From Rhodothermales bacterium (lineage in GTDB: Bacteria > Bacteroidota > Rhodothermia > Rhodothermales > VXPQ01), in NCBI GenBank assembly GCA_965116435.1, contig OZ220686.1, positions 1,594,844 to 1,658,843 on the forward strand: DNA of 64,000 bases, read 5' to 3'. Under the pieces are notes generated by a model that was given only the letters and a program-made list of their open reading frames with translations, did no database searches and was not told the origin of the DNA. How positions within the stretch are numbered: the stretch's first letter is position 1; each line of letters opens with the position of its first letter. Below are positions 1 to 64,000 of the stretch, piece by piece. A program made the translations under genes and the position numbers.

Positions 1-109
1 GAATTCGCGTGCCTCGCGGGCGGGTGCGCCCTTTGGTACGGGGGAATATGGCGCACGGTATGCCACGAACGCAGACAATAACGAAGCAAAACGACCCGAC
101 CCCTTGATT

Positions 110-125
110 TTTAGCCTTGGCTAAA
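110..125. promoter_or_regulatory. Perfect palindrome TTTAGCC-TT-GGCTAAA upstream of the metal-uptake operon; candidate DtxR/MntR-type operator
   Basis: 7-bp arms are exact reverse complements. It lies in an AT-richer stretch about 180-250 nt upstream of the possible starts of the substrate-binding protein gene. The half-site TTAGCC/GGCTAA resembles the core of the DtxR/IdeR iron box as I recall it. Confidence 0.3.
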
Positions 126-306
126 CTTATATTTAGATACGCTATACTTTTGCGGCCTTCCTGTTGCGGCCTTACGAACCTCCGCGAACCAGGCCGGGCT
201 GAATTCGCGAGCCCGCTGATTTTTTCGGGATGATCCAGATGATCCAGATGATCGGAATAATCCAACCCTTGCGAACAGACCAACCCGATCTGGCCGCACG
301 GACAGG

Positions 307-1440
307 ATGGGCCTGACCTGTTCAACCCGCCCGCCTCGCCGCCCTCTTCACATTCTTCCTCGCCCGATGCACCCAATGCGTCCAATGCGCCCGATGCGCC
401 CCATACGATCGTATTCCCTGCTACCCGCTATCCGGTACGCCGCGGGCCCGAAGGTCCTCGCAAGCGCACTGGGCACACTGGGCGCTCTTGGTACCCAGTG
501 CACCGCACTCACCTTAGCCGCGCTGGTTGCCCTGGGCGCCATAACCGGGTGCGGACAGACGCGAGGCCACGACGCAGCCTCGCCGAACCAGCTCGGCGTC
601 GTGGTCACCACCAGTATGATCGCGGACCTGACCGCGCAGATCGGCGGCGAGCGCGTCTCCGTGACCGGCCTCATGGGGCCGGGCGTGGACCCGCACCTGT
701 ACAAGGCCAGCGCTGGCGACGTGACCCGCCTGTCCCAGGCCGACGTCATCCTGTACAACGGGTTGCATCTGGAAGGCAAGATGGGCGACGTCTTCGAGCA
801 AATGCACGGGCGCGGCGTACCCGTATTCGCCGTGGCGGAAGAAAGCACGACCCCGGAAGACCTGATCGACTCGGAGCGGTTCCAGGGCAACTACGACCCG
901 CATGTGTGGTTCGACATAGCCCTGTGGAAAAAGGCGGCCCGACGCGTACAGGAAATCCTGGCGGAAGCCGATCCCCTCCATGCGGAAACCTACCAGCAAC
1001 GCCTCGACGCGTACCTTGCGGAGATGGATCGCGTGCATGCGTACGTCCGGGAACAGGCCGACGCCCTGCCGGCGGACCGCCGCGTCCTCGTCACGTCGCA
1101 CGACGCCTTCGGCTATTTCGGCCGGGCGTACGGATTCGAAGTCCATGGGCTGCAAGGCATTAGCACGGCCTCGGAGGCGGGCGCGGCGGACGTGCAACAC
1201 CTTGCCGACCTGGTGGCCCGCCGCCGGATTCCGGCCATGTTCGTCGAAACCTCCATATCTCCCCGAGGCATCGAAGCCGTACAGGAAGCGGTCCGCGCCC
1301 GCGGATTCGACGTGGATGTCGGGGGAACGCTCTACGGCGACGCGCTCGGAGACCCCGACTCGCAGGCCGGCGCGTACCTCGGGATGATGCGCGCAAACAT
1401 CGACGCTATCGTGGCGGCCCTGTCCAGGGATCCTGCGTGA
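307..1440 (+). CDS. Metal (Mn/Zn/Fe) ABC transporter substrate-binding lipoprotein, TroA/MntA/ZnuA (cluster 9) family
   Basis: [10 protein letters not shown] and YDPHVWFD motifs are typical of the TroA/ZnuA family. Lipobox-like AITGC. First gene of a 4-gene operon. Start uncertain: in-frame ATGs at 367-394 lie inside a 9-bp PMR repeat. Confidence 0.88.
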
Positions 1441-2315
1441 AGGACGCGGCAGCCATAGAAGTGCGCGACCTGACCGTCGCCTACCGGGACCAGCCCGTGC
1501 TGTGGGACATCGACCTGACCGTGCCGCCCGGCGTGCTCATGGCCGTCGTGGGACCCAACGGCGCCGGAAAAACCACCTTCGTCAAGGCCCTGCTGGGGCT
1601 GTTGCCGATTTCTGCAGGCCGCATCCGGTTCTTCGGAGCGCCCTATGAGACCTCCCGGCAAGACATCGCCTATGTGCCGCAACGGGGTAGCGTGGATTGG
1701 GATTTCCCGACCAGCGCGCTGGACGTGGTGATGATGGGGCGCTACGGGCGCCTTGGATGGATGCGCCGCCCGGGCAAACGCGAACGCGCGCAGGCGCAGG
1801 AAGCGCTGGCCCGCGTGGGCATGGAAGCGTTCGCCGACCGGCAGATTCGGCAACTGTCCGGCGGACAACAGCAACGCGTGTTTCTGGCGCGCGCCCTGGT
1901 GCAGGATGCCCGGGTGTACCTGATGGACGAACCTTTCCAGGGGGTGGACGCCGTCACGGAACGGGCCATCATCGACCTGCTGCGGGCGTTGCGGGCGCAG
2001 GGACGCACATTGCTCGTCGTGCACCACGACCTGCAAACCGTCGAGGAATACTTCGACCATGCGATGCTGCTGAATGTCCGGCGGATTGCTTCCGGCCCGG
2101 TCGCAAAGGCCTTTACGCCGGAGAATCTGCGCCTTGCGTACGGCGGACGCATCGCCTTTTTGCGAAGCGTGGAGACGAGCGGCCCGGTCGAACCCGACGA
2201 AACCTCCGCCTCCTCTACCCCTCCCGAACCCCCTGCATCTTCAAAAGCCGCCCCTTCCACCCCTCCTGAACCCACCGAACCGTCCGAACCCGCCGCCCCT
2301 TCCAGACCCTCCTGA
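1437..2315 (+). CDS. Metal ABC transporter ATP-binding protein (TroB/MntB/ZnuC-like) with a Pro/Glu/Ser-rich C-terminal tail
   Basis: Walker [10 protein letters not shown], signature LSGGQQQR, Walker B VYLMDEP. GTG start overlaps the upstream stop (GTGA at 1437-1440). Confidence 0.92.
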
Positions 2316-2353
2316 ACCCACGGAGCCGTCCGAACCCCCCACTCCCTTCCAGA
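2261..2353. repeat. Tandem 46/47-bp direct repeat at the 3' end of the ATPase gene
   Basis: Unit ccctcctgaacccacSgaRccgtccgaaccc...ccttccaga occurs at 2261-2306 and 2307-2353, with a partial third start after 2354. The unit is not a multiple of 3. The TGA read as ..CCT GAA.. in unit 1 becomes the in-frame stop (2313-2315) in unit 2. Confidence 0.75.
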
Positions 2354-2417
2354 CCCTCTCGAACGCGCCGAACGAACCGGCCCGCCCCTGCGCATCACCC
2401 TGCACCTCCAAACCCCC

Positions 2418-3524
2418 ATGGAATACCTGTTCAGCGACTATACGCTACGCATGGTGGCGCTGGGTTCCGCCGTACTGGGCATTGTGAGCGGCGGACTGGG
2501 GACGTACGCCGTACTGCGCGGGCAAAGCCTCCTCGGCGACGCCATTTCGCACGCCGCCCTGCCCGGCGTCGCGCTGGCTTTCCTGGTGACGGGAAGCAAG
2601 GCCCCGCTGGCGCTCATGATCGGCGCCGCGCTGGCGGGATGGCTGGCCACCCTCTGGATTCTGTCCATCACAGAAACCACCCGCATCAAGTACGACAGCA
2701 TGCTGGCCCTGGCGCTGTCCGTGTTCTTTGGCGTGGGGCTGGTCCTGCTCACGTGGATTCGGCAACACGCCGGGGCCGCCCAGGCCGGGCTGGATACGTT
2801 TTTGTTCGGACAGGCATCCTCCCTGGTCCGCCGCGACGTCGTCGCCATGGCCATTCCGGGCGGGGCCGCGCTCCTCCTTGCGGGGCTTTTCTGGAAAGAA
2901 CTGAAATTGCTGGCCTTCGACCCGGAATATGGACGCACGCTGGGCTTGCCCATGCGGCGCGTGGACCTCTTCCTGACCGCGCTGCTGGTCGTGGCCATCG
3001 TCATCGGACTGCAAACCGTCGGCGTCGTGCTGATGAGCGCCATGCTCGTGGCGCCCGCCGCCGCCGCCAGGCAATGGACGGATGTCCTGTGGAAAATGGT
3101 CCTGCTGTCCGCCGGGTTCGGCGCGGCGGGGGGCGTCTCCGGGGCCGTGCTCAGCAGCCTCGAAACCGGCCTCCCGACCGGGCCGCTGATCGTGCTCTGC
3201 ATGGGGGCGATCGTGGTGGCGTCCCTCTTCCTGGCGCCGAAGCGCGGCCTGCTGGGACAGCGCCTGCGAAGACGGCGGAATGCGGGACGTTTCCAGCGCG
3301 AACGCGTGCTGCTGGACCTCTACGCGCTGGGCATGCAGCACCACGACCCGCTGCGCCCCCACCCGCAGGGCGCGGTGCAAGCGATGCGGGCGCAAGACAT
3401 TCCCGTAGACCGCCTGCTTATGCGTCTGGAAAAGGAAGGCCTCGTCCGCCGCGCAGAGGATGGATGGGCTCTGAGCGAGGCGGGCCGGCGCCGCGCGGAA
3501 ACGCTGAAAACAGAACAACGATGA
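2418..3524 (+). CDS. Metal ABC transporter permease (ABC-3, TroC/MntC-like) with a C-terminal DtxR-like winged-helix extension
   Basis: Multi-TM ABC-3-like body (DAISHAALPGVALAF). After the last TM come an Arg-rich linker (RLRRRRN) and a roughly 80-aa soluble tail ...DRLLMRLEKEGLVRRAEDGWALSEAGRRRAETL. Confidence 0.88.
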   Translation: MEYLFSDYTLRMVALGSAVLGIVSGGLGTYAVLRGQSLLGDAISHAALPGVALAFLVTGSKAPLALMIGAALAGWLATLWILSITETTRIKYDSMLALALSVFFGVGLVLLTWIRQHAGAAQAGLDTFLFGQASSLVRRDVVAMAIPGGAALLLAGLFWKELKLLAFDPEYGRTLGLPMRRVDLFLTALLVVAIVIGLQTVGVVLMSAMLVAPAAAARQWTDVLWKMVLLSAGFGAAGGVSGAVLSSLETGLPTGPLIVLCMGAIVVASLFLAPKRGLLGQRLRRRRNAGRFQRERVLLDLYALGMQHHDPLRPHPQGAVQAMRAQDIPVDRLLMRLEKEGLVRRAEDGWALSEAGRRRAETLKTEQR

Positions 3525-4636
3525 CCCAGGGAGAGCTTGAAATCCAGCTGCTCGCCGTGGTCGTCGCGGCGGCGTGCGCGCTTCCGGGCGCGTTCCTCGT
3601 GCTGCGCAAAATGGCCATGATGAGCGACGCCATAAGCCACGCCATCTTGCCGGGCATCGTTGTGGCGTTTTTCTGGACCCACGACCTGAATTCCCCCCTG
3701 CTGATTCTGGCCGCGGCGGCTACAGGCGTACTCACCGCCATGCTGGTCGAACTGCTCATCTCCACGCAGCGCGTCCGGGAAGATGCGGCGATCGGGCTGG
3801 TGTTTCCCGTGTTATTCAGCGTGGGCGTACTCCTCATCGCTCGCTACGCCGGGGACGTGCACCTCGATACCGACGCAGTGCTCCTCGGCGAACCGGCCTT
3901 CGCCCCGTTCGACCGGCTCGTGGTGGCGGGACGGGATATCGGACCGCGCGCGCTGTACGCGACGGGCGCGGCGGGGCTGGCGAACGCCGTCTTCATCGCC
4001 CTGTTCTACAAGGAACTGAAGATCGCCACATTCGATGCGGGCCTCGCGGCGACGCTGGGGTTCGCCCCAGCGCTGATCCATTACGGACTCATGACCCTCG
4101 TTTCGCTCACCGCCGTGGCGGCGTTCGACGCCGTGGGGTCCATCCTCGTCGTGGCCCTGATGGTCGCGCCGTCCGCAGCGGCCTGCCTGCTCACCGACCG
4201 GCTCCGCACCATGATCCTGTGGAGCGTGGCGCTTGGCGTGGTTTCCGCGCTGGCGGGATTCCAGGCGGCCCGCCTCTTCGACGTATCCATCGCCGGCGCC
4301 ATGGCCGCGGCGGCGGGGGCGATCTTTGCGATGGTCTGGCTGGCGGCTCCCCGGTACGGCGTGCTCGCGGGCCGGCGGCGTCGCAGGCGGCAAAAATGGG
4401 AATTCGCCGAGAAAATGCTGGCCATTCACCTGTTCAACCACGAAGGGCTGCCCGAGGCGGATATAGAACACCGGGTCGGGCACCTCGAAGAACATCTCTC
4501 CTGGGAACGGGATTTTGCGCAGCGGGTCGTCCGCCGGGCGCAATCGAACGGGCTGGTACGGCGCGCCGGCGACGACATGCTGGCCTTGACCCCGAAGGGC
4601 CGCAAAGCCGCCTCCGAGGCCATCGAGAACCTGTAG
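3521..4636 (+). CDS. Second metal ABC transporter permease (TroD/MntD-like), also with a C-terminal DtxR-like winged-helix extension
   Basis: ATG at 3521 overlaps the upstream stop (ATGA). MTQGELEIQLLAVVV... DAISHAILPGIVVAF. Tail after RRRRRRQK: ...FAQRVVRRAQSNGLVRRAGDDMLALTPKGRKAASEAIENL. The longer track ORF from 2639 overlaps the previous gene in another frame. Confidence 0.85.
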   Translation: MTQGELEIQLLAVVVAAACALPGAFLVLRKMAMMSDAISHAILPGIVVAFFWTHDLNSPLLILAAAATGVLTAMLVELLISTQRVREDAAIGLVFPVLFSVGVLLIARYAGDVHLDTDAVLLGEPAFAPFDRLVVAGRDIGPRALYATGAAGLANAVFIALFYKELKIATFDAGLAATLGFAPALIHYGLMTLVSLTAVAAFDAVGSILVVALMVAPSAAACLLTDRLRTMILWSVALGVVSALAGFQAARLFDVSIAGAMAAAAGAIFAMVWLAAPRYGVLAGRRRRRRQKWEFAEKMLAIHLFNHEGLPEADIEHRVGHLEEHLSWERDFAQRVVRRAQSNGLVRRAGDDMLALTPKGRKAASEAIENL

Positions 4637-4826
4637 TATCCCGGATTCCGCGAATTACGCGGTGGGGTCCGAGGAGGGGTCGGAAGCCGGATCGGAAACC
4701 GGATCAGAAACCGCAAAGGGCCGCAAAGCCGCCTCCGAGGCCATTGAGAACCTGTAGGGCCCCGGATTCCGCGAATTACGCGGTGGGGTCAGTGGAGGGG
4801 TCGGAAGCCGGATCAGAAGCAGGACC
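4596..4826. repeat. Tandem ~121-bp duplication spanning the tail-to-tail junction of the permease and CcmF-like genes
   Basis: Unit 1 about 4596-4716, unit 2 about 4717-4826. Each unit holds the last ~12 codons of the + gene (GRKAASEAIENL*), a small hairpin ccgcg-aatta-cgcgg (4648-4662 and 4769-4783) and the last codons of the - gene (..SDP..DPTA*). Each gene uses the copy nearest to it. Confidence 0.85.
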
Positions 4827-7331
4827 GGACACAGGATCGGAAGCAGCATCAGAGGCGGTCAGGCGTTTTTCCCGCCGCGCGCTGTAGCGGTGGTCCGCAT
4901 AGCGCCGCCAGACGGCCAGCCCGAACCCGCCGGTAAGCAGCAGGAATCCCAACCACAGGAAGTTGATGAACGGCTTTTCCCAGGCCTGCACCACAATCCA
5001 TTCATCGGGCGAAACAGCGACCCCTTCCAGAAAAAGGCGAATGGAGCCGTTATCCACGTTCATGCCCGTAAACGTGACCGTCAAGTCCCAGTCGTTCACG
5101 CGATTCTGAATGTATTGCTGCGTACGGTCCTGCATGATCAGATAGACCGGGCTCAGACGACGGGTTTCGCGGGTTTCCAGATTCGTCACGTCCAACAAGG
5201 CCGCCACGCCAATTTCCGTGGAATCGGGCAGGTCGGGGATGTTCGTCTGGTAATTGACGAACCGGATGGCGAACGCGTCGCCACCCACCACCGTGGAATC
5301 TCCCCGGGAGATGGTCAGTTCGCCCTGTTTGGCGGCAGGGTCTTCGGTTTCTTCGTCCGTCTCGTACATGGCGCTGGGCGACACCGCTACGAATATATCC
5401 TTGTCCAGGTACATTTCGTGGTCGGGATGCTGGATCCACTGCGCCTGCGTGCTTTTGTATACGACCGGGCGGACGGTGAAGGCGCGTCCGTTCGAATCGA
5501 CGAAATCCAGCACGTACACCGGACGGTTGCGGGCCGTGCGTTCGCGCCCGGACCAGGTCACGAGGTATCCCCCCACCGAGCGCGTCTGGCCTCGCTCCAG
5601 CACGAACGTATCCGAGCGATCCGTCAGCGGCGCGCCGCGCAATACGCCGATGGGCTTGCTGAACCCGCTGGACGCCACGATGGCCAGCGCCATAATGGCG
5701 AAGCCCACATGCGCCGTGGCGCCGCCCGCCATGCGCGGATTGCCGCGCCCGATCTTCCAGAGCACCATCCCGTTTCCGTAGAGCGCAAAGAACGCCATGA
5801 ACACAAGGAGCAGCAGCATAATGCCTGTCCCGTAGACCTCCCCGAAACCCCGGATCCCTTCGATCAACCCGAATCCCGCCTGCGCAGCCTCCGGGACGCC
5901 GCCCGCCGCCGATACGTCGGGCCGCTGAACGGTTGCCGCCGCAAACGGCGTAAAAATCAGCACCGCGACCGTACTGACCACCGCCCCGAGGATCGGTTTG
6001 AGCAGGACCCGGTTCGCCTGCTCGATATTCATCCGGTTCCACCAGAACAACTGCCCGAGGCCCGCAAGGAACACGATCAGGATGGAGAGCGGGAGCGACC
6101 ACTTGTTGTAGAACTCGATGGGCACCGTAGAAGGCGCCTCCCGAAACAGTTTCCCCAGAATAGGCGAACTGGTGCCTACGGTCACGACGGCGGCCAGGCA
6201 CGCCAGCAGCATGGCGCCGCAGAACGTCATGAACTCGCGCGAGAGCACGTTGGGTTCGCGGTCGGGCGCAGGCAGCTCCCGATACCGAACCGCAAAAAAG
6301 CCGAACCCGACCGCGCCCATGGCCAAGATCCAGACGAGCAGCTGGTTCATCATGCCCAGATCGACGAAGGAATGCACAGACACGTCGCCCAGTATCCCGC
6401 TCCGGGTCAGAAACGTCGAGTAAATGACCAGCATGTACGACAGGATGCAGAACAGGAAGGTGGATTTGTGGGCCCGCCCGCTTTTCTTCCGGATAATCAT
6501 GGCGTGGACCGCCGCGATGCCCGTAAGCCAGGGCACGAGGGAGGAATTTTCCACGGGATCCCACGCCCAGTAGCCGCCGAACGAAAGCGTTTCGTACGCC
6601 CAATAGCCGCCCATCGCAATGCCCACGCCCAGCACGGCGGTCGCGGCGAGCGCCCAGGGCAACGCCTGCGGAATCCACTCGACGTACCGGCGTTTCCACA
6701 GCGCCGCAATGGCGAATGCAAACGGAACCGCCATGAGCGTGAAGCCCATGAAAAGCGTCGGCGGATGAATGACCATCCAGTAATTCTGGAGCAAATCGTT
6801 CAGCCCCGACCCGTCCGCAGGCAGGAACCCCGGAATTTGCAGCATGGGCGCGTCCGGGAACTTGTCGGCGAGCGTGGCGAAGGGCGACGCGCCAACCCGC
6901 AGCGGCCCCAGCTGCAACCCCGCAATCATGGACGTCAGAAACCATTGCGACCCCGCCAGAATCGTCATCACAGGGGCTTCCCAGGCCCGCCGCAAGCGCA
7001 TCAGCGCCAGGCCGAGCGCGCTCATCAGGAGAATCCAGAGCAGAAACGACCCCTCCTGACCGGCCCAGAACGACGAAACCAGAAAGTGGGTCGGCAGCGC
7101 GCGGGAGGTTTGCTGATATACGTAGGCGTACTGGAACTGATGCGTGAGGAGCAGGACCATCAGGATCGCCGCCGCCGCCGCAAGGCTTGCGGTCATGCCA
7201 ATCCACGCAACACGGCCAATCCGCTTCCATTCGGCGTCGCCGGTGCGCGCCGCCCGAAGATATGCGTAGCCCGCAAGCGCGCAGCCCACAAAGCCGAACA
7301 GGACCAGAATGTGCCCGATGACGCCGGACAT
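4776..7331 (-). CDS. Cytochrome c biogenesis heme lyase, CcmF/NrfE family (extended, 851 aa)
   Basis: Trp-rich heme-handling motif GGYWAWDPVENSSLVPWL, many TM helices, CcmF-like N-terminus. C-terminal ASDP-type low-complexity tail. Confidence 0.8.
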   Translation of the reverse strand: MSGVIGHILVLFGFVGCALAGYAYLRAARTGDAEWKRIGRVAWIGMTASLAAAAAILMVLLLTHQFQYAYVYQQTSRALPTHFLVSSFWAGQEGSFLLWILLMSALGLALMRLRRAWEAPVMTILAGSQWFLTSMIAGLQLGPLRVGASPFATLADKFPDAPMLQIPGFLPADGSGLNDLLQNYWMVIHPPTLFMGFTLMAVPFAFAIAALWKRRYVEWIPQALPWALAATAVLGVGIAMGGYWAYETLSFGGYWAWDPVENSSLVPWLTGIAAVHAMIIRKKSGRAHKSTFLFCILSYMLVIYSTFLTRSGILGDVSVHSFVDLGMMNQLLVWILAMGAVGFGFFAVRYRELPAPDREPNVLSREFMTFCGAMLLACLAAVVTVGTSSPILGKLFREAPSTVPIEFYNKWSLPLSILIVFLAGLGQLFWWNRMNIEQANRVLLKPILGAVVSTVAVLIFTPFAAATVQRPDVSAAGGVPEAAQAGFGLIEGIRGFGEVYGTGIMLLLLVFMAFFALYGNGMVLWKIGRGNPRMAGGATAHVGFAIMALAIVASSGFSKPIGVLRGAPLTDRSDTFVLERGQTRSVGGYLVTWSGRERTARNRPVYVLDFVDSNGRAFTVRPVVYKSTQAQWIQHPDHEMYLDKDIFVAVSPSAMYETDEETEDPAAKQGELTISRGDSTVVGGDAFAIRFVNYQTNIPDLPDSTEIGVAALLDVTNLETRETRRLSPVYLIMQDRTQQYIQNRVNDWDLTVTFTGMNVDNGSIRLFLEGVAVSPDEWIVVQAWEKPFINFLWLGFLLLTGGFGLAVWRRYADHRYSARREKRLTASDAASDPVSGPASDPASDPSTDPTA

Positions 7332-7832
7332 GAGCCTTATCTGTTACTTACAGAATGTTACGTACGAGCCTGCGCCGAACGCGACCGGGGCAAGGCGGCG
7401 GGGAGACGATCCCCGGCCCGGTATGCCCGGTGTGCGCCGTGCGGCGGGCGCGTAAAAACGCGTAAAAAATGGAGCGCCCCGGCCCCTGCAGGCGCAAGAA
7501 GCACCCGAAGTCGGCGCCGGGGCGTCTCCCGAAAAGGACGCGCTCCCGAGCGGTGGATAGAAGAACCTCTACCTTGAACAATGCGGGAATCACTCGCATT
7601 CTTCCGATCGTCCCTGCCTTTCCGAAGAAAAGACCTCGCTTGCGTGCAAGGAGGGTGGGCCTGCCGTCCGAATGTGAAGACCGACTCCCTTATGAATATC
7701 CTTGTCAGGTTCTAATATGCATCCGCAACAGGTGCGCGCTATCCCATCCGTTTATGGACAGGAATAGGCTTTTTAACGGCAGAAGCGTCAAGGGTTCCCC
7801 ACCCGATCGCCCAGCCCGATCACACTGGCCGA

Positions 7833-10271
7833 TCACCATGCCAAACGAACCCGGAGATTAAACGTGCGCGGCGTCAGGCGGGTGGGAATGCGCTCCCATA
7901 TTCCGTCGCGGTTCGGCGTCCAGGCATAGGCTACCGTGTTCGTCATATTGAACGCATTGAGCAGCTCCGCGGTCAATTCCAGACGCAAACCCGCCCCGAC
8001 GTCCACGATCTTCGTAGCCCCCAGATCGACGCGCCGGTACGCAGGATACCGGGCCGAATTTCGTGCGCCGGGCGCCTGAATGACGAAGCGCCCGACTTGC
8101 CGGTCGGGCACCGGCGGCGTGTAGGGAAATCCGCTCCCGAACAGCCCGCGCACATGCACTTTCCAGGTGGAATCTCCCGGCACATAGTCCTGCACGAACA
8201 GCGACACCGTGTGCCGCTGATCCGACGGACGCGCAATGCTTCCGGTGCGATATTCCGTCCGGTATTCCGGCAAAAACGTCTCGACGGCGTGCAGATACCC
8301 GTAATTCAGGCGACTTTCGAGGCCGGGCACGAGTTCGCCGTACAGATGCACGTCCAGCCCAAGCGCCCGCCCCTCCGTATCGTTCCGGCCGGAATACAGC
8401 AGGCGAACGTTCCGCACGTCGTACGATATGAGCCGATCCATATCCCGGTAAAACGCGGCGGCGCGTACGTACAGCCGCCGGGCGGGCAAAAAATATTCGC
8501 CGCCCACAACATATTGCACGGCCCGCTGAGACCGGATATCGCGGTTCAGCGCATCGGGTATCGTTTCGCCCGGCGCAGGCGTACCCCGAAATTCGCGGTA
8601 GGTCGGCGTCTGGCGATAGTGGCCCCACGAACCGGTGGCCGTCAAGCGTTCGCTCACCGCGTACCGGGCCGAAATTCTCGGGGAAACGGTCCAGGCGCCG
8701 TTGAACGAAAAACGGTCCGCCCGCATCCCGGCGGTAAGGGTTAGCCCGCCTCGCTGCATGGTATTCTGCGCGTACGCGCCGGTTTGCCACGCCGAAAGCG
8801 AGGATTCGTCGGACAGGCGGTTCACCTCGATGCGGACGGCGTCCCCGTTCGTGTCCCTGCCAAACAGGTTGGCGTACTCGTCGATCCGGTCGGAAAAAGA
8901 CCAGGCCCGAACGCGCCAGCCCGCCTCCGCTGCGTGCCGCCCCGCCTGCCATCTGTACCGGCCCTGCCCGGTCCATGCAGCGCTTTCTATGGCGTTGTCG
9001 GCGAATTCCTCTTCGCGCACGTTCCCTATGGGCGCATGGCCCGCGCCGGTTTCAGGATCGCCGCCGGGATCGACGCGAAACACGACCGACGTCCCCTCGA
9101 TATCGAAGCGTTCCGTCTCGGACGTGCCGAACCAGGCTATATCGTGTTCTGCGTGGACCGACGGAGAAATCCGGTTCAGCAAACGGACGCCAGCGAACCG
9201 CGTCCGGTATCCGTCGTGTTCCGCGCCCTCGTACCGGGTCCAGAACGAACGCAAGTCCGACGGTACGTCGGGATGGAGGCTCAAGACGCCGAACCAGGTC
9301 TTGCGGCTCTCCGGGCTGAAGCGGAACACATGGTTGGCGTACATGCCCAGTACTTCGATTTCGTGTCCCGCCCGGAAGCGCCAGGTCGCCAGCCCCTGTA
9401 CGTCCGTGTAGTCGGGGCGATAATCCCCCTTCAGTTCCTGCGTACCAAAGAAATGCCGGGCGCGCGCCTTCCGAAACCCGGCGTTCCATCCAAACCGCCC
9501 GTCCGCCGCCGCCCCCCGGTACGCCACGCTGGCGTCCAGCAACGAGGCCGAGGCAGACCCGCCCATGGATTCGACATACGGACGGCGATAGCGCGTGTCC
9601 AACACAGAGGACAATTTGCCGCCGTACTTCGCCGGAAATCCCCCCGTGTACAGCACGATCCGATCGGCCAGGTCCGGGTTCAGCAAGCCGAGTCCTTCCT
9701 GCTCTCCTTGCCTCGGGCGCAACGGCATGTGCACCTCGAAACCGTTGATCAGGATAAGATTCTCGTGAAATCCGCCCCCATGCACCGAATACTGGTTGGA
9801 GAGTTCGTTGTTGGTCGCGACGCCCGGCAATACGCTCAACGCCTGGAACCCCTTGAACGGCGAAGGCACGTTGCGCACAGCCTCCGAGTCCAGTTCGTAC
9901 ACCCCGGGGTTCGTAAAAAACACATTCCCTTCCACCACAATATCCTGCATCTCGACCGTAGACGCCCGCAGGCGAACGTCCAGAACCACCCGTTCGCCGG
10001 AACGGATCTGCACGCGCCGCCATGTCGTCTCGTACCCCACCGCCGAGAACCGCAACACATGGGTCCCCGACGGGAGCCGAAGCACATAGGTCCCGTCCTC
10101 CTTGCTGGCGGTGCCGAAGTTGGTGTCGCGCACCAGAATGCTGACGTCGGGAACGGGCGTATCCTCCGCAGCCGTCAGGATGCGCCCGGACGCCGCCCCC
10201 CATTCCTGGGCCAGGGCGCCGAAAGGCCACAAGGCGGCGACGACAGCCAAAAAGGCGAATGCAGTGCGCAC
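7833..10271 (-). CDS. TonB-dependent outer-membrane receptor with N-terminal CarboxypepD_reg-like domain
   Basis: Signal peptide, then ...ILVRDTNFGTASKEDGTYVLRLPSGTHVLRFSAVGYE (carboxypeptidase-regulatory-like fold). Plug/barrel-like sequence with an aromatic C-terminal residue. Confidence 0.82.
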   Translation of the reverse strand: MRTAFAFLAVVAALWPFGALAQEWGAASGRILTAAEDTPVPDVSILVRDTNFGTASKEDGTYVLRLPSGTHVLRFSAVGYETTWRRVQIRSGERVVLDVRLRASTVEMQDIVVEGNVFFTNPGVYELDSEAVRNVPSPFKGFQALSVLPGVATNNELSNQYSVHGGGFHENLILINGFEVHMPLRPRQGEQEGLGLLNPDLADRIVLYTGGFPAKYGGKLSSVLDTRYRRPYVESMGGSASASLLDASVAYRGAAADGRFGWNAGFRKARARHFFGTQELKGDYRPDYTDVQGLATWRFRAGHEIEVLGMYANHVFRFSPESRKTWFGVLSLHPDVPSDLRSFWTRYEGAEHDGYRTRFAGVRLLNRISPSVHAEHDIAWFGTSETERFDIEGTSVVFRVDPGGDPETGAGHAPIGNVREEEFADNAIESAAWTGQGRYRWQAGRHAAEAGWRVRAWSFSDRIDEYANLFGRDTNGDAVRIEVNRLSDESSLSAWQTGAYAQNTMQRGGLTLTAGMRADRFSFNGAWTVSPRISARYAVSERLTATGSWGHYRQTPTYREFRGTPAPGETIPDALNRDIRSQRAVQYVVGGEYFLPARRLYVRAAAFYRDMDRLISYDVRNVRLLYSGRNDTEGRALGLDVHLYGELVPGLESRLNYGYLHAVETFLPEYRTEYRTGSIARPSDQRHTVSLFVQDYVPGDSTWKVHVRGLFGSGFPYTPPVPDRQVGRFVIQAPGARNSARYPAYRRVDLGATKIVDVGAGLRLELTAELLNAFNMTNTVAYAWTPNRDGIWERIPTRLTPRTFNLRVRLAW

Positions 10272-10386
10272 GAGGCGTTACGCTTCGATGTGAGGGCAGG
10301 GCCGGATTATCGTAGCCGTTCGGTCAATGGGCAGATAGGGTATGCTTCATTATCTGTGCATGATTTCTGTGCATGCGCGTCTGAAC

Positions 10387-11862
10387 TCAGTAGGCCCGGG
10401 CGAACACGACGCGGCGGTTCGAGGGCTTGCCGGTCAGCATATCCCGGCCTGCTTCGCCCGCTCCATCCATGGGAATACAGCGGATGGTCGCTTTCGTTTC
10501 CTGTTTGATGCGCGCCTCCGTGTTCGGATCGCCGTCCCAGTGCGCCAGCACGAACCCGCCGTGCCGGTCCAGCGTGTCTTTGAATGTTTCGTAGTCGTCC
10601 ACGCGCCGGGTCGCGGCTTCGCGCATGGCCAGCGCCCGGTCGAACAGGCGCTGCTGCATCGCTTCGAGCGTGGCCTGGACCCGATCAGGAAGGCCCTCCT
10701 GCGAAACGATGTCCTTGCCGGGCTCATCCCGCCGCGCCATTTCCACCTGGCCGTTCCGAACGTCCCGGGGACCGATCGCGAGGCGAATCGGCACGCCTTG
10801 CACTTCGTATTCGTTGAATTTCCAGCCGGGACGATGCGACGTGCGCGCATCCAGCTTGACGCGAACGCCCGCCGCGCGCAGCGCCGCACGCATGCGTTCG
10901 GCCGCTTCAAGCACCAGCGTCCGTTCGGCGTCTTTCCGGAAAATAGGCACGATGACGACCTGCACCGGGGCCAGGCGCGGCGGCAGAACCAGGCCCTGGT
11001 CGTCCGAATGCGTCATAATGAGCGCGCCGATCAGGCGAGTCGAAACGCCCCAGGACGTCGCCCACACATATTCGAGCCGGTTTTCCCGGTTCTGGAACTG
11101 GCAATCGAACGCCTTGGCGAAGTTCTGGCCCAGAAAATGACTGGTGCCGGCCTGCAAGGCCTTGCCGTCCTGCATCATGGCCTCGATGCAATACGTGTCC
11201 ACCGCGCCCGCGAACCGCTCGCTGGCCGTTTTGACGCCCCGAAGCACCGGCATGGCCATCCATTCCTCGGCGAACGTAGCGTACACGTCCAGCATGCGGC
11301 GGGCTTCCTCAACGGCTTCCTCTTTCGTTTCGTGGGCCGTGTGGCCCTCCTGCCAGAGGAATTCCATCGTGCGCAAGAACAGCCGGGTGCGCATTTCCCA
11401 GCGCACGACGTTCGCCCATTGATTGACGAGAATGGGCAGGTCGCGCCAGGATTGAATCCAGCTCCGGTAGGCGTCCCAGATGATCGTTTCGCTGGTGGGG
11501 CGCACCACAAGATTCTCTTCCAGTTTCGACGCAGGGTCGGGCACAAGCCCCTCACCGGAGGGATTTTCCGTAAGGCGCGAGTGGGTAACCACGGCGCACT
11601 CCTTGGCGAACCCTTCTACGTGTTCGGCTTCCCGCGCCAGGAAGGACTGGGGAATGAACAGGGGAAAATAGGCGTTCTCGTGCCCGGTTTCCCGAAACAT
11701 GTCGTCGAGCGCCCGGCGCATATTCTCCCAAAGCGCACAGCCGTTCGGGCGAATCACCATGCAGCCGCGCACCGCCGAATAATCGGCCAGTTTCGCATGC
11801 TGCACAATGTCGAGATACCATTGGGCGTAATCTTCCTGCCGGCTTGTAATTGCATCGGCCAT
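10387..11862 (-). CDS. proS: Proline--tRNA ligase (archaeal/eukaryote-like type)
   Basis: N-terminus ...[35 protein letters not shown] and overall length (491 aa) are typical of this ProRS type. Confidence 0.93.
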
Positions 11863-12201
11863 AATTATTGCAACGTAGGTGGATGTGTATTGCAGGTGAT
11901 GTGATACGCTGTCGCGGAGAAACTGGACGAAAAATCGCGGGCGTCCGGGGGTGTTCCGACGCCGATTCGCCCGGCGTACAGGAGAAACAGTCCCGAATGT
12001 TGCGGAATTTGCGGAAATGGCCCGATGTTTGCGTTATTCCGGATCAAGACCGCTGGAACCGAACGAACGTCGTTCTTTCTTCAGGGAAAGCAATAAGTTC
12101 CGCCGTTTGTTCGCAATCATGCGGCACCTTATGCATCCTTGCCCGTACAAATCTTAAACGGAAGCACCGCCTGCCAAGTTTTCACCAAACCGGTTGCCGC
12201 C

Positions 12202-13602
12202 ATGAAACGATCAACACTACCCAAGCGAGAGACCTCTCGCCCCGCATTACGCGCGGCGCCTTTCACCGCAGGACTGCTTGTCGTGCTGCTGGCCGGTTGT
12301 TACACGCAATTGAGCACGGTTCAATACGAACAGTACCCCGATTACGTGGAGGTGGTGCAAAGCGCCGAGGACACCGTCGTCACGGAACACTACTACAGCG
12401 ACCGGTACGTCTACAGCGGGCCCTACGGCTATCGGCGGTATTTCGACCGGTTCGATTACGGCTGGAGTCCGTACTCGTCCAGTGCGTTCTTCGGGCCGTC
12501 CTGGGCCGATCCCTTGTGGTACGACCCCTGGAGCTACGGATATGGATACAGCGGCGTTCGCGTGGGCTTGTCCTTCGGATCGCATTGGGGATGGGGCGGA
12601 AATTCCTACTACGCCCCCTGGCGTTACGATCCGTACTACCACAGCCCCTGGCATTACGATCCGTATCGCCCCTATAGTCCCTACGGCTATTACCCGGGCT
12701 ACGCGCATACCTGGAACCCCTATTACGGCGGATGGCGGTATGACTATCCGGGAACGATTCGCCCCAGAGATGGCGAATGGAGAGATGGAGAATGGGGTCG
12801 TCGCGGGGCGACCATGGGACGGGGCGGCGGAACCCACGGATACGCCGGGGACGTCGGGAACGCCCCGGTCCGCGAAGTGGGCAGGGCGGGAAGCGCTTCC
12901 GCCGGAAAGACGCGCGGCGGTTCGGCCGTGTCTGGCGGGCGCTCGACGCGAACCGGATCGGGCGTAACGCCCACCCGGTCCCGCGATACGCGGCGCACCA
13001 CTGCGACAACCAGCGGATCAAGCGGACGCACCGTGCGCTCGGCGCCCGGATCCCGGTCTTCGTCGGCGACCGGCAGCCGGAGTACCGCACGCACGTCCGG
13101 CTCCTCAAGCAGCGGCGATAGCGGGTCCAGCGGACGAACCGTACGGCGCACGCCCTCTTCAAGCAGCGGCAGCAGCGGGTCCAGCGGGCGCACCGTACGA
13201 CGCACGCCCCCCTCGAGCAGCGGCAGTAGTGGGTCCAGCGGACGAACCGTACGACGCACGCCCTCCTCGAGCAGCGGCAGCAGCGGGTCCAGCGGGCGCA
13301 CCGTACAGCGCACGCCCTCCTCGCGGTCTTCGTCGTCCAGCGGCAGTCGGGTCCGCTCGTCCGGCTCCTCGCGGAGCAGCGGCAGCAGTTCCAGCGGAAG
13401 CACCGTACGGCGTACGCCCTCTTCAAAGAGCAGCGGCTCCAGTGGACGCACCGTACGCTCGGCGCCGTCCTCGCGGAGAAGCAGCGGATCGAGCGGAGGC
13501 GCCGTACGTTCCTCCCCGCCGCCGAGGTCTTCGTCGGGCAGCAGCGGACGGTCTTCTTCGAGAGGCTCCTCCTCATCGTCAGGCCGTTCCCGCGGACGAT
13601 AA
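12202..13602 (+). CDS. Low-complexity lipoprotein: Tyr/Trp/Pro/Gly-rich N-half and Ser/Gly/Arg/Thr-rich repeat C-half
   Basis: MKRSTLPK...LLVVLLAGC lipobox. Codon-periodic tandem repeats. Long antisense ORFs here are by-products of the repeats. Start chosen at the ATG preceding the signal peptide. Confidence 0.6.
   Translation: MKRSTLPKRETSRPALRAAPFTAGLLVVLLAGCYTQLSTVQYEQYPDYVEVVQSAEDTVVTEHYYSDRYVYSGPYGYRRYFDRFDYGWSPYSSSAFFGPSWADPLWYDPWSYGYGYSGVRVGLSFGSHWGWGGNSYYAPWRYDPYYHSPWHYDPYRPYSPYGYYPGYAHTWNPYYGGWRYDYPGTIRPRDGEWRDGEWGRRGATMGRGGGTHGYAGDVGNAPVREVGRAGSASAGKTRGGSAVSGGRSTRTGSGVTPTRSRDTRRTTATTSGSSGRTVRSAPGSRSSSATGSRSTARTSGSSSSGDSGSSGRTVRRTPSSSSGSSGSSGRTVRRTPPSSSGSSGSSGRTVRRTPSSSSGSSGSSGRTVQRTPSSRSSSSSGSRVRSSGSSRSSGSSSSGSTVRRTPSSKSSGSSGRTVRSAPSSRRSSGSSGGAVRSSPPPRSSSGSSGRSSSRGSSSSSGRSRGR
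13108..13323 (+). repeat. Four near-perfect 54-bp (18-aa) in-frame tandem repeats, with degenerate copies on both sides (~13000-13500)
   Basis: Unit agcagcggcNNNagYgggtccagcggRcgMaccgtacgRcgcacgcccYcYtcR encodes SSG(D/S)SGSSGRTVRRTPSS. Confidence 0.85.
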
Positions 13603-13767
13603 ACGGTACGACGAACCGGCATAGCCGCGGCGTGGCAACCTTCCCCGGAAGTATCGTCAGGATCGTGCTTTTCAAGCGATCCCAAGCCCTTCCTGTACCC
13701 TTGCGAACCGTACCCCATGCCCACAACCGTGTCAGGATACTCTGAACAAAACCAGACAGGCACTCCC

Positions 13768-15318
13768 ATGAAAAGGCGCTTTCTTTCCATACTGACCCTT
13801 GTCCTGTTCGCGGCGTCTCCCGCCTATGCGCAGACCCTCGACAACACCTACGTCTTCACCTCGAGATCCCCGGCGACCGGCCCGCGCATGATGGGCATGG
13901 CGGGTGCCGGTATCGCAGGCATAGCGGACTACGGGGCGCTGCGTACGAATCCCGCCGGGCTGGGCTATTTCAAGAACTCGGAGGTCAGCGGCGCCCTGCA
14001 CGCGTTCTCATCCACAGACGCCTCCAAATACCGGACCGGCATTCGCACGGTTGCCGAGGGGGAAACCGATGTGCGCGCCACGCGCCTCGGCAACCTGGCC
14101 TGGATACAGAAATTCCCGACGTCGCAAGGGTCGTTCGTGCTGGGCGGGGCGTTCAACGAACTCGGCACGTTCGACCGCAACCTGACGTTCGCGGGAACGA
14201 ACGCATCCAGTTCCATCAGTACGTCGTGGCTGCCCTACGGCGACGAGTTTACGATTGACAAGGACGAAAATGGCTATTTCCCGGTGTTCTCCAACGACCT
14301 GCCCAAACTGGCCTACGAAGGCGGAGCCATCGAATTTCTGGAGGAAAACGTGCTCCTGGACAGCGACCTGTTCTATGAGGCCGTTGCGCCGGGCACGCGC
14401 ATCGAACAAATGGGGGATGTGCTCGAAAAGGGACGTATGAGCGAATTGAGCCTTGGCGGCGCCTGGGAGGCAAGCCGGAATGTGATGGTCGGTTTGTCGG
14501 CCAACTTCGCATTCGGTTCGTACCGCATCGACAACGTATACGAGGAAGCGGACGCCTACGGCGAAAACGGACCGGAGGAGTACGAGGTGATTCTGGACAG
14601 CGGTTCCCTGTTCGGGTTTCAGAGCCTGCTCTACGAGGAAGGGTTCGATTCGGACCTGAGCGGATTCAATCTGCGGGGCGGCGTCTCCACGACGTTCTCA
14701 AGCGGATTGCGCGCAGGCCTCTCGATAGAAAGCCCTACGTTCTACGAAATAAGCGAAACCCATTACCGGGAGATTGCAACCCGGTTCGACGAGGGCGGCT
14801 TGCTGAAGGCCGACATCAGTTACCAATACGAATACGAGTTGCGCACCCCCTGGCGCATGGGGGTCGGCGTATCCTGGGAACCCGGCAACCTGCTTCTGGC
14901 CGCGGATATGGAATATGTGGACTGGTCCCAGATGGAGTTCGACGGACATGAGGCGGACAGCGACTTGTACAGGAACCTGAACCGGGAAATACGGGACACC
15001 ATGGACCCGGTCTGGAATATGCGGATCGGCGCATCGTATGCATTCGAAAACGTTACCTTTCGAGGCGGCATAGCCAACTATCCCGATCCGTTCGACCTGG
15101 AGGTCTCGCAGGGCAGCGGCAAAGCCGACCGCGACCGAGGCTTCCTGTCCTTCGGCGTGTCGTACCGCTTCTCGGACACGTTTCATGTCGATGCGGGATG
15201 GACAGGCGTGGAATACCAGGACCAGTACACTCCGTACCGTCACGTGGACGATCCGCCGCTCGCCGAGGAAACCGTAACGCAGCAACGCTTCCTGCTGGGC
15301 ATACGGGTAGGATTCTAA
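13768..15318 (+). CDS. Outer-membrane beta-barrel protein, FadL/OmpP1/TodX-like transport family
   Basis: Signal peptide MKRRFLSILTLVLFAASPAYA. N-terminal MGMAGAGIAGIADYGALRTNPAGLG motif. C-terminal ...LLGIRVGF with terminal Phe. Confidence 0.65.
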   Translation: MKRRFLSILTLVLFAASPAYAQTLDNTYVFTSRSPATGPRMMGMAGAGIAGIADYGALRTNPAGLGYFKNSEVSGALHAFSSTDASKYRTGIRTVAEGETDVRATRLGNLAWIQKFPTSQGSFVLGGAFNELGTFDRNLTFAGTNASSSISTSWLPYGDEFTIDKDENGYFPVFSNDLPKLAYEGGAIEFLEENVLLDSDLFYEAVAPGTRIEQMGDVLEKGRMSELSLGGAWEASRNVMVGLSANFAFGSYRIDNVYEEADAYGENGPEEYEVILDSGSLFGFQSLLYEEGFDSDLSGFNLRGGVSTTFSSGLRAGLSIESPTFYEISETHYREIATRFDEGGLLKADISYQYEYELRTPWRMGVGVSWEPGNLLLAADMEYVDWSQMEFDGHEADSDLYRNLNREIRDTMDPVWNMRIGASYAFENVTFRGGIANYPDPFDLEVSQGSGKADRDRGFLSFGVSYRFSDTFHVDAGWTGVEYQDQYTPYRHVDDPPLAEETVTQQRFLLGIRVGF

Positions 15319-15347
15319 GGAAACCGCCCAAGCCCAAGGAAGAATTG

Positions 15348-15407
15348 CCGGGGTTTCGGAAGCCGGTTTTGGGTACATTAGGTATGCGAACTCTTCCGAA
15401 ACCCCGG
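15348..15407. other. 15-bp perfect inverted repeat (ccggggtttcggaag / cttccgaaaccccgg) with a 30-nt loop at the left edge of the lower-GC segment
   Basis: Arms at 15348-15362 and 15393-15407. Sits between the FadL-like stop (15318) and the ATPase start (15420). No T-tract follows. Confidence 0.6.
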
Positions 15408-15419
15408 CGACCCGCTCCG

Positions 15420-16688
15420 ATGATTCGTCGCATCCAGGCCCTGAATTACCGTTGCCTGCGCCATGTGGATGTGGCGCTGGATTCGTTCCATGTGCTGGTG
15501 GGCCCCAACGCCAGCGGGAAGAGCACGTTGTTCGATGTGGTCGCCTTCCTGGGCGACATGGTGCGAGAGGGCCTTGAGGCCGCCGTAGAAAAACGCACCC
15601 GGAATTTTCAGGACCTTGTCTGGGACAGGCCCCGGGAAGGCCTTGGTTTCGAGCTGGCGGTAGAGTTCGACATTTCGGACGCCATCAAAAAAAGATTGCC
15701 CTCGGATAAGAACTTTGAAGTATTTCGTTACGAGGTAGCCATCAAGGAAGGAGAAAGCGGGACGGCTATAATCAACTCGGAAAGAGGACTGCTTATGCCT
15801 CGCCATAACTGGCAAGAGAGGCAATTATCCATATTCCCTTCCCCGTTGGATCCGATTAATACCATCATGCTGGGCGGCGGGCGCCCAGGCGTACGAACCA
15901 TACTCAGTAAGTCGCCCGCGGGATCTGACAGTTTCCACAGCGAGGTCTCGTCGGCAGCGGGAAGCGGCTGGACAACCAGCATCTCCTTTGGCCCATATCG
16001 GTCGGCGCTTGGCAACTTTCCCGAGTCCACCGATGTGTTTCCCGTTGCCACCGGCGTCAAGCGGATGCTGGAAACACAGGTAAAACTTCTGGCTCTGGAC
16101 AGCGGCAAGATGCGCGCGGCCAGCCCTCCCGCGTTGCGGCGCAACGGTTTCTTCAGCGACGGCGCGAATCTCCCCTGGACGATCAAGAATTTGAAAGAGC
16201 ATGACCGGAAAAATTACGCGGAGTGGCTGGAGCACGTTCGGACTACCTTGAAAGACATCAAGGACATTGACGTCAAGGAGCGGAAAGATGACCGACATGC
16301 CTACCTTGTAGTCGAGTACGATACAGGCATTCACGTGCCGTCGTGGGGCGTTTCCGACGGAACGCTACGGTTTCTGGCGCTCACGCTCATTCCGTATCTG
16401 TCCGAAGAAGGGTATCTCTATTTGCTGGAAGAGCCCGAAAACGGCATTCACCCACTCGCAATCGAAGCCGTGTACGATTCGCTGGCGTCGGCGTACGACT
16501 CGCAGGTGCTGGCGGCGACCCATTCCTCCGCTTTCTTGCGAAAGGCTCGACTGGAGGAAGCGCTCTGTTTCGCCAAAGACAAAAACGGGGCGACGGACAT
16601 CGTGTGCGGCGCGGATCATCCGCGCTTACGGGATTGGCAAAAAGCCGTAGATATGAACCTGTTGTTCGCTGAGGGAATTATCGGATGA
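15420..16688 (+). CDS. ABC/SMC-like AAA ATPase (AAA_21/AAA_15-type, OLD/AriA/AbiL-like N-terminal ATPase architecture)
   Basis: Walker A GPNASGKST near the N-terminus. Signature-like SDGTLRFLAL. Walker B/D-loop YLYLLEEPENGIHP. The start at 15420 places Walker A about 30 aa in; 15384 and 15198 are upstream alternatives. Confidence 0.8.
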   Translation: MIRRIQALNYRCLRHVDVALDSFHVLVGPNASGKSTLFDVVAFLGDMVREGLEAAVEKRTRNFQDLVWDRPREGLGFELAVEFDISDAIKKRLPSDKNFEVFRYEVAIKEGESGTAIINSERGLLMPRHNWQERQLSIFPSPLDPINTIMLGGGRPGVRTILSKSPAGSDSFHSEVSSAAGSGWTTSISFGPYRSALGNFPESTDVFPVATGVKRMLETQVKLLALDSGKMRAASPPALRRNGFFSDGANLPWTIKNLKEHDRKNYAEWLEHVRTTLKDIKDIDVKERKDDRHAYLVVEYDTGIHVPSWGVSDGTLRFLALTLIPYLSEEGYLYLLEEPENGIHPLAIEAVYDSLASAYDSQVLAATHSSAFLRKARLEEALCFAKDKNGATDIVCGADHPRLRDWQKAVDMNLLFAEGIIG

Positions 16689-17347
16689 ATGAGTACGCGA
16701 AAGATATCTTCGCTCTGGTTGCAGACAGAGATATGGAACAGGCTTTCACGAGTTTATTGGCGCAACATGAAAAATTGCGTATTCGACGGATACGTTACGA
16801 TATTGAGGTGCATCCAAACCACGATGCAGGATGTCGAGCAGATGCCGTCGAGATGTTACGGCCCTGCATTAACCGCTACAGGTATGCCTTGGTGGTTTTT
16901 GACCACCAGGGTTGCGGCAGCAAGGATTCAAGAGAGCATGTGCAGCAAGAGGTTCAGAAAATCCTTGCGCGGAACGGTTGGGAAAACCGTTGCAAGGCCA
17001 TCGTGATTGCGCCGGAATTGGAAAACTGGGTATGGGCGCCCTCGGGAAAGATATCCGAAATCCTAGGTTGGGGAAATGACTTCGACGCCCTCAAGACGTG
17101 GCTGTGCAAACACCGTTTATGGAGCCGTGATCAGCCGAAACCTATCGACCCGAAGCGTGCAATGCAAAAAGCCTTGAAGCACAAAAGGGTAAGGCGCTCT
17201 TCCAGGCTATTCGGGCAGATTGCCCATGTTGCGCCGCTGAAAGCGGAATCTTGTGTGGATCCCGCTTTCGCCGAACTCAGGGAAACGTTGCAACGATGGT
17301 TTCCCCCGGAAAACCACACCGGTAACGGACTGCGTGGCGTATCTTAA
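16685..17347 (+). CDS. Small partner protein, DUF4276/Toprim-like (tentative)
   Basis: ATGA overlap with the ATPase gene (16685-16688). Acidic beta-strand-end motifs [16 protein letters not shown] and [10 protein letters not shown] recall what I remember of DUF4276/Toprim-like partners of AAA_21 ATPases. Not verifiable here. Confidence 0.5.
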
Positions 17348-17376
17348 ACAGAACCCGCAGGACTCATACGAAACCC

Positions 17377-18411
17377 TTGGCGCCTTCCCCGGAAACTGTG
17401 TCGAACAGTGATCTTGCATATCAGGAACGTATTCTGCAAGGCGTTTCCCGCACCTTTGCCCTCACGATCCCGCAGTTACCGACCGGGCTGCGCGACGTCG
17501 TAGGGAATGCCTACCTCCTGTGCCGCATCACGGACACGATCGAAGACGATCCGGCCCTCTCCGCCGAACAAAAACGAGCGTTCGCAGAACGTTTCGCCGA
17601 CATCGTCGCAGGACGAGAAGACGCCGAACCGTTTGCGCGCGAACTCGGCCCCCTGCTGTCGTCTTTTACCTCCCCGGACGAACGCGACCTGATCGCCCAC
17701 GCCGACCGCGTTATCCGCCTTACCAGCGGATTCAACGCCGCCCAGCGAGGCGCCCTCGAACGTTGCGTCCGCATTATGGCGCACGGCATGGCGGAATTTC
17801 AACAGAGCGCCACGCCGAACGGCCTGAACGACATCCCGCACCTGGATCGCTATTGCTACTACGTAGCGGGCGTCGTAGGCGAAATGCTCACCGAGCTGTT
17901 CTGCGACTATTCCAGCGAGATCAACGAACATCGCGAGGAATTGCTGGCGCTGGCCGTTTCCTTCGGACAAGGCTTGCAAATGACCAACATCCTCAAGGAC
18001 ATATGGGACGACCGGGAGCGCGGCGCATGCTGGCTTCCGCGGGACGTCTTTCTCGCCGCCGGTTTCGACCTGCACGCCCTGTCTCTGGACCAGACCCATC
18101 CCGGGTTCGCCGAGGGATTATCCGAACTGGTCGGCGTCGCCCGCCAACACCTCGAAAACGCGCTCCGGTACACCCTGATCATACCTGCCCGCGAAACGGG
18201 CATTCGGCGACACTGCCTGTGGGCGCTGGGCATGGCCGTACTAACCCTCCGACGCATTCACGCAACGCCTGCGTTCCGCAGCGGACAGGAGGTGAAAATT
18301 TCCCGGCGCAGCGTGTGGACGGTGGTTATCGTCACCAGCATCCTGGCGCGCTCGAACCGGGCGCTGACGTTCCTTTTCAGGGCCATGGCGAAACGGTTGC
18401 CTTCCTCGTGA
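17377..18411 (+). CDS. Squalene synthase (farnesyl-diphosphate farnesyltransferase), SQS_PSY family
   Basis: [12 protein letters not shown], Asp-rich [18 protein letters not shown], second Asp-rich NILKDIWDD. The DTxED form is SQS-like rather than CrtB-like. TTG start in the track. Confidence 0.78.
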
Positions 18412-18603
18412 ACCTTCCCGTCGAAAAAACCGGTTTCATATTCTTTGCGTCTTCAGGAAACACTCAATAAAATGATTCAGTTTAATTCGTTTTTATTGTG
18501 CGCAATCTGCTTACGTAAGACCCAAATTCTTCCGGCCTCCCGAACCAACAACATACAAAAACCCCTCTGTGCCAATAAAGAACGCGAAGGTACGTAATCC
18601 CCC

Positions 18604-19806
18604 GTGATCGCAGAACCGGAATATATCCCCTCGTGTTATCTGCCCGGCTACGCCAAGGCCCGGGCATTGAACGCTGAACGGGCAGCCAATCATGTGGCCC
18701 ACTCGCTTATCGGAGACCCCGAAGCCGATGAGGTGATTGAACACATGGAGGCGATGCAGCCTGGCGAGGCGGCGCGATTATACAAGCTGGGAATAAACGC
18801 AGCTGATCCCGCGGAACGGGATCAGCTCTTGCGCGACGCCCCGCCCGCATTGCGGGATTTCCTGAACAAGCTGGATACGCCGCCCGACTGGGTCGATCTG
18901 TCGGCCTGTGGTCCGGGCGTACGCATGTTTCACAGGAATTCGCATCTGGTGCTCGGCGCCTTTGTCGGGGGCACCCTCATAGAGGGATTCGCGACGAACA
19001 TCAGCAAGTCTTTTTTCATAACCGGGCGAGTTCGGGAATACGGCGTCAGGCGTTTACGACAGAATAACCGCCACATGTTGGAAATATTCATGCCGGGCGG
19101 CCTGGGACGAGGCGGCGACGGCTGGAAATTGTCCATGCGCATCCGACTGATCCACGCACAAATAAGACACCTCCTGAACAACGCGGAAGACTGGGATACG
19201 GAAGCATGGGGCGTACCTATTAGCGCGGCGCATATGGGCTTCTCCATCGCAGCGTTTTCCGCAAGGTTGCTTAAGCATCTGAAAAGCCTGGGCGCTGGAT
19301 ACAGCCACGAAGAACGCGAGAGTTTTATGCAAATCTGGCGCTATTCGGGATTTTTAATGGGCGTTCCCGAAACGATTTTGTACCACGACGAGGAAGAGGC
19401 GTTAGAGATATTTCGCATAGGCCGCATGTGCGAACCTTCGAGCGAACTGGAAGCCGTCGCCATGGCGAATGCATTGATCAACTCGGCCCCGCTGGTGATA
19501 GGCGTTACGGAATCGAGCGCCCGATTCGCCTTGGCCCAGTATGTATACCGGGTGTCCCGGGCGCTCATTGGAAACGACCTGGCCGATGCGCTGAAATACC
19601 CTGCGGGCCGGACCTTCGGCGTACTGCCGTTGTTCCGGCTTCAGTCTCGTTACGCCAGCATCATCGAACGCTTGTTCCCGAACCGCAAAAAAGGAGGAGG
19701 CTTCTCCCGATTCACGGCCCTGCTTGAAGCCTCTGCATTCGATATCGCGGGCATAAACTTCAGAATGCCGGAGAAATTGTATGCGGAACAAGACATCAAT
19801 TATTAG
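18604..19806 (+). CDS. MpaB/Lcp-family oxygenase (DUF2236), paralog 1
   Basis: WKLSMRIRLIHAQIRHLL motif and overall collinearity with the next two ORFs. GTG start. Confidence 0.7.
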   Translation: MIAEPEYIPSCYLPGYAKARALNAERAANHVAHSLIGDPEADEVIEHMEAMQPGEAARLYKLGINAADPAERDQLLRDAPPALRDFLNKLDTPPDWVDLSACGPGVRMFHRNSHLVLGAFVGGTLIEGFATNISKSFFITGRVREYGVRRLRQNNRHMLEIFMPGGLGRGGDGWKLSMRIRLIHAQIRHLLNNAEDWDTEAWGVPISAAHMGFSIAAFSARLLKHLKSLGAGYSHEERESFMQIWRYSGFLMGVPETILYHDEEEALEIFRIGRMCEPSSELEAVAMANALINSAPLVIGVTESSARFALAQYVYRVSRALIGNDLADALKYPAGRTFGVLPLFRLQSRYASIIERLFPNRKKGGGFSRFTALLEASAFDIAGINFRMPEKLYAEQDINY

Positions 19807-19883
19807 CATGCAATAGAGGGTCCGGGTTTGGCCATCCAGGAAAGATCCGTCCGATTTACTTGATCAACACGCAGGATAAAGCC

Positions 19884-21053
19884 ATGCGCATGCCCTCCGC
19901 ATATCAAGACGGTTACGAGAAGGCGCGTGCCCTATACCCAGAGCTGGCGGACGCCTATATTGAGAATACCCTTGTGGGCGATCCTGTGGCGGACGCCGCC
20001 ATGGAGTCGCTGGCGGAATGTAGCCAGGAAGACAGGCATCGCTTTATCAAGGCAGGCATGGAGCGCGACGAGGAAGGCCTGCGAGCCGCTCCGAACGCAC
20101 TGCAGGAGTTTTTCGCCGTCCTTGACCGGCCGCCGCCGTTCGAGTTCGACCCGGAACTGGCGGCCATTGGCTCTCGTGCTTTCTACAAATATTCGGATAT
20201 GTTCTTCGTCGGGTTGGTGCTGGATTCGCTCATCACTGGCCTCAGCGAAGGATTAGCAAAAGCGTTCTATATTACAGGGCGAACGGCGGGAAATAGCCGT
20301 AGAGTCAAGCAGAATACCAGGCATGTGGTGGAGATTACCTTGCCGGGCGGCATGGAACGAATGGGCGATGGCTGGAAACTAACCGTTCGCATTCGCCTCA
20401 TCCATGCGCAGGTGCGGCTGCTATTGCTCAATTCGGACGAATGGGACGTACCCACGGAAGGGGTGCCGCTCAATATGGCGCATATGGCATTGGCGGGCAC
20501 AGGATTTTCCGCGATCAACCTGCGGTCGGCGAGGAAGTTGGGCGTACGGTTGACAAAGGACGAAAGCGCCGGCTTCATGCACATTTGGCATTATGTCAAC
20601 TGGTTGCTGGGCGTACCGGAAAGTCTGCTGTACCGCACCGAAGACGAGGCCTTGCGCATCCGGAAAATCGCCCGCGCCTGCGAGATTCCCCCCGGCGAAA
20701 AGGCCATTGCCGTAGCGCACGGCTACATCAACACCGTCCCTGAACTGCTCGACGTCCAGGAGCCCGCCAAGCAGCAAAAACTCCTCAACGGCCTGTTTCG
20801 GGTCTCGCGGGCATTGATTGGAAACGAACTGGCCGACGCCCTCGATTTCCCCAGGCAAGCGACGTTCGGGATTCTGGCGCTGACGCGGCTGCAACGGCAG
20901 TTCCAGATCCTCCGTTCAAAAATCGTTCCGGGGGCTATGCCGCATGCCGTGGAGAATTTTTCGGGGCTGATACATCGGTCCGTGTACGACAAAAGCGGAA
21001 TCAGTTACCGCATGCCCGACGCCGTGAAAGGGGACGAGTCGAGTTGGTGGTAG
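19884..21053 (+). CDS. MpaB/Lcp-family oxygenase (DUF2236), paralog 2
   Basis: WKLTVRIRLIHAQVRLLL. N-terminus MRMPSAYQDGYEKARAL aligns with the paralog 1 and 3 N-termini, so the ATG at 19884 is preferred over the TTG at 19860. Confidence 0.7.
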   Translation: MRMPSAYQDGYEKARALYPELADAYIENTLVGDPVADAAMESLAECSQEDRHRFIKAGMERDEEGLRAAPNALQEFFAVLDRPPPFEFDPELAAIGSRAFYKYSDMFFVGLVLDSLITGLSEGLAKAFYITGRTAGNSRRVKQNTRHVVEITLPGGMERMGDGWKLTVRIRLIHAQVRLLLLNSDEWDVPTEGVPLNMAHMALAGTGFSAINLRSARKLGVRLTKDESAGFMHIWHYVNWLLGVPESLLYRTEDEALRIRKIARACEIPPGEKAIAVAHGYINTVPELLDVQEPAKQQKLLNGLFRVSRALIGNELADALDFPRQATFGILALTRLQRQFQILRSKIVPGAMPHAVENFSGLIHRSVYDKSGISYRMPDAVKGDESSWW

Positions 21054-21108
21054 TGCTTCGTGCTTCGCGGGCAAGCCCATGAAACTACGCGCGGCGCGGA
21101 TGAACGCG

Positions 21109-21143
21109 CACCGCACCGGCGGATACGTAACCAATGGGGCCTG
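21109..21143 (+). repeat. 35-bp direct repeat, copy 1 (caccgcaccggcggatacgtaaccaatggggcctg)
   Basis: 33/35 identical to 22547-22581. Contains the quasi-palindrome GGATACGTAACC. Lies 56 nt after the paralog 2 stop. Confidence 0.8.
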
Positions 21144-21263
21144 ACGAGTGCGCTACGCAGAGCAAGGAGCGTCGACAAACGACGGAACAAAGCAGGAAAC
21201 AGGCTGGTCTACAAGTCGTTCAGAGGTTTTCCAGGCACGATTGGACAGATTTTTAAATACGCC

Positions 21264-22444
21264 ATGATGCAGGTACCTTCAGCGTATGTCAAGGGATATG
21301 CGAAAGCCAAGGCTGTTGACCCGGTAACGGCCGACAAGTACATCAAGCATACCACCATAGGCGACCCTGAGTTGGATCCCGTGATGGAGGAGATTTCATC
21401 GTTGCCCCCTGGCGATCTGCATCGATTCACCAAGGCAGGCATAGAACAGGAGGAGGAAGTTCTGCGTACTGCGCCGCAAGTCTTGCGCGATTTCTTTGAC
21501 AAGACTGACCGTGATACTCCTCCGTGGCTGGACTACAACGAGTTTGAACCAGGGCAGCGCGCCTTCTACGCAAACTTGAACAACATGCTCATTGCATACG
21601 CTATCGGAAGCGCCGTAGAAGGCTTTTCGACGCTTGTCAGCAAGTCTTTCTCGATTACCGGACGCGTAACCGGTGGGGGAGCAGGCGCCGAAAGACGTCT
21701 CAGGCAGAATAACCGACACATGGTTGAAGTATATTATCCTGGTGGAATGCAACGGGATGGTGACGGATGGAAAGTATCCATGCGCATTCGTTTCATACAT
21801 GCCCGGGTAAGGAAACTGCTGGCGGACTCAAGCCTTTGGGAGTACGAGGCTTGGGGAGTACCGCTGAGCGCAGCGCATACAGGAGGCATCTCCTTGTTCA
21901 CTTTTTCCATACGCCAGTTCGAACACGCATGCGCGATGGGTTCGAAAGTAAGCACGGAACAAAAAGAAAGCATTATTAAAATTTGGCGTTATGCCGGCTA
22001 TCTGTTGGGAGTGCCTGAATCCATACTCTTTGCCAATGAAGAAGAAGCGAGAAAAATTTACAAAATCGGCCATATGTGCGAACCACCGCCGGATTCCGAT
22101 GCGAAAAACTTGGCGAATATGGTATTCAAGGTCTTACCGACCATGGCGGGTCTGACGGACGAGGCTAAAAGAAAAGTTTGGAAATGTATGCCTACCGCCT
22201 TTCGCGAGCCCTTATAGGCAACAAACTTGCGGACCAGTTTCAGTACCCGAGAACTTTCAGAATAAGACCGCTGGTGCTGGCTTATTACCGGATAAAAAAT
22301 CATTTGCCTAATCTCATGAAGAATATCGGCAGCCAGCAAGAGGATGCGTTTTCTCAGATTTTCGATGCCACGCAGTATGACAAGGGCGGGATAAGCTACA
22401 AGATGCCCGACCATGTGCGTGCGTCGAAGTCCAACCTATGGTAA
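21264..22444 (+). pseudogene. MpaB/Lcp-family oxygenase paralog 3, interrupted by a -1 frameshift in an A-rich run (~22167-22175)
   Basis: 21264-22217 (..WKVSMRIRFIHARVRKLL..) ends prematurely. The frame opening at 22178 continues ..YRLSRALIGNKLAD..GISYKMPD.., collinear with the paralog 2 C-terminus (..FRVSRALIGNELAD..GISYRMPD..). Confidence 0.7.
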
Positions 22445-22546
22445 GATGTTGAAAAAGCTGTACTTAGGCTAAGCAAGAGCACCGAGAGCATCCGCGTAAG
22501 ACGGGGTGTCCAGAAAACTGTGTACGTTTATTTTTAGCGACGTTTT

Positions 22547-22581
22547 CACCGCACCGGCGCATACGTAACCAATGGGCCCTG
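22547..22581 (+). repeat. 35-bp direct repeat, copy 2 (caccgcaccggcgcatacgtaaccaatgggccctg)
   Basis: See copy 1. Lies 103 nt after the paralog 3 stop. Confidence 0.8.
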
Positions 22582-22629
22582 TTTTCCGTACAATGGGTAC
22601 CCCCTTATTGCGCTTTTTCGCCCGCATTG

Positions 22630-24153
22630 CTATCCCCCGAAAAAGGGTTCCCAGCGGGCGCGGTCGGGAGGAGGCGTGGCGAGACTCACGCCCACGAGCG
22701 CCAGCACGGACAAAATAACGGCAGGGTAGGTTACTTCCTGCAAAAACGGGTGCATATCGGCGAACCAGGGCTGCCCGGACATCCAGAATGTCCATACAAG
22801 CGTGACGACGGTTCCGGTCAGAATGGACGCGATGGCGCCCGCCGCCGTAGCCCGCTTCCACAGAAACGCCGCAAGCAAGGCAGGCGTAATGGACGTGCCG
22901 TACACCAGATAGGCCGTATACGCCGCCGTCAGGATGGTCGGAAACTGATCCACGAGCATCCAGGCGACAATCCCCAGCAGGAGCACCCATCCCCGGCTCA
23001 TCAGCACGATGGCGCGGGAACCCATATCCGGCGCGATAAAGCGTTGCACCACATCCCGCGTCAGGTTCGTCGCGGGCACCAGCAGAAACGAGTCGGCGGT
23101 GGACACGATGATCGCCATCATGGTGGCCACCAGCATCATGCCCAGCACGAGCGGCATGGCGTCGGAAACGGCAAGGGCGGGGATAATGTACTCGGAGCGG
23201 TTGGCCGCCACATCCGCGGCGCCCCCGGCGAACAGTTCGGGAATCAGCCCCTGATTGGCCGCCGCGGCGCCGGTCAGCCCCACGAAATACACGGCGGATT
23301 CCAGCGCCACCACGCCGATCACCCAGAAAAACACCGCCTTCTGCGCGGCATGGCCATCCTTTGCGCTGAATATGCGCTGATACATGTTGGCGTCGCCCAT
23401 CAGGAGCAGCATGGTGGGAATCAGAAAGGAGATGGCCACGATCGGCCCGGACGTGGCCCCGCTGCGCTCGTTCGCCCAGTTCCCGAACAATTCCCATTTC
23501 CCCGCCGCTTCTGCGTACAAAATAATCTCGTCCATCCCGCCCACCGCATGCACCATGAAGAATACGGTGGCGAACACGCCCAGCACCATGAGCACGCCAT
23601 TCACGACATCCGTGTACACGACCGACAGCATCCCGGCCAGCGCCGTATAGGCAATGGCGAAAACCGCCGTGATCACAATACCCGCCTGCACGGAAATGGC
23701 GCCGTCCGTAATATAGGACAGTACGTTGCCGCCCCCCCGAAACTGGTACGAAACGATGGTGAGGTAGGCAATGACGGTGGCGATGGTCGCCAGTACGCTG
23801 GCGATGCGCCCGTACCGCGCCTCGAAAATGTCGGGCACGGTTACCTTCCCGAAATGCCGAATGCGCCGCGCAATAAAATAAATGAGCACGATGCCGGCCC
23901 AGGCGCCCGCGCTGGACCACAGCCCCGCCATGCCGTTGCGATACCCCAGTCCGGCGCTGCCGAACAGGGAGCCGCTGCCCATCCAGGTAGCAAGCAACGT
24001 GCCCACCAGCACCCACCAGTGCAGCGTACGGCCCGCCACCATGAAATCTTCGCCCGTCTTTACGACCCGGCTCTTGTAGTATCCGACCCCGACCAGGGCG
24101 AGCAAATAGCCGATTATGGCGAGGATGTAGGGGTTTTCAAAAAGCGCCAGCAT
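22630..24153 (-). CDS. Sodium:solute symporter (SSF/SLC5 family)
   Basis: N-terminus ...GYLLALVGVGYYKSRVVKTGEDFMVAGRTLHWWVLVGTLLATWMGSGSLFG is typical of SSF. About 13 TM segments. Confidence 0.88.
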   Translation of the reverse strand: MLALFENPYILAIIGYLLALVGVGYYKSRVVKTGEDFMVAGRTLHWWVLVGTLLATWMGSGSLFGSAGLGYRNGMAGLWSSAGAWAGIVLIYFIARRIRHFGKVTVPDIFEARYGRIASVLATIATVIAYLTIVSYQFRGGGNVLSYITDGAISVQAGIVITAVFAIAYTALAGMLSVVYTDVVNGVLMVLGVFATVFFMVHAVGGMDEIILYAEAAGKWELFGNWANERSGATSGPIVAISFLIPTMLLLMGDANMYQRIFSAKDGHAAQKAVFFWVIGVVALESAVYFVGLTGAAAANQGLIPELFAGGAADVAANRSEYIIPALAVSDAMPLVLGMMLVATMMAIIVSTADSFLLVPATNLTRDVVQRFIAPDMGSRAIVLMSRGWVLLLGIVAWMLVDQFPTILTAAYTAYLVYGTSITPALLAAFLWKRATAAGAIASILTGTVVTLVWTFWMSGQPWFADMHPFLQEVTYPAVILSVLALVGVSLATPPPDRARWEPFFGG

Positions 24154-24365
24154 AAGGGTTTTCGGAAAATGCCGTAAAAATCCGGGGAATAGCGCCCGGA
24201 CGCCAAGGCGAACCTCGTTTCTATCGTCTTCATGCGTAATTTACGTGCGATATTGCTTTCGCGCCGTGCAAGCTGCGAACGCATGCGCCGCCTGCTTCGT
24301 CAAAGGGCGTCGTCATACCGAACCGACCATCTTCCATCCATCCCGTAACCACCCGACATTTCCCC

Positions 24366-26225
24366 ATGCCGGCCACCAACAAAGACCTGCACCCTACGCG
24401 CACGCACACCTGCGGCGAACTTCGTTCCGACCATGTCGGAAAGGACGTCGTGCTCAAAGGATGGGTAGATACCCGGCGCGATCTCGGCGGCGTGATCTTC
24501 CTGGACCTGAGGGATCGGTACGGACTGACCCAGGTCGTGTGTTCCCCCCAGGACGAAAAAGAGGCGTACGAACGCGCCGATCTGGTGCGGAACGAATATG
24601 TGGTGTCCATACGGGGCGTGGTGGGCGAACGAACGCAGGAAACCGTCAACCCGAAGCTTCCTACCGGAGCGATAGAGGTGCGGGTACAGGACCTGATCGT
24701 GCTCAACAGCGCGGAACCGGTGCCCTTCGCCGTATCGGCGCACGAAGAAAAACGGAGCGCAGCGAACGAAGACCTGCGCCTGCGCTACCGGTATCTGGAC
24801 CTGCGCCGCACAGCGCTTCAGGACATGCTGACGCTCCGCCACAAAACCTGCCAGGCGGTGCGGCGATACTTCGACCGGCATGGTTTCCTGGAAGTGGAAA
24901 CGCCCGTGCTTATGAAATCGACGCCGGAGGGCGCACGGGATTATCTGGTGCCGAGCCGCGTGCATCCGGGACATTTTTATGCGCTCCCGCAATCGCCCCA
25001 GACCTACAAGCAGCTGCTGATGGTCTCGGGGCTGGATCGGTATTTCCAGATCGTCAAGTGCTTTCGGGACGAAGACCTGCGGGCGGACCGGCAGCCCGAA
25101 TTCACGCAGATCGACGTGGAAATGAGTTTCCCGGACGAGGAGCAAATCTATGCGACCTTCGAGGGACTCATGCAGGCCGTATGGAAAGACGTGAAGGGCG
25201 TCGAACTGCCCGCGCCGTTCCCCCGACTGACCTGGCGCGAGGCGATCGAGCGATTCGGATCGGACAAACCCGATCTGCGCTTCGGCATGGAAATACAGGA
25301 TGTGAGCAAGGCGTTCGAAGGATCCGGGTTCCGGGTGTTCGACCGCATCCTCGAAAATAACGGGCGCATCGTGGCGATCGTGGCCAAGGGGCAGGGGGAC
25401 TGGGCGCGCAGCCAGATGGACCGCCTCGACAAAGACATCGTGCGGCGAAAAATTGGCGTGGGCGGGCTGATCTACTTCAAGCTGCCGTCGGACGGCTCGG
25501 AGCGGTATTCTTCGGTCAAGGAACATGTGATCGCCCGGGAATACGTGGACGCCTGCATCCAGGCTGTGGGCGCCGAAGACGGAGACCTTGTGCTGGCGCT
25601 CGCGGGCCCGGACCCGGACATTTTCATGCACATGGGCAAGTTGCGCATGCATATGGCGCACGAAACCGGCCTCGTTCCGCCGCACGGCGAGGCGTGGCGG
25701 TTCGCATGGATCACGGAATTTCCGCTCCTCGAACGGGATGCGGACGCCAAACGATTCACGGCCATGCACCACCCGTTCACGGCGCCCCATCCCGACGATG
25801 CGGCGGCGCTGGACAGCAACCCGGGGGCGGTGCGGGCGCGGGCGTACGACCTGGCGCTCAACGGCGTGGAGCTGGGCGGCGGGTCGATCCGGATTCATTC
25901 GAGAGACATGCAGCGCCGGATGTTTCGCTTGCTGGGCATCGACGAGGAAGAAGCCGAGCGGCGGTTCGGTTTCCTGCTGGATGCGTTCCGCTACGGGGCG
26001 CCGCCCCATGGCGGCATCGCCTTCGGCCTGGACCGGATTGTCATGGCGCTGGCGGGCACGCAGAACATCCGGGACGTCATTGCCTTCCCGAAAACGCAGA
26101 GTGCGCAGGAATTGATGGTCCGGTCGCCGGATACGGTCGATGCGAAGCAACTGGACGCGCTGCACATCGGGATCGTCCCGGACGAAACGCCCGAACAGGC
26201 GGCGCGCGGCCCGGCGAAAACCTGA
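24366..26225 (+). CDS. aspS: Aspartate--tRNA ligase
   Basis: RTHTCGELR...GWV OB-fold start, FYALPQSPQ, class II motifs (FRDEDLRADRQPEFTQID, GGGSIRIH, PPHGGIAFGLDR). Confidence 0.95.
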   Translation: MPATNKDLHPTRTHTCGELRSDHVGKDVVLKGWVDTRRDLGGVIFLDLRDRYGLTQVVCSPQDEKEAYERADLVRNEYVVSIRGVVGERTQETVNPKLPTGAIEVRVQDLIVLNSAEPVPFAVSAHEEKRSAANEDLRLRYRYLDLRRTALQDMLTLRHKTCQAVRRYFDRHGFLEVETPVLMKSTPEGARDYLVPSRVHPGHFYALPQSPQTYKQLLMVSGLDRYFQIVKCFRDEDLRADRQPEFTQIDVEMSFPDEEQIYATFEGLMQAVWKDVKGVELPAPFPRLTWREAIERFGSDKPDLRFGMEIQDVSKAFEGSGFRVFDRILENNGRIVAIVAKGQGDWARSQMDRLDKDIVRRKIGVGGLIYFKLPSDGSERYSSVKEHVIAREYVDACIQAVGAEDGDLVLALAGPDPDIFMHMGKLRMHMAHETGLVPPHGEAWRFAWITEFPLLERDADAKRFTAMHHPFTAPHPDDAAALDSNPGAVRARAYDLALNGVELGGGSIRIHSRDMQRRMFRLLGIDEEEAERRFGFLLDAFRYGAPPHGGIAFGLDRIVMALAGTQNIRDVIAFPKTQSAQELMVRSPDTVDAKQLDALHIGIVPDETPEQAARGPAKT

Positions 26226-26300
26226 GGATGCACGGATCGCATCCTTTGATCGGCGCTTCCTGAATCCCCTTGCCCTCCGACGGCCACATAGCCCGCGCTC

Positions 26301-26726
26301 ATGGAAACAACGGATCGGCTTGCGGAACTTGCCCGCCGCAACATAGACTGGGCGCACTGGGAAACGTTGATCCGCCGCCGCGGGGTCACCATAGACCGTC
26401 CGCACGGGACGAGGCACCCGGCGCACCCCTCCATTATCTATCCGATGGACTATGGATATGTGAATGGAACCCGCGGCACGGACGGAGAGGGCCTCGACGT
26501 GTTCCGGGGCACGGCCCGCACGGGACTCGCGGGCGCGATCGTCAGCACGGACCGGCGCAAGGGAGACCGGGAATTCAACTTGCTGTACGACTGTTCGCCC
26601 GAAGAAATTTATCTGGCCCACGGATTCATTAACTTTGACCCCCGCCGGATGGAAGGCGTGCTCGTCCTGCGCAAACCGATGGCCGACCTCTGGAAAGAAA
26701 TGGATGCATCTTTTTCCGGCGAATAG
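26301..26726 (+). CDS. Small inorganic-pyrophosphatase-like protein (141 aa)
   Basis: IIYPMDYGYVNGTRGTDGEGLDVF resembles the family I PPase core Y-P-x-x-Y-G-[FY]-[IV]-P-x-T...D-G-D-P-[LI]-D-V. Much shorter than a canonical PPase. Confidence 0.4.
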   Translation: METTDRLAELARRNIDWAHWETLIRRRGVTIDRPHGTRHPAHPSIIYPMDYGYVNGTRGTDGEGLDVFRGTARTGLAGAIVSTDRRKGDREFNLLYDCSPEEIYLAHGFINFDPRRMEGVLVLRKPMADLWKEMDASFSGE

Positions 26727-26835
26727 CGTATATCGGGCGCTTGATACATGGCGGAATGGTATATTTCAATGGTATATTTCGAGATGGCCTGACCGGAGTA
26801 TGGATCGCAGTATGCCGATGGCCGCCGCACGGTAC

Positions 26836-26908
26836 GGTCCCGTAGCTCAGTTGGTAGAGCAACTGACTTTTAATCAGTGGGTCGCAGGTTCGATTCCTGC
26901 CGGGATCA
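26836..26908 (+). tRNA. tRNA-Lys (anticodon TTT)
   Basis: Manual cloverleaf: acceptor GGTCCCG/CGGGATC (one G-U), D-arm GCTC-AGTTGGTA-GAGC, anticodon arm ACTGA-CTTTTAA-TCAGT, T-arm GCAGG-TTCGATT-CCTGC. No encoded CCA. Confidence 0.9.
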
Positions 26909-26985
26909 CGCATACACAGATACACAACAGAATACGCATAACACAACGTACGCATAAGAGTACGCATAACACGCGTACGCAACGG
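26909..26985 (+). repeat. Imperfect short-motif repeat (tacgcataa x3 plus tacgcaa, and acacaPu runs) in the tRNA-tRNA spacer
   Basis: ...atacgcataacacaacgtacgcataagagtacgcataacacgcgtacgcaac... A GC-rich long-range stem follows (ggaagcgccc ... gggcgcgcttcc, ~26985-27052). Confidence 0.6.
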
Positions 26986-27064
26986 GAAGCGCCCACTGGA
27001 GAACGCGCCGAGCGATCCGCGACCGGAATCCGGCGTTCGCCGGGCGCGCTTCCATATAGTCCAT

Positions 27065-27148
27065 GCCCGGGTGGCGGAATTGGTAGACGCACTGTCTTGA
27101 GGGGGCAGCGTTCGAAAGGACGTGCTGGTTCGAATCCAGTCCCGGGCA
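27065..27148 (+). tRNA. tRNA-Leu (anticodon GAG), long variable arm
   Basis: Acceptor GCCCGGG/CCCGGGC. Anticodon arm CTGTC-TTGAGGG-GGCAG. Variable arm ~GCGTTCGAAAGGACGT. T-arm GCTGG-TTCGAAT-CCAGT. Confidence 0.9.
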
Positions 27149-27165
27149 CATTACATACTCCCTCC

Positions 27166-27585
27166 ATGCAAACGCGAGCGGACGCACTCGCCTATATTCG
27201 CCGGCACGGCGAAGAAACGTATCCAGAGGAATGCTGCGGCTTTCTGATCGGACGCCTGTGCGCAGCCGGCAACGATGTGGTCTATGCGCGCCGCGCCGTA
27301 AACCGCAACGCAACGAGGCGAGAAGACCGGTATGTCATTGCGCCCGGAGACTACCTTGCAGCGGATAGCGCCGCTCGCACGGAGAATCTGGACATTGTGG
27401 GCGTCTACCACTCGCACCCGGACCATCCGGCGATTCCTTCCCGAACGGATCTGGAACTGGCGACCTTCCCGGGATACGCCTATGTGATCGTGTCTGTGGA
27501 AAACGGAAAAGCCGCCGCGCTTTCGGCATGGTCGCTCGCCGAAGACCGCTCGCGGTTTCTGCCGGAAGAAATACGTATTCTTTAG
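27166..27585 (+). CDS. JAB/MPN (JAMM) metallopeptidase, Mec+/RadC-less stand-alone type
   Basis: EECCGFLIG (catalytic Glu) and HSHPDHPAIPSRTD (HxHx7Sx2D JAMM motif). The track ORF from 26464 runs across both tRNA genes, so only the part from ATG 27166 is credible. Confidence 0.85.
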   Translation: MQTRADALAYIRRHGEETYPEECCGFLIGRLCAAGNDVVYARRAVNRNATRREDRYVIAPGDYLAADSAARTENLDIVGVYHSHPDHPAIPSRTDLELATFPGYAYVIVSVENGKAAALSAWSLAEDRSRFLPEEIRIL

Positions 27586-27632
27586 GATGCGCTGATCATA
27601 CGCGCTGCCTCGGAAACATCCTGACGCTGGAC

Positions 27633-29084
27633 ATGCCCCGCATTCACATTCCCTCCCCGCTACAGGCGTACGCGGATGGCCAGCGCACCGTAGATATCGA
27701 AGGCGCCACCGTCGGCGAAGCGCTGGCGAACCTGGTGCGGAAGCACCCGGCACTCGAAAAGCACCTCTTTGCAGAAACCGGCAAGCTCCGGCAATTCGTC
27801 AATATCTATCGCAACGAAGAGGACATTCGCTACCTGGACCGCGAAAAAACCGGGTTGGACCCGGCGGACGAAATCTCTATCGTGCCGTCGGTGGCCGGAG
27901 GAAAAGACGGCGACGCCTGCACGGCGCCCGCCCTGAACCCGGAAGAAATCAGACGGTATGGCCGGCACCTGACCCTGCCCGAGTTCGGCATGGCGGGCCA
28001 ACGAAAACTCAAGGCGTCTTCCGTGCTCGTCGTGGGCGCCGGAGGGCTGGGTTCGCCGCTGGCCCTGTACCTTGCCGCCGCCGGGGTCGGCAAAATCGGC
28101 CTCGTAGACTACGATGCGGTAGACGAAACCAACCTGCAACGGCAGATTCTGTACGGAACGAAGGATGTAGGGCGGAAAAAACTGGCGGTGGCCCGCGAAC
28201 GGATCCGCGATGTGAATCCGTTCGTCGATGTGGAAACGTTCGACGTGGCGCTGGCGAGCGACAATGCGCTGGACATTTTTTCGGGGTTCGACCTCGTGGC
28301 GGACGGAACGGATAATTTCCCTACGCGCTACCTGGTGAACGACGCCTGCGTGATGCTGGGCATTCCGAACGCCTACGCCTCTATTTTCCGATTCGAAGGG
28401 CAAGCGTCCGTATTCGGGGCGCCGGATGGCCCGTGCTACCGGTGCCTGTACGAAGAGCCTCCGCCTCCCGGGCTTGTCCCCTCCTGCGCAGAAGGCGGCG
28501 TGCTCGGCGTCCTGCCGGGGCTGGCGGGCGTGGTGCAAGCCGCCGAAGCCATCAAAATGCTTACCGGCGTGGGCGAGCCGCTCGTCGGGCGCTTGCTCCT
28601 CATCGACGCCCTCGGCATGCGCTTCCGGGAGCTGCGCATCCGCCGCAATCCTGCGTGCCCGGTATGCAGCGACCATCCTTCCCAAACCGAACTGATCGAT
28701 TATCAAGCCTTCTGCGGCATTCCATCTTCCCCCAACGGCAACGCCATGAAACAGCAAACATCTCTCCCCGAAATCACGGTGCGCGCACTGAAAGACAGAA
28801 TGGACCGGGGGGACCGCCCCTTTATTCTGGATGTGCGCAAGCCGCACGAATACGACATTGTCAACCTGGGCGGCGCGCTCATCCCGCTGGACGAACTGCC
28901 GGAACGGCTGGACGAACTGGAAGACCGCAAACAAGAAGACATCGTGGTCCACTGCCGCTCGGGCGGACGCTCTGCGCAAGCGGTGCAACTGATGCGTGCG
29001 CACGGATTCGAACAGGCCTGCAACCTGAAAGGCGGCGTGCTGGCCTGGAGCGAAGAAATCGACCCCTCCATGCCCACGTATTAA
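27633..29084 (+). CDS. Fusion protein: MoaD/ThiS-type ubiquitin-like domain (ends ..VAGG), MoeB/ThiF/MoeZ-type E1 adenylyltransferase, and rhodanese
   Basis: aa 1-90 are beta-grasp-like and end IVPSVAGG (GG codons at 27897-27902). RYGRHLTLPEFG..VLVVGAGGLGSP (Rossmann). CYRC and CPVC zinc pairs. SCAEGGVLG catalytic loop. C-terminal rhodanese with HCRSGGRS. Confidence 0.85.
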   Translation: MPRIHIPSPLQAYADGQRTVDIEGATVGEALANLVRKHPALEKHLFAETGKLRQFVNIYRNEEDIRYLDREKTGLDPADEISIVPSVAGGKDGDACTAPALNPEEIRRYGRHLTLPEFGMAGQRKLKASSVLVVGAGGLGSPLALYLAAAGVGKIGLVDYDAVDETNLQRQILYGTKDVGRKKLAVARERIRDVNPFVDVETFDVALASDNALDIFSGFDLVADGTDNFPTRYLVNDACVMLGIPNAYASIFRFEGQASVFGAPDGPCYRCLYEEPPPPGLVPSCAEGGVLGVLPGLAGVVQAAEAIKMLTGVGEPLVGRLLLIDALGMRFRELRIRRNPACPVCSDHPSQTELIDYQAFCGIPSSPNGNAMKQQTSLPEITVRALKDRMDRGDRPFILDVRKPHEYDIVNLGGALIPLDELPERLDELEDRKQEDIVVHCRSGGRSAQAVQLMRAHGFEQACNLKGGVLAWSEEIDPSMPTY

Positions 29085-29184
29085 TCGCACCCTGTTCATC
29101 GTGTGATGGAGCAAGCGCGAAGCGCCGGGGCAGTACGCCCCCGGCAAGGCGCCTGCTTCGCTATGCGCCAGACCCCTGTACCTC

Positions 29185-29994
29185 ATGATTCACAAAACCA
29201 TTCAGGGCGTGGACGTGCCCGCGCTGGGCCTGGGCACCTATCTGCTTACGGGAAAAGCCTGCCGTCGCGGCGTGGCCGAGGCCCTCGATATCGGATACCG
29301 GCACATCGACACGGCAGTCGCTTACGGCAACGAAAAAGAAACCGGGCAAGGACTGCGCGATGCGGGCGTGGCGCGCGAGGATATTTTCCTGACCACGAAA
29401 ATATGGATGGATCATCTCGTCCCGGACCGAATCGCCCCGGCGGCCGAGGAAAGCCTGTCGAAGTTGCGCACGCCCTATGTAGATCTGTTGCTCATCCACT
29501 GGCCCACGCCCGACCTGCAACTGGAAGCATGCCTCGACGAGATGCAGGCCTTGCAGGAAAAGGAGGCGGTGCGGCACATCGGCGTCAGCAATTTTCCGCC
29601 CGCCCTGATGCGCCGGGCCGCCGGGCATGCGCCCATTTTCTGCAATCAGGTGGAGTTTCATCCCTACCTGGACCAAACGCCGCTGCGCGCCCTGGCGCAG
29701 GAATGCGACGCATTGCTGACGGCCTACAGCCCGCTTGCCCGCGGCGACGTGCTGCGAGACCATACGCTGAAAGACATCGGCGCCGCGCACAACAAAACGC
29801 CTGCGCAAGTGGCGTTGCGCTGGCTTCTTCAACTGGACCATGTGGCGGCCATCCCGAAGGCGGCCCGGGCGGAATACCGACGGCAAAACTTCGAGGTGTT
29901 CGATTTTTCGCTGGACGCCGGGGAAATGCAGCGGATCGGCGCCCTGGCCTGCGGAAAACGCATGGTAGATCCCTCCTGGGCCCCCGCCTGGTAA
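29185..29994 (+). CDS. Aldo/keto reductase (2,5-diketo-D-gluconate reductase-like)
   Basis: LGLGTY...GYRHIDTAVAYGNE..., LLIHWP, IGVSNF motifs. Confidence 0.88.
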   Translation: MIHKTIQGVDVPALGLGTYLLTGKACRRGVAEALDIGYRHIDTAVAYGNEKETGQGLRDAGVAREDIFLTTKIWMDHLVPDRIAPAAEESLSKLRTPYVDLLLIHWPTPDLQLEACLDEMQALQEKEAVRHIGVSNFPPALMRRAAGHAPIFCNQVEFHPYLDQTPLRALAQECDALLTAYSPLARGDVLRDHTLKDIGAAHNKTPAQVALRWLLQLDHVAAIPKAARAEYRRQNFEVFDFSLDAGEMQRIGALACGKRMVDPSWAPAW

Positions 29995-30090
29995 ACCCGG
30001 TCCTCCGCGAAAACAAGTGGAAATAATCCCGCCTGGTCGCTATTTTTGGAAACACGCTAAACCGAAACCACCCACCCTACCGCACGCGTC

Positions 30091-31425
30091 ATGCAAACCC
30101 ACCGCTTGAAAAAACTGCTGCTCCCGGCCATACTGCCCCTGCTCATTATCGCAGGCTGGAGCCTGTCCGAAAGGAACGATCCCCTGCCAGACGCCGCCAT
30201 CGACGCGTCCGTATGCGACGAAGACAACGGCGGCCTGGTCCTCCCCGACGGCTTCTGCGCGGGCGTCGTGGCGGACAACGTAGGACTCCTCCGACACATC
30301 GTCGTGGACGAGGACGAGGACATTTATGTTATACACCGACGCGTTCTGGAGGACGGAGGGGGCATTACGGCGCTCCGCGATACGGACCAGGACGGCAAGG
30401 CGGATTCCATGCACCATTTCGGCGGCGTCGCCGGCACGGGCCTGGCGCTCTACGACGGCTACCTGTACGCCGCGACAGATACCTCGGTCTACCGGTTCGC
30501 CTTTGAGGACGGCGCGCTCGTGCCTTCCGGCGACCCCGAACGCATCGTGGAGGGCTTCCTCGGAGGGCTGGGACAGGCGCAACACCCCTCCAAGGCGATC
30601 GCCTTCGACAACGAGGGGCATCTGTACGTCAACGTAGGCGCCCCGTCGAACGCGTGCCAGGAAACCTCGCGCTCGCCCGGATCGTCCGGCTTGGACCCCT
30701 GCCCGCAACTTGAATGGTCCAGCGGCGTGTGGCGGTTCGACGCCGCGACGCCCGGACAGACCCAGCGAGCGGACGGGCATCACTTTGCGACGGGCATTCG
30801 GAACGGCCTGGCGATGGCGTGGCACCCCGGCGCAGGCAGCATGTACCTCGTGCAGCATGGCCGCGACCAGCTGAACACGCTGTGGCCGGACTACTATACG
30901 GACGAGCAAAACGCCGAACTGCCCGCCGAGGAAATGTTCCGACTCTACGACGGAGCGGATTTCGGATGGCCGTATTGCTACTACGATCACCTGCAGGGGA
31001 TGAAACTCCTCTCGCCGGAATACGGGGGAGACGGCGCGGAAGTCGGGCAGTGCGCCGACGTGGAAGCCCCGGTCGTTGCCTTTCCGGCGCATTACGCCCC
31101 GAACGATATGGTCTTCAACACGCAGGAGCACTTCCCGGCGCAGTACGGGAACGGCGCCTTCATCGCGTTTCACGGGTCCTGGAACCGGGGACCGCTTCCG
31201 CAGGAAGGATACCAGGTGGCTTTCGCGCCCATGGACGCCTCCGGCGAACCGACCGGCGACTGGGAAACGTTCGCCGACGGATTCAAGGGGACCGATATGC
31301 TTGCATCCCCCGGAGACGCCGTATACCGCCCGATGGGCCTCGCTTTCGGGCCGCACGGCTCCCTGTACGTAGCGGATTCGATGAAAGGACGCATCTGGCG
31401 CATCGTCTATAAGGGCATGGAATAG
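30091..31425 (+). CDS. Secreted PQQ-dependent sugar (glucose/sorbosone) dehydrogenase-like beta-propeller protein
   Basis: Signal/anchor N-terminus. HPSKAIAFDNEGHLYVNVGAPSNAC.., WRFDA.., FATGIRNGLAMAWHP, GWPYCY, FGPHGSLYVADS are typical of the family. Confidence 0.7.
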   Translation: MQTHRLKKLLLPAILPLLIIAGWSLSERNDPLPDAAIDASVCDEDNGGLVLPDGFCAGVVADNVGLLRHIVVDEDEDIYVIHRRVLEDGGGITALRDTDQDGKADSMHHFGGVAGTGLALYDGYLYAATDTSVYRFAFEDGALVPSGDPERIVEGFLGGLGQAQHPSKAIAFDNEGHLYVNVGAPSNACQETSRSPGSSGLDPCPQLEWSSGVWRFDAATPGQTQRADGHHFATGIRNGLAMAWHPGAGSMYLVQHGRDQLNTLWPDYYTDEQNAELPAEEMFRLYDGADFGWPYCYYDHLQGMKLLSPEYGGDGAEVGQCADVEAPVVAFPAHYAPNDMVFNTQEHFPAQYGNGAFIAFHGSWNRGPLPQEGYQVAFAPMDASGEPTGDWETFADGFKGTDMLASPGDAVYRPMGLAFGPHGSLYVADSMKGRIWRIVYKGME

Positions 31426-31456
31426 CTCCTGCCCTCCTTTTTGCGCCTTTTCTTTT

Positions 31457-31507
31457 CCCTGTCGGCGGCGCGCCGGATCGCAGCGCGTCGCCGACAGGGT
31501 TTTTTTA
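31457..31507 (+). terminator. Rho-independent terminator after the dehydrogenase gene
   Basis: Stem ccctgtcggcg (31457-31467) / cgccgacaggg (31489-31499), followed by the run TTTTTTTA. Confidence 0.8.
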
Positions 31508-31804
31508 TGCCTGCGCCCGCCGGTCGGCAAGCAATCCGCGGGGCGCTCCTTGCTGCCTATTGTTTTCGCCTACCCCTCTGTGTGGACGCAGTCAGGGCGT
31601 TCCGGCCTTGTGCTTCCGCGATGCGGCCCATCGAACCGCCCGGACCCGGGCAAAACCCGCCCGGAATTGGATGAAGATTTGACAAAAAAGACATCGAAAA
31701 TCCAAAAAAGCCTAAAAAGAGTAGATAAATAGTACAAAATGCATTATTTTTTTTCGTGTTAGTGCCAAACAACCTAATTTTTTAACAAAAACACGGCTTC
31801 CGCC

Positions 31805-33145
31805 ATGCGTTTTCTCCTTTGCCTCCTTGCGCTACCCGCTCTTGCCCTCGCCGAACCCGCGTTCGCCCAGGACGCCGCGCCAGAATCCGCGCTGTCCGGC
31901 GCCGATACAGCGTGGATGCTGATTTCCACCGCCCTGGTTCTGTTGATGACGCCGGCGCTCGCCTTTTTCTACGGCGGGCTGGTTCGCGCCAAAAACACGC
32001 TCAACACCATGATGATGAGCTTCATTTCCCTGGGCGTCGCCGGCGTGCTCTGGGCCCTGTTTGGATACTCGCTGGCCTTCGGGGACGGCAACCTGTGGAT
32101 CGGGGACTTCTCGATGGCGTTCCTGAACGGGGTAGGCCTGGAGCCCGACGGCAGCATTCCCTCGTTGCTCTTCATGGCCTTTCAGGGGACGTTCTTCATC
32201 ATTACCGTTGCGCTGATCTCCGGCGCCGTGGTCGAGCGGATGCGCTTCAAGGCCTACCTGCTTTTCCTCCCGCTGTGGGCGCTGCTCGTCTATGCTCCGG
32301 TGTGCCACTGGGTATGGAGCGGGAACGCCTGGCTGGGAGACCTGGGCGCGCTCGACTTCGCAGGAGGCGCCGTCGTGCACATCAATGCCGGGGTAGCCGC
32401 CGTAGTAGCGGCGGTCGTCCTTGGCGTCCGCAAGGATTACGGCAGACAAGCCATCATTCCGCATAATGTGCCTTTCGTGCTTCTGGGGGCAGGATTGCTC
32501 TGGTTCGGCTGGTTCGGCTTCAATGGGGGAAGCGCCCTCGCCGCGGACGGCGTCGCAGCGCTTGCGCTGGTAAACACCATGCTGGCGCCCGCCGCCACGC
32601 TCACCGTCTGGAGCGTAATAGATATGGGCCGCACGGGCAAAGTCACCGCCGTGGGCGCCGCCACCGCCATTGTGGTCGGCCTCGTAGCGATCACGCCCGC
32701 CGCCGGATTCGTTTCGCCAATCTCCTCCTTGTTGATCGGCGGCATTACGGCCTTTCCGTGCTATTTCGCCATTCAGTGGCGCGCGCGTACGCGTCTGGAC
32801 GATTCCCTCGACGTATTCGCCGCGCACGGCCTTGGCGGCATCATGGGGGCCCTTCTGACCGGCGTATTTGCAGAAAGCGCCTGGGGCGGCGCGGACGGAC
32901 TGCTTTTCGGCAATCCGATGCAGTTAGGCGTACAGGCGCTCTCCGTGGTCGCCGTCATGCTCTATAGCGGCATCGTTACGTTTCTCATCCTCAAGATCGT
33001 CGGCCTCGTCACGGCCTTGCGCCCGGGCATTCCGCACGAAGGCATGGGACTGGATATCGCCAGCCACGGCGAAGAAGCCTACTCCGACGGCGAAGGCATC
33101 GTGCTGCTGCTCGACGAGGAAATGCGAACGCCTTCCGCCGCATAG
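31805..33145 (+). CDS. amtB: Ammonium transporter (Amt family)
   Basis: DTAWMLISTALVLLMTPALAFFYGGLVR, AGGAVVHINAG, FAAHGLGGIMGALLTG. Preceded by an AT-rich ~120-bp promoter region. Confidence 0.93.
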   Translation: MRFLLCLLALPALALAEPAFAQDAAPESALSGADTAWMLISTALVLLMTPALAFFYGGLVRAKNTLNTMMMSFISLGVAGVLWALFGYSLAFGDGNLWIGDFSMAFLNGVGLEPDGSIPSLLFMAFQGTFFIITVALISGAVVERMRFKAYLLFLPLWALLVYAPVCHWVWSGNAWLGDLGALDFAGGAVVHINAGVAAVVAAVVLGVRKDYGRQAIIPHNVPFVLLGAGLLWFGWFGFNGGSALAADGVAALALVNTMLAPAATLTVWSVIDMGRTGKVTAVGAATAIVVGLVAITPAAGFVSPISSLLIGGITAFPCYFAIQWRARTRLDDSLDVFAAHGLGGIMGALLTGVFAESAWGGADGLLFGNPMQLGVQALSVVAVMLYSGIVTFLILKIVGLVTALRPGIPHEGMGLDIASHGEEAYSDGEGIVLLLDEEMRTPSAA

Positions 33146-33198
33146 CCCAACCGCCATTTTATCCTTTCATCCACCTTCCACCCTTTGGGGTTCTTGCC

Positions 33199-33564
33199 AT
33201 GAAATTAGTCAGAGCGATCATTCGGCCCGAAAAACTCACCGATGTGCTCACCGAATTGTTCAAAGCGGAAATCACCGGCCTTACGGTGACGCGCGTTCGC
33301 GGCCACGGCGGCGAAACGGAAATCGTGGAAACCTATCGGGGCACCACGGCGAAAAAAGAACTCACCGAGAAAATCATGCTGGACATCGGCGTCTCGGATC
33401 CGGTGCTCGACACAGCCATCAACACCTTGCTTGCAGCAGCCCGCACGGGCGAAGTGGGCGACGGGAAAGTTTTCGTGATTCCGGTAGAAAAAATCTACCG
33501 GATTCGAACCGGCGAAGAAGACATCTCTGCCGTTACGCCCGTCTCTACCGAGGCGCACGCATAG
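33199..33564 (+). CDS. glnK: Nitrogen regulatory protein P-II (GlnK-type, amtB-linked)
   Basis: MKLVRAIIRPEKL...VTRVRGHGGE...TGEVGDGKVFV. Position immediately after amtB. Confidence 0.9.
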   Translation: MKLVRAIIRPEKLTDVLTELFKAEITGLTVTRVRGHGGETEIVETYRGTTAKKELTEKIMLDIGVSDPVLDTAINTLLAAARTGEVGDGKVFVIPVEKIYRIRTGEEDISAVTPVSTEAHA

Positions 33565-33600
33565 CCCAGCGCGCGCCTCGACGAACGCACAGCAAGTCCG

Positions 33601-33650
33601 TATGCCTTTGCGCCGGGAAGCCTCTCCAGATAAACCCGGCGCAGAGGCAT
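33601..33650 (+). terminator. 17-bp stem hairpin downstream of glnK (possible terminator, weak U-tract)
   Basis: tatgcctttgcgccggg (33601-33617) pairs with cccggcgcagaggcata (33634-33650) with one mismatch. Confidence 0.45.
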
Positions 33651-33764
33651 ACTTATGTGAAAAACTGCGGCCATGCCTGAAAAAGCCATTCCATTCGAGC
33701 GCCCGGCGTATGCAGGCAGCCGACAGGGACTGGTCCAGCAGATCGCGAAGCCCGGACAGGATGC

Positions 33765-33945
33765 GCTTTTTCTTTTAGTTACGTAAATACATTATTTACA
33801 ATAATTTACGAATAAATACAACGGCGGCGCGGGCCGCAAGGCGAACGCCCGTCAGGCGGGCTCCTTGCAAATCCTTGGCCAATCCGAACGAAAACAAGTG
33901 TTTACAGGCGCCTTGCCCATAGAATGTGGATAACTTGTGGGCAAG
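33765..33945. promoter_or_regulatory. Candidate oriC/dnaA control region: AT-rich unwinding-like element plus DnaA boxes
   Basis: 33765-33822 is nearly pure AT with the repeated motifs acgtaaataca / acgaataaataca. Perfect DnaA box TGTGGATAA (33925-33933, complement of TTATCCACA) sits inside the inverted repeat ccttgccca...tgggcaagg (33911-33945). Two 2-mismatch boxes at 33792-33800 and 33936-33944. Confidence 0.4.
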
Positions 33946-34104
33946 GGCTTCGGGTCGTGTATTCTTTGTTAGAAAATTGTAACGAATTGTACTTGCAATC
34001 CGTCGCGGGCAAGCATAAAATGGAAGGTAACGAATGGGCTACCATCCTATGCCTCACCCCCACTCGGTTCGTTGCCTCGAACCGCCACCCGCTTGATACA
34101 GTAC

Positions 34105-35565
34105 ATGCCTTCCGCCACTGCCGAAAAAACGTGGGAAACCTGTCTCACCCAAATTTCCAACCAAATAACCAAGCAGTCTTTTCACACCTGGTTCGCGCCG
34201 ATCCGGCTAATCAACCTGGAAGAGAACCACGAGACTGCGCGGCTCCGTTTGGCTGTCCCCAACGCCTTTCATACCGAATGGCTGGAGTCTCATTATGCGC
34301 ACGTCGTCCGGAAAACCGCCTCCCAAGTCCTTGGTAGACAGACCAGCGTCGCCTACGAGATCGAACCGGAGATAACGCCAGCCAACGACAAGGCCGAACC
34401 CGCGGTCTTGCCGCCCAAACCTGCGCGACAGAACAGGGAATACCTGCCTCGCGCCTGGCCCGCCGCACCGGCCCCGCCAGAACGCCCCGCCCCGCGCACC
34501 GCACCCATCCGGAATACTTCGCTCAGGCCGGAGTACACCTTCGATTCATTCATCGAGGGCGATTCCAACCAGTTTGCCCGCGGGGGCGCCGTCGCGATTG
34601 CCGAAGACCCGAAAGGCACCGGGTACAATCCCTTTATGATCTACGGAGACACCGGACTGGGCAAAACCCACCTGGTACAGGCGATCGGAAACTACGCCCT
34701 GCAGAAAAACGCGAACCTGCGCGTCCATTACGTATCGGGCGAGCAGTTCACGTCCCAGTTCATCCACTCGATTCAGGAGAACCGGATCCACCGTTTCTCC
34801 AACTTCTACCGGCAAATCGACTTGCTGATCGTGGATGACGTGCAGTTTCTGAGCGGCAAGGAGAAAACGCAGGAGGAATTCTTCCACATCTTCAACGAAC
34901 TCCATCAACGGGGCAAGAAGATCATCCTCTGCGCCGACCGCCCCCCCTCCGCGATCACCGGAATACAGGAACGCCTGCTGTCGCGCTTTCAATGGGGGCT
35001 TTCCGCAGACATTCAGCCGCCCGAACTGGAAACGCGCATCGCCATTTTGCAACACAAGGCGTTCAAGATGGGCGTATCCCTGCGCACGGATGTGCTGGAA
35101 TTCGTGGCGGAACGGATCCGCGCCAACATCCGGCAACTGGAAGGCGCGTTACACAAGTTGTCTGCGTACGTTACGCATCACCACCAGGATATCGACGTCA
35201 ACACGGCGAAAGGCATCCTCCAGGATCTGATGGAGGATTGCCAGGTGCGCCTCGAAATCGAGGACATCCAGCGTTGCGTAGCCCAGTTTCACGGGATCAA
35301 ACCCGAGTTGCTTGCGGCCAAGACGAAGAAACAGGAGGTGGTCACCGCACGCCACCTTGCCATGTACTTTTGCAGGAAACTAACCTCGCATTCCCTGAAA
35401 AGCATCGGGCAGCGCTTCGGCGGGCGCGATCACTCGACAGTGATACATGCGTGCAAAGCAGTCGAAAACCGCATCGAACTGGAAGATGCGTTCCGGAACG
35501 AAATGACGGTCGCCCGGGAACGGCTCGAACGCTACACGCCCGGCCGCTCGGGCAGGCATGGATAA
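34105..35565 (+). CDS. dnaA: Chromosomal replication initiator protein DnaA
   Basis: W..CL..I...I..QSFHTWF N-domain, AAA+ GDTGLGKTHL, DDVQFL, C-terminal DNA-binding RHLAMYF..LT..SL..IG..FGGRDHSTVIHA. ATG 34105 preferred over the TTG at 34072. Confidence 0.95.
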   Translation: MPSATAEKTWETCLTQISNQITKQSFHTWFAPIRLINLEENHETARLRLAVPNAFHTEWLESHYAHVVRKTASQVLGRQTSVAYEIEPEITPANDKAEPAVLPPKPARQNREYLPRAWPAAPAPPERPAPRTAPIRNTSLRPEYTFDSFIEGDSNQFARGGAVAIAEDPKGTGYNPFMIYGDTGLGKTHLVQAIGNYALQKNANLRVHYVSGEQFTSQFIHSIQENRIHRFSNFYRQIDLLIVDDVQFLSGKEKTQEEFFHIFNELHQRGKKIILCADRPPSAITGIQERLLSRFQWGLSADIQPPELETRIAILQHKAFKMGVSLRTDVLEFVAERIRANIRQLEGALHKLSAYVTHHHQDIDVNTAKGILQDLMEDCQVRLEIEDIQRCVAQFHGIKPELLAAKTKKQEVVTARHLAMYFCRKLTSHSLKSIGQRFGGRDHSTVIHACKAVENRIELEDAFRNEMTVARERLERYTPGRSGRHG

Positions 35566-35580
35566 ACGATAAAACCGAAA

Positions 35581-35607
35581 CAGGGAGCACGATCGCCGTG
35601 CTCCCTG
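35581..35607. other. 11-bp perfect stem hairpin between the convergent dnaA and small minus-strand gene
   Basis: cagggagcacg (35581-35591), loop atcgc, cgtgctccctg (35597-35607). No U-tract on either side. Confidence 0.5.
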
Positions 35608-35647
35608 CCGGGTATGGACGGGCGCGAACACATGTTCGCAACGATCC

Positions 35648-35845
35648 TTACTTCTTTTTCTTCAGGACGGGCAAGCCGTTGGATGTCTCGGCGACCTCGC
35701 GGTCTGCCGGAACGGCGTCAAGCGCCCCCTCCTTTACCTGCTTGCCGAAGTAATAAATGGTCTGTTCGCGACCGTTCTTCAGCGTGGTGTGCTTGCTGTG
35801 GAGATAATAGGTCGTTCCCTTGGAATTGGTGTGTGCGTAGGCCAT
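35648..35845 (-). CDS. Small hypothetical protein (65 aa, Lys-rich C-terminus)
   Basis: Clean ORF in an otherwise non-coding gap. Composition is unlike shadow ORFs (MAYAHTNSKGTTYYLHSKHTTLKNGREQTIYYFGK...LPVLKKKK). No family recognised. Confidence 0.45.
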   Translation of the reverse strand: MAYAHTNSKGTTYYLHSKHTTLKNGREQTIYYFGKQVKEGALDAVPADREVAETSNGLPVLKKKK

Positions 35846-36044
35846 GTGCGTAGAGGTATGACTTTGGTCAAATACGTGTTCGGGTGTTCTGAAAAAGGCG
35901 AGGGCTTCCTGCGCAAGGCCTGAAATGCGCCCGGCTGTTCAAGAGTGGCTCTGCCCCACATTGAACGAAACATACCACCAAAAAGGCAATTACGCAAGAG
36001 CCAAATGCGAATAGAAGCCCTATGGCGGTAAAAAACCCCTTTTT

Positions 36045-39000
36045 TTATTCGTCGGGAGGCGCTATTTGCTCGCTGGCGTGCAGATACGACACGATATTCA
36101 GCACGTCTTCGTCGCTCAGGGCGCGGAAAAGGCCTTCCGGCATGAGCGACCTTTCGGACACTTCTCGCGACTGAATTTCGGACTTCTCAAGCGCCACGTC
36201 GCCCCGTCCGACAATGCGCAACGTCAATTGCCGATCCGTTTCGTTGGAAACGTTTCCGATCCAGGTCCGACCGTCGCGCATGGTCACGATCACCATGCGA
36301 TAATCGTCCTGGATGTCGTCGCTGGGGGTCAGCACATTCGAAAGAATGTACTCGATGTCGGTCCGGTTCGACCCGGTAAGGTCTGGACCAATCGCCCCGC
36401 CTGCATCGAACATGACGTGGCAAGCGGCGCAGACCCGGTCATACATCAAACGCCCTCGGGACGGGTCCGCGGCGGCGATCGCTTCCGGGGTAAGCAACGT
36501 ACGGTAGGCCGTGAAGGCCTCGTCGTCGTCCGAAGGGCCGTCGTCGATGGGGCCCCACACTTCCACAAACCCGCTCCCCACCACGCGCCGCAATTGCCGC
36601 GCCACATACGCCGGCACTTCCTCCCGCGCAAGGTCGCCGGATTTAATAGCCTCTGTGAGCATCCAGCCATACGTGGGGCGCGACGCCATCGTCTCGAGCA
36701 CGGTGCGCTTCTCCGTCGAGTTGAATGTGGGATACGATTCCATCAGGAAGGCGCCGAGGCTTTCCTCGTCAAACGCTGTCACCGCCTGAATCGCATCCAT
36801 CCGAAACTCCGGATCGCCAACAAGCGCCGGAATCTCGGCGACAAGCCCGGCGTGCTGCGTCTCCACAAGACTGTTCAGGGCGCCGCGGCGGGCGTCCATG
36901 TCCATGGTTTCATCCCCGAGCACAGCAAGAAGCGCTTCGCCAGCGCCCGAATCTCCGAAAATCTGCGCAATCTCCAGGGCCAGCGACGCCAGTTCCTCGT
37001 CTTCCTGAAGCATGCCGTACAGCGTATCCCATCCGGGCGGCGGCGAGGCGTCGCCATACCCTTCCAGACCATCTCGCATCCCCTGCAACAACTCCTGGCG
37101 GACGTCGCCGTAGCGGGAAAGCGCTTCCGTGAGCGGGCCGAGGACGTCTGCATCCACGGCGCGGCGGGCAACGAGTGTGGTCACCAGGGGAATCTTGCTC
37201 TCTGCCGCAAGGGCCAGCGCCCGATCCGGGTCCTCCGGCACAAGCGGCTCCACGGCGAACCAGATCATGTTGGGAATGTTGTGATCGCCGGCGTCCTCCG
37301 CCCGCCCAACGAGGCCCTCGGCAATGGCCCACCGGGCCGCATGGGGCATGCGTTGCAAGGCGGCGGCAAGGTACTTGCGCACCACGGGCGACGAGTCCAT
37401 CTCCGCCATATGGCTAAACTGCTCGAGGGCGGCTTCGCCGGGATCCATGTCCTCTACAAGCAGCTGGATAGCCCATGCGCGGACATATTCGTCCGGGTCC
37501 TCAAGCGCTTCCAGCAGCCGTTCTTCGGCGAGCAACCCGGCGACATGCAGGGACCACATGCCGCGCAAGCGATAATCGGGGTTTTCGTGCGCATCGAACT
37601 GGGCGCGAAGCGCTTCCTGCGCCTCCGCATCGATCGGGCGCTGCGTGGCGCGGTGTTGCAGAATGACCCGCGCGCGGCGCGCATGCCAGTCGCTGGCGCT
37701 CGTTTGCAGCGCGGCCAACTGCCTATCGGACAGGGTGCGGAGATCGTCGTAGCGTCCCTCCCAGTCCTCCGCGAGCGAATTTTCGGGCGTGATGCGAAAG
37801 ATTCGCCCGGTATCCTTGTCCATCACGTCGTTGCCGCAGATGTCGCCGTCATGCCAATCCAGCACGTACAGCGCCCCTTCGGGACCCACTTCCATGCTGA
37901 AACCAATCCATTGCGCATTGTTGGCCAGCATAAAGTCTTCGCCGTGGCTGGCCACATAGCCCGATCCCTCGGCGGTCAGGATATCCGACAGGACCGCATG
38001 CTCGTGAATGTTCGCCATGAACAACCGTCCCTGGTGTTCTTCGGGAAACGCATCCGACTGGTATACCCGGGCGCCTCCGTGCGCCGAGCGATGCCGGTGG
38101 TCGACAATGGCCTGGATGTCGCTGTAGACGTACGGATTGAAATGCTGCCCGCCCTGGCGATGATATATGCCGCCCTGGATGATATGGAATACATGGGGAA
38201 TCACGCAGGCCGTGATGAAGAACTCGCCCTTGGCGTCGTAATCGATGCCCCAGGGATTGCTGAAACCGTGCGCAACCACCTCGAAACGATCTTGAATGGG
38301 GTGGTAGCGCCATACGCCCCCGTCTATGTCCACGCCCTCTCCCTCAAGAATATCTTCGGGAAAGGGGTCGCCCTGTTTGTAGACCTGTTCGCCGGGCTCC
38401 GGTTTGTGGATTTTGGACGGCGTAGCAAATCCCTCCAGGCCATAGAGCCAGCCGTCCGGCCCCCAATGAAAGCTGTTGAGGGTCTCGTGGCGATCCCGGA
38501 TGCCCCAGCCCGTAAGAAGAATTTCGATGTCGTCCAGGTCGGCCACATCGTCGCCGTCGCTATCCGGGATGAACATAAGGTGGGGCGGCGCGCCCAGATA
38601 CACCCCGCCGAATCCGACTGCGATCGCCGACGGAAACGGGACGCCTTCCATAAACACCTTGCGAAGATCCGCCACGCCGTCCCGATCCGTATCCTCCAGA
38701 ATCAGGATACGGCTGTCCCCGAAGTTCGAGAACCCGGTCCGGCGGGTTTCGTAGTCGCGATTTTCGGCAACCCATAGCCGCCCGCGATCATCCCAGGCAA
38801 AGGCCATCGGTTGCGTGATCATCGGTTCGTTTGCCCAGGCGTTCGCCTCGAAGCCGTCCGGAAGCGTCATACTTTCTACCGCCCGAGCCGGCGTCAGAAA
38901 TTCCGCTTGCCGGCCTTCCCGCTGCGCAAGCGCCCAGAGCGCAACGACCGAGTACTGTTCCCCTTCCTGCCCGATGTACCGCTCCCACTCGTTCCGAATC

Positions 39001-40037
39001 TCAATGTCGCTCATTTGGCCCGTATAAAACAGGAGCCGGTGTTGTATAACTTCGGTTTCGCCTTCCGAAATCATCCAGCCCCCGAGGCGGGAGCGCGCCG
39101 GGCCTACGCCCAGCTGCCCGTCCACGCGCCAGGGGTGCGGAAAGCCTTCGTTGTCGGGATGGTCGAACATCGCCACACGCGCCATGTCGTCGCGCCCTTC
39201 AACCTGCATCCCCACGTCCAGCCACATGGCGCGCTGTCCTTCGGCGGCGCGGTTGCGCTGCCGCGCCGCATTCACCGCCGAACCTTCTATGCCCCGGGTC
39301 CACGGCATGCGCAGAAACAGGCCGCCGTACTCGAATTCCCCGATCATCACATCCGTCTTGGCTTCTCCGTTCCATTCGAGGTCCAGAAAATACCGGCCGT
39401 CTTCCTCGCTCATGGACCAGACCTGCGTTTCGACAAGCACGGTCTCGCCGTCCTCGTCGAGCAGGTCGTAGACGGTTCTCCAGCGGACTTCCAGCCCCCG
39501 ATCCGTCAACACGTCCACGGAAACCCGCCGCCAGTAGTCCCCCTCGGGATGATGAAAATAATCGCGCCCGTTGACTTGCGTAAATCCCCAGTACAGGCCT
39601 GTCTGGTGCGGGTGATGTCCCGGACTGTACTGCGTAAACAGGCCGCGTCCGTCCGGCGTGCGGACGGGGTGAATAAACGGCCGGAAATCCGGGCGGGCCT
39701 GCACGGTCAACAAGGTATCCTCGGTTCCCGCCCGGAGCACAAAAAGACGCTCGCCCGCCGCATCCTGACTGACGACGAGTTCCGTCTCGGCCCGCCCCGG
39801 CCGAGCCGCGGACGACAGGGCGGCGGAGCGCACGGTCGGAACCGGGTTCTGCAACGCCTCCTCGGCGGCGGGACGTGTAGCATCTTTCCCGTCGCCCGAT
39901 TCCGACGGACCCTGCAACACTACAAAACCCGCCAAAAAGGCGAAACCTGCGCAAAGCGAAACGATCCAGGAAATGGACTGCGGGGAACGACGGGGATAGC
40001 GTAAACGAGGGAACATGGGTTCAGGAATGTATTGCAT
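36045..40037 (-). CDS. 1330-aa fusion: PmoA-like (DUF6807) domain, membrane-bound-dehydrogenase beta-propeller domain, HEAT-like repeats, and a C-terminal c-type heme-binding domain
   Basis: FIHPVRTPDG..YSPGHHPHQTGLYWGF (PmoA-like/DUF6807 as I recall it). LPDGFEANAWANEPMITQPMAFAWDDRGRLWVAEN (PVC-type dehydrogenase domain). Helical repeat region. CAACHVMFDAGGAIGPDLTG (CxxCH). Confidence 0.75.
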   Translation of the reverse strand: MQYIPEPMFPRLRYPRRSPQSISWIVSLCAGFAFLAGFVVLQGPSESGDGKDATRPAAEEALQNPVPTVRSAALSSAARPGRAETELVVSQDAAGERLFVLRAGTEDTLLTVQARPDFRPFIHPVRTPDGRGLFTQYSPGHHPHQTGLYWGFTQVNGRDYFHHPEGDYWRRVSVDVLTDRGLEVRWRTVYDLLDEDGETVLVETQVWSMSEEDGRYFLDLEWNGEAKTDVMIGEFEYGGLFLRMPWTRGIEGSAVNAARQRNRAAEGQRAMWLDVGMQVEGRDDMARVAMFDHPDNEGFPHPWRVDGQLGVGPARSRLGGWMISEGETEVIQHRLLFYTGQMSDIEIRNEWERYIGQEGEQYSVVALWALAQREGRQAEFLTPARAVESMTLPDGFEANAWANEPMITQPMAFAWDDRGRLWVAENRDYETRRTGFSNFGDSRILILEDTDRDGVADLRKVFMEGVPFPSAIAVGFGGVYLGAPPHLMFIPDSDGDDVADLDDIEILLTGWGIRDRHETLNSFHWGPDGWLYGLEGFATPSKIHKPEPGEQVYKQGDPFPEDILEGEGVDIDGGVWRYHPIQDRFEVVAHGFSNPWGIDYDAKGEFFITACVIPHVFHIIQGGIYHRQGGQHFNPYVYSDIQAIVDHRHRSAHGGARVYQSDAFPEEHQGRLFMANIHEHAVLSDILTAEGSGYVASHGEDFMLANNAQWIGFSMEVGPEGALYVLDWHDGDICGNDVMDKDTGRIFRITPENSLAEDWEGRYDDLRTLSDRQLAALQTSASDWHARRARVILQHRATQRPIDAEAQEALRAQFDAHENPDYRLRGMWSLHVAGLLAEERLLEALEDPDEYVRAWAIQLLVEDMDPGEAALEQFSHMAEMDSSPVVRKYLAAALQRMPHAARWAIAEGLVGRAEDAGDHNIPNMIWFAVEPLVPEDPDRALALAAESKIPLVTTLVARRAVDADVLGPLTEALSRYGDVRQELLQGMRDGLEGYGDASPPPGWDTLYGMLQEDEELASLALEIAQIFGDSGAGEALLAVLGDETMDMDARRGALNSLVETQHAGLVAEIPALVGDPEFRMDAIQAVTAFDEESLGAFLMESYPTFNSTEKRTVLETMASRPTYGWMLTEAIKSGDLAREEVPAYVARQLRRVVGSGFVEVWGPIDDGPSDDDEAFTAYRTLLTPEAIAAADPSRGRLMYDRVCAACHVMFDAGGAIGPDLTGSNRTDIEYILSNVLTPSDDIQDDYRMVIVTMRDGRTWIGNVSNETDRQLTLRIVGRGDVALEKSEIQSREVSERSLMPEGLFRALSDEDVLNIVSYLHASEQIAPPDE

Positions 40038-40085
40038 GAGTGAGGTATGGCGTGCTCGGCGGAAAACGTCTGCGGGCGTTCCCGT

Positions 40086-41387
40086 TCAAGCATGTAGCAA
40101 GCGTTCGGCTTTTGTGATGATGGCCTCGGCCAATGTGTGTATATCTTCTTTTTCCGCCTCCGTAGCATCTTCTATTTCTCGCAGAACCAGCGCTTCGCAA
40201 CGCGCGCGAAGCGCCGGGATGTCCGGGATGCGATCCGGGTGCTTTTGCGCAAGGGCTTGAAGCCACACCTTGCCGTAATGCGCGTGCATCGTTTCGTCGG
40301 CCCAGTCAAAATCCATATCGCGCTGGCTTGCGCGATCCTGGTATGTCCCGAACGCATCCCGGCGCTGCACCTTCTTGCCAATATTCTTGGTCTCGAAATG
40401 ATGCAACATGCCCAGGCGCATGGCGGGATCCTGCCCGCCGGCGCTTTCATAAAGATAACTCCCCAGCGGGATATCGGACGCCTCGAATCCCCAGGCGCGC
40501 AATCGCTGGAGTCCCATACGGGTATGCCTGGCTTCGTCATACGTCCATCGGGCGGTATCCCGGATGTATTCCCAACCCAGTTCGTCGGCGAAGGCATGCA
40601 GAATGGCCCCGGCGGTCTCAACAGCCCACACCTCGTTCACATGGCTTATGGCGCTTCGCAGCTGCATGCGCACCCCTTCGCCATAGCCAAACGTGGAGTC
40701 GATGATATCGGGCCAGTAATACCTTGTGCAATGGAAACGGGGGTCGCGGGCAGGCCGGTCCGTCTGTCTGAAAGGCCGCCTGCCGATCAATGCGGGAGGG
40801 CTTGCCGGGGTGGGCGCATCGAACGAAAGGCCCCCTGCGGCCTGGAGCCAGGCCGAGAGCGCCTCCACCCAGGTTTCCGCTTCTTCCCTGCGTTGCGGGG
40901 CCTCGGAGAACATCGCTTCGGCGGCCTCCGTCAGCCATTCCACCTGGGCCGCTTTCTCCGCGGCCGCGATACGGATATGCCTTCGTATGGGGCCCTGGGA
41001 CAGTTCGTCCGCCTCCTCGCCAAAAGCAAGGTAGACGTCGCGTAGCGCAGGCTTGAATACGCGCGCCAGAGACCATACGAACGCCTCCGGCCCCGGCGCA
41101 TCGATCGCCGCCTCGCACACATCGATAAGCGGGGCGTCGTCCCCGATTTCCAGCATGCGGCTCGGAAATTTCAACTCGAATATCCGCTCGCGCAGCTGGT
41201 CTGCAATCAGACTGTCTTCCCATACGCAGCGCGGCAGGGTGGTCTTGACCTCAAACGACGCAATGGACGGGAGCCAACCTGCTTGCGCGATAATGAGCGC
41301 GCGCTCGCAAAAGAACAAGCGTTTCAGGATACGAGCCGAGTCGACCCGAAGCCATTGGCCGCGTTTATGATTGCCTGGCAGATACAC
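40086..41387 (-). CDS. Hypothetical protein, possibly ferritin-like/di-iron (DUF455-like)
   Basis: Helical protein with paired ExxH-type motifs (YDEARHTRMG, ADETMHAHYG). GTG start. Family call is tentative. Confidence 0.4.
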   Translation of the reverse strand: MYLPGNHKRGQWLRVDSARILKRLFFCERALIIAQAGWLPSIASFEVKTTLPRCVWEDSLIADQLRERIFELKFPSRMLEIGDDAPLIDVCEAAIDAPGPEAFVWSLARVFKPALRDVYLAFGEEADELSQGPIRRHIRIAAAEKAAQVEWLTEAAEAMFSEAPQRREEAETWVEALSAWLQAAGGLSFDAPTPASPPALIGRRPFRQTDRPARDPRFHCTRYYWPDIIDSTFGYGEGVRMQLRSAISHVNEVWAVETAGAILHAFADELGWEYIRDTARWTYDEARHTRMGLQRLRAWGFEASDIPLGSYLYESAGGQDPAMRLGMLHHFETKNIGKKVQRRDAFGTYQDRASQRDMDFDWADETMHAHYGKVWLQALAQKHPDRIPDIPALRARCEALVLREIEDATEAEKEDIHTLAEAIITKAERLLHA

Positions 41388-41429
41388 GCTTTCGTACGCC
41401 TTTTCCGAGGATAGATGGTCTGTGGCCCC

Positions 41430-43709
41430 TCAATAGGAATCGACGTCGAACTGCTTCCAGCCCACGTCTACGACGACGATGTCCTTCGCTACGCCATCCT
41501 GCATCAGCTTGACAAGCGCTTTGTACGGAAAATCCAGATTCAAGTCGCTTAGCCGGATGGAACCGCCGGAACCGGACAGTTCAACGCGATGCTCTTCCAT
41601 CATCGTCAGGTTGTCCACCGTGTTGATATGCACGACGCTCTCGGCCAACGCATGACGAACCTCCACGTGCAGGGAATCGTCCTGCACGGAAACATGCAGG
41701 TTGGCAGGCATGCCAACAATGACCGCCATGTCGTCCGCAAGCTCTTCCGGCATAATCAACTGCGTCTTGTCCGCCACGCGGCGGGAAAGAATGGGCTGAT
41801 GATTCCACACGTCCACGTACCGCCAATCTTCCGGGTGGTCCACTTCCATGAAGGGTCCAAGGACCCGGCGAGGATCCATGCGGTCAGCGAGGTCGACGCC
41901 GGAACGCTTGAGTGCGTAGGCGGGATACACCGCCTTGTCCTGAGACACGAACGCATTCACAAAAAGGTCGGGGTGTAACGCGGGTACGAGCGGTTCCGGG
42001 ACGTCCGTCAGGTACCCATCCCTGTGCTCGCGGATGATCCGGCTATAGCGGTGGATCATGATCCGCTCATCCCATGGATACCGATTCATCTCCCCGAAAA
42101 TATCCTCCCATACGATGAATCCCGTGCCATTGAACAAGGCATTGAGAATCAGCTCGCGGCGGTCCCGGGCGCTGCGGTTTATGTTATGTACGTTGTGCTC
42201 GGGTAGAACGAAGCGAAACAGGTCCACATTGGGCATCTTGTTCGTGGCGGCGCCCTGCTGATTCCAGCTGCCCGTCACGAGTTCGGCGGCCGCCAGAACC
42301 GGGCGCCCTTCGCTCACGAAAACATTCTCCGGGTTTACGGCGTCGAGCGCTTCCCGAAAAGCCGTGTCGGATTCCCGCATCGTGTCAAGAAACACCCCGT
42401 CCGCGCCAATGGCCTCGGCAATGCGCGCCTCCTCCGTAAAATGATTCTGGCCCTTGCGCATGATATCCCACGGCTTGTAGGGAATGAACACCTGTACGTC
42501 CCGCAGGTGTGCGCGCTCCACCATTTCGCGCAACCCCTCCAGACCCCCCGGAAGGTCTTCGTACATCGCAAACTGATCCCGGTCGTCGATGCCCATCCGG
42601 GGATAATCGTGCCAGAGAAGCATGTAATCGTAGCCTCCGAAATTCGCCTCCCCCTCGTCCAGAAATTCGTCGATTCGGAAGCGGTTCTCTTCGAAATCAT
42701 AGATGTCCCTTCCGTATAGAAACGTGAAGTGAGACACGAAACGCTGCCGGTATCGCTCCTGCACAGGCCGCTGGTAATAGGTAAAATCAAAATTATCGCG
42801 AATGTGTTTTCTGAACACCCGAAAGGCTTCATGCCAATCGCCTTCGTGCGGCGCAATGCGCGCATCCATCACCCGCGCCTCATGCTGAGGGTCCTGATCC
42901 AGCAAAAACGTATGGTGGACGTATTCGTCCTTGTTCTCGAAATCCCATTCGAGCGCCGAGTTGAGCATGTGAAAATACACCCCGGAATTCGTCTCGTCGC
43001 TGTACACGTCGATGGGCATTTTCGGATCGGTCCCGCGGGTAAAGTAGAACACGAAATCGTCCGGGCTATCGATGCAGAAGAATCGGTCCTGCGTCGGGAT
43101 CAGATAATGCCTTCCCGCCTCCGGACCTATCGCAATATCCTGCATCAACGGGAAACGAATCTGGCCCTGGACGGACTGCGCCTCCCGGTAATCCACGCCG
43201 GCCGTGGAATTATTCTTGACGTCCGCCGTCCAGTGCAGTTCGACCCCATCGCCCAACGTGAACCGCTGCGTCACGATAAACATATTCTCCACATAACTCG
43301 AGCGATGGCGGGATACGACGCCGACGCGCCCTTCCATCTGCACTTCCTCGAGGGTCAATATATCATACCCCACGTCATTTAAGGGCCAGGGCTGGCGCAC
43401 CGATACGAACGGCAGCGGGTCATTGCCCGCAAGCAGGTCTGCACCGCTCCTTTTATCGACCAGCTCGGCCAGGCGCACGCCGCGATCCAGCGAAAGCACA
43501 TACCGCACATGGTCGTTCTCCAGGACCACATGCCGCGGATTTTCGCGGTCGGGAATATAGCGTATTTCGGCGTCCGCAAGCGTTGCCAGAGGAACGCTCA
43601 TGGATAGAAACAGCAGGGCGGCTGCCAGAACGAAGAAGCGCTGTGGACGTATTCCGGTATGCATGAGAGGCGGGCGCAAGACAGGATGGACAGGAGAAGA
43701 TGAGCGCAT
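41430..43709 (-). CDS. Secreted hypothetical protein (759 aa), possible glycoside-hydrolase-like TIM-barrel core
   Basis: Signal peptide after an alternative Met (MHTGIRPQRFFVLAAALLFLSMSVPLATLADA). Central GGYDYMLLWHDYP...VFIPYKPWD...GADGVFLDTM looks like beta-strand-end acid/aromatic motifs of (beta/alpha)8 enzymes. Weak. Confidence 0.35.
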   Translation of the reverse strand: MRSSSPVHPVLRPPLMHTGIRPQRFFVLAAALLFLSMSVPLATLADAEIRYIPDRENPRHVVLENDHVRYVLSLDRGVRLAELVDKRSGADLLAGNDPLPFVSVRQPWPLNDVGYDILTLEEVQMEGRVGVVSRHRSSYVENMFIVTQRFTLGDGVELHWTADVKNNSTAGVDYREAQSVQGQIRFPLMQDIAIGPEAGRHYLIPTQDRFFCIDSPDDFVFYFTRGTDPKMPIDVYSDETNSGVYFHMLNSALEWDFENKDEYVHHTFLLDQDPQHEARVMDARIAPHEGDWHEAFRVFRKHIRDNFDFTYYQRPVQERYRQRFVSHFTFLYGRDIYDFEENRFRIDEFLDEGEANFGGYDYMLLWHDYPRMGIDDRDQFAMYEDLPGGLEGLREMVERAHLRDVQVFIPYKPWDIMRKGQNHFTEEARIAEAIGADGVFLDTMRESDTAFREALDAVNPENVFVSEGRPVLAAAELVTGSWNQQGAATNKMPNVDLFRFVLPEHNVHNINRSARDRRELILNALFNGTGFIVWEDIFGEMNRYPWDERIMIHRYSRIIREHRDGYLTDVPEPLVPALHPDLFVNAFVSQDKAVYPAYALKRSGVDLADRMDPRRVLGPFMEVDHPEDWRYVDVWNHQPILSRRVADKTQLIMPEELADDMAVIVGMPANLHVSVQDDSLHVEVRHALAESVVHINTVDNLTMMEEHRVELSGSGGSIRLSDLNLDFPYKALVKLMQDGVAKDIVVVDVGWKQFDVDSY

Positions 43710-43718
43710 GGCGGCGGG

Positions 43719-44561
43719 TCAGGAGACATCCATGGCGCACCGAAAACCGATGGTGGGCGTCCGGTTGAGTGCGGGCGTCATGTGCCAGAATTTCGTGCGC
43801 TGGTACACCGCTACGGGGCCTCCCTGCATGTACCAGAGGCTACCCTTCGCATGGAAGTAACTCCCCCCGCGCAGCCACGAATATTCGTGGTACCCGTCCG
43901 TCTGCCAGGAATCGGTCCATTCCCATACGTTTCCGGCCATATCCAGCACGCCGTAGGGGCTTGCGCCCTCTGGAAAACTGCCGACCGGAAGCGTTCCCTC
44001 CGAATCGGTATTGGCCTTTTGCGCATCGAACAATCCCCCCCAGGGCCATGTCCGTCCGTCCGTTCCCTGGGCCGCTTTCTGCCACTCCGCCTCCGTCGGC
44101 AATCGTTTGCCCGCCCATTCGGCATAGGCCCGCGCATCCTCCAGAGACACCCACACAACCGGATGGTCGGCCAGACCGGAAGGATAGGACCCATCCGTCC
44201 AGTGCTTCAGAAAATTTTCGGGCCAGACAGGTTCATAGCCCGTGGCGTCCATAAAGGCCTTGTAGTCGCGGTTCGTGACTTCCGTCCGGTCGATATAGTA
44301 TGCCGGTACATGCAGGGCGCTCGTCGCGCGATACCGGCGTCCATGCGCATCCACGACGAGCGTATCGTTGGTCAATCCCTCGCGCCACCGGTATTCGACC
44401 TGCATGCGGAAAACGCCCTCGGGAATCTCCACCATGCCTTTGGGGGGCAGGGAAATGCCTTGTTCGGCGACAGTATCCTGGTGCGCCGCCGTGAACACAC
44501 CCGCCGCCAGACAACAGAACGCGGCCGCGGGCAGGAAAAACCTTGCTGTATGACGCATCAT
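43719..44561 (-). CDS. Formylglycine-generating-enzyme (SUMF1/FGE-sulfatase) domain protein
   Basis: IDRTEVTNRDYKAFMDATGY, RLPTEAEWQKAAQG, GNVWEWT, RGGSY. Signal peptide present. Confidence 0.8.
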   Translation of the reverse strand: MMRHTARFFLPAAAFCCLAAGVFTAAHQDTVAEQGISLPPKGMVEIPEGVFRMQVEYRWREGLTNDTLVVDAHGRRYRATSALHVPAYYIDRTEVTNRDYKAFMDATGYEPVWPENFLKHWTDGSYPSGLADHPVVWVSLEDARAYAEWAGKRLPTEAEWQKAAQGTDGRTWPWGGLFDAQKANTDSEGTLPVGSFPEGASPYGVLDMAGNVWEWTDSWQTDGYHEYSWLRGGSYFHAKGSLWYMQGGPVAVYQRTKFWHMTPALNRTPTIGFRCAMDVS

Positions 44562-44579
44562 GAGTTCGGGAAAATGGGG

Positions 44580-45599
44580 TCAGAGGCTATAAAACTTGCT
44601 GATGGCTATGACCACCACCGCAATGGTCATCACCAGCAGGCTACGGTTGAGCAGGGCGCGGGGGCGGGCCGAGGCTTCTTTCCATTCCCCTCGCCAGAGC
44701 CCCCACAGGTTGCCCACGACGATGGACAGGGCAATGAAAATGGGCCAGCCGAGAATCGCGCCCCATGCCCCAAGGTGCGCAGCTCCCATGCCGTAGGTGT
44801 AAAAACTGCCGATCCACATGGCGCCCATGGCGGCGCCGAGCAACATATTCCGCCCGGCTTCGGGGCCCGCAAACGCACCGAGGGAACCCTTGCGGACCAT
44901 CAGAAACAGACACCAGGCCGCGTTCACCAGAAATCCGAGGGCGAAAAAAAGGCCCCAGACCGCATTGCCTGCAAACACAGGCGATACGCCAGCGGCAACG
45001 GCCGCGGCCTCCATGCGCGCGCCGAAAGAAATGCCCACATTCGGCAAGCAGGACAAAAGACCGGCTGCTATGGCGATCATGATCGCTCCCCGGAAAGCAC
45101 GGCGATCCGGCAATGCTCCCGTTGCGTTTTCGGAGGTCCTCTGCGACCCGGCCTTCGCGGACAGCACGATGCCAACCATCACCAACGCGGTCCCCGACAC
45201 AAGAATCAGGCCCTGCAGTTGCAACACGTCCCCCGGATAAAAAACAAGCAACGGAACAAGCGCCCCCATGCTGGCGATAAGCCCCATGATGATCGGGTAG
45301 CCAAGCGCCATGCCCAACCGATCCATGCCCACGCCGAAGAGTACCGCCCCAACGCCCCACCCCGCGCCGAATACGCCCAGCGTCATCAGGTCGCGCGCCG
45401 GAACGGCGGCGTATATCGCGGGAAGGTCGCCCAACGTGACCAGCGCCAGCGCACCGTTGAACAACAACATCCCGAAGAACGAGAAGGCGGCCCAGGTATG
45501 CTCCCATGCCCAGCCTCGCGTCAGGGTCATGGGAAGCACGAACGTACCTTGCAGTACGCCAGCGACCAGAACAAGCAGAAATCCTGAGGCGAGATCCAT
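44580..45599 (-). CDS. RhaT-family sugar:H+ symporter (L-rhamnose transporter-like)
   Basis: Collinear with E. coli RhaT as I remember it: ..RGWAWEHTWAAFSFFG.. vs KKWSWETMWSVGG, and FGAGWGVGAVLFGVGMDRLGMALG vs [24 protein letters not shown]. Ten TM segments. Confidence 0.7.
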   Translation of the reverse strand: MDLASGFLLVLVAGVLQGTFVLPMTLTRGWAWEHTWAAFSFFGMLLFNGALALVTLGDLPAIYAAVPARDLMTLGVFGAGWGVGAVLFGVGMDRLGMALGYPIIMGLIASMGALVPLLVFYPGDVLQLQGLILVSGTALVMVGIVLSAKAGSQRTSENATGALPDRRAFRGAIMIAIAAGLLSCLPNVGISFGARMEAAAVAAGVSPVFAGNAVWGLFFALGFLVNAAWCLFLMVRKGSLGAFAGPEAGRNMLLGAAMGAMWIGSFYTYGMGAAHLGAWGAILGWPIFIALSIVVGNLWGLWRGEWKEASARPRALLNRSLLVMTIAVVVIAISKFYSL

Positions 45600-45626
45600 G
45601 CCAGAAGCGAATGTGAGGCGGCGTGT

Positions 45627-46559
45627 TCAGGCAATGGAGGAGAACACGTCCGCACATCGACGGGACACCTTGTCGCGGTGCGGATAGGACAGAATCGTTT
45701 CGCGGAGCTCGGTCGAAAGCGACGCGGTCGTTACGCCCAGCGCGATCGCCTCGGTCATCGTGCGCTTCTCGCTCAGCCCGACCGCAAGCCCCGCATTGAA
45801 GGCGTCTCCGGCGCCCACGGTGTCCAGCACGTTGACGCGCAAGGCCGGAACCGTGCGCACGCCTTCGGACGAAACCCACAACACGCCCTTTTCGCCGCGC
45901 GTAAGGAGCACATGTTCCACGCCGAGTTCATACAGGCGAACCGCAATGTCCTCGTCCGGGGTCGGGTCGTCGGGCGGCAAGCCCAGACAAACACGCGCTT
46001 CTCCTTCGTTGGGAGTAAGCGCAAAAACGCATTGCACGTCGTGGCTGCGCAAATCTTCGGCGGGGGCGGGGTTCAGAATGGCGGATACGCCGTGGGCATG
46101 CGCCACGCGCGCAGCAGCCAACGCCGTATCCAACCGTATTTCAAGGGGAGAAACAATCACGTCGGCTTGCGTGATCGCGTCGCTGTGCAGGGCTATGTCC
46201 TCGGGGGAAAAATCCCCGTTGGCGCCCCGATCCGTGACGATGATATTGCGCCCGTCGGTACAGGATATGATGAATCCCGTGGCCGTAGGCGTTGTCTCGG
46301 CGTACAACACATGGTCTTCGCGAACGCCCTCTTCCCGCAACAATTCCAGAAAAGCCTCTCCGTACCGATCCCGCCCTATTTTCCCGAGGAAACGCGCATC
46401 CGCGCCCAGCCGGGCCGCTGCGACCGCCATATTGGACCCTTTCCCGCCATGCGTCTCATGGTAGTTCCAACCAATGACCGTCTCTTCAGGGACCGGAAGC
46501 CGGTCCGTATCTACCACAAGGGCGACCACATAACTCCCTACGATTGTTACGGCTCCCAT
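45627..46559 (-). CDS. PfkB-family carbohydrate kinase (ribokinase-like)
   Basis: GGKGSNMAVAAARLGA near the N-terminus and DTVGAGDAFNAG near the C-terminus. Confidence 0.85.
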   Translation of the reverse strand: MGAVTIVGSYVVALVVDTDRLPVPEETVIGWNYHETHGGKGSNMAVAAARLGADARFLGKIGRDRYGEAFLELLREEGVREDHVLYAETTPTATGFIISCTDGRNIIVTDRGANGDFSPEDIALHSDAITQADVIVSPLEIRLDTALAAARVAHAHGVSAILNPAPAEDLRSHDVQCVFALTPNEGEARVCLGLPPDDPTPDEDIAVRLYELGVEHVLLTRGEKGVLWVSSEGVRTVPALRVNVLDTVGAGDAFNAGLAVGLSEKRTMTEAIALGVTTASLSTELRETILSYPHRDKVSRRCADVFSSIA

Positions 46560-46651
46560 GTGCTTTCGTGCAGTCGCTCAAGCGCCGCATCGCCCGGAAA
46601 TACCGACGCCGCCAATGGCGGGGCACAAAACCCCATAGCGCCGGAACAGGG

Positions 46652-47689
46652 TCAGATGCCAATGCCCAGCGTCAGAATATGCGTGAACGAGAGCCTGCCG
46701 TAGTCCACGTACGCATAATCGACGCGGCCATTGAAGCCGATCGTCGAGAAATTGAGGCCCGCGCCCGCAGTAAGCCCCTGCTCATCGTAATTCATACGGT
46801 ATCCGCCGCGCGCAGCAAACATGCCAAGCACTTCGTATTCAAGCGCCGCGTGCACCCGCTCGGGTCCGTCGTTCGGATGGACTCCTTCGAGATATCCGCT
46901 GAGCCTGGATTGCCCCGGCGTCGCCTCGCTGCCCAGAAAATCGTACGCGACCCCGAAACGGAAGTCGATCGGCATGCGCACGCTCTGAGGAATCCCGAAA
47001 ACCTCGGTAAAACCTACGTACTCGGCGTCGGGGCCGATATTCTTCGCCACCAGCGCAAGGCGCAGACTGCGGAACCCCGTTTCGAAATACACCCCAAAGT
47101 CAATGCTGAGGTTGTTCACCTCGGTATCCGCCAGGCGCTCCTGGATGTAACTGACGTTCCCCCCCACGGAAAGCCGGTCCGTGATGGCGCGGGCGTAGGT
47201 AACGCCCACCAGCAGGTTGCCCGCAGTAAACGTGCCCAGATCGGCGCTCCGGCTGGTCGTATTCGCCACTTCGTCCAGCACGTTTTCTGTACGCACCATC
47301 TCCCCGGCGTCCAGAGAAGCCACGCGCACGCCCAACACGCCCCACGCGCCAAAATTCTTCGCAAGGGCCCCTGTGTTGTACTGAATATCCGCGACGTAAC
47401 TGATATGGGTGACCGCAAAATCAAGGTTGTCGATAGCCGTCAGGTTCGCAGGGTTATTGAATGCCGCCGTAACGTCGCCGCTCGCTACATGTATGCCAGC
47501 CATGGCGGCGTTCCGAGCCGTCGTGGGAAGATGCAAAAACTGGAAGCCCGTCTGCGCCGTCCGCTGAAATTCAGGCGGATCAATGCCTGCCGCCGTACGC
47601 ACGTTCTGGGCTTGCGCCGGCGACACGCCAAACATGAGCAGCGCCATGAGCAACAAGGGAAAGGCTTTCCATACAGGAATCGATTTCAT
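46652..47689 (-). CDS. PorV/PorQ-family outer-membrane beta-barrel protein (T9SS-associated)
   Basis: Signal peptide. TGFQFLHLPTTARNAAMAGIHVA..AAFNNPANL N-terminal motif. Adjacent to a protein with a T9SS-type C-terminal domain. Confidence 0.65.
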   Translation of the reverse strand: MKSIPVWKAFPLLLMALLMFGVSPAQAQNVRTAAGIDPPEFQRTAQTGFQFLHLPTTARNAAMAGIHVASGDVTAAFNNPANLTAIDNLDFAVTHISYVADIQYNTGALAKNFGAWGVLGVRVASLDAGEMVRTENVLDEVANTTSRSADLGTFTAGNLLVGVTYARAITDRLSVGGNVSYIQERLADTEVNNLSIDFGVYFETGFRSLRLALVAKNIGPDAEYVGFTEVFGIPQSVRMPIDFRFGVAYDFLGSEATPGQSRLSGYLEGVHPNDGPERVHAALEYEVLGMFAARGGYRMNYDEQGLTAGAGLNFSTIGFNGRVDYAYVDYGRLSFTHILTLGIGI

Positions 47690-47734
47690 GATATCATCCT
47701 CTGGTAAAAGGGGTGTTGCAGAAACGCGCTGCGG

Positions 47735-49771
47735 TTACTTGACAATGACGAACTTGCCGACCTTGCTTTCGCCCTCGTGCCCTGGAACATGCGACTCCAC
47801 ATGGAACAGGTATATGCCCGGCGCCACGCGCTGCAAATACTCGTTGACCTGATAATCTGCGGTTGCCCGCGACCCCCAAGCCTCGTCGCCGCTGCCGTCC
47901 GTGTGGTCGATGACGCGAACCAGTTCCCCGGCAAGCGTATAGATGCGAATGGTGCATTGCGCCGGAATGTTCACGAACTCGATGCGGTAGCGCTCTCCCT
48001 CCCCGAGAAGCTGGCTGTGCTGGAAGAAAGGATTCGGATATACCCGAATATCGTCGAGATTATCGCTGGGCTTGGCCTGGGGATACACGGGATCCACATT
48101 GACATTGACCTGCCCGCTCTCCAGCGAAGGCAAGCTGGTTATGCTCGGATCGCCCGGCCAGGGGGTATTGTGTCCCGTGTCGTAGCTGGTCACGGTGTAA
48201 TACACGCCCACGCCCAACTCCAGCCCGGAATCGTTGTAGGTGACCATCCCGCCCTCCATTTCCGCCGCATTGACGGGGATATCCGCGATCATCGTCCAGG
48301 GACCGATGTTGCGGTGCGTCGAGCGGTACACCCGGTAGCCCGCCACATCGTTGACGTTGTAGTCCGGGTCCCGGTACGAGTCGGGAATGGCGGGCCACTG
48401 CACCTTGATGCCCAGCGGAATAGCCGTCAGCGTCAGCGAATTGTTGCCGTTCGTCGGCGTGGGGGGAGGATCCGGCGCTTCGTACCCGCGGTCGTACAAC
48501 TCCTGCGCCGCGTCCACATGCTTCCACAGCCTGACGCCCCCCTCGGGCAAACGCGCTTCGTTTTCGAGCCCGCCCTCTGCAACGTATTTCATATCCATCA
48601 TGCCCGCCGCCACGACCAGCACGAATTTCAGCGACTGGCCCGGCGCCATTTCGTACGGACCCGTCTCATAGATATAGTCTATATGGTATTCGTACCGTCC
48701 CCGGGGACGCGTCGTAAGCCCAAGGCGGGCCGCCTCGGCGGCGAGGGACTGGCCGTCCTCCGTTTCGGGCGGCAACGGCTGATCGTACGTCAGCGACTGA
48801 TAGATGTAATTATCCGTGTCGAAGTCCACCTCCGGGTTGTCGTTCAGCGGATCGTCCTGAATGCGGTTCGAATGCTGGTTCAGGTTGGACTTGTCCACGA
48901 TATTCATGTGATCGCGCTCGGACGGGTCGGACTTGACCGGCTTGTCCAGCCAGTAGTACGTGAAGTACTGCGGCGCCAGGAACTCGTGGTTTATGGCGCT
49001 GGGCGCGTCGAGGTCGGCCGGCTCGCCGAGGTCGCTCCTCGTGAGCCCGAATGGCCGGGGCGGCGCCGGATTGGCCGTGTCGCCGTCCCGCTCCACGCCA
49101 TCCCGGAAATAGAACGCCTCGTGTGCGATATCCCATTCGTACACGTCATCGTCGGACCTGCCGCGAATAGGCAGCGCGATATTCATGGCGCCCGTCGGAG
49201 CGAACCGGAAGTTCGTAATGGCGCTACTGCCCTCGTTCGTAAACGTGTACTCCTGGATGATGAAGTCGTCGTAGTCTGGATAACTCCAGGCGAGGGCGCG
49301 AAAATCAACCCGGACGTCGTACTCGTTGATGCGATGCGCGCCGGTAACCATTTCTTCCGCCTTCAGCGACGGGTCCGCCATGTTGTAATTCGCAATGAGT
49401 TTGGTGCCTTCGACCGGAGAGATGAACGTCGGGTTGTGGTCGTACGCCAGAAGGACGCGGAACGGATAGCCAATGCCGTCGATGTCCGCCCACGTCATAT
49501 ACCCGGACCACAGGAGCCAGCCGCCATGATCGTTCACGTTGCTGCCCAGCGCATGGCCCGGATAATCGTACTTGTAGTACTCCTGGCCGCCCAGCGTCGG
49601 CTGCCCCACGCCGCCTGAATTCCACAGGCGAGCCCAGAGCCTGGCGCGCGTCAGGTCCTTGAAATCGAAGACGGCCTGCGCGGAGGCCGGAGCAGCTAAT
49701 ATTCCAGGCAACAGGCTGCAAACCATTGCGGCGGCGACCAAAAGGCGCAGTACGGTGTGTAATGCATTCAT
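47735..49771 (-). CDS. Secreted protein with T9SS-type (FlgD-Ig-like) C-terminal sorting domain
   Basis: Start at MNALHTVLRLLVAAAMVCSLLPGILAAPASA. C-terminus VYPNPF...CTIRIYTLAGELVRVI...GIYLFHV...KFVIVK is a Por_Secre_tail-like pattern. Confidence 0.7.
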   Translation of the reverse strand: MNALHTVLRLLVAAAMVCSLLPGILAAPASAQAVFDFKDLTRARLWARLWNSGGVGQPTLGGQEYYKYDYPGHALGSNVNDHGGWLLWSGYMTWADIDGIGYPFRVLLAYDHNPTFISPVEGTKLIANYNMADPSLKAEEMVTGAHRINEYDVRVDFRALAWSYPDYDDFIIQEYTFTNEGSSAITNFRFAPTGAMNIALPIRGRSDDDVYEWDIAHEAFYFRDGVERDGDTANPAPPRPFGLTRSDLGEPADLDAPSAINHEFLAPQYFTYYWLDKPVKSDPSERDHMNIVDKSNLNQHSNRIQDDPLNDNPEVDFDTDNYIYQSLTYDQPLPPETEDGQSLAAEAARLGLTTRPRGRYEYHIDYIYETGPYEMAPGQSLKFVLVVAAGMMDMKYVAEGGLENEARLPEGGVRLWKHVDAAQELYDRGYEAPDPPPTPTNGNNSLTLTAIPLGIKVQWPAIPDSYRDPDYNVNDVAGYRVYRSTHRNIGPWTMIADIPVNAAEMEGGMVTYNDSGLELGVGVYYTVTSYDTGHNTPWPGDPSITSLPSLESGQVNVNVDPVYPQAKPSDNLDDIRVYPNPFFQHSQLLGEGERYRIEFVNIPAQCTIRIYTLAGELVRVIDHTDGSGDEAWGSRATADYQVNEYLQRVAPGIYLFHVESHVPGHEGESKVGKFVIVK

Positions 49772-49858
49772 AGCGGGGGATAACTTGGTTTGCAGGTTCC
49801 AGACTGGTATGCGAGCAAGCGCATGGCGCGGCGCTGCCGCCCCGCCATGCGCCACGGA

Positions 49859-52800
49859 TTAAAACTTCAGGCCGACCGTGAAATAGATCATGCGGCGCGG
49901 ATTGCTGACGGCGTTGTAGAAGAACCAGAGATTGTCCTCGCCCGACTTCGTGATTTTGGGCAGTTCTCCGCTCTCTTCCCAGCGCTCCAGATTGTCGCCA
50001 TTCAGCAGGATCTTGTCCTTGTAGTTGAAGAGGTTGAACACCTCCACGCCAATCAACGGACGGAAATTCCCCACGGAAACCTGCTTGTTGAAGGTCAGGT
50101 CCGTGCGGTGATGCGGAGACCAGCGTTTGTTGTTCGGCGTCTGAACGCCCTGGTAGTCCGTCGGATAATACGTGTACTGGGGTCCCGCAAAGTATTCGTG
50201 GTACATGCCCACAGTAATGTCCCCCAGCGCGCCCCGCGCCAGGCTCTGCGGCGTCACGTAGCTCACGTTGCCCTTCACGGTATAACTGGACAGCCACGTA
50301 CCCTTGGTCTCCTCGTAGGAATGCGGTTGATTCACCGTCGAGCCGTCTTCGCGATACTGCGAATAGCCAGCAGATCCCCCGGTCGTCGTGGAGAAATCGA
50401 ACGCGCCGCGCGCCGACCAGCGGCCCGTGAACAGCTTCTCCGCCACGATTTCAATGCCCCGAATGTCCTTGAAGCCATTGTTCGTATAGAAGATATTGTC
50501 GTGCCCGTCGTTGGCGATATTGCGGGTTTTCGACCAAGTGCTTCCGGCGCTGTTGCCTGCCCCCCAGCCTGTGGATGCAAACCCGCCGCCGTTGCGGTTG
50601 TACGTGCCGTTGTACGCAAAGCGCGTCAGGCGGCTGGCGTCCTTGTAATACGCGGCCAGATCAAGGCGGGCGAAATCGAAGAAGTTTTGCGTAAAGCCGA
50701 TTTCGTACTGAATCGTGCGGTCGTAGCTCAGGCCTGGATGGCCATACCATCCCTGCCACTGGTCCATGCGCACCGTGGCGTACGGCGCGGCGTCGTACCA
50801 ACTGGTAGGAAAGCCCATGAGCGAAACCCAGGAAGGACGCTGGTTAAAGTGCCCGTAACTGAAGCGCAATTTGGAGTTTTCCGTAATGGGGAACGACAGT
50901 CCAAGCCGGGGCGAAATCGCCGCCTTCCATTCGCTGGACACCGTTTGCATATCCTGCCAGTTGTCTGGAAAAGCGTCGCGGAAATCCTGCCTGAAGGCAA
51001 ACCAGTCCTTGCCGGGCCGGTGGGCCTGCCAGATCGGCGCGATGTTGTTCGGATGCGTGCCGTCTCCGCCGTTATGCGTCTGGAAGAGCAGCGGGTCGTA
51101 AATATTCGGCGAATACATGGTCCGCGCATTAAAGGCGTCGAAACGAATGCCCACGTTCAGCACAATGCCCTCGTATTCCATCTTGTCCTGCACGTAGAGG
51201 GCGGCTTCCGCAGGGTTGCCGTCGAACACGTTGTCGAGATGCCAGACGTCCCCCGCTGGAAACTCCATGTAGTAATGCTGATAATCGACGTCGTAGAGCT
51301 TCACTTCGACGCCCGCCTTGACCTGGTGCGACTTGTGCAACTGGCTCGTAATGTCCGCCTTGCCCGTCCAGGCTCGACTGTCGCTGTAGTTGTTTACCTG
51401 GATCTGGCGCGCCTCCAGACGGAAATTACCCGCCAGATCGAACCAGCTATCCCCCCAGCGCACGGTTTCCGTGTTCGTATTCAGTTTGTCGTATTCCTGC
51501 AGCGACGTGGTGTAGTCTCGCAGGTAGGAAAGCGCAACCGTGTAGAAGGTGCGGGAATTCAGGGTATGATCCCATTTCAGCGTCCCGACACTGAAGTTTT
51601 TTTCCTCGGGTCCTTTAAGCCAATATCCGCCCCACGGGGCATACGCCGATCCGACGTAGGGATCTCGTACGTCCGCATTGGGCTGCCAACGAGCTTCCTG
51701 CGACGTCGTGGTGTTGTTCCAGTTGCTTTCGGTAAGCGTGCTGCTGTGATACCACCCGTTCGTCACATTGAGCGTCAGCTTCTTCCCTGGGCTGAAATGA
51801 TAGCCCAGCTTCGCCTGGATGTTGTACTCCGGGTTATATTCGTTGGCCTGCGGGAATATGTTCACGCCCCGCTTGTACCGGCCCGAAACGAGGAACGTCA
51901 AGTGATCCATGGGCGACCCCCATACGGAACCCTCCGCTTCGTGCTGCATGCGTTCCGCGTAGTTCGCAAGCACGTCCGACGGCGTGATCTGCTCCTGATA
52001 GGTGTCCAGCAATTCGTTCGCCGTGGGCACGCGCGCACCGTCCCATCCGTAAAATCGGCGGAAATATTCGGCGTACGAATTCCGGTTGGCCTCTGTCTCC
52101 AGCTGCGTCTGCCAGTACCCAAGATCGAAATTGGTGTATTTCCAGAGGTCCTCGCTATACATATTGCTTCCCCAGTGGTACTTGCCCGCCGGGCGCATTC
52201 GATAATTGAGCGCGCCGCCGTAGTGCCGGGAAAATGCGCTCGGCTCGTGGGTCACCACATTTACGACGCCCGACATGGCGTTCCCGTATTCCGCGTTATA
52301 CCCGCCCGTCAACACGGACACTTCCTGAATCGAGGTCGTATTAAGCCGCTGCCAGTTGTCCGAAATCAAACCACTGTTCAGCGAGGTGCCGTCCACCTGG
52401 TAATTGACCTCGCTTTGGACGCCCCCTCGAAGGTACGCCGTGTATCCGGTGTTGTAGATTCCCGCCTGCTGGGCAAGAATATCGTCTATGTTCTGGATGG
52501 GCGTACGGGCCAGGGCCTCGGCGTTCAGACGATGCACGCTGCCCGTGACGTCCCGCTCGACAAGCGGGCGCTCGGCAAAGACGAGCACTTCCTCGCCCTC
52601 CAGCACCTCCTCGCCCAGATCGAAATCAATGGTAGTGGTCTGGTCCACAAACACTTCCACGTGTTGCACCGTGGTCGTTACGAACCCGATGCTGCTCGCC
52701 TGAACGTCATAGGCGCCAGGGGACACATTGATGATGAAGTAGTCGCCGTCCGCATCGGTTACGGCGCCCGTGGTGGTGCCAACAATGACAACGTTTACGC

Positions 52801-52954
52801 CGGGAAGCCCCTGGCCGTTGGAAGCGTCGGTCACGGTTCCGGCTATTTTGCCGGTCGTTTGGGCTGTTGCAGCAGGAACAGCGATCAATGCGAGGACGGC
52901 CAGAAGGGCCAGCGTTACGCGGATAACGGAAAGAGGGCTTGACATTGCGTTCAT
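49859..52954 (-). CDS. SusC-like TonB-dependent receptor with CarboxypepD_reg domain (no SusD partner)
   Basis: Start at MNAMSSPLSVIRVTLALLAVLALIAVPAATA. GKIAGTVTDASNGQGLPGVNVVIVGTTTGAVTDADGDYFI. Plug and a large barrel. C-terminal ...FTVGLKF. Confidence 0.82.
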   Translation of the reverse strand: MNAMSSPLSVIRVTLALLAVLALIAVPAATAQTTGKIAGTVTDASNGQGLPGVNVVIVGTTTGAVTDADGDYFIINVSPGAYDVQASSIGFVTTTVQHVEVFVDQTTTIDFDLGEEVLEGEEVLVFAERPLVERDVTGSVHRLNAEALARTPIQNIDDILAQQAGIYNTGYTAYLRGGVQSEVNYQVDGTSLNSGLISDNWQRLNTTSIQEVSVLTGGYNAEYGNAMSGVVNVVTHEPSAFSRHYGGALNYRMRPAGKYHWGSNMYSEDLWKYTNFDLGYWQTQLETEANRNSYAEYFRRFYGWDGARVPTANELLDTYQEQITPSDVLANYAERMQHEAEGSVWGSPMDHLTFLVSGRYKRGVNIFPQANEYNPEYNIQAKLGYHFSPGKKLTLNVTNGWYHSSTLTESNWNNTTTSQEARWQPNADVRDPYVGSAYAPWGGYWLKGPEEKNFSVGTLKWDHTLNSRTFYTVALSYLRDYTTSLQEYDKLNTNTETVRWGDSWFDLAGNFRLEARQIQVNNYSDSRAWTGKADITSQLHKSHQVKAGVEVKLYDVDYQHYYMEFPAGDVWHLDNVFDGNPAEAALYVQDKMEYEGIVLNVGIRFDAFNARTMYSPNIYDPLLFQTHNGGDGTHPNNIAPIWQAHRPGKDWFAFRQDFRDAFPDNWQDMQTVSSEWKAAISPRLGLSFPITENSKLRFSYGHFNQRPSWVSLMGFPTSWYDAAPYATVRMDQWQGWYGHPGLSYDRTIQYEIGFTQNFFDFARLDLAAYYKDASRLTRFAYNGTYNRNGGGFASTGWGAGNSAGSTWSKTRNIANDGHDNIFYTNNGFKDIRGIEIVAEKLFTGRWSARGAFDFSTTTGGSAGYSQYREDGSTVNQPHSYEETKGTWLSSYTVKGNVSYVTPQSLARGALGDITVGMYHEYFAGPQYTYYPTDYQGVQTPNNKRWSPHHRTDLTFNKQVSVGNFRPLIGVEVFNLFNYKDKILLNGDNLERWEESGELPKITKSGEDNLWFFYNAVSNPRRMIYFTVGLKF

Positions 52955-53200
52955 GCGTTGAACCGGGAAACCGGGCAGATTTTGCAAAAATGGCGGGGAA
53001 GTTTCTCTTTTGGAGCGTTGCGCAAGCATCCCGGGCATGCTTCTGGTCCCGGGACACATGGCCTTCCATAACAGTACATACCCCTCCATTTCAAGAGGGG
53101 CCTATGCCGCCTTGGCAAGGATTATTTAACAAAAATTAAATGGTTCATGCAAAATTCAACGGGAACTTCATTAAAAATTCATCTTTATTGCTTGATTATT

Positions 53201-53211
53201 CCCCCCCCCCC
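53201..53211. repeat. Homopolymer C11 (G11 on the minus strand) about 250 nt upstream of the TonB-receptor operon start
   Basis: cttgattatt-ccccccccccc-tgctttagg, in the AT-rich gap between the radical SAM stop (53235) and the receptor start (52954). Confidence 0.9.
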
Positions 53212-53234
53212 TGCTTTAGGGGCTTATCGAACGC

Positions 53235-54404
53235 TTACTCCCCATCGAACAGGCTCTGCTGTCCACGCGCCAGACGCCGGAAATGCCGGGTGGAGAGGGC
53301 GCGACGTGGCGCATTCAGGCCCCACCGTTTGCGCTCCATGCGGAACAGACGGGCGATCAGGTCCGCCCAGTCCCCCTCGCCATGCATTCGCTTCCCGAAG
53401 CGATTATCCGTAAGATCGCCGCCCCGCAGCGAGGCCAGCCGCCGGATGATCTTGTTTGCTCGATCTGGAAATTCGCGCCGCGCCCAGTCGATAAAAATGT
53501 CCTGCACGGCGCCGGGCAGCCGAAGAATCGTGTAGCCGGCCCCCGACGCGCCCCGGCTCGCCGCCTCCTTCAGAATGGCCGGCATTTCCTCGTCCGTCAA
53601 GCCGGGTACGATGGGCGCCACGTTCACGGAAACCGGGATGCCCCGCGCCGCAAGCAGTTCGATCGCTTTGAACCGGCGGGCAGGGCGGGAGGTGCGCGGC
53701 TCCATGGTGGTCACGAGGTCGTCGCGCAAGGTCGTGATGGACAGCACGACATGGACCAGATTGTAGCGCGCCATCTGTTCCAGCAGGTCGATGTCCCGGG
53801 TCACCAGGTAATTCTTGGTGATGATTCCCACCGGGTTGCGGTGCCGTAGAAACACTTCGAGGCAGCCGCGGGTCAGGGCGAGGCGGCGTTCGAGCGGCTG
53901 GTACGGGTCCGTATTGCCGGACAAGGCCACGACTTGCGGCGTCCAGGATTTCTTCTGGAAGGTCTCCGCCAGCAATTCGGGCGCCCGTTCCTTCACAAGG
54001 ATGCGGGTTTCGAAATCAAGGCCCGCCGAAAAGCCGAGGTATTCGTGGGACGGGCGGGCGTAACAATACACGCACCCGTGCTCGCAACCCCGGTACGGAT
54101 TCAGGCTGTAGGCAAAGCCGATGTCCGGGCTGTCGTTGCGGGCCAGCAGGGTTTTCGTGGCGTCCACATAATAGGTTGTGGGCGTTTGGCGCAAGTCCTC
54201 TTCGTCCAGCGCGGCGGGGTCCTCTTCGATACGCAGGGGCTCGAAGCGATTTGGGGGGTTGATGCGGGCGCCCCGCCCCTGCCGAACGGGCAGTTCGATA
54301 AACGCCGGATAGCCCTCGGCGGGGCGGTCGGGAAGCGGGTTTGGGGGCGACTTCGGGGACAGGCTTGTGGACGAAGCGCGGCGCGGGCGTTTGGGGGTGG
54401 GCAT
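53235..54404 (-). CDS. Radical SAM protein, PA0069/Rv2578c-like family
   Basis: INPPNRFEP...YSLNPYRGCEHGCVYCYARPSHEYLG (CxxxCxxC cluster site). Start taken at MPTPKRPRR (54404). The upstream extension in the track ORF is low-complexity. Confidence 0.8.
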   Translation of the reverse strand: MPTPKRPRRASSTSLSPKSPPNPLPDRPAEGYPAFIELPVRQGRGARINPPNRFEPLRIEEDPAALDEEDLRQTPTTYYVDATKTLLARNDSPDIGFAYSLNPYRGCEHGCVYCYARPSHEYLGFSAGLDFETRILVKERAPELLAETFQKKSWTPQVVALSGNTDPYQPLERRLALTRGCLEVFLRHRNPVGIITKNYLVTRDIDLLEQMARYNLVHVVLSITTLRDDLVTTMEPRTSRPARRFKAIELLAARGIPVSVNVAPIVPGLTDEEMPAILKEAASRGASGAGYTILRLPGAVQDIFIDWARREFPDRANKIIRRLASLRGGDLTDNRFGKRMHGEGDWADLIARLFRMERKRWGLNAPRRALSTRHFRRLARGQQSLFDGE

Positions 54405-54994
54405 GGGGGGGTGGGAGGCAGCAAGCGAGGCGGGTGGTGGGATAGCGGCGGATGGCGTATGAATCGAGCAAAAGGGGTGTGGAGGCGGACGGCGGCGCGG
54501 ACAGAAACAGGGAATATATGTGCAATATATGTAATTTACAGATGGAAAGCAAGAAGAGAGTTCGTTTGGCGTGGACTCTGGATTCGTCAGGACATGGCGG
54601 CTATGCATCGGGAGCGTCAGCGATCCGGTGGCGATCAAGCCGCCCTTCGCAAAGAGTGCATTCGAAGGGAACATCCTGAATACTCACACTGTCCAGCAAG
54701 AAGAACCAGTTGCTTGGTAAAGCACGGCGCAAGCGACGCCGGTGCGCTTGGTTTCCAGCCTGTCAGGCATTACAATGCAGAGCGTGGATGATGATTCTTC
54801 CGACTCAACGAGAAGTGCAAACAAGCCCTGAAAAGAAAACGAGAGGAACAGGTCCACGGAGATCGACGGAAACGGTTCGCGCTCCCGGGAAGAATTTCCG
54901 CGCTAAAAAGAATGGAGTAAGCGCACCATCGAGCGCCCGCACATCCCGACCGACATCGCAAACCTTCCAAACCGTGCAGCGCCGCGGAGTGGGG

Positions 54995-56098
54995 ATGTTC
55001 CTCGGAGATGTGCTGGAGATGTACGACCAATGGCCCGCCCCGGTCGTCATCGTGTCCGATGGAGCATACGGAGTGTCCGGCTTTCCTGGCGATACTCCCA
55101 CGGCTGACGGACTGATCGATTGGTATCGTCCCCATGTACAGGCGTGGTCGAAATCTGCGACAGGCGAAACTACACTCTGGTTCTGGAACACCGAGATCGG
55201 GTGGGCAACGGTCCACCCGCTGCTCGTCGAATTTGGCTGGGAATATGTTGGCTGCAACGTCTGGGACAAGGGCATAGCACACGTATCGGGCAACACGAAT
55301 TCAAAGACGCTGCGGCGATTTCCGGTGACCACGGAGGTATGTATCCAGTACGTGCGACCACCCAGGTTTCTGATTTCCGGCCGCGAGGTCGAGATGAAAA
55401 AGTGGTTACGTTGGGAATGGATGCGGGCCGGCCTTCCGCTCAACCGGGCCAACGAGGCCTGCGATGTCCGAAACGCCGCAACTCGAAAATATCTCACGCA
55501 GGACCATTTGTGGTACTTTCCTCCGCCGGAAGCCTTTCAGCGTCTCGCGGACTATGCCAACGCGCACGGCCACTTGGAAGGGCGTCCCTATTTTTCCCTG
55601 GATGGCAAGACCCCGCTCACCGCGCGCGAGTGGGCGCACATGCGGTCCAAGTTTCACCTCGAACTCGGCGTCACAAACGTATGGAACGAAGGAGCCGTGC
55701 GTGGCAAGGAGAGGGTTCGCCACGCCAATGGGTCAGGAGGCTTCATCCATGCCAACCAAAAACCCGTACGTCTGATTCGTCGGATCATTGAAGCATCTTC
55801 CGGCCCGGGAGACATCGTGTGGGAACCTTTCGGCGGACTGTGCACAGCCGCTGTTGCCTCAGCCGATCTGGGCCGACGCTGTTTCGCCGCCGAACTGCTG
55901 CCAGAGTACTTTTCCGCCGCTACCCTTCGGCTCAGGAACGCCGAACAAAGACGGACGAAATTTCCGACAAGGCCGAGGAAGACGCAGGGCGGAACTTCGG
56001 GCGAATCGCCCGGACAGGGATCATGGACGACTTCACAAATCGGGCAGGAAACCGGCTCCTGTCCGGTATTGAAGCCCGCCATTGGCGGAGTTTCCTGA
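54995..56098 (+). CDS. Beta-class N4/N6 DNA methyltransferase (N6_N4_Mtase-like) with non-canonical motif IV (S-D-G-A-Y instead of [DS]PP[YF])
   Basis: MFLGDVLEMYDQWPAPVVIVSDGAYG (motif IV region first), later HANQKPVRLIRRII and IVWEPFGGLCTAAVAS (motif I-like FxGxG). This motif order marks the beta class. The C-terminal ~55 aa are low-complexity. Confidence 0.7.
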   Translation: MFLGDVLEMYDQWPAPVVIVSDGAYGVSGFPGDTPTADGLIDWYRPHVQAWSKSATGETTLWFWNTEIGWATVHPLLVEFGWEYVGCNVWDKGIAHVSGNTNSKTLRRFPVTTEVCIQYVRPPRFLISGREVEMKKWLRWEWMRAGLPLNRANEACDVRNAATRKYLTQDHLWYFPPPEAFQRLADYANAHGHLEGRPYFSLDGKTPLTAREWAHMRSKFHLELGVTNVWNEGAVRGKERVRHANGSGGFIHANQKPVRLIRRIIEASSGPGDIVWEPFGGLCTAAVASADLGRRCFAAELLPEYFSAATLRLRNAEQRRTKFPTRPRKTQGGTSGESPGQGSWTTSQIGQETGSCPVLKPAIGGVS

Positions 56099-56265
56099 AG
56101 ATATTCACCGAAACCGCAAACGAGGCGCACATTGAGGTAGCCTTGGCCCGATTGGAGGAACACGTAGAGAAGGCATCCATCCAGCAACAAGAGATGGAAA
56201 ACGTGCGCACAGTCGTTGACACGTTGGCGAACATGCTGTGGCCAAGACCAGACACGCCGCGATGA
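56023..56265 (+). CDS. Possible small ORF (80 aa) overlapping the methyltransferase 3' end in another frame
   Basis: MDDFTNRAGNRLLSGIEARHWRSFLKIFTETANEAHIEVALARLEEHV... has protein-like helical composition. No recognisable family. Confidence 0.25.
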   Translation: MDDFTNRAGNRLLSGIEARHWRSFLKIFTETANEAHIEVALARLEEHVEKASIQQQEMENVRTVVDTLANMLWPRPDTPR

Positions 56266-56333
56266 CGATCCGTACCGCTGTACGCCCACGCTATATCGCG
56301 CCCCAGCCCAGCCCCTAAGGGCAAATCTTTCTT

Positions 56334-56458
56334 TCCATTCACCAGCCTAAATAATTTAGGCGCGAAATTTTGAAGGTTAAATAATTAAGGCGACTCTGGT
56401 TGGCTCGGGGAATGGGGTTGGGGATGGAATGGTCTGGAGGCATTAGGCATTGCCCGGC
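56334..56458 (+). repeat. ~110-125-bp direct repeat, copy A, with AT-rich palindromes
   Basis: tccattcaccagcctaaataatttaggcgcgaaattttgaaggttaaataattaaggc...ggtctgg..attgcccggc aligns with 58637-58743. Contains the perfect 17-nt palindrome GCCTAAAT-A-ATTTAGGC (56345-56361). Confidence 0.8.
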
Positions 56459-56471
56459 GGTGGGCTTTAGG

Positions 56472-56585
56472 GGTGGTTCGGCTTCGTCGGGCAGCGTTTC
56501 CGGGTTTTAAGATGTAGAATTGCGATCTTGTCCCAATCCAACCAACCCAGAGAAAACTTCCCATGCCCACATTCAAAATCAAGAA
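56472..56585 (+). mobile_element. Solo copy of a nested IS junction: ~42 nt of an IS5-like 3' end plus an IS3-family left end. It extends through the transposase RBS/ATG and now forms the 5' region of the restriction gene
   Basis: About 90% identical over ~91 nt to the reverse complement of 60372-60462. Both copies run into an ATG at the same offset (56563 vs 60371). Confidence 0.75.
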
Positions 56586-57144
56586 CGCGGAACTCGCCGA
56601 GGCTGTGTCGCAGAAACAGCCTGATTTCCCCAAGTATACATCTCAGATTATCAACCTCGCCAACCAGAATGCTCAAGGTACGCGCCCCCGGGTTGTCGGC
56701 CAGATGACCGAGTTGTTTCAGGAGTTCGGGGGCAAAAGATATGAGGAATGGGATGCTTGGTACAGAAGCCAAAAACCCGAAGCCCTGGACGATGCAACAG
56801 ATCGAATCTATCCGATGGTGGAAAAATTGCGCACCGCTATACAGCAAATCGACAAAAGCATGGTGCGTGAGTGGGTTGAAGACCTTGTGCTCGTAAAGAC
56901 CTTTGTCGGCCTGTGCTTTCAGGAAGCAATCCTGGCAAGGGTTGCCCAACACAAGGAAACCAATTACCGGCTGGCAACGCCCTCAGAGGAATCGCAGGGA
57001 ATCGATGGCTTCATCGGCGAGACAGCGGTTTCCATCAAACCGTCAACATATGCGGTCAAGGACATGCTGCCCGAAGAGATACAGGGCGAAGTGATATTTT
57101 ATGAAAAGAAAAAGAGTGGACTTGCTGTGTCTTTCGATTTTTAG
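56563..57144 (+). CDS. Putative type II restriction endonuclease, PD-(D/E)xK-like (possibly MjaI-like family)
   Basis: Flanked by two methyltransferase genes, convergent with the second one with only a 4-nt gap. Candidate catalytic pattern E-x3-GIDGF-x3-E-x3-VSIKP. The MjaI-family idea is from memory only. Confidence 0.5.
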   Translation: MPTFKIKNAELAEAVSQKQPDFPKYTSQIINLANQNAQGTRPRVVGQMTELFQEFGGKRYEEWDAWYRSQKPEALDDATDRIYPMVEKLRTAIQQIDKSMVREWVEDLVLVKTFVGLCFQEAILARVAQHKETNYRLATPSEESQGIDGFIGETAVSIKPSTYAVKDMLPEEIQGEVIFYEKKKSGLAVSFDF

Positions 57145-57148
57145 CCAT

Positions 57149-58300
57149 CTACAGCGGTAACCGCACCTGCGCACTCTGCTTTACCGGCAGCGTACGCACC
57201 GCCCGAGGCGGGTCGAACCGAATGTCGGCGGGCGGCGTAGCGGACCGGACCTCGGCGGCGTACTGCGCCTGGACGGTCAGGCCGTCGGTTGCAGACACAA
57301 TGTCTACGTCCGATATGTCATCGAATAACAGGTCCTGCTCCTGCGCGGTCATGACTGGAAATCCGTAATGGCGATGCACGTATTTTGGCGGGCCGTGCTC
57401 TGCCGTGCGCAGGCGAACCCAGTCTTCGTGCTGCGCCAACCGACGCCGATTGTATTCGGCGGCGATACGCGGCGCGGACTCCAGAAAAGCCTGCCCGACA
57501 GGTATTAATGTGTCGTCGATCTCGACGCCAATGGAATTGCGCCTCGACGCCAGCGCCGCCGCCAATGTCGTTGCGGTCCCTGCAAACGGGTCCAGCACCA
57601 CATCTCCCTTGATGGAAAACATGCAAATGAGTCGATAGGCCAGCTCGAACGGGAATGCCCCGCTACGCTGCCGGGTCGCCTTGTCGGTCAGGCGTTGGGC
57701 GGTTCCCTTGACGTCGAACCATACATCGGAGAACCAGACGTTGCGCTCCTCCCAAAAGAAAGCGCTTGCCCGGCGGCGGGCTTTCTCGGCAGCCGTATCG
57801 AATCTTCTCCGCTTGCCTTTTCGCAGGACCAGGATGTATTCGTGTTCGTAGGTCACGTACGCCCCTACAGGCAACATCCCGGACCCCATGAACTTGTTGG
57901 GTGCGTTGGTCTGCTTGCGCCAGAGTATATCGGGCAATGCGGCGAATCCGCGCTCCAGGAAGCAACTCAGGATTCGGGAATGATTGGAATACAGTTGAAA
58001 ATCGCCGTTCAAGGTCCGGGTCGCATCGCCGATATTGATGCAGGCCAGGCCGCCCGGCTTCAAGACCCGACTGCATTCCCCCCAGACCGTGTCGAGCAAT
58101 TGGTGCATGAGGTCGAAGGCGGCGCGCCCCTCCTCTTGCGCCAGCCGGTCGCCGATACGCCCGTCCTGCGCAATGAATATATCGTCCCACATGGCCACCA
58201 TCGGATACGGCGGCGAGGTAACGATCAAGTCAACCGACGCATCCGTGACCTGCCCCATCGACCGCGCCGAACCGCATATCAGTCTGGAAGTTGTTTCCAT
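57149..58300 (-). CDS. Beta-class DNA methyltransferase with canonical SPPY motif (m4C- or m6A-forming)
   Basis: VDLIVTSPPYPMV (motif IV) precedes VVLDPFAGTATTLAAA (motif I). Start at METTSRLICG (58300). Confidence 0.85.
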   Translation of the reverse strand: METTSRLICGSARSMGQVTDASVDLIVTSPPYPMVAMWDDIFIAQDGRIGDRLAQEEGRAAFDLMHQLLDTVWGECSRVLKPGGLACINIGDATRTLNGDFQLYSNHSRILSCFLERGFAALPDILWRKQTNAPNKFMGSGMLPVGAYVTYEHEYILVLRKGKRRRFDTAAEKARRRASAFFWEERNVWFSDVWFDVKGTAQRLTDKATRQRSGAFPFELAYRLICMFSIKGDVVLDPFAGTATTLAAALASRRNSIGVEIDDTLIPVGQAFLESAPRIAAEYNRRRLAQHEDWVRLRTAEHGPPKYVHRHYGFPVMTAQEQDLLFDDISDVDIVSATDGLTVQAQYAAEVRSATPPADIRFDPPRAVRTLPVKQSAQVRLPL

Positions 58301-58636
58301 GCCATTCCTCTCTTGAAAGTACACCGAACACAGCCTGCCCGCACACCGCCCCACGGCAAGGAATGTACTGAATACAGCGGTTCATTGGCCCAGATATTTT
58401 CGCCGATCCTCCATGAAAATGCACCCTGTTGCCCAGGACGTGACTCGTTTGGCGCGGGCGCAGGGCATTTATTCGTGCGGTCGCAGGACCTTATTCGTAC
58501 GGGCCGCTGTTTTTCGGCCGACTTGCTTTCAGAGATTTGGTTGATTTATGGGACAGGGGGGCGTCTATCCCGTATTTTTGGTCATTTTAGCGTATAATTT
58601 CCCCACCAAAGGCCTTTTATAACGAGTTTTTTCACA

Positions 58637-58743
58637 TCCATTCACCACCTTAAATAACTTAGGTGCGAGAATTTGAAGGTTAAAAAATTAAGGCTGCGGC
58701 TGCTGGGCTTAGGGAAGAGGCGGTCTGGGGATATTGCCCGGCA
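58637..58743 (+). repeat. ~110-125-bp direct repeat, copy B
   Basis: tccattcaccaccttaaataacttaggtgcgagaatttgaaggttaaaaaattaaggc...ggtctgg..attgcccggc. Same orientation as copy A, about 2.3 kb away. Confidence 0.8.
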
Positions 58744-58767
58744 ACGAGATTATCCCAACCTGAAAAG

Positions 58768-59430
58768 TCATGGAGTAACCCAATGTTCCATCAGGAAGTC
58801 GGCGAACAGTTCGCACCCCTTTTTTCCTCCGTATGCTTTTGCGGTCCTGTTCCACCACGTAGTATTCGGATGCGGCGCATCCTCGTACGGAACACCGAAT
58901 TCGTCAACCACGCCCTGGCCGCCATTCCAAAAGGCAAGCTTGGATATAAAGAGGACAAGTTCGGGTGCATGCTCGCTGATAACCCAGCGAAGCACCTCCT
59001 CGGATATTACGCGATCCTGTTGCGTAACATAGTTTGTCATGCCGCCACCTGTCTTTGGCGCGGGAATCATAAAATAGTTGCAGAACGCAACGTGATCGAA
59101 AACGCATTGCCCTCCCAAAGTCAAGCCCTTTTTCTCGCTCACGTACGTTATTTGTTCGGCCATTTTACCCCATAGAAACCGAGGATCGCACTCTTCGCAA
59201 CCGTTCTCCCTTACACATTCCTGTGTGTTTATCCAACTACGTTCTTTGCACGTAAGGTCGTTCTCACTCTTATTGTACCATGCTTCACGGTCAAGTTGGA
59301 TAGTCGATTCCTTTGGCATATAGTGGCTTTCGCCGACTATCAGAAGCCGTTTGTGGCGATTGTCCGCATAGGCATCGCCTACCCACGGCATCAGGCAAGG
59401 GAAACGTTCAAGATGATTTGGCTTTTTCAT
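58768..59430 (-). CDS. Hypothetical protein, possibly uracil-DNA-glycosylase-superfamily fold
   Basis: KRLLIVGESHY (like UDG motif A G-[EQ]-x-P-[GY]) and, about 146 aa later, DAPHPNT (like motif B HP[SN]). Low GC. No firm family recognition. Confidence 0.35.
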   Translation of the reverse strand: MKKPNHLERFPCLMPWVGDAYADNRHKRLLIVGESHYMPKESTIQLDREAWYNKSENDLTCKERSWINTQECVRENGCEECDPRFLWGKMAEQITYVSEKKGLTLGGQCVFDHVAFCNYFMIPAPKTGGGMTNYVTQQDRVISEEVLRWVISEHAPELVLFISKLAFWNGGQGVVDEFGVPYEDAPHPNTTWWNRTAKAYGGKKGCELFADFLMEHWVTP

Positions 59431-59558
59431 GGGTTCAGGGGTTTGAAATTCAAGGGAAGGAAGAAATGATCTGGAAAATTCGGACAGGTCGTTTATCTGT
59501 AGGGTTGCGCTGGGTCATGCCGTCTCCGGCAGCCATCTTTGTGATATAAATTGCTTAT

Positions 59559-59849
59559 CTATTCATGAGGATTTATGGCATTACTTATACTATGTGTAAA
59601 TTTCGCAATCACAGTTAACAAGGTTCCAAGGCCAGCCATCCATAGTTCCAGCACAGTAGGATCGGGAATTGCAAGAAATATAGCTGCTGTCACGAAGGCG
59701 AGTATCGCGAATCCACCCGAGATATAAGTTAAAAGACCCAGAACACCTCTGAGCAAGCCCCATATAAATTCGCCTCTTGTGACGATTATTGCCGTGATAA
59801 GGACAGCGCCTATAACAACGTATAGCACCATGTCATTCGAAATTTCCAT
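59559..59849 (-). CDS. Small membrane protein (96 aa, ~3 TM helices)
   Basis: Three hydrophobic stretches (LYVVIGAVLITAIIV, GLLTYISGGFAILAFVTAAIFLAI, LWMAGLGTLLTVIA). Very low GC (~35-40%) compared with the flanks. Confidence 0.5.
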   Translation of the reverse strand: MEISNDMVLYVVIGAVLITAIIVTRGEFIWGLLRGVLGLLTYISGGFAILAFVTAAIFLAIPDPTVLELWMAGLGTLLTVIAKFTHSISNAINPHE

Positions 59850-59865
59850 AGCTGTTCAGAAAAGT

Positions 59866-60462
59866 ATAGGGTTAGGAACGGTCCGATAAATTCGGACAAT
59901 TATCGCGGGTCGTTTCACCGGGTCACAACAGTGGCTTACACCGCATTCATACGTAATATACGCCGCCCGACATCAATTGTCAAGACCCTGATGCAATTTT
60001 TTCGTTGCAGTAGCGGATATAGGCGTCGATGCGCACTCGCACCTCGGCGACCACTTCGTACGCATACCAGTGGATATCCCCCTATTTTCAGGCTACACCA
60101 GAAGCGTTCCACATACATGCTGTCCAGCCAGCGCCCCTTGCCGTTCAGGAGATGCGAACGCCATGCGCCTCCTCATCTCCATCGGATTGGCCGGTGCGAT
60201 TTTGCCTGAACAATCACTTCAGGTTATCGACGGCTCCCTTTTGACTTTACTGGTTCGGATGCACTTGAAGCGGGCCGCGAGGGCTGCCAGCGTGCTGTCG
60301 CCCCGTAAGGCAACGAGGGCTACCTTCGCCTTGAAGGTGGGACTGTGGGTTCTACGGGTGCGTTTGGACATGGAATGTCGCTCTAGGTTGGTTGGATTGA
60401 AACAAGATCGCAATCCTACACCTTAAAATCCCGGAAACGCTGTCCGACGAATCCGAACCACC
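59866..60462 (-). mobile_element. Internally deleted IS3-family element remnant (orfA N-terminus plus orfB C-terminus, both disrupted) with its left-end junction
   Basis: orfA fragment MSKRTRRTHSPTFKAKVALVALRGDSTLAALAARF then VHPNQ out of frame (60371 downwards). orfB tail ..GRWLDSMYVERFWCSLK.. and, in shifted frames, ..AYEVVAEVRVRIDAYIRYCNEKKLHQGL... Only ~600 bp versus the ~1.2-1.5 kb typical of IS3 elements. Confidence 0.75.
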
Positions 60463-60604
60463 TCTCAACGGCGGCAGTGTGGGATCGCGTGGAGGAGACA
60501 TAGACAAGTCGGATGCTCTCGACTGACGGGAACCCATCGGTGCGGCGGGTTTTGGCAACAGTAGGCATGGGGTCAGCGCCGAACAACTTCGCCGCAGGGA
60601 TCAA
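60463..60604 (-). mobile_element. Fragment of an IS5-family-like transposase C-terminus into which the IS3-like element is inserted
   Basis: ..IRLVYVSSTRSHTAAVERWFGFVGQRFR.. resembles the YxxRxxVERxFxxLKxxRR tail of IS5-family transposases. No intact ORF. Confidence 0.35.
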
Positions 60605-60662
60605 GGCACCTGTGGAGCAGGGGTGAAAAAATTTTGCTTCATATATTTTTCATAGAAACTGA

Positions 60663-60673
60663 GGGGGGGGGGG
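60663..60673. repeat. Homopolymer G11 about 190 nt upstream of rmuC, inside the IS debris
   Basis: gaaactga-ggggggggggg-ctacatt. Confidence 0.9.
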
Positions 60674-60718
60674 CTACATTATCCAGCAAGGGGTTGTTTA
60701 TGGGAGCTGGCAATGCTC

Positions 60719-60790
60719 CATCGCAATCCTGCACTTGAACGACCTTTTCGAATTTATCGGACCGTTGTCGCTATACTACAGGCAAAAGCT
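60719..60790 (+). mobile_element. Additional solo IS-end fragments: an IRL-tip-like catcgcaatcctgca followed by an inverted copy of the IS right-end region
   Basis: cgaatttatcggaccgtt is the exact reverse complement of aacggtccgataaattcg at 59879-59896. The flanking gaacgacc and ctatact also match. A further short fragment sits at 59476-59512 (aaattcggacaggtcgttt...tgtagggttgcg). Confidence 0.6.
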
Positions 60791-60858
60791 GTTGCCGGAA
60801 ACAGCATCACCCACCCCACCTTTCGATAATAATCCCCATAAACCTTACCGATCAGAGC

Positions 60859-62145
60859 ATGGAACTCGTAGCAGGAATTATTGCCGGTCTCATCGTGGGC
60901 GGCGTTGCGCTCTATGCCCTTCTGCGGGGCCGCGTCGTTCGGCTGGAAACACAGTTGGGCGAGCGAGCAGAAGAACTCACGAAGGCCAAAGTCGAGATCG
61001 CCAAATACGAAAGCACCCAAGAGCAGCGCGAGAAGGATTTCGTAGCGCGTCGCGAGGAACTCGACACGCATTTCAAGGGGCTTGCCTCGGAGGTGCTCAA
61101 GTCGAGTACGGAGGAGTTTCGCAAGCAGGCCGCCGAACAGTTCAAGCAGCATCAGGCGCTGGCCGACAAGGACCTTAAGGCGCGCGAGACGGCGGTCGAA
61201 AATCTTGTCAAGCCGGTCCGCGAGAGCCTGAACGAGCTTCGGAAACACGTTGACAAATCCAACGAGGCTCGTAGCGCCGACACGGCCAAGGTCAGTGATG
61301 GCGTCGAGAAATTGATCGCCGAAACCAGTGGGCTGCGGAAAATCCTGCACAATCCCCAGTTGCGCGGGGAATGGGGTGAGCAACATCTTCGCAATGTGCT
61401 GGACGCGGCTGGCATGTCCAAGCATGTGGATTATTTGGAGCAGGCCCATCTGACCGGGGGCGGCGCAGGCCTGCGCCCGGATGTGGTGGTGCAAATTCCC
61501 GGCGGGGCTAAGGTGGTGATCGACGCCAAGACACCGTTCGACCGGTACAATGCGGCAATGCGCAGCGACGACGAGCAGGAGCAGAATAAATTATTCAAGG
61601 AGCACGCCGCGGCTCTTGTAGGGCACGCCAAGGCGCTTGCTGATCGGGATTATGCGCAGTGGATTGAGGGATCGCCCGATTTTGTGATGATGTACGTTCC
61701 CACGGACCCGATGCTTGATGCAGCCATCAACACCGACCCCACTATCTGGCAGGATACGTGGGAGCGCTACCGTGTACTGATTGCTACCCCGGGACTCCTT
61801 ATAGCATTTCTGAGAACCGTTGCGCTTGCCTGGCGGCAGCAAGATATCCAGAAGAATGCCCAAGAAATAGCGAAAGCTGCGGGAACACTGTACAGCCGCC
61901 TGCGCACCTATGCCTCCCATGTGGATAAAATGGGCCGTGGCTTGCGGCAGGCCGTTGGCGCATACAATGACGGCGTAGGTTCCTTCCAGTCACGGGTGCT
62001 GGTGCAGGCGCGTCTCTTTGAGGATCTCAGTGGTGCGGATGAATCCGGGCAGATTGGCGAAGTTGTTCCGGTTGACGAGGCTGTGCGGCAGGTGGAAGCA
62101 CCGGAGGTGCCGCTCGTCTCTGATGGCGAGGATGAAAGCGTATAA
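60859..62145 (+). CDS. rmuC: DNA recombination protein RmuC
   Basis: N-terminal TM helix, long coiled-coil, then the conserved RmuC nuclease-like core (..RPDVVVQIPGGAKVVIDAKTP...FVMMYVPTD...). 428 aa. Confidence 0.85.
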   Translation: MELVAGIIAGLIVGGVALYALLRGRVVRLETQLGERAEELTKAKVEIAKYESTQEQREKDFVARREELDTHFKGLASEVLKSSTEEFRKQAAEQFKQHQALADKDLKARETAVENLVKPVRESLNELRKHVDKSNEARSADTAKVSDGVEKLIAETSGLRKILHNPQLRGEWGEQHLRNVLDAAGMSKHVDYLEQAHLTGGGAGLRPDVVVQIPGGAKVVIDAKTPFDRYNAAMRSDDEQEQNKLFKEHAAALVGHAKALADRDYAQWIEGSPDFVMMYVPTDPMLDAAINTDPTIWQDTWERYRVLIATPGLLIAFLRTVALAWRQQDIQKNAQEIAKAAGTLYSRLRTYASHVDKMGRGLRQAVGAYNDGVGSFQSRVLVQARLFEDLSGADESGQIGEVVPVDEAVRQVEAPEVPLVSDGEDESV

Positions 62146-62367
62146 TGTGGGTTTTGGGCGTATTCATTAAAATTAGGCGGGCATTTTGTCTCCGTAGAGG
62201 ATGACAAACTGGTTGAGTGCGCGCTCCCACTTTTTGCCGCTTCGCGCAACACAAGCAATGGACCGGAAAACAAGCATTCATCCGAGTCCTGTGTGACAGG
62301 CGATGGTGCGTTTACGAACGGGGCCCGTCAAATGCTAAAGTCTTGATCGCACGTTGTCCAGCACTAT

Positions 62368-64000
62368 CTAATCTTTGCCGTCGTGATCGGCGGTATCAGC
62401 GACCTGTATCACCGGTTTACCCATCGCCTTCTCGACCAATCGACTCAGACGCTGACGACGATCCTCAAGAAAATCATCGAACGCGTCTTGACGCAGGAAA
62501 CTCGGCGAGAGGGCATGACTTCTCAACAGTTGATCCATTTGTCCGTCATCCAGGGCAACCTGCTCTTCCGCTTGGATACGGGGCAGGTATTGAGACGGGG
62601 CTTGTCCTCCCAGCTTGCGATTCGCTTTGTAAGAGATCGGTGTCTTGTTGAGGATGCTCTGATATCGCTCCCAAGGAATGCGGTGCTTCTTGCACCACGC
62701 CAACGGAAAAATGTGATGGATATCCAACGGAAGCCCGTCATCATCCAACTCCCGAACAGATGCCTTCCAGAACCAATCCCTCGCGCCTTCCCGCAACACG
62801 AGCACGTTGATTCCCTTGTACGCTGCGCTTAGCCGCGTTCGCAATGTGTCGAAACGCTCCGGTTGGAAGTTGGCATCGCGGGCTGTCCGCGGAAGAGCGT
62901 CGTCGTCCTCAAACCACGCGAGCAATTCCTCGTAGTCGTTGGCCATGCGCGTCTCGACCGCGCCGCCGTAAAGTTCTCCCAGTACTCCAGACCAGAACCA
63001 CCGCGCTATTTTGTCGTAGATTCGCGGCTCAAGCCATCTTTCCCCCAAGTGTGTCAACACCGCTGCCAGTGGGACAAGCTGCGTCGTGTAGGGCAACTCT
63101 CTGCGATGGTAGAAACACTCTTTTCGCAGGAATCGCGCAGCCTTCAGAAACCCCGTCTCCAGCCCGTCCGCCCAGAGTTCCCAAGCCTCCCTGCGCAGCC
63201 TCAAGATGTCCGCTCTCTTCGCACTGACAGGGCGTATTTTCTTTCCAACCTTGCCGTCTTCAATGTCCGACAGCCTCAGTTTATGAGTGTGCAGAAGGCT
63301 GATGCCTTGGAGAAACTCCGTCGCTTCCACGCCCTTGAGGAGTGGGTCTACCTCCAGTCGTTCCTTGCGCGAATCAACATTGCGTACCTTTGAACCGAAC
63401 CAATCGTCCCTCAGGTTGTAGCCCTCTGCGGCGTAGCTCGCAGTCACAAGTTCGAAAACCGTAAGCTGTACCCCGCCAGTGTTGACTTTTTCGAATACCA
63501 GGCAGACGGCTTCCTTGGCAATCTCCTTCTTGAGTTGTATAACGGGAATATGGTACTCGCGGAAAGGTACGAGCACCTGGTCCTGGAACTCCAAATAGAT
63601 TCCGATTTGGTCTGGCGCTACACGAAACAAGGATTTCAGCCACGCGTCCGAATTCATGATACTACTGCACGGAAAGTAAAGCTGGCGACATTCCAAATCC
63701 GTCGTGGACAAATCTATATTTACATCTCTGCCGAAATTGGTACGCTGCTGGCGGTTCTCATCGACTGCAATCACGGCATCGTGCAGTGCGTCGGGATTCT
63801 CCACGGCTTTCTTGATATTGAAATAGTAGTGCCGTCTGATCTCCTTGCCCTTGGAATTCCGGGTGCGTACCGGCTCTTTGAGTGAAATAGCTTGAGTGAG
63901 TGTGGTGAGACGTTGCTGACCGTCAAGAATCAAATTTTCCAGCGATTGATCCGTCGGCACCTTGTTTTCCAGGCCTTCCACGGGTCTGGTCTGGAAGTTG
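62368..64000 (-). CDS. GmrSD-type type IV (modification-dependent) restriction enzyme, DUF262 + DUF1524; 5' end lies beyond the window
   Basis: LILDGQQRLTTL (DUF262/ParB-like DGQQR motif) near the window edge. C-terminal His-Me/HNH-like LDIHHIFPLAWC...ILNKTPISYKANRKLG (DUF1524). Confidence 0.82.
   Translation of the reverse strand, partial: NFQTRPVEGLENKVPTDQSLENLILDGQQRLTTLTQAISLKEPVRTRNSKGKEIRRHYYFNIKKAVENPDALHDAVIAVDENRQQRTNFGRDVNIDLSTTDLECRQLYFPCSSIMNSDAWLKSLFRVAPDQIGIYLEFQDQVLVPFREYHIPVIQLKKEIAKEAVCLVFEKVNTGGVQLTVFELVTASYAAEGYNLRDDWFGSKVRNVDSRKERLEVDPLLKGVEATEFLQGISLLHTHKLRLSDIEDGKVGKKIRPVSAKRADILRLRREAWELWADGLETGFLKAARFLRKECFYHRRELPYTTQLVPLAAVLTHLGERWLEPRIYDKIARWFWSGVLGELYGGAVETRMANDYEELLAWFEDDDALPRTARDANFQPERFDTLRTRLSAAYKGINVLVLREGARDWFWKASVRELDDDGLPLDIHHIFPLAWCKKHRIPWERYQSILNKTPISYKANRKLGGQAPSQYLPRIQAEEQVALDDGQMDQLLRSHALSPSFLRQDAFDDFLEDRRQRLSRLVEKAMGKPVIQVADTADHDGKD

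Follow-up and report, generated by a model that had tools for sequence, protein, structure and literature searches.

A 64-kb stretch of Rhodothermales DNA (the window, meaning throughout the whole stretch that was analysed) carries a gene for a JAMM protease followed by one open reading frame in which a ubiquitin-like (Ubl) sulfur-carrier domain ending in Gly-Gly runs on into an E1-type activating enzyme and a rhodanese. This arrangement raises the question of how a carrier whose Gly-Gly lies inside a longer chain would be put to use, and in which pathway. A preliminary description had suggested that the neighbouring JAMM excises the Ubl after its Gly-Gly, that the two genes form a self-contained cassette, and that the target is unknown. 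The analysis presented here points, with a probability of roughly 0.7, to the CysO/MoeZ/Mec+ sulfur-carrier system, which works through a protein thiocarboxylate, in a version with carrier and E1 fused, as judged by sequence comparison. The features on which the argument draws are as follows, in window coordinates.

27065-27149, plus strand: tRNA-Leu(GAG), the upstream edge of the cassette (ARAGORN; blastn synteny with the relative L001)
27150-27165, no strand assigned: junction of 16 nt, where about 2.2 kb (a methyltransferase gene and a CysM-type PALP gene) is missing relative to 70-76% identical relatives (comparison with L001)
27166-27585, plus strand: gene for a JAMM/MPN+ zinc metalloprotease (Mec+-like), 139 aa (Pfam Prok-JAB, 2.6e-25)
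27409-27450, plus strand: JAMM catalytic motif HSHPDHPAIPSRTD (H82, H84, S92, D95), from the sequence and invariant alignment columns
27633-29084, plus strand: Ubl-linker-E1-rhodanese fusion (CysO~MoeZ), a single ORF of 483 aa (Pfam ThiS, ThiF and Rhodanese)
27633-27902, plus strand: CysO-like beta-grasp sulfur-carrier domain, residues 1-90, ending IVPSVAGG (PDB sequence matches, model, NCBIfam)
27897-27902, plus strand: codons of Gly89-Gly90, with the predicted JAMM cut after 27902 and Gly90 as the predicted site of adenylation and thiocarboxylation (invariance)
27903-27956, plus strand: variable, disordered linker (KDGDACTAPALNPEEI...) between Ubl and E1 (pLDDT, length, dN/dS)
27957-28664, plus strand: MoeB/MoeZ-type E1 with the GAGGLGSP nucleotide loop, the CYRC/CPVC zinc site and the SCAEGG loop cysteine, C285 (Pfam ThiF, 1.1e-81)
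28779-29054, plus strand: C-terminal rhodanese, with active-site Cys441 in HCRSGGRS at 28953-28955 (Pfam Rhodanese, 3.9e-15)

The JAMM motif reported earlier for the first gene is intact, since the catalytic Glu22 (the Glu of EECCGF, codon 27229-27231) and a canonical HxHx7Sx2D arrangement are both present, and the catalytic residues are invariant in an alignment of eight sequences from three phyla. The protein matches PDB entry 2KCQ at 1.3e-44, an entry almost identical in sequence to the JAMM encoded by the cysM operon of Salinibacter ruber; no description of a function for this solved structure was found in the literature looked at. A spacer of 47 nt separates the JAMM stop codon from the start of the fusion gene, and a single metatranscriptome contig covers the 3' end of the JAMM gene, the spacer and the 5' end of the Ubl, indicating co-transcription. 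Scanning the surroundings of the cassette for sigma-70 promoters and terminators gave nothing informative; the phylum to which the Rhodothermales belong has promoters of other kinds.

The fusion ORF as listed opens at an ATG at 27528, overlapping the JAMM gene. Because homologues begin MPRIHIP or MARIYIP, the true start was placed at the ATG at 27633, and the Gly90 named as the cleavage site in the preliminary description is numbered correctly from this ATG and wrongly from the first. The three domains described earlier for this protein were recovered by Pfam (ThiS at residues 11-90, 1.5e-11; ThiF at 109-344; Rhodanese at 383-474), and more than 100 full-length homologues have the identical set. 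All of the motifs quoted for it (GAGGLGSP, CYRC/CPVC, SCAEGG and HCRSGGRS) are present, in columns that are invariant or nearly so in a 51-sequence alignment, C441 being invariant. In NCBIfam the E1 scored 504 bits to MoeB (PRK07411) and 475 bits to MoeZ (PRK07878), both below the equivalog cutoffs, which none of the E1, the JAMM or the relatives' PALP reached. Foldseek matched the E1 to MoeB (1JW9, TMt 0.93) and also to Uba4 (6YUB), and a fold search with the whole-protein model returned E1 matches only. 6A-MBL cap2_3, whose cutoff is 320 bits, was hit only marginally (45 and 19.5 bits).

The frame continues across the junction, and no stop codon follows Gly89-Gly90. That the genes are really separate, and were joined by a sequencing or assembly frameshift, had been named beforehand as an alternative, to which a lost stop may be added; in many relatives a stop codon does indeed stand at the Gly-Gly or soon after it. 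However, the junction codons are spanned without an indel by contigs of three independent runs and studies, 84-99% identical homologues from independent assemblies are fused too, and 31 fused genome loci occur across several phyla, so that an artefact is effectively ruled out. Of the best 150 clusters (50% identity), about 70 match straight across the Ubl/E1 junction. Fused and split calls were made automatically, after which each junction was inspected by eye. One protein (P0027), taken for a close relative lacking the Ubl, proved to be a start-codon miscall, and the corresponding ORF (L004:5722-7206) carries the fusion in a single frame.

Among solved proteins, CysO comes closest to the Ubl domain in both sequence and fold. 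Chains 3DWG_C (6.3e-12) and 4N6E_B (2.2e-11) match it through their last residue, and an AF2 model of the Ubl alone (pLDDT 91) gave Foldseek TM scores of 0.86-0.91 to CysO. M. tuberculosis CysO ends exactly at its Gly-Gly. In the fold search SAMP1 and a Thermus MoaD-related protein were resembled almost as well, SAMP1 structures being among the top matches, and the SAMP1 matches bring in a second reading, in which the released Ubl is conjugated to lysines (in the manner of SAMP1/UbaA, TtuB or Urm1) and the JAMM acts as both maturase and deconjugase. In a comparison with the SAMP1/UbaA/HvJAMM1 system, the isolated N-terminal domain reached 63 bits against the NCBIfam SAMP1 cutoff of 60 (59 bits within the full protein), the best NCBIfam match of the JAMM was the haloarchaeal desampylase, and the E1 matched the SAMP-activating UbaA; the genes are also under selection although cysM is missing, as described below. 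The desampylase score (87 bits, cutoff 130) and the UbaA score (316 bits, cutoff 450), however, fall far short, no E2-like gene was found, CysO is the best match by structure and by sequence, and orthologous loci are associated with cysM, one of them with sulfite reductase as well. As known dual-function carriers retain their sulfur-carrier role, conjugation would add to the CysO-type explanation, and as a reading of its own we regard it as decidedly unlikely.

Conservation around the junction suggests where the chain would be cut. In 51 fused homologues there is no variation at S82, I83, P85, S86, A88, G89 or G90; G89 and G90 are likewise constant in the split orthologues, and the linker beyond them varies in length and sequence. 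This linker is disordered and 10-18 residues long (pLDDT below 50 at residues 88-97), with a distance from Gly-Gly to the RYxRH motif of 12-31 residues (median 18, 50 homologues) and a dN/dS of at least 1 over 8-10 codons. Fused and split states are intermixed on a neighbour-joining tree of the E1, and both fusion and fission appear to have occurred many times. Since 31 of the 36 unfused orthologues carry 1-18 extra residues after AGG, processing after the Gly-Gly would be the rule and the fusion its extreme, that is, the longest version of a C-terminal tail that the JAMM must presumably remove anyway. A JAMM gene adjoins the fusion in 29 of the 31 fused loci, and proteins with the four domains JAB-Ubl-E1-Rhd exist, one of them encoded between PALP and sulfite reductase. 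No JAMM was found within 6 kb at the other two fused loci, nor in one acidobacterial clade of tailed split carriers.

Release of the Ubl by the JAMM is supported because the internal AGG is invariant beside an unconstrained, disordered linker, because fused orthologues interleave with mostly tailed unfused ones, and because of the adjacent JAMM genes and the four-domain proteins. The JAMM most likely cuts the fused Ubl free after Gly-Gly, as had been proposed earlier; the comparative support is strong and the cleavage itself is a prediction. It has been argued that a ThiF with a fused N-terminal Ubl beside a separate ThiS suggests a non-carrier role (PMC1779556), and the beta-grasp domain could likewise stay on the E1 as a docking, regulatory or auto-inhibitory module in cis, with another, free carrier as the substrate. 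However, the fused domain is orthologous to free-standing carriers with which it is interleaved on the tree, its AGG is kept without variation, neither the window nor the relatives' operons have a second Ubl gene, and by established E1 chemistry an internal glycine is not adenylatable, which leaves an uncleaved domain very unlikely. With the carrier fused to its E1, a maturation cut would therefore be needed before first use.

The pathway is indicated by the neighbouring genes in relatives. The order PALP(CysM)-JAMM-fusion is found in 25 of the 31 fused loci, and the relatives' PALP is of the CysM type, scoring 226 bits against the CysM of E. coli and 186 bits against that of M. tuberculosis. 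A search with a relative's CysM found orthologues in Rhodothermus, Rhodocaloribacter and Salinibacter, none of them assignable to the organism of the window. An unfused version of the same operon occurs in Salinibacter, with 16 residues after the Gly-Gly, and in the related locus L091, with two. The fusion itself is found in at least 70 clusters (50% identity) from Acidobacteriota, Gemmatimonadota, Chloroflexota, Bacteroidota/Rhodothermales, Elusimicrobia and Thermoplasmata archaea.

In the window, tRNA-Leu is followed directly by the JAMM gene, whereas syntenic relatives have cysM and a methyltransferase gene between the two. In L001 the tRNA-Leu match lies at 5203-5293, the methyltransferase at 5517-5966, the PALP at 6574-7512 and the JAMM gene from 7537 (the tRNA was mapped in the window and L001 only), and the PALP is immediately 5' of the JAMM gene in the syntenic relatives L001, L004 and L005. 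A layout lacking the PALP is shared by L002, L003 and L087. A CysM-type PLP sulfhydrylase is absent across the 64-kb window and at this locus in the three closest relatives, and the absence of cysM together with the methyltransferase gene in this clade is most simply read as a deletion beside tRNA-Leu. The preliminary description was right to say that cysM, moaE and thiG are missing from the immediate neighbourhood; tblastn and Pfam searches found no PALP, MoaE, ThiG or TtuA-type gene anywhere in the 64 kb. Its self-contained cassette, on the other hand, is better described from the relatives' operons as a truncated and fused cysM-mec-cysO-moeZ system, and the target that it called unknown is largely resolved by those relatives, in which a CysM-type cysteine synthase gene lies directly 5' of the JAMM gene; the window itself is without cysM.

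The same neighbourhood bears on whether the released Ubl might instead be a MoaD-type carrier for molybdopterin, with the E1-rhodanese as the MoeB of the cell and the JAMM only maturing the carrier. The top NCBIfam names for the E1 are MoeB, the fold of the Ubl is near the Thermus MoaD-related protein and SAMP1, which doubles as MoaD, and mycobacterial MoeZR serves both CysO and MoaD (PMC3227635). However, moaE, moaA and moaC are absent from the window (Pfam) and from those loci of relatives for which gene tables were gone through, CysO is a much better fold match than genuine MoaD structures, and the conserved neighbour among relatives is cysM, so that we give this role little chance. The E1 could nonetheless serve MoaD as a sideline.

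Under the fused CysO/MoeZ/Mec+ reading, the 483-aa chain, which is seen in the sequence to be made as carrier-linker-E1-rhodanese, would be cut by the neighbouring JAMM at the peptide bond after Gly90, and the products would be an E1-rhodanese in its own right and a CysO-like carrier of 90 residues whose Gly-Gly carboxylate is free. By homology to MoeZR, MoeB and Uba4, Gly90 would be adenylated by the E1, and a persulfide on rhodanese Cys441 would lead to the thiocarboxylate. In relatives, the CysM-type PLP enzyme encoded immediately upstream would turn the thiocarboxylate into a CysO-cysteine adduct, which the same JAMM would hydrolyse after the same Gly-Gly, so that cysteine is freed and the carrier recycled. 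These last steps follow the mechanism published for M. tuberculosis (PMC3227635), in which the JAMM is known to free cysteine from CysO-Cys at this very position. With cysM absent from the window and from the locus of its closest relatives, the cysteine role is an extrapolation for the window organism.

In the cysM-less clade the JAMM, Ubl and E1 are under purifying selection without cysM, with dN/dS values of 0.18-0.29, 0.10-0.16 and 0.07-0.10, respectively (0.07-0.29 overall). Since this selection persists with cysM gone, the acceptor enzyme in the window organism would be unlinked, encoded elsewhere in the genome, or would have changed. On the conjugation reading, regarded above as decidedly unlikely, conjugation could be the main role in this clade. 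It may also be suggested, as a speculation that we hold to be unlikely, that in these Rhodothermales the JAMM and the carrier-E1 fusion have become a free-standing, protease-gated Ubl system and are no longer a cysteine module. The uncleaved fusion would then be an inactive zymogen of both carrier and E1, with the JAMM as the switch, and the Ubl, once released and thiocarboxylated or adenylated, would feed another acceptor or a bacterial, E2-independent conjugation to proteins of the Urm1/SAMP kind.

The pathway, the enzyme families and the release of fused carriers by JAMM proteins are already known or predicted. What is new here is comparative: the wide spread of the carrier-E1 fusion, its repeated fusion and fission, and the tail after Gly-Gly as the norm. 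The wide fusion and these tails would make the JAMM an obligatory maturase besides a recycling enzyme, and the fusion offers a clean and easily tested substrate for the specificity of bacterial JAMM proteases. In databases these fusion proteins are labelled simply as 'MoeB', hiding the carrier domain, and with this label the cysteine route could be overlooked in genome-based metabolic models. As to which other purposes the carrier can serve, the cysM-less clade offers a natural experiment.

Among known systems, that of M. tuberculosis, in which Mec+ (Rv1334), CysO (Rv1335) and CysM (Rv1336) act with MoeZR (Rv3206c) in thiocarboxylate-dependent cysteine biosynthesis (Burns et al. 2005; PMC3227635), shares with the window a Gly-Gly carrier, an E1 with a C-terminal rhodanese and a JAMM, and, with the window's relatives, a PLP enzyme of the CysM type. 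The operons of these relatives have the M. tuberculosis gene types arranged as cysM-JAMM-Ubl-E1. In M. tuberculosis moeZ is unlinked from mec-cysO-cysM and CysO is a protein of its own, whereas a linker joins the window carrier, with its Gly-Gly internal, to the E1; the window is also without cysM. The cysM-JAB-ThiS-E1/rhodanese operon of Salinibacter ruber (row 4c, PMC1779556) has the same gene types in a related lineage, with a 56% identical JAMM and a PALP 64% identical to that of a relative. It differs in that carrier and E1 are separate genes, with 16 aa after the carrier's Gly-Gly, and in that cysM is present. The TtuB/TtuC/TtuA system of tRNA 2-thiolation gave only a weak fold match, to TtuB (E 0.35-0.59), and no PP-loop ATPase that could be a TtuA-type partner is present in the window. 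The E1-E2-JAB systems (Iyer 2006, rows 6a-e; CBASS/Bil type) were set aside, as there is no E2 and the window E1 carries a rhodanese.

Release of a fused ThiS or MoaD by a JAB protein was predicted in PMC1779556. MoaX of M. tuberculosis, a MoaD-MoaE fusion, is active only after a cut past Gly82 (PMC4326299), the Deinococcus JAMM DR0402 cleaves the MoaD-MoaE fusion DR2607 (PMC8832034), and the Haloferax SAMP1-MoaE is a linear fusion processed by HvJAMM1 (PMC4443979). All three resemble the window protein in that one ORF joins a sulfur-carrier Ubl, its Gly-Gly internal, to a partner from the same pathway, and in all three a JAMM/MPN+ enzyme makes the cut after Gly-Gly on which function depends. 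Their partner is the acceptor MoaE of molybdopterin synthesis, whereas that of the window is the activating E1 of a predicted cysteine-type pathway. A 2025 review of ThiF-like enzymes makes no mention of CysO, JAMM or a Ubl-E1 fusion. Makarova and Koonin (2010; PMC2948915) refer in a passing remark to a 'Ubl-E1-TBP in Thaumarchaeota', said to be shared with bacteria. That fusion likewise has a Ubl N-terminal to an E1-like enzyme, and differs in being described without a rhodanese, a JAMM, a cysM context or an analysis of the junction.

In the QbsE/QbsD (thioquinolobactin) and HcyS/HcyD (Wolinella methionine) systems, the JAMM of the operon trims the residues that follow the carrier's Gly-Gly before a MoeB-type E1 acts. 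The tails of QbsE and HcyS are a few residues long, whereas the 'tail' of the window carrier is a whole E1-rhodanese of 393 residues.

The JAMM gene and the adjoining fusion gene were found where the preliminary description had placed them, and Pfam searches agreed with both identifications.

27166-27585, + strand: JAMM protease gene, 139 aa (Pfam Prok-JAB, E 2.6e-25)
27633-29084, + strand: Ubl-E1-rhodanese fusion gene, 483 aa (Pfam ThiS/ThiF/Rhodanese; start from homologues)
27897-27902, + strand: Gly89-Gly90 of ...IVPSVAGG, frame stop-free into the E1

The fusion ORF was listed from ATG 27528; since the starts of the homologues all correspond to ATG 27633 (MPRIHIP...), the protein is 483 aa long. 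As had been proposed, the frame is open past Gly89-Gly90, and Pfam placed ThiS at residues 11-90, ThiF at 109-344 and Rhodanese at 383-474, all well over gathering scores. By sequence, the nearest solved relatives of the N-terminal domain were CysO of M. tuberculosis (3DWG_C, 6.3e-12) and of Amycolatopsis (4N6E_B). Residues 1-92, modelled with AlphaFold (pLDDT 91), superposed on CysO structures with a TM of 0.86-0.91, confirming in the model the beta-grasp fold of the domain that had been read as MoaD/ThiS-like; the next fold matches were SAMP1 and a Thermus MoaD-related protein, with ThiS and TtuB matching poorly. In the full-length model all three domains were confident, and pLDDT fell below 50 at residues 88-97 (AGG and linker) and 364-376, which are likely to be flexible. 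The E1 part matched MoeB, ThiF and Uba4 structures, and its top NCBIfam names were rhodanese-bearing MoeB and MoeZ, both under equivalog cutoffs.

The fusion is genuine. That it might be a sequencing or assembly artefact was discounted, as the junction is crossed, with substitutions only and zero indels, by contigs of three public runs that are independent of one another (three organism labels and studies), and proteins 84-99% identical in other assemblies share this three-domain layout. In a library with one representative per 50%-identity cluster, approximately 70 of the best 150 matches to residues 1-135 run continuously through the junction. One homologue, P0027 (401 aa), looked like a close relative lacking the Ubl; this was a start-codon miscall, and L004:5722-7206 encodes the entire fusion in frame.

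The window's JAMM has Glu22 and the canonical HSHPDHPAIPSRTD motif, and alignment with JAMMs from Rhodothermales, Salinibacter, Acidobacteriota and one Thermoplasmata archaeon showed no variation at the catalytic positions. It matches PDB 2KCQ (1.3e-44), whose sequence is almost identical to that of the JAMM from the Salinibacter ruber cysM operon. At L003:7513-7989, in an 84%-identical relative, the two JAMM halves match in differing reading frames, owing either to a genuine frameshift, which would make it a pseudogene, or to an error in long-read assembly.

The locus of a 70%-identical relative (L001) is syntenic, sharing an SSF transporter gene, aspS, an InPase-like gene and tRNA-Lys- and tRNA-Leu-matching sequence upstream, and aldo-keto reductase, GSDH, amtB and glnB genes downstream. 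Between tRNA-Leu and JAMM it carries methyltransferase and PALP genes, as do L004 and L005 (76% identical). Scored against E. coli CysM, the relative's PALP protein reached 226 bits, against M. tuberculosis CysM 186 bits and against TIGR01138 cysM 329 bits; by these scores it is CysM-type. A survey of 80 loci in species-representative genomes found the genes fused in frame at 31 of them: 25 as PALP-JAMM-fusion, four as JAMM-fusion only, and two with neither gene within 6 kb. Single polypeptides of about 620 aa joining all four domains, JAMM-Ubl-E1-rhodanese, also occur (L086:1131-2996, P0050, P0054, P0055), that of L086 being flanked by cysM and a sulfite reductase gene; these are potentially self-processing polyproteins. 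The Mec+/CysO/CysM/MoeZ thiocarboxylate route to cysteine is established in M. tuberculosis (PMC3227635), and the composition of the relatives' operons (CysM-type PALP, JAMM, carrier and E1) identifies the system as predicted to be this route.

Comparative data support the earlier proposal that the neighbouring JAMM releases the Ubl after Gly-Gly. S82, I83, P85, S86, A88, G89 and G90 are invariant across 51 fused homologues, and GG is separated from the conserved RYxRH motif by 12 to 31 residues, the first usually being small; with dN/dS of at least 1 over 8-10 codons, this linker is evolving free of constraint. When junctions were read in 36 unfused orthologues, five ended right at AGG and 31 had 1-18 residues more (for example AGGAA*, AGGC*, AGGMY* and AGGCVNRAG*); the split carriers of S. 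ruber and L091 have 16 and 2 residues past GG. When a neighbour-joining tree was built from the E1 part, fused loci were interleaved with split ones right down to sister pairs (L012/L016, L011/L038, L062/L064, L030/L057), suggesting that fusion and fission are frequent and apparently neutral. Neither the surveyed operons nor the window contain a second Ubl gene. The group that E1 enzymes adenylate is a free C-terminal carboxylate. Taken together, these observations would mean that anything past GG is removed. The operon's JAMM would be the obvious cutting agent, because the M. tuberculosis enzyme hydrolyses CysO-Cys at this very point, directly after GG (PMC3227635).

Five Acidobacteriota loci of a Sulfotelmatobacter-like clade (L025, L033, L035, L037, L039) have unfused carriers with tails of 1-2 residues after AGG and no JAMM within 6 kb. 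The first four also have no cysM within 6 kb, and L039 has a partial cysM-like match about 5.4 kb off on the opposite strand. In this clade the gene for the maturase must lie elsewhere, or the tails are trimmed by a different peptidase.

The absence of an adjacent cysM, moaE or thiG was borne out across the 64 kb: tblastn with a relative's CysM gave no match, and Pfam scans of the main ORFs found no PALP, MoaE, ThiG or PP-loop thiolase. The tRNA-Leu 3' end is at 27149 and the JAMM ATG at 27166, with no methyltransferase or cysM gene between, and the three closest relatives (L002, L003 and L087, 84-89% identical) have no PALP gene beside JAMM; one ancestral deletion is the simplest reading. In this clade dN/dS is 0.18-0.29 for JAMM, 0.10-0.16 for the Ubl, 0.07-0.10 for the E1 and 0.14-0.24 for the rhodanese (dS 0.3-1.3). 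All four thus remain under purifying selection without cysM, which argues that the carrier is still used. Either its acceptor is a CysM-type enzyme from another part of the genome, or there is another acceptor, or the carrier is a protein modifier. The M. tuberculosis moeZ is likewise unlinked from its operon.

A metatranscriptome contig spanning 27398-27875, from JAMM into the fusion gene, suggests co-transcription, DNA carry-over in the library being possible. Immediately upstream of JAMM lie tRNA-Lys(UUU) and tRNA-Leu(GAG) (26836-27165); since the 16 nt between tRNA-Leu and the JAMM ATG leave no room for a promoter, the mRNA may be a tRNA co-transcript freed by tRNA processing. An imperfect direct repeat of 24 nt lies in the inter-tRNA spacer (26921-26944 and 26949-26972).

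Other features of the window were as follows.

17377-18411: squalene/phytoene synthase gene
18604-19806, 19860-21053, 21060-22217: three tandem MpaB/Lcp-type oxygenase-domain paralogues, after the synthase gene
31805-33145: amtB
33199-33564: glnB/P-II
34072-35565: dnaA, downstream of amtB and glnB
49859-53089: TonB-dependent receptor
56563-57144: MjaI-type restriction endonuclease
57149-58354, minus strand: N6/N4 DNA methylase
60859-62145: RmuC
62368-63981, minus strand: GmrSD-N domain protein

The genes at 17377-22217 may form a cluster for the cleavage of carotenoids or terpenoids, and the position of dnaA makes it likely that the window adjoins the chromosomal replication origin. Two large ORFs of 759 and 706 aa (41430-43709 and 47735-49855, minus strand) had no Pfam match; near them lie the TonB-dependent receptor, a sugar kinase, a RhaT-like transporter and an FGE-sulfatase-domain protein, and they may be part of an uncharacterised polysaccharide-utilisation locus. 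The four genes listed between 56563 and 63981 belong to a defence islet, which lies in a lower-GC stretch (0.50-0.57).

Of the self-contained cassette first proposed, the pairing held, JAMM and fusion being adjacent and both conserved, but the idea of a new system gave way to the relatives' cysM pathway: the locus represents a known pathway in fused form. The architecture is common in databases under the label MoeB, and comparative genomics has touched on it, Makarova and Koonin (2010) mentioning Ubl-E1 fusions only in passing (PMC2948915). That JAB proteins release ThiS/MoaD domains from fusions was already put forward in 2006 (PMC1779556). Our literature search found no paper on cleavage of a Ubl-E1 fusion. 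The locus offers an inexpensive, clear-cut test of JAMM specificity, an improved annotation of a cysteine route and, in the cysM-less clade, a lead to further uses of the carrier. Release of a fused carrier has direct precedents among MoaD-MoaE fusions: MoaX needs cleavage after Gly82 (PMC4326299), and the JAMM DR0402 cleaves DR2607 (PMC8832034); in these the carrier is fused to MoaE, whereas here it is fused to the E1. The cysM-JAMM-ThiS-E1/rhodanese operon type is row 4c of Iyer, Burroughs and Aravind (2006; PMC1779556), and cultured S. ruber and the related locus L091 have it as four separate genes; the S. ruber operon thus keeps cysM with carrier and E1 apart, whereas in the window the two are fused and cysM is absent.
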